A stretch of DNA of 29,007 nt from Psammoneis japonica (lineage: Eukaryota), in contig QPGO01000179.1 in assembly GCA_008632985.1 (NCBI GenBank), positions 124,001 through 153,007 on the forward strand, read 5' to 3'. The position numbers and the translations under genes were made by a program. The notes under the pieces are model-generated. The model was given only the letters and a program-made list of their open reading frames with translations, was not told where the DNA came from and made no database searches. Position 1 is the first letter of the stretch; each line of letters begins with the position of its first letter. Positions 1 through 29,007 of this stretch are shown piece by piece.

Positions 1-869
1 GCTGCTCCGAATCGCCAATTTCACGAGCACAATTGCGCTGTGGTTCTGATTGACTTCAAATGAAATTTTCTGCATGAGCTCGCAAACAAATTTTCTCTCT
101 TCTCGACAACACTCTTTGCGTTGTCACAAAGTTGACAATGCAGTGAACAAGCCATGACAACGACTGTGATTACAGTGCAAGATCTGGCTTGAGATGACTT
201 GACAAATGTTGTGGGAGAACCAAGAAGAGACCCAATCAGCGCAATCGCTGATCGGGGAACTGACTTCTGATGGCTTCCTGAATGTCTGATGCGTCAGTCA
301 ACACACACACATCAGAGAGGGCACACTTGGTCACAAAGCACATGTGCCTGTCTCATTCAGAACCCGTCCCCCATGAAATGACTTGTTGGTTGACTGTCAA
401 TGACTGTCAACATGACTGATGACTGCTTCAACTCACACACAATTGTTCTTGGAGCAAGCTTGCAGAATTTTGCAAAAAAAACACCGGCGTCTTTGATCTT
501 CCATCAATGCATCAGGATGACAAATTGGTTCGAAAGTCAATGTTTTAGTTGTCAGCCTCAATTGATGAAGAACAAGCACTGCTCAAATTGGGTGCAGTGC
601 ATCTGTGTTCAAAAAGAAGATTGGTGCTGCAATTTTTGTGACACCTGCATTGAAAGAAGATTGACATCATCACAGCTTTTGTTTGAGAGCCATGGCTGTG
701 CATCACAAGGCTGTTCATGCACAGCTGTTGCCAGAGCAGTTGCTTGACACCACAAAAAGGGCATGACAAGAGCCCCCAAGCTGACAGGGAAAGATTTCGG
801 TGAGTGCACCAACCAAATCAAAAATCCTCCACAGCCAAAGGAGACCATGAAGACACTTGCAAGGCTCTG

Positions 870-1205
870 CCCTGGCTCAGCTGTGGCTCCATGTCACAGC
901 TGAGCCAGGGTCAGAGTGAGCCTTAAACTCCCAAATTCTGCTGCAGAAGGACACTGTGAATGCCCCCACCAGCCAAACAACTGCTGTCAAAAGGCGCTGA
1001 CTTTCTTTGGTGGACCCCAGACAACATTTGAAGAAAGCCACCCTGGCTCAGCTGTGGCTCCATGCCACAGCTGAGCCAGGGTCAGGGCGAGCCTTGAATT
1101 CCCAAATTCTGCTGCAGAAGGACACCATGGATGCCCCCACCAACAAAGCAGCTGCTGTCAAAAGGCATTTGGTGCCTTTGGCAGATCCCAGGCAACACTT
1201 TAAAT
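870..1205. repeat. Two ~171-bp tandem direct repeats, each starting with a long hairpin; partial third copy near 1243-1265
   Basis: Units start CCCTGGCTCAGCTGTGGCTCCATG at 870 and 1041 and align over ~160 bp. Copy 2 has a perfect 19-bp inverted repeat (1040-1058 / 1064-1082) with a TCCAT loop. Confidence 0.92.
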
Positions 1206-1518
1206 GAGAAACATGGTTGGGAGTTGAAATGCTGCCCTCACTTGGCTGTGGCTCCATGTCACTTCACACCACTGTTGAAGGGTGAGCCAATGTGTTCCAG
1301 CTGCACGCGAACCGCACATGAACCAAAATGTGCACAAAAACAACATTTGTGCAATTTTTGCGTGGTCTCTGACTTGCAAACAAGCTTTCACCACCAAAAG
1401 CACAGATTTGTTTAAATTTTGGCATTTTTTGTCATTGTTTTGGTGCAGTCAATTTTTTTTTCATTGCAGAGGGCTGGCTGCATGGATGACAACAACAAAC
1501 AAGAGAGCATCGCTCCAA

Positions 1519-1863
1519 GACGCGTTCCAGGTCTAGGTGGGGCCTCGCACTGCTGAACTGTGACATCGACAGTTTTTTGAATCGCGTCGCATGTCGCGCA
1601 CGCACATTTCTACGTGATTTTGGCGAAATTTTGCATCATTTTGTGGTGCAATTGTCAGGCGATCCATTCAACAACTTTTGACATTTTTTTCTTCTGCACC
1701 ATTCTCGAGTGTCTTGAGAACGGCGCAGGGCAGGCGCATTGTCCAAAACTGCAAGTGCAAACAGAGACTCATGTGCTGCAAACTTGGCCGTTCATTTTGT
1801 GTCGAAGACAAACATGTCCATTGACCAGAGTGCAAAAAGTCCCACCTGGGGCTGGAACCCATC
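1519..1863. mobile_element. MITE-like non-autonomous DNA transposon (copy A)
   Basis: Left end GACGCGTTCCAGGTCTAGGTGGG and right end CCCACCTGGGGCTGGAACCCATC form imperfect TIRs. Flanked by a 4-bp duplication CCAA (1515-1518, 1864-1867). No convincing coding content. Confidence 0.75.
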
Positions 1864-1970
1864 CCAAAACCAAATGCAAAAATTGGGAGGACCCACAAAA
1901 GAAGGCACCTGTTTGTGAGACGGCATTCCCCTCCCCTTTGTCACTTCACCTTTTGTGTGCATTCGTCTTC

Positions 1971-2450
1971 TCACACATCCACATTTTGTCCTGTTGTTTC
2001 CACACACACCACAAGAGCCTTCCTTGACCATCCCTGACAAGAAGTCCAGGGCTGCACCATGCTTGACCCAGGCACATCCTCTGCCATGAGGCAGGCAGTG
2101 CAACACTTGGAGGCTGGGCGAGCATTGGGGCAGTCGCAGAAGTGCCAGGTCTTGTTGTCCCATTCCTTGGTGTCGCCAACCTTGCAAGGGGCAGCATCAG
2201 CTTGATCAGAGGCCTTGCAGTGGCACACCAAGGGAGAAGTTTTCTTTTTCTTGGCCAGCAGCTTGGTGTCATTAGAAGGGCTCTCCTTGGAAGGAGGAGC
2301 AGAATGCCTGCATTTGGAGGTGGCAAGCATGGCCATCACTTCTTCCTGCAGGGTGCTGGTGGAAGCCTTGAAAGTGCCACCATCATTGGCAAAGATCTTG
2401 GATGGCATGCTTGAGCATGGAAGAGTTCATGAAGTCATTTGGCAAATGGA
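1971..2450 (-). pseudogene. LTR-retrotransposon gag-like fragment (diatom copia-type)
   Basis: ...HCKASDQADAAPCKVGDTKEWDNKTWHFCDCPN resembles the K-x-W-x-W/F-C gag knuckle region of diatom LTR elements. No pol domains nearby. Confidence 0.55.
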
Positions 2451-2704
2451 CAAACATCTCTTGGAACAAGGCAAAGAATCTTGCAAGGAGCACAATGAGT
2501 GCAGCAAAATGTCACTGCATCCATCGACCAAGATGACACATTTAAAAGATGGACACACACCACACCTTTTTGCTTTGCAGAGATGTGGCAGTTCAGATCT
2601 TGCACATGCAACCACATTCATTGATGTTTGTGTGAAAATGTGCTGTGCATTCTCAGCTCTGAGAGTGTTGCACATTGGCACCATGGCCCCAAAAAGGGAG
2701 CTGA

Positions 2705-3099
2705 GACGCGTTCCAGACGCAGGTGGGAATCCGTGTGACATTGGGCCCACAGAATTCTACGTGCGAGCTCTGCAGCAAAATCACACGGCAATTAAATTGT
2801 CAATGTTCGCCAACAGAAAATGAGGCAATTTTGTGAACGCACAAACTCGCACATGATTGAAGCACATCGTTTTTTACTTGGCCACTTACATTCTTCAGAC
2901 ATTGAAGAATGTAACTGGCGCATTGTTGTTTCTAAAAATTTGGCATGTAAAACGTCTGGGGCTTCGCAAAACAGCGAGTCTGGACAATTTTTTTTAATGT
3001 CACACGCAGAAATCTACGTGTGAAACACACGATGGATGACAAAAATTATTTGTGTCACACGTCAGCACTGCGAGCTCCCACCTGGGGCTGGAACGTGTC
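2705..3099. mobile_element. MITE-like non-autonomous DNA transposon (copy B, same TIR family as A)
   Basis: Left GACGCGTTCCAGACGCAGGTGGGA, right TCCCACCTGGGGCTGGAACGTGTC. 4-bp duplication CTGA (2701-2704, 3100-3103). TCTACGTG motif near both ends, also present in copy A at ~1609. Confidence 0.8.
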
Positions 3100-3129
3100 C
3101 TGATTGCGTGTTGAGCTAAGACCCACAAT

Positions 3130-4024
3130 GCTGGAGAGAAGGGACAATCACTGTGACAATCATTTGGTTTGATGGTCAGCAGACTTGATCTGTTGATGCT
3201 GCCTGAACAAAGGGAAAAGATTCTCTCCACAATGCATGGAGGATTTCTGGGAAGGACAGCAAGGTGATCACCAACTTCACACTGGACTCCTGTTTCATCA
3301 AGATTGAAAGTGCAAAGATGAATGTTGGGCAATCATGCCCAACAGCCACTTGGCTTTCAGCAGATTCCAATTTGACACAGCGACAACTTGGAGGCAAAGG
3401 ACGAAACTGACTGTCTTGTGCATTCCTGGTGCAAGAGCAAGCTTGAGCAACGGCTTGGGTGGATCAAAAGTGAAGATGCCCCACCACCTTCTTTTCTGAA
3501 GAGCTTTGGCAATGGTTTCTTGAGCCACTTCTCTGGCTCACTCCCTGTCCACACAACTCAGAATGCTGGTCATTGCCCAATCTTGCCCCAATCATTCTGC
3601 TTCCTCCCACTTCTTCCAGTCTCTTATCCAGCCATTTCGTGGCTTGACAAAAGTGGTCACCAACAGCACACATTGACGAGCCAAGTCCAAACATGCCAAA
3701 GTGAAACTCCTTGCACTTGTCATCCTTGCAGTCTTCCAATTGGTCCCAGAGCTGCTCCACAGTCTCTGGGAACTCACCTTTTCCAAACACACAGGTGACA
3801 AATGTTGTTCCAAGCAATTCAGCAACACTCTTCATGAGCTTGTCAGGATGCATGGCATTGCCAGCTGTGAGGCAAACTTGTGCCTCAGGCAACAACTTGG
3901 CTTGTCCAAAAAATCCATGCAACTCAAGCTTGATCTCCTTGGCTGCTTGAGCAGCCGCTCTCCTGCTCTGGGTTCCATGCACAGCACAAACAGCATTGTG
4001 ACTGTCCTCATTTTCAACTTTCAC
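3130..4024 (-). pseudogene. Diflavin reductase fragment (flavodoxin + start of FAD-binding domain; NOS/CPR/sulfite-reductase-like), frameshifted and truncated
   Basis: Flavodoxin motifs VHGTQS, TCVFGKGEFP, FGMFGLGSSMC, LDKRLEEVGGSR..G..LGNDQ. FAD-domain motif HLCTFNLDETGVQCEVGDHLAVLPRNP lies in another frame. No NADPH-binding domain visible. Confidence 0.85.
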
Positions 4025-4174
4025 ACAACAAGAGCCTTGAGCACAACAGGTGGCTTTGTTGGTTGTGGGAAGCCAGGCTTCTTCAAAAAGTTCTCACACA
4101 GCAGCTTGATGGCTTGACTCTTGTGTTGCTTTTGCACCGCCACTCTTTTGTCCAAGGAATGGATGCTGTCATTG

Positions 4175-4226
4175 CATTTGGGAAGAACATCTTCATCTCT
4201 CATTTGGGAAGAACATCTTCATCTCT
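4175..4226. repeat. Perfect 26-bp tandem duplication
   Basis: CATTTGGGAAGAACATCTTCATCTCT at 4175-4200 and 4201-4226. Confidence 0.97.
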
Positions 4227-5808
4227 GCTCTGAATCAACCCTTCTGTGAAATGGCAGTTCTTAATTCCTTCTTCAAGTTGGGCCAGAAAGTTGCATTTGG
4301 TGGGTGACTGCTGTGCTCAATGCTGCCTTGCCAGCCTGCTGCTTTGGCGGCCCCAACAAGTCTGCCTTCAGAACAATTTCCGGGCTTGCCACCGAACATC
4401 TCAGAAATGGTGGGATTGATGCAGTGACAAACGGCCAAGAAAGCAGCACAACCACACATGCCACATCACAACTCAAGATTGTTCATTGTTCATTCAACAG
4501 CATCACAACAGATTTGTGACTTCAACATCATCTTGTGTGTTGAACAAAACAAGTGTTTTCATTTCATTGTGGGCAATGATGTTGTGCCTTGCACTGAACA
4601 GTTTCATCTTGTGTGTGCCCCTCAAGAAGTGCTCCTTTCTCCCCTGCATCATTTCACTTTCCACCAAATCTGCACACAAGCCATTCATTCATTTGTCACT
4701 CAGAGCATCAACTTGCAGACACACTGCCTTGTCATTTAAAGATGAGAAATGAACACTGTGTCTCCATTGTTGTGACCAAGCATGTCATCAACAGCTTGGA
4801 TGATTGAGGTTGCAGCCACCTCCATCTGCTCTTGAGTGGATTCATTGTTTTTGAATGTGATCCAACAACGATGACAGTGTGCTCTTGCCGATGAGATTCA
4901 AATGCTGCACAGATGATGATGCAACAAGAGTCTTTGTCATCCTGTTGAATTCCGACTTGACCCAACACAACACACATGCCTTCAAAACGATCATCCCCTG
5001 GAGAATGGTTTGCATCCAAAAGTCAAATGGCAGGCGGTGCAGCAGTCATCTTTTTCTGATGATGGTGTGGTTGATGTCTCTTGTCATCTTGTGAGAATGA
5101 GTCGTTTGGCTGCATCATCATTTGTTTGATCAGTGTCTGTGTTGAGTTGATCAATGCACACATGCATGAAACCTCCTCAAGGTTTTGATTCAATGCCAAA
5201 TGGATGAAACACTGTTGCCCATTGCCCCAAGATTTGTTTGTGCATGAATGACTGTCCGAGACACCAGTGCTGTGTCAGGATTTGTGGGGCTCCACCTGGG
5301 ATGCCAGTCCCATCTGCAGAGTGTGCTGCTGACAATCAGTGCAAGGCACTGAAAGCCAGCAAAACAGCAATGAGTTGTCTTGCTGACTTCTGCTCAGTTG
5401 AAATTGTGAGCCAAAACTGGTCTAAAAGTGATTTTCTTGTTTTGTGATCCAAGAGATCTCGGATGATGCCACATCAGAAAATGGACATTCTTTGAATGCC
5501 GCTCATGTAGAATGTGCACTGAGGGCAGGTCATGGTGGAGGTTTGACACTTGCATTGAAACTTTCTGATGTCTGACAGCCGTGTGGAAATTCCAAGATGA
5601 TTGGATGTCTTTGAATGTCCACAGTCTTTCTAAAATGTCACAGGATTCTATGTCCAAATGTCTGAGGGGAAGCCAAAATTTCAAAAAGCAATCTTGGGAC
5701 TGCTGGATGAATGCCTCCAATGGTTTGATGGCAATTGTTGTTGCAAAATGCTTGTTGTGGATCTTGAAGCTCTCTTGCAGGTTCGCTCTTTGTTTCTGAA
5801 GTGATGGT

Positions 5809-6017
5809 CCTGCACACTTTGTGCCGGCACTTGGCATTGCTGTTGTTGTCATTGTTTTTGTTTCGTTGCGTTGCGTTGTCATTGCATTGCACCAGCTGCT
5901 TTTGCCTGAAAGATCGCCTGCGCACTTTGTGCCGGCACTTGGCAATGCTGTTGTTGTCATTTTTTTGTTTTGTTGCATTGCGCTGTCATTGCGTTGTGCC
6001 AGTTGCTTTTGCCTGAA
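5809..6017. repeat. Two ~108-bp tandem direct repeats
   Basis: CCTGC(A/G)CACTTTGTGCCGGCACTTGGCA... starts at 5809 and 5917. Both copies end GCTTTTGCCTGAA. Confidence 0.92.
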
Positions 6018-6537
6018 CGATTGTGTCTTTGCGGCAGCATCATTGACATGGTCATTGACGACGTGTTCTGTGGGATGCGCAAGAAAATCAGTGAAACTGC
6101 TTCGATGAACGTCACAGAAAACAGAAACAACAACAGCGGCGGTGAACGGCATTGGCACGACTTGGCAGCTTTCATCCTGAAGCTCTGTTTGCAACATTTC
6201 TTTGTGGCGTCTCCATTGCATTTTTGCATTGAAAGTTGCATCCACAGGTGTTCAGGCTGTGCGACAGTTGACAAACTGATCATGGGCATCTTTCGTTGTG
6301 TTTGAAACCCTGAAAGATCCATTTGAGGCATCTCCTTTGGTGATCAAACAACCAGGTCTTTTTGGTGCACCTTGGGAAACCAAAAGAGCAACTGCGATGA
6401 GTGTGGGAGAAGAAGGAATGTGTTGCAAATGGTTGGGACACAAGTGTGCGCATTTGCAGAGTCTTCCTTACAAAGACAAGGATTTGAAAAAAAGGCACTG
6501 GAGAGAGGAGTGACTTTGCAACAACTGAAGCGGCTGC

Positions 6538-8813
6538 TTGTGTTGTGCAACTGACAAAGCAGAAAAGGTGTGGAAAGAAGCTTGCAAACCTTTTGAGAAA
6601 GAGCTTGATGTGAAAGGGGTTGCAGAACATTTGTTGCAGGTGGAGAAAGAGAAAGGCAAAAGCGACAGAGGCAACATTTCTGATGGACAAGGCTGGAAAG
6701 CGGAGGACTGCACGAAGGCAGATGCCAAAGGTGTGTCAAATTGCCAGGCATCAAGAACATGACCAAACGTCATGCAGAAGCAATGTGCACCATGAAAACG
6801 ATTCTTCGGGCTTGGGTGCAAGCTTTGGGAGACAAGTGGACAGATGTTCCATTTTCTTCTGACAAGAAATGCAATGAAGTGTTCTCTTCTTCTCTGTGTG
6901 AGATGTTTGACATGCCCATGCATGATGAGGAGGGAGAAGCGACCAATGTCTTCAAGCATTTGACACTTGCAATGACTTGCATTGAAGAGAGAGATGGGGT
7001 GGAACCTGTGTTGTTTGGCGCGCATGTGGATTCAATGAACTGTTGAGCCGTGGATTGCAATGCCTTCTTTTGTGTGTGCTTCCATTGAAGCCAAGCGATG
7101 GATGCTGGTGTCGCATTTCATTCATTGCGCACAGTTGAAAAGCATGCAAAGATTGTTTCAGACGCAAGAACTTGCAAGCTGAACTAAAAAAATTCATTGT
7201 GGATTGCCACACTTGTTCATCAAATGAAAGAAAAGCTGGGTTGACAGTGTCGGGTGTTCCAGATTGTGGTGAAGGCAGGAAGGAATCATTGCCTGGCTTC
7301 AACAAGGCAAAAGTCTATGCCGGGTTTTTGACAGGTGTGCTCACCAATCAGGGTCTGTGTTTTGTTGCATGCTGTTCAATGATCTGATTGTTTGTCACAT
7401 TTCTCTTTGCAAAGGGATCTGCCGCATCATGCAAAAGAGGAGCAATGCCAATGATCCCCTGTCCATGGCCAGAGCATGTGAGCTGCTTTCGCCTCTGGGA
7501 CTCATGAACACTTGCTCTCAGCACTGTGAGCAAATGAAGGAATGGGAGAAGTTTGGGAAGCTTTGCGATGGTTGTTGGGTTGAGGCTCTCTTGGAAGACA
7601 TGACAGAGCAATTTGAAACAGGGATTGCGGGAGGTTCCAGGCCAAGAGCAACCAATTGGTTGTCAGCATCTTTCACCCAAGAGCAGATGGTGGAAGCAAA
7701 ACAAACCATCAGAGAGACCACAGTTGGTTGCAACAATGGTGAGGAAACTCCCGAAAGTGCTGCAAAAAAGTTGTCTGGCATTTTTCAAGCAGGATGGCTT
7801 GGGGCTCAGCACATTCTTGTGGGAGCCACACTAATTGGATTGGCGCACGATGTTCGTTTTTGTGCATCTGCCTTTGTGTGCAAGAAAACGGAGACTTGGA
7901 ATTGTCTCGTGAAGGAGTGTGAATTGGGAGCAGCAACTGTTGATGCATTGCATGCAGAAGTTGCCAAGGAACTGGGCGTGACGATGACGTCATTGAGAAC
8001 ATTGTGTGCGAAGCTTTCAGAGAGATCGCAGACCCTTCTGAATGTGTGGATGTTAAAAAATGTGAAGCGGGAGCAAGTGCATGTGTAAAAGCCAATGGAA
8101 AGGTTCGTCGTCCGGATGTTTGTTTCCTGGACATGGTCGTTGTTGACACCAAAGATGACAGAAGGCAGGCGCTGTAGAAAGAATTTGGAGATGGTGACAA
8201 ATTCATTGCCAAGACAGCATGGCATGATGTTCCGGCATTGGCTGAAAACAATGAAGCAGAGACTCCTTGGATCAACTCAAGTTTTGTCATTCCCTGTCCA
8301 AGCAAAGAGATCAAAGCCACTTGGAAGACAAAGTTGGTGTCTGAAAGGAAGAAGCGGAGTGCCAAGCCAGTGCCAAAGAAAAGAAAGTGTTTGCCTCATT
8401 CCAGGTTTGGCCACATTGTGGGATTGGATGAAGCTCTTGATGCTGCCCATGCAAAGAAAGTTAAAAAGGCACAAGCGCATGATGCAGAGCAACATGATCC
8501 AAAAAGAGAGTTCAACAAGATGGCAAATGAGAAATTCCAGATTAAGAGCTTCTCCAGTTGGATGACACAAAATCGCAATGTGTTGGATTGCACATTGACT
8601 GTGGCAGCTTCTTGGCAAGATGGAGCCTGTCAATGTTTTGATGCCTTCACTGCATGTCGTGCCATGTCACTGCCTGACAAGAAGAAGATGCTGGGTGAAA
8701 GGAAGATTGTGTCGTGTGCAACCACTGGATCATCCGGAGCTTTTGGCGACACTCTGTGCACTGTCAAGTTCAATTGTCCCACACTCCAGTGTGTTTGTCC
8801 CGGAAAGATGTGA
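6538..8813 (+). pseudogene. Compact TET/JBP-like dioxygenase module + helical ENxxC domain (paralog 1), several frameshifts/stops
   Basis: FGAHVDSMNC (His codon at 7023). After a frameshift, DGCWCRISFIAHS*K (7112-7141; reads RISFIAYSRK if reverted, cf. TET2 RISLVFYQHK). Then IFQAGWLGAQHIL, VIENIVCEAFR (~7990-8021) and DVCFLDM. True start uncertain. Confidence 0.55.
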
Positions 8814-9544
8814 AAGTGGTTTTGCAATGTGGGCTTGCAAAAGGTTTTGATCAAGATGGGTTGCACTGGCATCGCAGCAAAGCAGATGCTGAGAAGGCTT
8901 CATTTTGTAGAATCCTTGTAGAGCATGCTGCGTCATTGGCGCATGATGATGCAGAACCCAGTTGGGCCATGAAGAAGCTCCCGTCAAGTGAAAAAGGCAG
9001 CCTCTGTGAATGTCACTGTGTGTTGAACGAGCATGGCAAGCAAGATTGTTTGTCGGGCTCATTGTGGGGTGTCCTGTTCTTTAGAATGGACATGAGAGTC
9101 CTTTCAATTCCCACCAACAAGCATGACATGTCGGAGCCATGGGACAGTTGCTGTTTGTTGGGTCAAAGAACTTGGCTCAGTGACTCCATCGTGCCACACA
9201 GCACCACACGCAAAAGTCGTTGCCTTCTCCATTCCATTGGAGAACCTTCTCTCTTGTTCTGCCACTTTTGGGAAAAGTCCTGATGTGAAGGGCAGACGAG
9301 GTTGCTCTTGTCTCCAACAATTGCTGGAAACTGTCGTGGTGGCTGACTGCAGCGGCGCCTTGGCAATTTTTCCTGCAAGACAGCCTGCGAGAGCCAAGGA
9401 GGTGCTCCCCGGCAAGACTGAGAGGGTGCCTCCAAGGAAGGGGGCGCAACTCCATGTGCTGCGGCCTGAATTGCCAGTGTCAAACAAATTGATCTGGAAA
9501 CGAAATTGTGTGTTGCAAGTCAAGCCGACACGGATGAGTCTGAA

Positions 9545-10413
9545 AAGTTGGACCCTTTGATGTGATTGCGGGGTGCAACGGGGTCAACTCAATTGTGCAA
9601 GACTCGATTGACAGCAAGGCCTTTCAGCAAAACATCACATTGCTGCCAGGACAATTCAAAGTTTCCGCCAATGCTGAATCCAACCTCTGCATCCTTGTTG
9701 TTGCCAAAAAAGGGTGGAGTCACTGCCTTTGTGGAGCCAACTCGAAATGGAGGAGGTTGCATCTTGTTTGCTGGCAGACAAGAGGATGATCCGATGTTCA
9801 CCAAGAACCCTCAAGAACTGGACATCATTGAGCGATGCCAGTTGCTTGATGGCATTGACGTTGACAAAGTGACCAGTCAGCCATCTAGACAAGAAGCATC
9901 TTGAGCATCATCAGTGCGGTGCAATGCCTGCCGCTGCAAGAACCTGGCACTCTGTGGAGATGCAGCCCATGCTGCAGGCGGCGTTTCTGGGCAAGGCATC
10001 AATTTGGCTCTTGCCGATGCGTCTGCCTTGGCTGCATGCATTGACCCCTTTAAGTTGCAACATGGACAAGGATCCATGGGCAAGGATGCAATTGTGCAAG
10101 AAGCTCTCTTGGTGCATTCTCAGCCCCAAGTTCCATCAGGCAAGGCACTGTGTGTGACTCATTCTTTGGCAATGGAAGCAGCACTTTTGTTGGAAAACGG
10201 ACTCGCTCTGCGCTTGCCACCGTTCAAGATGCCATTTTCCAAGGCAAGCCAAGCATTGGGCGCATGCCTCTGCAAACACTCTTGGCATCTTTGTTGACAA
10301 TGTTTGCCGACATGCAACGTGATCGTGACAGAGACTTTGACACTACATTCCCAACTGCGGAGGAATGGAGTGAGTGCTTGGCAGATTCATGTGGGCAGTC
10401 CAGCACGCATTGA
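9545..10413 (+). pseudogene. FAD-dependent monooxygenase fragment (DG and GD motifs), N-terminus missing, frameshifted
   Basis: GPFDVIAGCNGVNSIV (DG motif) and LALCGDAAHAAGGVSGQGINLALADA (GD motif). No GxGxxG Rossmann start found upstream. Confidence 0.85.
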
Positions 10414-10888
10414 TTGCATTGCTGTGCTTTGCCAGCTGAGGGGTGCAATCCCCGAATGTCTTGGACAATTGTGAGTTGGCAAAGGTGCTGGATGACTCCA
10501 TGTCGGGTTCTTGACCGGCCGAATTTGTCGTCTCTGGCACTCAACTTGTGCTGATGAAGTTCAAACGAGATTCTAACCGAGGACTCACCGTAATCAAGAA
10601 GAGGAGTCACATTCTCTAGACCACAGTGCAGCCACCTCGGTGGACCACATGAGCTCATTTTGTGCACAGAACATCAGATGTTGAACTCTGAACAATGCGG
10701 CACAAGCTCTTGACACTCTTTAACACAAAAAAGGTCTGCGAACTGTGCTGTCGACCTGCGCCTTCTGCCACTAGAGAGAGTTGCTAAATCCACCGCAGTC
10801 TTGTGCTGTGACAACAGGGAGGTGCAGCAGACCGAAATGCACGCCTGTGCAAGAAAAGATGAAAACTCCTTGATGACTTTGTCGTAAA

Positions 10889-11820
10889 ATGTGTGTCAAA
10901 TGTCAAGAAATGAAGTGCAATGTTGAGAAGCACCCTTGCAGTTCTCGTGGTGCAGTGCCAGCTTTTGTCCAAATGTTTTGCAAGGTGCAAAACAAGGCCT
11001 CCAACAAAACAACTTTTGCATGTCCCATGGCATTGACAGCGGTGAACAAGGAAGAGCACATGAGTTTTCCCGCAGGCTCCAGTTTGGAACCTTTTGGATG
11101 CAGCAAAAACGGGTGGAGACCTGCCACCTGCAAAGGCTCGTCAAACCTTGTGTCAAGGGGAATGTCCGCCATTGAATTGACATGGACTTGTTCTGCATGT
11201 GGGGCCAATTGCACTTGTGTCTCTTGATGCCACTGTCCTGAGAACTCATTTTGCAGACAAACTGCAAAACGGAAAATGTTGGACGCACTTGCCACTCATT
11301 GCACAAGGGTTTGAGCAAGGGATGTGATTCAACTGCAAATGAGGCTCACGCAAGGCATGGCATTCATGAAGAAAGAGTCATGCCTCCAACTGTGGGGTTG
11401 AAGCTTGATGTGACACAAAGTGTGGATTGGAAACTTGATGATCCAACACCTGATGGAGAAAGTCCACCTGCACTTCATTGAACGATCCTCATGCACAACC
11501 ACCACAAAGCCTTTTTGTTTGACTTTCTGGACTGCATCGGGATCTGCAGTGTGCATCATTGCCAAGGATGACAAGGATTTTGGGGTTGGCAGGCGCCTGG
11601 ACTTTGGTCTCACCCACGCCATGGAAAAGAGGTTTGCGTGGCCATTTTCAGTGAACTCCTGGCCACCCCCCACAACTCCAATGACATTGAGGGAATGACA
11701 GCGCACTCATCTGTCAGCAGACAGACCCAGACAGAAATGCAGAGGTTGACTTTCTCTTGTTCCAGACAACTTTTCTACATGAAGCACCTGCCAATTGTTT
11801 CTGCGTGGAGTTCTGCATGA
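10889..11820 (+). pseudogene. Degraded gene of unknown function
   Basis: Successive protein-like plus-strand ORF pieces (10889-11227, 11251-11481, 11638-11820) separated by TGA stops or frameshifts. No recognised motif. Confidence 0.3.
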
Positions 11821-11845
11821 ATTTTGTGCCAAAAACTCGTCACCA

Positions 11846-13207
11846 TGACAAATCCTCCGCCGCCGCAGGCTGGCCCTGCCAGCGAGTCTCTTCCTTGTCC
11901 TCCCCCTGATGAGGACACCACTCCATCCACTCCAGCCAGAGCTGGATCCAGAAAACCCGAAAGCTCTTTGTCAAAAGAGATTGCCGCCCGTTTTGAACTC
12001 ACCTCTTCTGACGACAACGCATCCACGGTGGCATTGGCGGTGGGTCATGCTGCAATTCTGAATGCCCCTCAGCAGAAAGCCACCCAAGATCCCTTGATGA
12101 ACAAGATGGCAATTGTGCCCAATCATGGCCCAAAAATTCCTGGGGTCAATGTTGTTGAGTGGACTTCCGGGCTCACTCATTCTCAACACTTCATTGTGCA
12201 ACACATGAGCTTCAGAAGCTTTGCAATCCCCCACCGTTCAACTGGTCGCTTTGGTGCAAAGAGCGTTAAAAATGTTTTGTGATGAAATGGGTTGTCTGCA
12301 TTTCTGTTGTGAGGACGTCACCCTGCAGGGATCATGCACATCCTGTGGTCAATTTTGTGAAGGACACCGCGACGTAAAAAACTGCACCTGGCTTCTGTGT
12401 CGGAAAACAGCCGCTGGTTGTTTCTTTGTCATGGATGCCTTTGGCGATGTGTGGTCCTTCAAGGTGGTCACCAACAGCAGAAGCCCCATTGGTCAATGCT
12501 GTGACGACAAGCACGACATGAACCGGATGTTGACTTGGATGCACCACTGCCAAGCTCAGCTTGACTTTGTGCTTGAAGACATGGATCTCCAACACGATGG
12601 TCCCACCCATCCTGACTCTGTCCCAACCGCGTGCAAATTCAAAAAACTCTCACTTGATGACAGCCGTCCATGGAATGAAGTTGTCATTGGCGGAGGCGGT
12701 GACACGGGAATTCCCCGTGTGCACATGGATCGGCTTGAGTTCCCCACATTCCCTGTGAGGGACTTTCACCTGTCCACCCCAAGCACAGCTCTGTTCCGTT
12801 TCAAGAACATCGTGCACAGATCTGGGCCAGATCCGAAGCGAGTCATGCAGTTGGCCATTCATGCTGGTTGTCTGACTGGGCATAGCCGATTCTACACTGC
12901 AAATGAGAATCACTCTGAACAAGCTGTTTTCACTCTAAATAAAAAACAAACAGAGCATTTTGCTCCAGTTGCAAGTGCTGAACAATCAATTGTGGCTTTG
13001 CTCTGTTTGAGCCACAGTCAGAGCAACATGCTCTGTGCACAAGACAATCAGAGCAAAATGCCAACATTTGCCCTGTTCAACCGCATTCAGAGGATGCCTT
13101 TGACCAAGTCCAATCATTCAGGGCATTTGCTTCAAACAACTGCAGCCTCCTGCGACCTTTTACATTCTCAGAGCAAATGGTTTTTTTTCAAAGCAAACGA
13201 ACAATGA
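11846..13207 (+). pseudogene. Compact TET/JBP-like module (paralog 2) with Pro/Ser-rich N-terminus
   Basis: EDVTLQ...FCEGHRDVKNC (His codon at 12365; cf. TET2 HAHRDLHN), followed ~20 aa later by VWSFKVVTNSRSP. Spacing is similar to paralogs 1 and 3. Confidence 0.5.
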
Positions 13208-13520
13208 ACACACACACACACAATGAGACGCAATGATGGACGATTCAAAGCGTCATTGGCGCACATGCACGCATGCATTCATGGTTGCATGTCAATGCTC
13301 GTAATCTCGTTTTTGTTTGTGGCGATCTCGATGAGCATCGTTGTTGCTCTGTTGTTGTCAATTGTCGCCTTTGTCGGCGCATTGCACACACAACACAATT
13401 TTTGCATTTCCACCTTTGTCTGCACAAGTCATGGCCTCCACAGCCTTCTCCACATGCTGCAAACATTGCTTCTCGACTGTTCCATTGACTCAATGTGACA
13501 ACTCCAACAGCATCGTAAAC

Positions 13521-16500
13521 ATGGGTGATTGCCTCCATTCCGGCAAATGTCTCAACCCGGAGTGTTCAGTTGATTCCTTTTTTGTCTGCGAATGTTGCTG
13601 GAACAGCAGCAACACAAACAGCGGTGGTCGTCATCTTCCAATTCTTAAAGATTGGAAAACCTGCGTCAAGCACGCCAAAACTCCAACTCATGTGCAATCC
13701 TTTGAAGCTTTGAAAGTCGCACCAACAAGCAGTGCAAATGCTGTGTGTGCGCCGGCGGAGCCTGCACACGACGAATGTTGGTGCAACGATGACAATGACG
13801 CCTCTGTTTCCGAGAGCAAGGAGCCTTCCAACCAAGATGATTGGATTTACGACGTCAATGATGCCGGCTCACGTCCTCCATTGCGCATTGATGATCTCGA
13901 CAAGGTTTTGATCCGGGCTCCAACAGCCCGGCCTTTTTTTGGTGCGAGCATTCGCACCCCGGACAAGGCATCCAGAAATTGACAGCTGACGCTTTCGAAT
14001 TGCCCGTCACCGAGGTGACCAAAGAAGAGGCCCATTTTTCACTTGTGATGGCTGGCCTGCTTTCACAACTCACCAAGAAACAACGTGAATTGTTGGCAGA
14101 ATGCATGCTGCAAGCCACAAACAGCCGTGATCCAGACTTGTCCATTTTTCGTCGGACTCGTGTCCCCACTTCTGTGAAAGATTTTGAAATGTTGCATTTG
14201 TCCAGCAAACGTGCCATTGTGCCAAATTTGCCTCATCCTGTTCCCAGGAAAACCGATGATGGCAGTCATTCCTGTGTTTCTTTTAAAGACGTGCTTGCAA
14301 ATGAGTTGGCAAAAGCCACGCAATTTGACAAGTTCTATTTTGATGCGGACGTCATTGTTCAAGATTCGCAACCTGCCATTTCGCGCACACCGGCGGCGCA
14401 TTCCTTGTTCATGGAACTTAAAGAAGATGTCGACGGTTTTGTGTTGTGTCTTTGGGTGCGAGAATGGCGTGATGACTTCGATCCCAACGGCACGAAGAAG
14501 TCACGCAATCAAGTGTGGCTTGACACGCACACCTGCTGCCCTCCTCCCAATTCTTCCAGTGGATGCCACACCCACTTCATGGCAATGTCGTCCAAGGGAG
14601 AAAATCATGAAGTTGTGGAGACAACATTTGAACGTGAACTGCAGTCGTTGTCTGAAGAATGCCATTGGTTTTACCATGGCGGCCTGCAGAAGCTCATGCG
14701 GGTTAAAGCTGGCAAACTCAGTGTTTGTGTGGATCGGCCTGAACGTTCCTGCATGTTTCGTGTTGGAGACCACAATGGCAGCTGTTCAACGTTTTGGGAA
14801 CATGCCTGTCATGTAGATGGAAACTGTTCTTTCAATCACTTGCCTCATTGTCAGCTCTGTCGCAAAGCACATGTGAGCAACCATTTTAGCACGTCCGAGG
14901 ATCCTTCTGATGTCGCTGACAATTCACAGGAAGAAGGAGCACCAGTGGATGGCGCAGTTGCAATCAACGTTCCTCCTGTTTCTAGCACATGTCCACACAA
15001 TGCTTGTGCATCCTGGAATGTGTTCGACACCGCGTTTCGTTTTCTGGCTCCGGCTGACTGCCCCTGTTCACATGACCAACGCGAAGGTGCACCGAAACCT
15101 CCCACTGGCAGGGAAGTGACTGTCTTCAACCCGTCGGCACATGACATCCAATCCACTCAAGACTTGGCCACAGATCCATCCACATCGACCGATTCTTCTC
15201 GTCGCAGACGCAAACGCCAACGTGTGGCCGCCCCAAGACAATGGTTGGCCTCCATCAAACTCACTGTTCCCTGGTTCAGCAAGCGATCGTGTTTGCGCAT
15301 CACAACATGAGAACACATCCGCCGGGCACCCCAAGTGCCAAGCGCTTTTGGACCAAAGCAACCTCACGGCCCATCTTCGCACTTGTGCCGTCATCCAACG
15401 CCACATCGACACAGTGTGCGCAGCTGCAAAATGCAATCTGCCTTGCCCAACACATCCAGCACCTTGGCTCAATCCCAAAGCACTTTCACGTTGTCATTGT
15501 GCACCAATGCACACCATTGGTCTGGGCAATGTTAAAAGTGATTTCGAAATGATGTCCAAATTGTTCTCTCGATTTGAACTTCAGGCAACCTTTGGAAAGC
15601 AAGCAAACAAATGCTTGCGGTCCATCCAGTCCCTCCGATCAACCAAATGTTTTGCGGCTCATCCACTGTCCACCAGCAAGTGAGGCACAGGTCCCTGGGT
15701 CAGTGAAAATTGCTTCTTTTGGGCAAGGACAGTAAAATTTATGGTCACGCTGCCTTCGCTTCACCAACAACGGGCAATGGACAATCACTCGGATCATGCA
15801 GGTGTGTCACGGATGTTGCTTCGATTCGCTTCTGCCACACAAGCTTGTCTGAGCCGAGTCATGTCTTCGAAGCGCGTTGTTGGGGACCTTCACGAAATGG
15901 TTTTGATGTTTTGGATGCAATGGTCGAGATGGACATGTGGTTGATGAAAGCACCCTCAGATGAGGCAGACAACGATGCCGTAGAAGGCGACGGTGAAGTT
16001 CAGAAGAAAAAGAAAAAAAGGCGAACTTTGTGAAATCTGTTTCACTTGGAATGCTGGGAGTCGCCGAATCCCACCAACATGATGGACCGCCATTTGCATT
16101 GGAGGGTGACGATTCTGGAGAAAGTGGTGTGCAAACTGTGAGGCCAGAGGTCAGCATCAAACGCAGCAATGCAGACTGGCAAACAATCGCTTTGCGTCAC
16201 ATTCACCAACAGGCAACCATTTCTTGGCTTTTAGAACGTGACAGTGAGAAAGGTTCATCGAAGAACAGACGTCTAGATGGCATCTTCAAAATCTACAGCA
16301 ACTGGAACACATTGTTGGAGGCAAGACAGCATGCCTTCCCTTGCTGCCTTGTCGTCCGATTGCACTGTGTGGTTGTTGTTTCGACCAGTGGGTGAAAAAG
16401 GAGCCACTCGCTCCTCTGCAACTGCAGTTGCTTTAGAATTTGTGGATGAGGAAGGTGAAGAAATTTTGGACTTGTGTTGGATGGCGCCAGTTCAAGCAAC

Positions 16501-16717
16501 AGACAGGAGAAAATCATTTGATGCGGCAACAGATCTTTGCAACAGTTTGGGACATCAGTTTGTGCTGGCATTGCCAAGGATGGAAGATGATGGTGAAACG
16601 TTCCTAAACAGCTTTCATTGTGTCAGCCATCTGTGGAATGAAAGAACCAGAGATGGATGCTTTGTGAAATCGGAACTCAGCTTGGACGTTTTCGACGATT
16701 GGTTGACAGCCGGCTAA
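13521..16717 (+). mobile_element. CACTA/EnSpm (CMC)- or Plavaka-like transposase pseudogene with N-terminal Zn finger
   Basis: N-terminal CxxxxC..CxxC..HxxxxxH. Core motifs LWVREWRDDFDPNGTKKSRNQVW, CVDRPER..GDHNG, CQLC, APMHTIGLGNVK, PWVSEN and a C-terminal HDGP..EG...E segment. Several frameshifts and TGA stops; ends at TAA 16715-16717. Confidence 0.72.
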
Positions 16718-16920
16718 CCATCAACTGCTCTGTCATCCGTCTCGGTTGACAATCCAGCCTGTGTGGGGGAGACAATGGCATGAGCAGTGCACGTGCTCCA
16801 ATGGTGGATAGACCCGTGAAGGAGCAGCGCACATGCTCTTTTGTTTAAAGACGCGCTGTTGTGGCCGACACGCAGCTAGCTGCGGGGGATAAGAAGGACA
16901 TGCGAGCTGGGTGTCTGCTC

Positions 16921-19228
16921 TCATTTCATGTTCCTCTTTTTCTTTATGAAGCAGAACTGTGCAGATTGGTCCCTCATTGCGTTTGACATTTTGTTTTTGG
17001 CCAAAACACCCAACATCGCCTCTGGTGGATTAGACAGCAGTTTGTTGAAATTGAACTCAAATGCAATTTGAATGGGGCCATGATCCCAGGTCGACCCGGC
17101 CCAATCATTGTCCTCACACAGTTCTTTGGCAATCTCCTCCATCGTTTTTTCCTCACTTTTGTCTGAAAAGTTTTGGATTGATCCACCGGGAGGCAGCAGC
17201 TCTTCGGGGTCACTGGAACCATCAAAGTGACAAAGAAAATTCGCCTCATCGTGGAAAACAAAAAATGACATTCCTGCAAAATGGACATCGCAGCAGCTCA
17301 CCCTCCCTTTGCTGATCCAGAAGCGAAACATTTTGCAAAGAATGTTCTCAACAAAACGAATGGTGAAGTGAGTGTCTTTCTTGTCATCACCCCCGGGGTT
17401 GTTCAACTGCACAGTGAATGCACCCTGTGTGGTTTGAGCCAAACGGAACATGTCCGCATCGTCCATCTTGCCCAGTCCACATTCTTCGGCAATTTTTGTG
17501 TCAGGGAGGGAATCCTTTTTGCAGTGGCAATGATGCAGCATCCAAATGGGAAGCTGGCCAATTTCTGCCATGATCGCAATCGAATGATTGAGATGCAAGA
17601 CGTTGCATTGCGGGGAGAATTCAGACAACTGATTCATCAGTTTCTTGCAAACAGAGACGATGTCTTTGTTTTGTGGCTTGTTTGCATGCTCATTCCAAAT
17701 GTCACAAATCCACTTTCCCTTTTTGTCATTCCGTTTTTTCCATTCAGCCTTGGTTGGGAAGGGTGGTCTCTTGCTGCGCGATGCACATCGTAGAGGGATG
17801 CCTCTAGAATGTGCCTCTTTTACGTGGACCATCATTTCATAAATGAGATGTCCCAATCAACGGATAAAAGAACCAACGCAACTGCTCCAAAGCAATGTGA
17901 CTGCGCCGGGCACACCTCGAAGCAAGTCTGAACAGCAACAATCTGCGGCAACGCAAGTGAGAATTTGTCAATCATTGCGACAATGAAGTGTAGAAAGAGC
18001 TGGTGGCATGACGTTGGCTCCATGTTGCAGTCGCCTTTTAATGCATTGATTCCTTTGTGTCCCTTAAATCCTGTCAAGTGATCACAGACAATTGCCGGCT
18101 CCAGTGCTGCCGGTGCAGAGGCAAGTTTTGGCAGGCGCGAATGGCTCGTGTTGTGACGGGCAAGGCAAGTCGAATCCTCTTCTCCGCAGTTTCTACAGAA
18201 CTGCGGGTGCAAGCAATGGCAGCATCTCTTGTTTCTCCATCATCTCTGATTTTTGAAACAGACAAAACTGGGGTCATGTCTTTGTTTTGGCCGTTGCATT
18301 CATCCGAGTGGCAATCCACAATTTTGCCAAATTTGGCATTCGCCAGACGCAGTGCCTCCACGACATTGTTTGTTGAGGCATCCGGCAACGAACCCGCACA
18401 GTCTTGACGTCGGTTTTTCATCTCTTCATTGTGCCACAATCTAGATGTAAAAGTGGGATTCAGTGTCTCCGCAATTTCAGACATTGACTCAAAAAAAGGC
18501 ATTGCTTCCTCAGTCCCTTTCCCAACTCGAGGCCGTGCAACACCATCAGCATGGCCTTCCCTTGCAGTGCTTGTGTTGGTGCAAACGCCGAAATCTGCAA
18601 AGTGGTCCTTTGGTTGACAATGGGTCCCAGTTTTCTTGGGCTTGTTGCTTTTCTTTTTCTGAAAACGTTTTCTCTTGCCAGTTTTCTTGCCAACATTGCC
18701 TTTCCTTGTTTTCTTTCCCTGGTTGCTTTTCGACTCACGTTCATGGCATTTGTCAATCAGCACGCGCGATCGGTCCCAGTCAATGCGGCAGATTGGGTGT
18801 TTGTTTGGAAAGTGGTTGAGCACCAACATGAAGTCATTGCAATGGTCGGAATCAACATCACACAAGGACCATTTGATGTCAGTTTCATCCTGTCCAAGTG
18901 TTGACGCCAAATCCGGAATTGGCACTTGGCAGTGGGAGATGTCTGCTCTGCTTGCCAAGCAAACCTGCAGTTTCGACTGGAAGACAACATGCAGATGGGT
19001 GGCATGCTTTTGCCTGCGCTCTCCAGACAGTTTCCCCAAATTGTCAAGTGCTTTGGCTTTTCCAGAATTGTGACGGAAGCAAGCACTGTTCATCTCCTCA
19101 ATCACAAAAACAACATTGAACATGTTTTTGGCATGCAAGCTCTCTTCTTGTGGCAGGGAACGGGACAACACCATTTTCTCCCGCCGAGTCTTGCAGTTGC
19201 CAGTGAAAGTTGGACGCTGCATCTGCAA
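16921..19228 (-). pseudogene. Compact TET/JBP-like module + helical ENxxC domain (paralog 3), frameshifted
   Basis: NVVEALRL...VDCHSDECN (His codon at 18308-18310), then ETRDAAIACTRSS (18194-18234). Downstream FVENILCKMFR (~17325-17355) and DVHFAGM match ENIVCEAFR and DVCFLDM of paralog 1. Confidence 0.55.
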
Positions 19229-20583
19229 GGGCAGTGATGCCTCAAAAGCGCTTGAATGGCAATCAGATGATTGTCTCTGCTTCCATTGGGCAAATCAGAA
19301 TCGGAGAAATCAATGGGAAGTGCTGACACAAATGCGCCATCATGCCAATGCGATGATTGGTCACTCTGACTTGAGAAAACAGAATCAATGACATTGCTGT
19401 TCATTGATTGTTCCTCAACGTGATGCACAGAAGCCGAGTCCTCATGGCGTTTTGCTTCTTCCCGCATGTGCTGCTCACTCAGCAAGCAAAGCAACCGGTC
19501 TGCTGGTCTTCGCTTGCGAGGAGGTGGAGACCGTCCCAGGGGAGATTCCAGGCTGCATGACCTGGATGTGGCAGATCTTGTGCGGTGTGAGATTGGACTG
19601 CTGCTTCTGTTTCTGCGGAGTCGCATTTGATGAAATGGGACCATGCCAATGTTGGTGGGTTGACTTGCTCTGCTTGAACTCCTTGAGCGGATGCTGTCAT
19701 CTGCAGAACGTGCGGGAGGATGGCTTTTGTCCCAACCGCGACTCTCAGATTTCCTCGATGCACCCTGCCTGTGCGAGCGCAACGAATGCCTGGGTTTGCG
19801 AACACGCGATCGACCCCGACACCTGGATGGTGACCTCAACATTGTTGGAGACCTGTTTTTTGACCTGGAGGGTGACCTGCACCTGGATGGTGACCTGTGC
19901 GGTGACCTGTGTCTGCGCCGAGGTGACAACCTAGACCTTTCATTGGAAGAATCCAGAGACCTTCGACAAGACCATTGTGGTGAACTGGATGGAGACCTTT
20001 GGCGTGACCTCTGCCGCGATTGCGATCGACCGTGGTGATCCCCACATGGAGAGCAAGGAACAGCGCCACAACGTTCCCTGCAACTGTGCCAGGAACTTGA
20101 GTGATGGCGACCCATGGATGGTGACCGACACTGTTGCAGATGCCATCGACGAGAATGAGACCTAGACCCAGAATGGCGAGACCTTGATCGACAAGGAGAA
20201 CCACGCGAAGAAGTTCCAGAACAACAACGATGTCTGGTCCAATGACGCGATCAAGACCGAGAACTTGACAAAGAGCGAGACCGAGGACTTGACCAAGACC
20301 GGGACGGCAATTGACACCTTCGTCGTTGGTGGGAATTTGACCTCGACCTGCATCGCCGTTTGGACAGTCTGCGTTCCCTGGATCCGTTGTTTGGATTTGA
20401 CCACAACCGACCTGTGGAACTTTGAACAGGCGATTTGGATCTTTGACGAATCAAGCGACCCGGCAGATTTCTTGATGGACGTGCACTCCTTGTCCTTCTT
20501 CCCTCAGGAGCGCCGGATCTGCTGCAAGCGGGAGCGTCACATTTGCCTTTTCTGTGGTGCATGGATGGCTGGAATTTGAGCAA
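19102..20583 (-). pseudogene. Arg/Ser(Pro)-rich low-complexity coding region, probably the N-terminal part of paralog 3
   Basis: ORFs 20251-20583 and 19102-20115 share a frame, interrupted by TGA. They encode RSRSP/RSPSR repeats on the same strand as, and overlapping, the 18074-19228 ORF. Confidence 0.5.
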
Positions 20584-21253
20584 GCAGATGCTTCAATGAA
20601 AAACAATGAGAGCAGAACAGCTTCACAACTCCTTTGTCATTTGCACGAGAATGTGATCGTGCGATGATGATGTCGCCTTTGTGTGGTCGTGATTGAGAGA
20701 TGATGCATGTTGGGTGAGTCAGAACATCGGAATCCGGAATTTTGCATGTCATCCCCTCACGTGGCCAACTGGTTGTGGCCGCCTGCAGCGCCACAAACAG
20801 AACACCACAAAAATTCTGCACTCATTGTAGAATTCAACAAGAAAATGAGTCCCCTCTTTTCCACAACATCGCTGCATTTGCCGCATGTTGCAACAACACA
20901 AATGTCGGAAAAGCATGCATCCATGACACCGCCGCTGACACCGCTGTTGTCATCAAACTTTGCTGTTTGTGCAATGCTGTTGTCATTCATCCTTCCATTG
21001 CATGTTGTCATTTTTGTCAACTTGTTGACAAGTGTTGACAACATTGTGACCTTTGGCAAAGGTTCATTGCAAGACACCACCAGAACCAAAACTTCATCGC
21101 TGCTGTGAGAACAATGCTGAGCTCACGGCGCAGTCTGTGCGTTGTTTCTTTATCTCGCATCTCAGACAATTTGGTGTGCATGCTGCACTTCGTTGACTCT
21201 TTACAATCATCATCAGGTGCTGCCACGAAATTGGTCACAGACAAAGTCAGCAA

Positions 21254-21923
21254 CTTCCCTGTGTCTCTGCGTCAACTGCTGACAATTGCACAGCAACGGA
21301 CGAGTGGGACTGCCAGTCCGTCGCCCAGCGATGTTCCGCCAATCGGTTTTCAACAATGAGACCTGGAGAACTGGCTGGGGCACCCTCGTTGTGTCGCACA
21401 GTTTGAAGAAAAGGGGACCGGCTGATCTGGGTTGTGTTGGCAGACGGCGCAAGCTCCTTTTTCCTTGACGTTGTCAAGAACACACATGTTCCAAGGCCAC
21501 CATTGTCGGTGGGTCGTCTCCGTCTGTCATGTCTCTTCCCTGCATCTCCACGTCAACTGCCAACAATTGTGCAGCAACGGACGAGTGGGACTGCCAGTCC
21601 GTCGCCCAGCGACAATCCGCGATCGGTTTTCAATGATGAGACCTGGAGAACTGGCTGGGGCACCCTCGTTGTGTTGCACAGTTTGAAGAAAAGGGGACCG
21701 GCTGATCTGGGTTGTGTTGGCAGACGGCGTGAGCTCCTTTTTCCTTGACGTTGTCAAGAACATGTGTGTTCCAAGGCCACTGTTGTCGGTGGGTCGTCTC
21801 CGTCTGTTGCATCTCTTCCCTGTGTTTCCGCGTCTGTCGCCCACCGACAGTCCGCCAATTGGGTTTTCAACAATGAGACCTGGAGAACTGGCTGGGGCAC
21901 TCTCGTTGTGTTGTGCAGTTTGA
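21254..21923. repeat. ~280-bp tandem repeat (two full copies and one internally deleted partial copy)
   Basis: Units start CTTCCCTG at 21254, 21535 and 21815. Long identical blocks include GAGACCTGGAGAACTGGCTGGGGCAC in all three. Confidence 0.96.
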
Positions 21924-21965
21924 CGCAAACAAGGCAGCAGCAAAGGGAAGCGAGGATTCCCTGCG

Positions 21966-24900
21966 ATGTCAAGGGACAATGGAATGAAAGCTCTTGCCAA
22001 AGCGGCTGTTGTGGCTTCCCAAGAAGAGAATGAGGAAATCCGGTTGTCACAGGAGGAGAACAACCACAATTCCCAGGAAGAAGATGTGGAAGAAGAGGAG
22101 GAGGAAATGCGGACGTCAGAGGAGGACAAGGAAGCTGTGAATTCTAAGGAAACAGACAATGATGCTTCTCAGGAGAAGGAAGATGCGGGTTCTTTACCAA
22201 AATCATCAAAATCCAAGGAGGGGGACATTCAACACATTCCCACCAAGCTCCGGCGTTTCGTGAATGCAATCAAACATGACATGTCAAAGTGTGTGCAGGA
22301 CAATGTCCACCACACTTGTCCCTTGTTCACCATGGTCAACCCAAGCACAGAACCAAAATCACTGACTGCACTGGCAAATTCTGGATGCAGGCCGAACAAT
22401 CGCGGGAAGAAACCATTTTGTTGCATCACAACCAGAAGGGGTTGTCATCCGACTTCGGCAAAGAAGCAAGTAAAAAAGCAAGGGAAGCTGCAAAGGATTT
22501 TCTTCTTCGTGAATTTAATCAAGAAAACGAAGGCAACATTGTCGACTTGTTGAACAACAAACACACTCACATTTTGGGAATTTGTGCAATGCCAAAAAAT
22601 CAAGAAAGCGGCAAACTGGCAACTGATCTTGTCGCTGCATTGTTGCATCGGTGCATTGAATTGGTGCCAGTGACAATTGTTGACTGTGTTTGAGTCAACA
22701 GAGGAGCCAAAGTCCACAACCATGGGTTGTGCCCCTTCCTGATTAGCCTGGCTCAATCCATCGGCTGCACGGTTGTTGGCACTTGGGACACAATGCTGCA
22801 TTGTCAAGTCAAGCTCAAACAATGCTGCTGTGAAAGTTTGGGTTTCGAGGACATCACAGAGGAAATGAATGAGGAGCCCTCTTGGGAAAGAGCAAGACAC
22901 CATTGGAGTTGGAATGCTTTGATCAAAGAGGACGGAGATGACACCAGGGCACTGATGGTGAAACGCAGAGTCACCACACGTTGTGCAAAAATTGCGTTGC
23001 CCATCTCTCACACAGAGGATGATTTCCAATGCCATGTGAAACATTGGCGAGATCGTGTTGGGTTCTGGAGCAGCAAGAAGAGACCCGCCGATCAATGCCA
23101 AGATTTGGTGGATCAAGAGAAAGACCTCATCTACAAATTGTCAGTGGTGATGGTTGGCAATGCAACACTGGATTCTTTTAAAGATTCCTGGCAAAAACAC
23201 ATGGATGGACGCCAATGGTTTGACATTGGAAAGTGCGTTTACGAATCCTACGAACATTGCATGGGTGCAAGTGACGCCAACCAAGTTAAGTCACATTTCG
23301 AGACAACGGCTTTGTTTGCCGCAAGCATCAATTTCTCCTGCCAAATGAGCAAATTGGCAAATGATGAAACATGGAAAAGAGCGGCGTTTCGATCGAGGAC
23401 TTCCGAGCTAGCTCAAAGAGCGAAATGTGTGAGGGGCAAGTTTGGCGCAACTGCGGAGTCGGGAACTGACAACCGGAAGCATGTTCTCAACCCCAAGTGT
23501 TGCCAATGGAGTCGGAGCAATTCAGATGAAGACATGGAAATGGAAATGCCTTCAGGTGATGATGGAGCCACACGTCAACTTCTTGAAAGAATCCATTTGA
23601 AGTGCAACATGGTGTTTCCCATCGACTACAACCAGGAAGATCAAGGTGGACTGTCACCAGCAGCAACTTTGTTTTCAGCGCTTGCGGGACCTTGTCATGA
23701 TCATGCAATGTGTGTTCCGGGCAAGCACCCCATTTGCACTGCACAAAGCAAAAGTGCAGTGTACAAACTGCTGGTTGGTGCTGCACAAGAAGACAGAGAG
23801 ACTCTGAAGGACCCAGAGAAACGCCAAGTGCGGTTGAACAAAAAGGATTTCTTTCTGCCACCTTTGCGACACATTGCAATTTGGTGCAAAGAAGCGGAAC
23901 AACTGCATTTGCACCAGATCAATTGGTTGTTCCGACAATGTCATTTTACAGAGCTGGCGAAGGAGGCGATGCTTGACAAAAAATTCTCTGCCAGGGGAAA
24001 CAAGCGAGAAAAGAAGGAACCGAAACCACAAGAGGGAGATGGTGACCCAGAGGAAGAGGAGTCCAAATCGGAACCAGAAGATCAAGGTCTCCTTGTGTCA
24101 CGAAGAAAAGTGTTGTCTGCTGGGGACAAGAAATGTCAAGATCTACGTCATGAGGCGAGGATGCACCATGAGGATGCCAAAGAATTGGCACGGCTGCATG
24201 GTTTTGAGTGGGCCGATCGGGCCACACGGCCGGATGAAAGTGAGGTGCCAGGTGATGCTGTTGATTGTGAAGGACCAGTTTTACATGGATGGTTCGAAGA
24301 TTTCAAGCACGGCAGAACATTTGCTGAAGACCATTTTGGAGCGACGAATGACAAGGACATTGGAGGAGGGAAGATGAACCTTGTTCGAGCTGCAATTGAG
24401 GAAGCTAAAAAGAAACCTGACACAAGAGTGAAATTCAATGCTGGGCAAAAGAGGCAAACCAGCAAAAGAGCCGATCACATGACAAACAATGGCCAGGTTC
24501 ACAAAGTGAGACGGCTGACAGAGAAGGAGCTGATGAAGGAGGGGCTTGCAGCCGATGATGATTTTGAAGGTCCGGAGGGAACGCCAGCATTCGTGGGGGT
24601 TGGCACAAGGAAGAAACCGTGCTGTCATGCCATGGAGTGGGCAAGAGCCAATTTTCAGCAGCGATGTCCCACAGTGCACAAGGCCATGTGTGATTGGGAG
24701 CCAGGGAAGAAATGGTGCAGACTGCCGGAGGGTCACGTGTTGGATAAAAGCGGGCTGGAATTTCCCAGCTTGGGACCCCCAGTCAAACATCAACAAGGGG
24801 AGAAAGACACGTGCGTGTTTTCGAGCCTGGCCAGTGTCCCAAATTACATTGGAGATGAAAGGATGGAGCGATGTGTTGTGAATTACATGGATCATTCTTG

Positions 24901-25313
24901 CAGATCAGAGAACACCAACAACAAACGGTTGGAGTTCGCCACTGGCATGTTGTTGGGACAAAAGCAGAAGCTTTGTCCTCCACTGGCTGCATCAATGAAG
25001 TGGCACGCATGCAAGAAGCGTCAGAAAGTGGCAGCTGGCAAGAAGCGATGACATCGTTCTTTGTCGGTTGACAAACAATCATTGCATTGCTTTGCATGGT
25101 GGTTGGATCTTCAACTCCAATCATGAATTCGCTCTTCTGGCAAAAGACATTCAGTGGTTGAATTGGTGTTCAGGGAATGACACATTTGAAATGGGTGCAC
25201 TGGCAGAAGATCCAAAATCAGCAGTGGAGGAAGCAGTTTTTTTCAAAATGCCGAAGGCTGTCCAAACAAGGTTGCGTAAACGCAAGCAGCAAGAAAATGC
25301 AATTGTGGGTTAA
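21966..25313 (+). pseudogene. Large multidomain gene: acidic N-terminus, GNAT-like acetyltransferase, C-terminal papain-like (C39-type) cysteine peptidase domain
   Basis: Glu-rich stretch at 22020-22190. GNAT-like VAALLHR..IVDCV..HNHGLCPFLISLAQ..LHCQ..QCCCESLGFE (~22630-22850). Peptidase-like QQGEKDTCVFSSLAS (~24790-24835) and HCIALHGGWIFNSN (~25080-25120). 774-aa open segment at 22727-25051. Confidence 0.6.
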
Positions 25314-26653
25314 TTCTTCTCACTTGGCATGGTTGTCGGGGCCAACGATTTCAAGGCATGCAGGCGTTTGCGAGCCACCAATGTTTTGCTGACAAGCCCG
25401 GCCTTTTCTGCAGCACGCAACAGTTGGCACGTTTGCGGCAGTGTGTGAGGCTTCCCACCAAGGACATTCATCATGAGCCCCTTAGTTTGAAAACACGTGC
25501 CCGCGGGTTGATCCACAAAATGACTGAGCAATTCATGTGTGCCACTCATTTCCTCATCCGTGTGCGGGTGTGCGTTTAACCAACAGCGGCATCCATCAAC
25601 AATGCATTGGCTCACAAGAGGCTTCATCCACTGATCGTGCTTTTGGACTTTCACGTTGTCCAATGGGGTGGCGCAAAGCAAAGGAAGGAAACAATTCTTG
25701 GTCACTGGCGTCAGATCACTTTGTTTCACAGGAGCAAACACAAGCAAGCTGCTGCCCCACGCATCTTGCTCTGTCACTTTGAGTTTCTTTAGGACAGTTT
25801 GTCGACGCTCGGCTGTGAGACAAAACTGTGAAGTTGCAGTCTTCCATGTCATGACAATTTGTTTGCAATCCATGCCCGCGGAGGTGCCACGATTGGGAAG
25901 AGATGATGTCATGCTGCAAAACCGATTGCAATGATCGGGTTTTGCTAAAACTGTGCCAGCTTGCAGCCATTTGCCCATGGTGACACAGGCAACAGCATCA
26001 ACAAAATGCTTGGGTTTAGCCAGGCATGACAGCATGCATCCACTGCGTCTGCCCGTCACAATTTCGTCAACAACAATCTCAAAGGAATGGCGGTGAGCCA
26101 ACCGACCGAGAGATTCTAGAAAGTTGTCGCTGAGTGTTGCACCATTGTTTGCCAGCATTGATTCTAAAAACAATGCAGTGATTGGCGCCTTCTTTACAGC
26201 CTGCATCAAAAACAACGGAGATGAGTGTGGTTGAGACAATCGTTTTTGCACTCACTGAGCTCCGCGGAGCTCAGAGTGCCTGGCACATGATGCGGCAGCG
26301 CAATGGTGTGATTGCGTGTAAAAGAGTCAAACACGTCGTCCGGATGCATTGCCGCGCTCAGACCATGTTCTGCACTGAACGTGCTGGTGGTCCAACAGTG
26401 GACAGGCCCATGATCACCGGCCACATAACTTCCACATGCAGTCAAACATCCATCGTTTGTGCCCTCCCGTCACAGAATCAATTGCAAACAAATTTGCATT
26501 GGAGCCGTTTGGCATCACTTTGTACAGCAGCAATTCGCCATCAAAGTGACGAAAGATGACTTCTTCTAACTGCTTGTGATGGCCGATGTCCATGGAAGAA
26601 TTCATCAAATCTTCGCCATTGCATTTTGAGCCACGCGGGCTAACGGCAACCAA
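25310..26653 (-). pseudogene. Class-III PLP-dependent aminotransferase-like gene, frameshifted
   Basis: PNGSNANLFAI, GSYVAG, ITALFLESMLANNG, EIVVDEIVTGRRSG and VTMGKW (PLP lysine), spread over three overlapping ORFs. Confidence 0.8.
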
Positions 26654-27377
26654 ATTTCACCCCCAATTGTTTGCCATGTCGTCCATGGCATCGTTTGGGA
26701 TTGTTCAACGCGCAAAAGAGCAAGATGCAAGATTCAAGAAGAGTCCCAAAAGATGATTGGATGGAAAAGAGGGGAGGGATCGCAGTTCTGTTGATGGGCT
26801 TGCGCAGCGCAGAGGATTTGTGAAAATGAGGTGGAGCAACGCATGTGCTCTCAATCACCAAAAGCGCAAAACACGTGCATTCTGCTGCGCTGCACATTTG
26901 CAGACAAGCCCTGTGCGCAGGGCCCCACACATGTTCCACACGCTGAAAGAGCAGCATGCGCGCGCGCATGTGCTCCCACCCAATCGTGTGATTGCACAAT
27001 GCATTTCATTCAACAACGTAGATGAAGCGAGCACTTTAAAAAAGAACACACATGAAAAATCAAACTTCAATCATGGAAAATCACACATTCAAAAGTGAAC
27101 CAATGAGAACCCAATTTTTGTTTAAGGAAAATTTTGTTTCAAATGGGAGGAAAGAACAATCTTCTTAACACAACAGGTCGACATGGTTGTCAATGTTCAT
27201 TTCAGAACAACAATGCTTGATTGAAACAATGAAAAACACAGAAAAGAACAAAAATGAGTGCAATTCAAAAACCGTGCAATGAGAACATGCAACCGTGACT
27301 TTGCAATTGTGTTGAATGGATTTGGCTCGTCCCGGACCATCCACAAGCACAAAAAGCGATTGGAAGTCGAAAACACA

Positions 27378-28858
27378 ATGACGAATTCATTTCATCAGAC
27401 ACGGGTGTCGGTCGTCAGCCTTGATCTTACAAACACATCGAGGGCAAACACTTCAACAGAGGGAAACACAACCCCGTCAAGGACAGATGTTGCAACAGCG
27501 GGGAACACAGGTGGGTGTGTTTGAAATCGAAGTGTGCGTTTGGAAGCCAACATTGTGATCTGACATGCAGTGGGAAGCTTCTGTGACAAATCCAGGGGAA
27601 AAAACAACAGCACCCAATCGTCCATTGGATTGTCCAAGAGACTTTTTCCATCCAACGACAGGGGCCAACCCCACAAGACCAGAGGATGCTGCTCTTTTGT
27701 GGTCATGCCAAAAGGCACGTCCACAACTTGGTGAGGTAGAGATGGTGCCGCCCAATGGCAAGAAGATGCTTCAAAAGGTGGCACAAATCCGGTCGTCCCT
27801 TCGACAACACGTCATGACTCAATGCCTGGAGGGCTGTCGAAAAAATGCAATGGACAAGGAAGTGGCAATGCCATCAACAAACACCAATCCCGTCACAACA
27901 GAAGACTTCAAAAACATTCTGGCAAGCATGGACAACACAACCAAGAATCAGCAGCTCGTGCATCAAGTTTTCCACGCCTTTCATTGCAACAGAGGATGGC
28001 TGGCTGCTGCCATTGACAAATGGTTCACCGTAAACAACATGAAGCTCATGCCGCACACCACGGATGCTTCCAGCAAACCTCGCAAAATGCACCGCGATGG
28101 CAGAGGCGGGTTTGCTGTGGTGGCACGCCAAGCCAAATGTCAAACAATTAAAACGTTTGTGGAGTTCATGCTGCGGAAAGCAGGCTGGTGTGTGGCAACT
28201 GCAATGCACAAGAGCAACAAGGAGAATGGAGGCAAAACACATGTGGCTGTCCCCGCTGCAACCAATGTGGAAACAACAACCAAAGCAAAGTTTTACGTCG
28301 TGTCAATGAAACCAGTGGCGGCGAGTTAGTCGCACATTGTTTGTTTGTCCTTTTGTTGACAAACTTGTTTGGTTGACGGCTTCGTCCCCATTTCCAGTCC
28401 TTGACAGCAGGAGGAGAACACCAAAGCATCAAAACAAGTTGCTCAGGGAGCATCCAGCAAAGACATTGACATTGCATCCCTTGTGGACCTTGCGAAAACA
28501 GCAAGCATGTTGTCAGAACAAATGGAGTATCCCTGTCCAGGAAGATTTGCTCCAGTCGATTCGTGGCAGCATGACAGTCACCAGTTCATCCCAAATGGTC
28601 AACGAAGAGATTGTGCTTGATCCGCAACATGAGTCCAAAACTCAGGTGTCAACACTGACCATGGACACCGCGCTAAATTGCCCATCCGAACCAACGGCAA
28701 AGCGGAAGTTAACCAAGAAGGAGAAGGAGGCAGAGCAAATTCCTCGTCGGGAGCGCAATGATGAACTAGAACCCCTCACCATGGATTTGGATGTCATCGA
28801 TGGTTGGAATTCCAATGACGAAGAGTTGGCAGAAATGGTGTCACAGGTGACTGTGTGA
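27378..28858 (+). pseudogene. Gene of unknown function, probably with short introns, may continue past the window end
   Basis: Protein-like ORF 27565-28329 plus flanking ORF pieces separated by short T-rich segments ending in CAG (e.g. 28321-28397). AT-rich upstream region at 27040-27260. Confidence 0.4.
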
Positions 28859-29007
28859 TTTGGTGGTCCAATTGCTGTGGTGTTGGATGGCTCTAACCAA
28901 CTTCCGCTTTGATGCCTTGTTTGGCTTGTCAGACACAGTTGTCTGGGTCCCCTTGTTGCAGGACGGAACAAGAGCCCGGGAACGCTCCAGCGGCAAGAAA
29001 AATGCAT

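Follow-up and report, generated by a model that had tools for sequence, protein, structure and literature searches.

Within a 29,007-nucleotide segment of Psammoneis japonica DNA (the window), a repeated region holds a transposase-like gene and, next to it, a near-complete gene of what sequence comparison indicates to be an unnamed eukaryotic protein family. Its product is best read as a transposon-borne two-step modifier of DNA pyrimidines, in which an oxygenase fold is combined with a transferase-like domain, a reading to which we give somewhat better than an even chance. In the putative first step the first domain would act on thymine or 5-methylcytosine in DNA and hydroxylate the pyrimidine at its 5-methyl group. 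In the second step the cysteine of the second domain would attack C6 and the hydroxyl would be swapped for another group, by which a hypermodified base would be written into DNA. The gene would travel in a multi-copy DNA element together with a DDE transposase of CACTA/Plavaka-like type. Such chemistry could label the DNA of the element or weaken methylation-based silencing, and the family may constitute a new kind of DNA-base modifier.

Family genes and relics in the window

In the preliminary description three paralogous genes with TET/JBP-like motifs were proposed to flank a transposase. The three motif strings were found at their places by a string check of the translated frames, and the sequence is read as containing one near-complete gene (site 3), one clear relic (site 1) and one doubtful short relic (site 2); the count of three genes is rejected. 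Sites 2 and 3 do flank the transposase-like gene, but site 1 belongs to a distinct insertion of 2.6 kb, located 5 kb farther upstream.

6298-8900, plus strand: site 1 insertion (2.6 kb), holding a family gene copy that is decayed and truncated at its 5' end (contig gap and profile matches)
6741-7043, 7040-7384 and 7273-8085, plus strand: site 1 pieces, collinear profile matches
7020-7040, plus strand: AHVDSMN, site 1
7112-7135, plus strand: RISFIAHS, site 1, in a frame other than that of AHVDSMN, TGA directly after
12209-13204, plus strand: open frame 2 of 332 codons, possible short relic (site 2)
12329-12550, plus strand: H-x-D-like block of frame 2, residues ~41-114
12362-12382, plus strand: GHRDVKN, site 2, within frame 2
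12452-12484, plus strand: WSFKVVTNSRS, within the H-x-D-like block
16924-19294, minus strand: gene 3 (site 3), near-complete family member in three frames (18077-19294, 17862-18068, 16924-17856)
18077-19147, minus strand: predicted TET/JBP-like double-stranded beta-helix domain of gene 3 (AlphaFold2 and VIA-align)
18997-18980, minus strand: HLHVVF with the first invariant N-terminal His (residue conservation)
18937-18926, minus strand: SHCQ with the second invariant N-terminal His (residue conservation)
18313-18293, minus strand: CHSDECN, site 3, within a 406-codon open frame
18229-18209, minus strand: RDAAIAC, oxygenase-like domain of gene 3 (translated frame)
16924-18068, minus strand: predicted helical transferase-like domain (helix-hairpin-helix glycosylase-like) and C-terminal beta domain of gene 3 (homologue model, hhalign)
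17352-17332, minus strand: VENILCK motif of the helical domain (family alignment)
19105-20250, minus strand: Ser/Arg-rich open frame, overlapping the gene 3 frame at 19105-19294

The H.D..N motif by itself occurs no more often than by chance, with four counts in the six frames of the window compared to 3.1 +/- 1.9 expected from 200 Markov-2 simulations. Pairwise BLASTP of the three site frames gave no alignment (E 0.61, 49 and 3.3), and self-BLASTP of 471 window frames at E<=1e-3 left them unconnected. While BLASTP and motif counts are without signal, a relation among the sites emerges only when they are compared to profiles of outside homologues, from which window rows are excluded.

Gene 3 is about 790 codons long, read from 19294 to 16924, and its three pieces match this window-free profile collinearly with 248, 46 and 79 bits (E 1.1e-74, hmm 144-489; E 9.7e-14, hmm 500-565; E 1.7e-23, hmm 581-823); tblastn with 27 homologues recovers the identical pieces. 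All family-conserved residues tallied are kept except R156, which is replaced by K, and conserved Tyr residues are substituted. The gene is a broken copy. At three places where the reading frames of the window copy are interrupted, contigs of run X1 carry additional bases, namely +1 (13897, in the transposase-like gene), +28 (17856-17858) and +1 (19272), which restore the frame by frame arithmetic. The single extra base after 19272, present in one run X1 contig (word depth 465 of 641 there), would join the Ser/Arg-rich frame to the gene 3 frame. The Ser/Arg-rich frame probably encodes a low-complexity extension at the N-terminus of the gene 3 product; homologues, too, have long N-termini of low complexity.

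Site 1 reads as a clear, older truncated relic of the family gene. A run X1 contig connects 6297 directly to 8901, missing 2603 bases. Within the insertion the piece 7040-7384, with the stop treated as X, reaches 23.0 bits against the window-free profile, equalled by 0/1000 shuffles, and two further collinear pieces score 5.9 bits (3/1000) and 7.3 bits (1/1000). When whole frames with stops as X were used, 7100-7237 aligned to hmm 439-484 (iE 0.0055). The interior is broken by one frameshift and one stop between or after the motif strings, and the TGA falls on the column of the family's conserved Arg.

Site 2 is at most a short relic, and its family membership is uncertain. Resemblance is confined to the block of ~75 residues, which scores 11.6 bits against the H-x-D block profile (0/1000 shuffles reach this score) and ranks third of 963 frames in the correct register with a HMMER E of 0.056; frame 2 also shares the element with gene 3. 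However, hhalign gives E 0.089 with a probability of 0.64, the whole-family profile yields 0.5 bits (13/1000 shuffles), the remaining ~200 codons have no match and no homologue was found in a word-indexed search. TAA and TAG are close to missing in the composition of the window, for which reason long open frames arise easily, and the motif is at chance level. A fortuitous match, with frame 2 either open by chance or part of the element without relation to the family, is a serious alternative that falls a little short of an even chance. Thus, of the proposed paralogues site 3 and, as a relic, site 1 stand, while site 2 is insecure (E 0.056-0.089).

An unnamed family with conserved residues

Among 1.84 billion representatives, 28 family proteins were found at E<=1e-3 (best 1.3e-23), drawn from assemblies and metagenomes. 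Their identity is 19-32%, the exception being three close relatives with ~60%. No source checked provided a Pfam model or a name, in line with the earlier suggestion of an undescribed family. In contrast, the supposed minimal module was not borne out, as members encompass 500-1100 residues in three parts, i.e., an oxygenase-like domain (~300 residues), a helical domain (~290 residues) and a small beta domain.

The H-x-D motif is conserved in intact homologues, as H258 is kept in 25/25, D260 in 24/25 and N263 in 24/24 sequences of the family alignment, followed by R287 (22/22) and R295 (21/22). From D260 to R287 there are ~27 residues with no His between, and the short spacing noticed at the outset is a family trait and not decay. 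The likeness to the RxSxVxY motif is loose: the Arg is invariant, but S at +2 (8/22) and Y at +6 (12/22) are not. As had been suspected, the family as a whole lacks the canonical downstream His: no column at positions 261-420 reaches 45% His (the richest, position 353, has H in 7/18), so that the canonical facial triad is incomplete. Two His of the N-terminal strands, H60 (21/21) and H80 (23/23), are invariant and may provide the third metal ligand. In the helical domain, E581 (13/14) and C585 (15/16) are conserved.

Predicted folds of the two domains

Two independent models support a double-stranded beta-helix oxygenase fold for the H-x-D domain, with TET/JBP enzymes as nearest relatives. The AlphaFold model of homologue P0041 (pLDDT 89.2, pTM 0.84) matches NgTET1 in VIA-align with Z 9.9 (residues 25-306, 170 aligned, rmsd 3.7), followed by TET2 (7.6), CMD1 (7.0) and CcTet (6.9) and then AlkB, ALKBH3 and FTO. 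The AlphaFold2 model of the gene 3 frame (pLDDT 79.9, pTM 0.78) gives NgTET1 (8.1), TET2 (7.0), CcTet (6.8) and CMD1 (6.1), followed by AlkB-type enzymes; the stated background of the tool is Z 7-8, and the observed values of 8-10 are modestly above it. About 40 of 50 matches of the gene 3 model are 2OG/Fe oxygenases by title and four are clearly otherwise. The predicted TET/JBP membership is based on fold and motifs, whereas Foldseek of both models against the PDB and against viral models returned nothing at E<=1e-3, Pfam TET/JBP or ADDT was found in 0/19 family members even at E<=10 and in 0/142 window frames at E<=1, and the PDB sequence profile gave no match at E<=10.

The second domain appears to resemble phage amino-acid:DNA transferases (aGPT-Pplase clade 2), whose Glu and Cys it has at corresponding positions. 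Residues 313-611 of P0041 match the glycine:DNA transferase PaMx11 gp46 (8z2m_A) with Z 8.0 over 230 residues, middling Z being common for helical domains, followed by DUF2419 and the helix-hairpin-helix glycosylases AGOG, Mag1 and MagIII (Z 5.0-5.7) and OGG1 (4.4). In hhalign comparisons of the family with M6 gp51 (a Pfam ADDT match, E 1.4e-46) and six phage transferases, the sole aligned block pairs the invariant phage E243/C247 with family E581/C585 (E 0.012 and 0.0033). These alignments extend over 22 and 41 columns and have low probabilities of 3.5 and 9.7. Phage transferases use a phosphorylated base as substrate, and the Pfam scan revealed no 5-hmdU kinase-like frame among the window frames. 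Phage E243 and C247 were reported as essential (PMC8989533).

The transposase-like gene and the repeated element

12207-20000, no strand assigned: repeated stretch with frame 2, transposase-like gene and gene 3 (word depth and contigs; compared region 6000-20000)
13440-15908, plus strand: transposase-like gene, CACTA/Plavaka-like DDE type, frames 3, 2, 1, 3
14471-14488, plus strand: DDFDPN (alignment A1 invariants)
14729-14746, plus strand: VDRPER (alignment A1 invariants)
14840-14860, plus strand: LPHCQLC (alignment A1 invariants)
15495-15512, plus strand: HCAPMH (alignment A1 invariants)

The transposase-like gene, whose span and frames were set by tblastn of long homologues, has 36 homologues with E down to 2e-151, including one 90%-identity cluster (n=158). 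The residue order in alignment A1 is D, D, C(2)C, H(4)H, E, a protein atlas gave a weak Plavaka lead (0.88), and Pfam transposase families were found in 0/19 members at E<=1. The gene is arranged tail-to-tail with gene 3 within the repeated stretch, which agrees with the position initially assigned to it. Summed word depth is 354-1634 here (17 bins, 12071-20000) compared to 57-63 at 6467-8801 (5 bins). The 752 contig pieces on 6000-20000 fall into 199, 206, 235 and 112 at >=99, 95-99, 90-95 and <90% likeness, and five contigs diverge from the window before 12207, placing the left edge near this position. Terminal inverted repeats and target duplications of the element were looked for and not found. 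Among 35 listed transitions that distinguish the copies, 19 are CpG<->TpG/CpA, the pattern expected under CpG methylation, and CpG is depleted in the window (o/e 0.54).

Alternative explanations

The protein could alternatively erase CpG methylation of the element, the TET-like domain oxidising 5-methylcytosine and the helical domain, as a helix-hairpin-helix DNA glycosylase, excising the oxidised base. The glycosylase matches, the CpG loss and the share of CpG transitions are consistent with this, and fungal transposon TET/JBP genes are thought to oppose silencing (PMC12730594). However, the top structural match is a transferase (Z 8.0, glycosylases <=5.7) and at the level of sequence the Glu/Cys block of the transferases is the sole link, and we consider demethylation unlikely. 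Equally improbable is a first domain that lacks iron and serves the second domain solely by binding or flipping a DNA base. The downstream His is missing in every member and the domain is unseen by any sequence profile; yet H258, N263 and R287 are invariant and D260 nearly so despite the low identity, which suggests a kept active site, and H60 and H80 are available in addition.

Less probable still is a multi-copy host family that stands beside the transposase by location and is not cargo of the element. None of seven metagenome loci with a family gene, all with short flanks, holds this transposase, and neither terminal inverted repeats nor target duplications were found. Against a host family, both genes lie in one unbroken high-depth stretch from ~12207, and in locus L004 the homologue is arranged tail-to-tail with a different 1129-codon frame, which on visual inspection resembles a Mutator-type transposase (no Pfam match).

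Comparison with known systems

TET/JBP enzymes carry H-x-D-x-x-N and an Arg on a later strand, to which the H-x-D-x-x-N and the invariant Arg of the family would correspond, and the top solved matches of its first domain in both models are NgTET1 (5cg8), TET2 (9hxv), CcTet (7vpn) and CMD1 (7cy4). In contrast to these, the family has two invariant upstream His in place of a downstream one, a D-to-Arg spacing of only ~27 residues, a silent Pfam Tet_JBP model and a fusion to a second enzyme-like domain. A dinoflagellate TET/JBP enzyme is reported (PNAS 2024, PMC11572971) to make 5-hydroxymethyluridine and to silence transposons. As the proposed modifier would be, it is a eukaryotic, thymine-acting, transposon-linked TET/JBP relative, but a host gene and a recognised member.

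Fungal transposons carry TET/JBP genes of the PU, AG and PE types (Kojima 2025, PMC12730594). As proposed for the family, these genes are carried alongside DNA transposases, among them those of the CACTA/Plavaka group, and the PE type is very divergent and recognised through structure alone. Unlike the family, all three types retain the downstream His, PE has HxE, and a second transferase-like domain is not described in the sections consulted. The motif order of the transposase-like gene agrees with the CMCT definition given there, and the gene is multi-copy; none of 19 members of its family has a Pfam transposase match at E<=1.

Phage thymidine-hypermodification cassettes combine aGPT-Pplase clade 2 (Pfam ADDT) with a 5-hmdU kinase and sometimes a TET_JBP gene (Lee et al. 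2021; PMC8989533). Unlike in the cassettes, both parts are fused here in one eukaryotic transposon protein, no kinase was seen in the window and Pfam ADDT is silent on the family. In analogy to the cassettes, a 5-methylpyrimidine oxygenase fold would be paired with a transferase-like domain, and the essential Glu/Cys block is common to both.

Three motif sites and the protein family behind them

Three H-x-D-x-x-N motifs followed by an arginine-containing motif had been described as marking three paralogous genes next to a transposase, and the three motif strings were confirmed by reading out the sequence at the coordinates claimed for them. The sites are:

near 7020, forward strand: site 1, which needs a frameshift near 7040 and has a TGA directly after RISFIAHS
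near 12362, forward strand: site 2, in an open frame of 332 codons (12209-13204)
near 18313, reverse strand: site 3, in an open frame of 406 codons

The sites were at first taken as chance occurrences, since H-x-D-x-x-N occurs four times in the six frames, which is not above chance (3.1 ± 1.9 expected from 200 simulations), pairwise alignment of the three site frames gave nothing significant (E 0.61, 49 and 3.3) and Pfam searches with 14 and then 142 frames of the window yielded no match for the three sites or for the transposase. Word-indexed protein searches within the near length range also returned no homologue for the frames of sites 3 and 2. The reading of all three sites as chance motif matches was overturned by the homologues of a protein family and by profiles made from these outside sequences. 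A phmmer search with the 406-residue frame against 1.84 billion representatives retrieved 28 proteins of 160-1100 residues at E≤1e-3 (best 1.3e-23), 27 of which have no Pfam domain, the remaining one showing a spurious FG-GAP match. In the family alignment the histidine of the motif (H258) is found in 25/25 sequences, the aspartate (D260) in 24/25, with one glutamate, and the asparagine at +5 (N263) in 24/24; approximately 27 residues after the aspartate follows an arginine that is invariant (22/22), and a second arginine is present in 21/22. Both motifs are traits of a family.

A family profile built without any row from the window matched the following pieces of gene 3, the family gene that holds site 3:

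18077-19294, reverse strand: piece 1, E 1.1e-74
17835-18239, reverse strand: piece 2, E 9.7e-14
16924-17856, reverse strand: piece 3, E 1.7e-23

As these matches are collinear on one strand, gene 3 is a single family member of about 790 codons spread over three frames, and it keeps the H-x-D motif. Block profiles run on 963 frames gave 7139-7384 (E 0.022) and 12209-13204 (E 0.056) as the best matches after gene 3, which are the frames of sites 1 and 2. Site 1, with its stop codon read as X, scores 23.0 bits, a value reached by none of 1000 shuffles, and two further collinear pieces score 5.9 bits (3/1000 shuffles) and 7.3 bits (1/1000); the conserved arginine of the family aligns with the TGA. 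One contig of sequencing run X1, the contigs of which were compared with positions 6000-20000, skips positions 6298-8900, so that site 1 is a 2.6-kb inserted, 5'-truncated relic. For site 2 membership of the family is doubtful: it reaches 11.6 bits against the H-x-D block (0/1000 shuffles) and only 0.5 bits against the whole-family profile (13/1000 shuffles), hhalign gives E 0.089 with a probability of 0.64, and the tail of its frame has no match to the family. Of the three genes proposed, site 3 thus stands as a gene and site 1 as a relic, while the relationship of site 2 is in doubt.

The oxygenase-like domain

The homologue P0041 was modelled with AlphaFold2 using 29 rows (pLDDT 89.2, pTM 0.84); a model of the window's own frame reached pLDDT 79.9 and pTM 0.78. 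In VIA-align against 48,161 chains, residues 25-306 of P0041 ranked NgTET1 first (Z 9.9, 170 aligned), followed by TET2 (7.6), CMD1 (7.0), CcTet (6.9) and then AlkB-type enzymes, and the window model gave the same TET/JBP order with Z 8.1, 7.0, 6.8 and 6.1, values to be read as modestly exceeding the tool's stated background of 7-8. For the window model approximately 40 of 50 rows are 2OG/Fe oxygenases by title and four are clearly not. What lends weight to the fold assignment is that both models rank the enzymes alike and that H-x-D is conserved; on these models the H-x-D domain is predicted to adopt a double-stranded beta-helix fold closest to the solved TET/JBP enzymes. Foldseek returned nothing at E≤1e-3, neither with the two models against the PDB nor in a search of viral models; in the viral set, weak rows bore the names amino-acid:DNA transferase (E 0.14) and JBP1/TET protein (E 0.48). 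The Pfam model Tet_JBP matched 0/19 family members at E≤10, a sequence profile of the family alignment found no PDB sequence at E≤10, and the protein atlas gave no usable named match for this domain. The proposed TET/JBP-like module is thus supported at the level of the fold, by VIA-align in two models, but not by Pfam, the PDB sequence profile or Foldseek.

The preliminary description had also noted the absence of a distal histidine, and this holds for the family: at positions 261-420 of the alignment no column contains histidine in at least 45% of the sequences, the best downstream column being position 353 with histidine in 7/18. Judged from the alignment, the canonical 2-His-1-carboxylate triad lacks its downstream histidine. 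Two histidines on upstream strands, H60 and H80, are invariant (21/21 and 23/23) and may complete the metal site. Putative 2-oxoglutarate arginines are R287 (22/22) and R295 (21/22); the likeness to an R-x-S motif at R287 is limited, with serine at +2 in only 8/22 and tyrosine at +6 in 12/22.

The transferase-like domain

Residues 313-611 of P0041, compared within the whole-protein model, gave PaMx11 gp46 (8z2m_A), a phage 5-PmdU glycinyltransferase, as the best VIA-align row (Z 8.0, 230 aligned, rmsd 4.7), a score to be read with the tool's warning that helical domains need a higher Z; the following rows were DUF2419 and helix-hairpin-helix glycosylases. The phage comparison set consisted of M6 gp51 and five relatives. 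Pfam ADDT recognized M6 gp51 as control with E 1.4e-46 and matched 0/19 family members at E≤10. In hhalign against the family, gp51 covers 22 columns (E 0.012, probability 3.5) and the six-sequence phage alignment 41 columns (E 0.0033, probability 9.7). Each of these matches comprises only a Glu/Cys block, in which E243 and C247, invariant in 6/6 phage transferases, pair with E581 and C585 of the family (conserved in 13/14 and 15/16); the sequence VENILCK is kept in the window. Amino-acid:DNA transferases are described to depend on an essential cysteine and a neighbouring glutamate (PMC8989533), and we infer that the aligned E243 and C247 are these two residues. The same publication describes phage cassettes pairing amino-acid:DNA transferases with TET_JBP genes (PMC8989533). 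For the partner 5-hmdU DNA kinase, no HMUDK or P-loop kinase was found by Pfam at E≤1 among 142 frames of the window.

The transposase and copies of the element

The transposase lies in the following region:

13440-15908: transposase-like gene in four frame segments, from the mapping of long homologues

Its 471-residue frame has 36 homologues with E-values down to 2e-151, and one cluster comprises 158 members. Pfam transposase models matched 0/19 transposase-family members at E≤1, a PDB search with a sequence profile of the homologue alignment gave nothing useful, and the protein atlas provided a weak Plavaka lead. Inspected by eye, the alignment shows the motifs DDFDP, VDRPER, LPxCxxC, HYAPMH and SENY in this order; the first three are invariant or nearly so, and the last two are present in the 3-5 long homologues reaching that far. 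The CACTA/Mirage/Chapaev/Transib/Plavaka (CMCT) clade is characterized by D, D, C(2)C, H(3-4)H and E in order (PMC12730594), and the motifs of the transposase conform to this arrangement. Direct and inverted repeat searches of the window revealed no convincing inverted repeats, no target duplication and no element ends.

Among sequencing runs, one of DNA and none of RNA was listed as containing the sequence. Run X1 yielded 752 contig pieces of mixed likeness to the window, with a summed depth of 354-1634 on 12071-20000 compared with 57-63 on 6467-8801, a depth that according to the tool's warning is not copy number. Five contigs are unlike the window before 12207. Contigs carry one extra base at 13897, 28 at 17856-17858 and one at 19272, and by frame arithmetic each insertion restores a broken frame of the window, so that the breaks are copy-specific and not introns. 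More intact copies of the element genes probably exist. One contig skips 995 bases at 13099-14095, with 31 other letters between, and represents a version of the element that has lost the start of the transposase gene by deletion. The differences between window and contigs (6000-20000) are mainly transitions (A>G 113, C>T 146, G>A 133, T>C 96), with 11-21 for each transversion; of 35 listed transitions 19 are CpG<->TpG/CpA and eight are TpA<->TpG/CpA.

A metagenome scan with a narrower family alignment found seven short loci with intact one-frame homologues, including those on the contigs L001, L002 and L004; the frame on L001 has 790 codons. The proposed linkage to the transposase is favoured by the run X1 pile-up, which spans the transposase and gene 3 (12071-20000), but the transposase of this window is present in 0/7 metagenome loci, the flanks of which are short.

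In L004, the family gene and a 1129-codon frame (2171-5560, reverse strand) are arranged tail-to-tail. Inspection of this frame by eye shows a core resembling Mutator and a Cys/His cluster of SWIM type, but Pfam gives no match for it even at E≤10. P0072, from the cluster of P0041, has 1750 residues, the last 716 being 99% identical to P0041; its N-terminal 1034 residues are Asn/Thr-rich, of low complexity and without Pfam match.

Composition and further features of the window

TpA is nearly lost from the window, with an observed/expected ratio of 0.08 (151 TA in 29 kb; 0.04-0.11 per 3-kb bin), compared with TpG 1.66, CpA 1.62 and CpG 0.54. As run X1 contigs match the window at 99% or more in unique parts, this loss is not confined to the assembly from which the window comes; in related metagenome loci the TpA ratio is 0.5-0.6. 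Tyrosine makes up 0-0.4% in 13895-15307, 18077-19294 and 16924-17856 compared with about 3% in homologues, and in 21 conserved tyrosine columns the window has histidine or cysteine in 12 and tyrosine in one, which agrees with the earlier guess of a TA to CA/TG change at tyrosine sites. The six frames contain 221 open frames of at least 60 codons, many overlapping on both strands; because TAA and TAG are nearly gone and a change of TA to TG or CA never creates a stop codon, long open frames are weak coding evidence. Further features are:

870-1203: tandem repeat of about 171 bp
3003-4093, reverse strand: cytochrome-P450-reductase-like gene pieces (Flavodoxin_1 E 6e-11, FAD_binding_1 E 5e-5)
5809-6021: tandem repeat of 107 bp, two copies, 89%
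9905-10294, forward strand: weak FAD_binding_3 fragment (Pfam E 3.5e-5)
21254-21822: tandem repeat of 280 bp, two copies, 90%
22694-25048, forward strand: 785-codon open frame, no Pfam match
25313-26251, reverse strand: weak class-III aminotransferase fragment (Pfam E 1.5e-4)

The frame at 3003-4093 is tyrosine-poor by eye, and it may be a pseudogene or reflect the same composition effect. No match to the dinoflagellate spliced-leader motif and no tRNA gene were found in the window.

Proposed activity and comparison with known systems

Taking together the predicted fold, the conserved residues and the phage parallel, the family protein most likely works as a two-step modifier of pyrimidine C5. 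A more far-reaching proposal, on balance rather unlikely, is that the transposon encodes a one-chain enzyme in which a TET-like hydroxylase, taking its third metal ligand from an upstream strand, would be joined to a phage-type amino-acid:DNA transferase, converting chromosomal T or 5mC into a hypermodified base new to eukaryotes. Such base-writing chemistry might bear on the near-total loss of TpA in the window.

A literature search of limited reach, which did not extend to the 2013 aGPT-Pplase prediction, found no eukaryotic TET-transferase fusion. So far, TET/JBP genes on transposons have been reported from fungi, and amino-acid:DNA transferases that hypermodify thymidine from phages. The novelty of the family is that it is eukaryotic, fuses look-alikes of both, does without the textbook iron triad and is found on a CACTA/Plavaka-like element. 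A family with these traits would widen the known range of epigenetic counter-measures of mobile elements, provide a test of how far an oxygenase active site can be rebuilt and hint at a new DNA base in eukaryotes. In the fungal transposon TET/JBP types PU, AG and PE the downstream histidine is kept in all (PMC12730594). In contrast to these genes as described there, the family lacks the downstream histidine and carries in addition a transferase-like domain.

Follow-up and report, generated by a model that had tools for sequence, protein, structure and literature searches.

Copies of a tandem repeat in a TA-depleted 29-kb region point to TpA-specific mutation to saturation after duplication

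To judge from the available part of its text, a single 2026 preprint on Bigelowiella natans is so far the only description of TpA-specific hypermutation: Mettrop et al. report it for integrated NCLDV and virophage DNA (10.64898/2026.01.13.699255). According to the same partial text, hypermutable regions acquired approximately 6e-7 mutations per site and generation in a mutation-accumulation experiment, versus 3.5e-10 elsewhere; 230 of 231 mutations in these regions were A-to-G or T-to-C, and every GC-directed mutation in them fell on TpA (10.64898/2026.01.13.699255). Clusters are defined there as at least three consecutive 1-kb bins with a Rho for TpA of at most 0.43 and a Rho for CpA+TpG of at least 1.52 (10.64898/2026.01.13.699255). 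Fungal RIP, the closest established analogue, as presented in the accessible part of the RIPCAL paper, changes CpA to TpA, creating TA and stop codons (PMC2621366).

The stretch of eukaryote-like DNA analysed here (29,007 bases, hereafter the window) belongs to the kind of sequence described once, and very recently, in B. natans, and has the base composition by which clusters were defined in that organism. All 29 of its 1-kb bins show a TA o/e of 0.16 or less and a CA+TG o/e of 1.52 or more, these being also the highest TA Rho and the lowest CA+TG Rho, with the Rho formula as interpreted by us. Over the whole window, which retains 151 TA, the o/e values are 0.08 for TA, 1.62 for CA, 1.66 for TG and 0.54 for CG. 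AT (0.89), AA (1.27) and TT (1.30) are not depleted, indicating that no general AT-to-GC drift is at work in the window. No edge of the depleted domain was seen in the 1-kb bins of the 29 kb. Fungal RIP was rejected as an explanation, since it leaves an excess of TpA with depleted CpA/TpG, the opposite of the values just given. Indeed, RIP and the process seen here have in common that dinucleotide-specific transitions ruin repeats, that the dinucleotide skew is strong and that copies are mutated independently, but in the opposite direction: the window loses TA together with TAA and TAG stops, and its open frames lengthen. Counted on both strands, there are 138 TAA, 87 TAG and 1322 TGA. The scarcity of TAA and TAG leaves 78 stop-to-stop frames of at least 120 aa, distributed across all six frames, and Tyr makes up 0.1% of the 20,934 residues encoded by the 142 open frames of at least 90 aa. 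Searches of the window for rRNA, tRNA and Rfam matches returned none. The main features are listed in Table 1.

Table 1. Location of the features discussed in the text, in positions of the window.
Feature	Position	Strand	Extent	Characteristics and basis
TA-depleted, CA/TG-enriched domain	1..29007		whole window	1-kb bins
Diflavin reductase relic	3003..4093	-		without Tyr; Flavodoxin_1 (E 6e-11), FAD_binding_1 (E 5e-5)
Kynurenine-3-monooxygenase-like pseudogene	9553..10386	+	C-terminal half	one in-frame TGA, one frame change
Transposase-like ORF P0003	13895..15307	+	471 aa	relatives by protein comparison
Tandem repeat copy 1	21254..21533		280 bases	without TA; Tandem Repeats Finder, alignment
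Tandem repeat copy 2	21535..21813		279 bases	global alignment with copy 1
Partial third repeat copy	21815..21929		unit positions 1-20 and 63-159	nhmmer, blastn, MAFFT
Open frame P0042, downstream of the repeat	22694..25048	+	785 aa	weak distant relatives only

Some compositional features vary along the window. The CpG o/e is lower in 1-12300 (0.31-0.43) than in 12301-29007 (0.55-0.79), TA being equally depleted on both sides. TG exceeds CA by +0.13 to +0.30 at 5001-9000, alongside a positive GC skew, and CA exceeds TG (-0.26) at 27001-28000. These kilobase-scale imbalances possibly reflect a strand effect of transcription or coding.

The original prediction concerned the tandem repeat. It held that copies 1 and 2 differ by about 12 CA/TG swaps and only about three other changes, that neither contains TA, and that about 15 CpGs are intact in both. 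Tandem Repeats Finder delimited a single array at 21254-21822 (period 280, 2.0 copies, 90% matches), and nhmmer and blastn located the partial third copy, which lacks unit positions ~20-62; neither program found copies of the unit in the 29-kb window beyond these three. Elsewhere, an exact pattern from the unit had 0 matches in viral_contigs, and a pattern in which one swap site was relaxed to Y/R had 0 matches in metagenome_contigs. The global alignment of copies 1 and 2 contains exactly 12 swaps (alignment columns 11, 17, 29, 38, 81, 104, 200, 233, 235, 251, 278 and 280). The other differences are few, as had been claimed, although they number four rather than three: a T/A difference adjoining a swap, a 1-base indel, CAA/CGA and TCG/TTG. 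No TA occurs in 21254-21930, and no site of the repeat is half-converted (TA/CA or TA/TG). Exactly 15 CpGs are kept in both copies, and two are mutated in one copy only. The seven strings quoted as examples in the prediction were all found as written in copies 1 and 2. Going by these counts, the same reciprocal double change in 12 of the 16 difference events is far beyond chance. The three copies were also aligned, as had been proposed together with the prediction: at the three swap sites that they share, the patterns (TG,CA,CA), (CA,TG,CA) and (CA,CA,TG) occur once each, every copy being the odd one once, as expected of three independent conversions.

A CA/TG swap takes one hit per copy whether the ancestral dinucleotide was TA or CG, and it is the pattern across sites that decides between them. 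The argument that a CG ancestor would need 12 double hits was thus half right, in that the lack of single hits is decisive, whereas the double hits apply to a TA ancestor as well. Decay of methylated CpG yields TG and CA, as the process inferred here does, and is also active in the window, as its CpG depletion and the two single CpG hits between the copies attest; the swap sites might therefore be former CpGs whose methylated C was deaminated on opposite strands in the two copies. With 15 CpGs intact and two hit once, however, the loss of CpG amounts to 0.0625 per copy, which leads to an expectation of 0.033 discordant double hits versus the 12 seen (Poisson probability of 12 or more, ~4e-27), and a model with CpG ancestors and one rate is rejected (G = 34.8, 1 df). 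CpG decay is, moreover, unable to remove TA, and TA is missing. Former CpGs are for these reasons a very improbable source of the swaps, and CpG decay as the sole cause, which should leave more single than double hits and use up CpG wherever hits are saturated, was rejected.

Saturating mutation of TA should leave neither TA nor half-converted sites, and concordant sites should be roughly as frequent as discordant ones. Neither TA nor half-converted sites are present, and the 15 CA and 23 TG that copies 1 and 2 have in common leave room for approximately 12 concordant sites that would once have been TA. From 12 discordant, 0 half-converted and 0 intact sites, a lower 95% bound of 0.936 follows for the conversion per copy, corresponding to a rate x time of at least 2.75. 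Thus, since the duplication, each copy would have lost at least 94% of its TAs versus ~6% of its CpGs, the latter decaying far more slowly in the repeat. The other aligned columns (~255) carry 3 substitutions, which makes 0.006 per site and copy. Arithmetic on these repeat counts places the TA rate at ~470x that of other sites, and at no less than ~160x on conservative bounds, the comparison being one within the repeat and not with the rest of the genome. The two copies hence demonstrate that mutation came after the duplication, ran to saturation and, within the repeat, was hundreds of times faster at TA than at other sites, in agreement with the prediction that TA ancestors had been mutated to saturation in each copy at a rate far over background. 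TA ancestors mutated independently in each copy after duplication would account for all the data, and they are supported over CG ancestors because single hits are scarce while 15 CpGs are intact; each of the 12 swap sites would individually derive from a TA.

Two further duplications were observed in the window. At 870-1203, a local duplication of 163 bases (85% identity) with a 42-base inverted repeat contains 2 CA/TG swaps, and at 5809-6021, a 107-base tandem duplication (~89% identity) contains 1. Both differ mainly by single transitions, as if they had been copied once most TAs were already lost.

The repeat is the local read-out of a property that spans the whole window, and homologous proteins served as outgroups for the coding relics outside it. 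The transposase-like ORF P0003 has 36 relatives at E <= 0.001, with identities of 50-60% for the closest; megabase-sized contigs carry several of them, and some fall into clusters with as many as 158 members. Profile searches of Pfam, PHROGs and PDB assigned no family to P0003 or its relatives, a protein atlas pointed weakly to Plavaka transposases (score 0.88-0.90), and no relative was found in viral_contigs. An alignment of P0003 with 10 of the 36 relatives contains 12 columns with a Tyr consensus; one is still Tyr in P0003, the others being His (4), Cys (2), Phe (3), Val (1) and Asn (1). The His and Cys residues are encoded by CAT, CAC, TGT and TGC, so that CAY or TGY stands at 6 of the 12 columns, and the invariant Tyr that survives is encoded by TAC. 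P0003 thus retains Tyr in 8% of Tyr columns, versus 21-100% retention for other residues, and its Tyr content is 0.4%, versus 2.0-3.9% in homologues. Similarly, three of the four aligned Tyr columns of the kynurenine-3-monooxygenase-like pseudogene are now Cys, Cys and His. Compared with protein outgroups, TAY codons have become TGY or CAY within the window yet outside the repeat, which argues further against CpG ancestry.

The remaining relics are less informative in this respect. The diflavin reductase pieces are probably exons of a dead gene, and the positions aligned with Tyr of solved P450 reductases are Phe, Trp or gaps, in an alignment that is not clean. P0042 has six weak HMMER matches (best E 8e-8), with no passing Pfam family among them, and no word-index relatives. 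On the minus strand, 19105-20250 holds an open frame of 382 aa that is rich in Ser and Arg, of SR-like low complexity and without a family match. As to a viral or other foreign origin of the target, a transposase-like ORF with many relatives was found, and no viral hallmark gene was detected in the window with Pfam or PHROGs, a detection weakened by the mutations themselves.

Duplication followed by saturating TpA-specific mutation of the window's TAs to CA or TG is the reading that we favour, with a probability of roughly 0.78. The 280-base unit would have been duplicated in tandem while it still carried about 24 TA, and a TpA-specific process would then have altered essentially every TA in each copy separately. 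TA to TG would represent A to G on the top strand and TA to CA the same change on the bottom strand; opposite outcomes in the two copies would give a CA/TG swap, and equal outcomes would be invisible. The same process would have swept the 29 kb, comprising the multi-copy transposon-like element, the tandem repeat and the neighbouring pseudogenes, and removed Tyr codons as well as TAA and TAG stops. It can make no new stop, because the only possible change of this type is TAA to TGA, already a stop. With TAA, TAG and Tyr codons erased, frames stay open, and proteins are ruined by missense changes.

The directions of change bear on where the process acted. At the 12 swap sites, copy 1 reads TG, TG, TG, CA, TG, CA, CA, CA, CA, CA, CA and TG, and over the 5,936 CA/TG sites of the window the direction shows no short-range autocorrelation, suggesting hits on both strands, site by site; the process would have acted on the DNA in place. 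A-to-G changes would also arise if a double-stranded transcript were edited by an ADAR-like enzyme, reverse-transcribed and the edited copy inserted, and the available part of the B. natans preprint notes that ADAR usually favours an A preceded by U and that it works on double-stranded RNA derived from repeats (10.64898/2026.01.13.699255). Such a retrocopy should carry A-to-G changes on one strand, whereas copy 1 mixes TG and CA, and A-to-G and T-to-C changes are interleaved without strand runs both within 280 bases and within the window. Moreover, the tandem copies diverged in place, the low-copy flanking DNA is affected equally, and family searches found no reverse transcriptase in the window. 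An ADAR-edited retrocopy is extremely unlikely on these grounds and was rejected.

Selection against TA, for instance by evasion of a TA-specific nuclease or of TA-targeting transposons, is scarcely credible either. Mild TA avoidance is a feature of many genomes. In bacteria, TA is described as mildly avoided in the accessible part of a published study (PMC11282364). Nevertheless, conserved Tyr positions have been lost from the window, its genes are broken, and the choice between CA and TG is random between repeat copies that were identical, all of which speaks against selection.

The survival of TA depends on its flanking bases. TA has survived at 3 of 1,419 RTAY sites, at 71 of 3,238 sites of mixed context and at 77 of 1,430 YTAR sites (chi-square 81, P ~2e-18), and in the palindromic contexts at 0 of 332 (ATAT), 2 of 351 (GTAC), 14 of 263 (CTAG) and 32 of 460 (TTAA). 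These counts suggest that the putative process prefers TA with a purine on its 5' side and a pyrimidine on its 3' side (RTAY). Context-dependent regeneration of TA is an alternative explanation of the same survival bias.

Public sequencing runs provided a comparison beyond the window itself. Among the runs listed as matching words from 20500-23500, there was one DNA run (X1) and no RNA run; X1 contains 42% of the sampled words and may be the source data of the window. A total of 1713 X1 contigs fit 9008-29007, of which 485 are at least 99% alike, 544 are 95-99% alike, 526 are 90-95% alike and 158 are below 90%. Their summed depth, which is not a copy number, is far greater from ~12.3 kb on than at 9-12.3 kb. 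The many contigs and their depth indicate that the 12.3-29 kb part is one of a family of numerous related copies. The related X1 contigs, 85-100% alike, begin near 12.3 kb, and ~12300-29007 is probably a large repeated element, with the transposase-like ORF, the tandem repeat and the 785-aa open frame inside it.

The X1 contigs differ from the window by transitions at 639 places and by transversions at 142. The best-supported 40 of 818 differences, none of which lies inside the repeat, were sorted into classes. At 16 of the 40, the window has CA or TG and other contigs have CG, a count that also speaks for the CpG origin weighed above; at 7, the window has CA or TG and other contigs have TA. 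One TG/CA swap accounts for two adjacent positions, window TA stands against CA in other contigs at 1 position and window CG against TG or CA at 2, and the remaining 12 are other differences. TA ancestors are thus directly visible at some CA/TG sites of the window (the 7 of the best-supported 40). The excess of CG over TA among these 40 indicates that CpG decay also feeds the CA/TG pool of the window. Its share of the private changes of the window copy is at least as large as that of TA, which limits the CA/TG excess attributable to TA.

In the low-copy part, X1 contigs match the window closely, with 1 difference in 568 letters and 13 in 1431. A second run, X2, comes from the same sample; contigs from it are ~87% alike to 9472-10584, a stretch that includes the kynurenine-3-monooxygenase-like pseudogene, and continue into TA-rich sequence; loose ends of X2 contigs homologous to 9.2-11.5 kb have 15 TA in ~162 letters. 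One X1 contig is likewise ~87% alike to 9472-10584, at a depth near that of the window version (60.7 of 119.1). TA-rich contig ends in the same sample indicate that the depletion is not sample-wide, and argue that it is regional and does not stem from the sample or the chemistry, on the strength of few such ends, which might belong to another organism.

These contigs bear on two further explanations. A sequencing or assembly artefact, in which a modified base at TpA is misread strand-wise and the consensus is chosen randomly, would give just the outcome observed, a random choice of CA or TG wherever TA once stood. Separately built X1 contigs nevertheless reproduce the low-copy part at the few differences given above (X1 possibly being the source data), homologous contigs from the same sample are TA-rich, 151 TAs remain, including the TAC of the invariant Tyr in P0003, and TA survival varies with the flanking bases; such an artefact is highly improbable. 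An untargeted, genome-wide mutational bias against TA, with the window as merely unconstrained DNA, would fit the depletion of all 29 kb without an edge, low-copy pseudogenes included. It is unlikely, as the ~87% alike contigs of the same sample continue TA-rich, one of them at similar depth, and P0003 homologues on megabase-sized contigs, possibly from other species, have the higher Tyr content mentioned above.

In comparison with B. natans, as far as the available text of the preprint describes it, saturating TpA-specific mutation in the window would share several features with the known case (10.64898/2026.01.13.699255). In both, only TpA to TpG and TpA to CpA changes are found, evidenced in the window by the swaps that make up 12 of the 16 copy differences, the lack of TA and the change of Tyr codons to CAY or TGY. 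In both, low TpA is combined with high CpA+TpG across runs of 1-kb bins, and the affected sequences are mostly unannotated, transposon-like or degraded. The rate in B. natans is roughly thousand-fold over background; in the window the figure of ~160-470x refers to other sites of the repeat. In contrast to the NCLDV region of B. natans, for which the text gives a TA Rho of 0.45, the window is saturated over at least 29 kb. Its targets differ too from the viral ones reported there, namely a multi-copy element resembling a transposon, a tandem repeat and cellular-type pseudogenes, with no viral gene recognised. Neither a tandem duplicate used as an internal clock nor an RTAY/YTAR context was found in the available text of the preprint.

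By analogy with what has been proposed for B. natans, the process may be a genome defence directed against DNA that is silent, repeated or foreign. Its chemistry might, with more reserve, be an enzymatic deamination of adenine in the 5'-TA context, working best in RTAY; an ADAT2-like enzyme deaminating adenine is proposed in the part of the preprint available (10.64898/2026.01.13.699255). As the main alternative chemistry, we suggest that the thymine at TpA is modified and mispairs with G, which would have the same outcome.

Six metagenome contigs encode relatives of P0003. Four of them have TA o/e values of 0.60-0.69, and the other two, L005 (1-4378) and L006 (1-2751), have values of 0.13 and 0.04, together with CA/TG values of 1.5-1.7. 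The P0003 relatives on these two contigs have 26-29% identity, and no DNA similarity to the window was found in either contig. L005 and L006 are ~69% alike, too diverged for a clean count; CA/TG is the commonest double difference between them (7), and transversions dominate.

A wider proposal, to which we would give somewhat less than even odds, is that the window, not being from B. natans, exemplifies a RIP-like defence of opposite chemistry that is spread among protists. This defence would destroy TpA on both strands, best in RTAY, run to completion on transposons and on tandem and gene duplicates, and inactivate genes by loss of Tyr codons and not by stops. If this is true, L005 and L006 would be further cases.

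The window represents the saturated end-state of TpA hypermutation, and it offers a candidate extended motif, with RTAY converted and YTAR spared. The tandem duplicate acts as a built-in clock, from which the order of events and, without any experiment, a rate ratio can be read. Long frames in all six frames and the near absence of Tyr make gene callers and homology searches fail on such regions; the former would over-predict in TA-depleted regions like the window, a warning for annotation. If it is targeted, the TpA mutator would be the second known dinucleotide-specific repeat defence of eukaryotes after fungal RIP, operating in the opposite direction.
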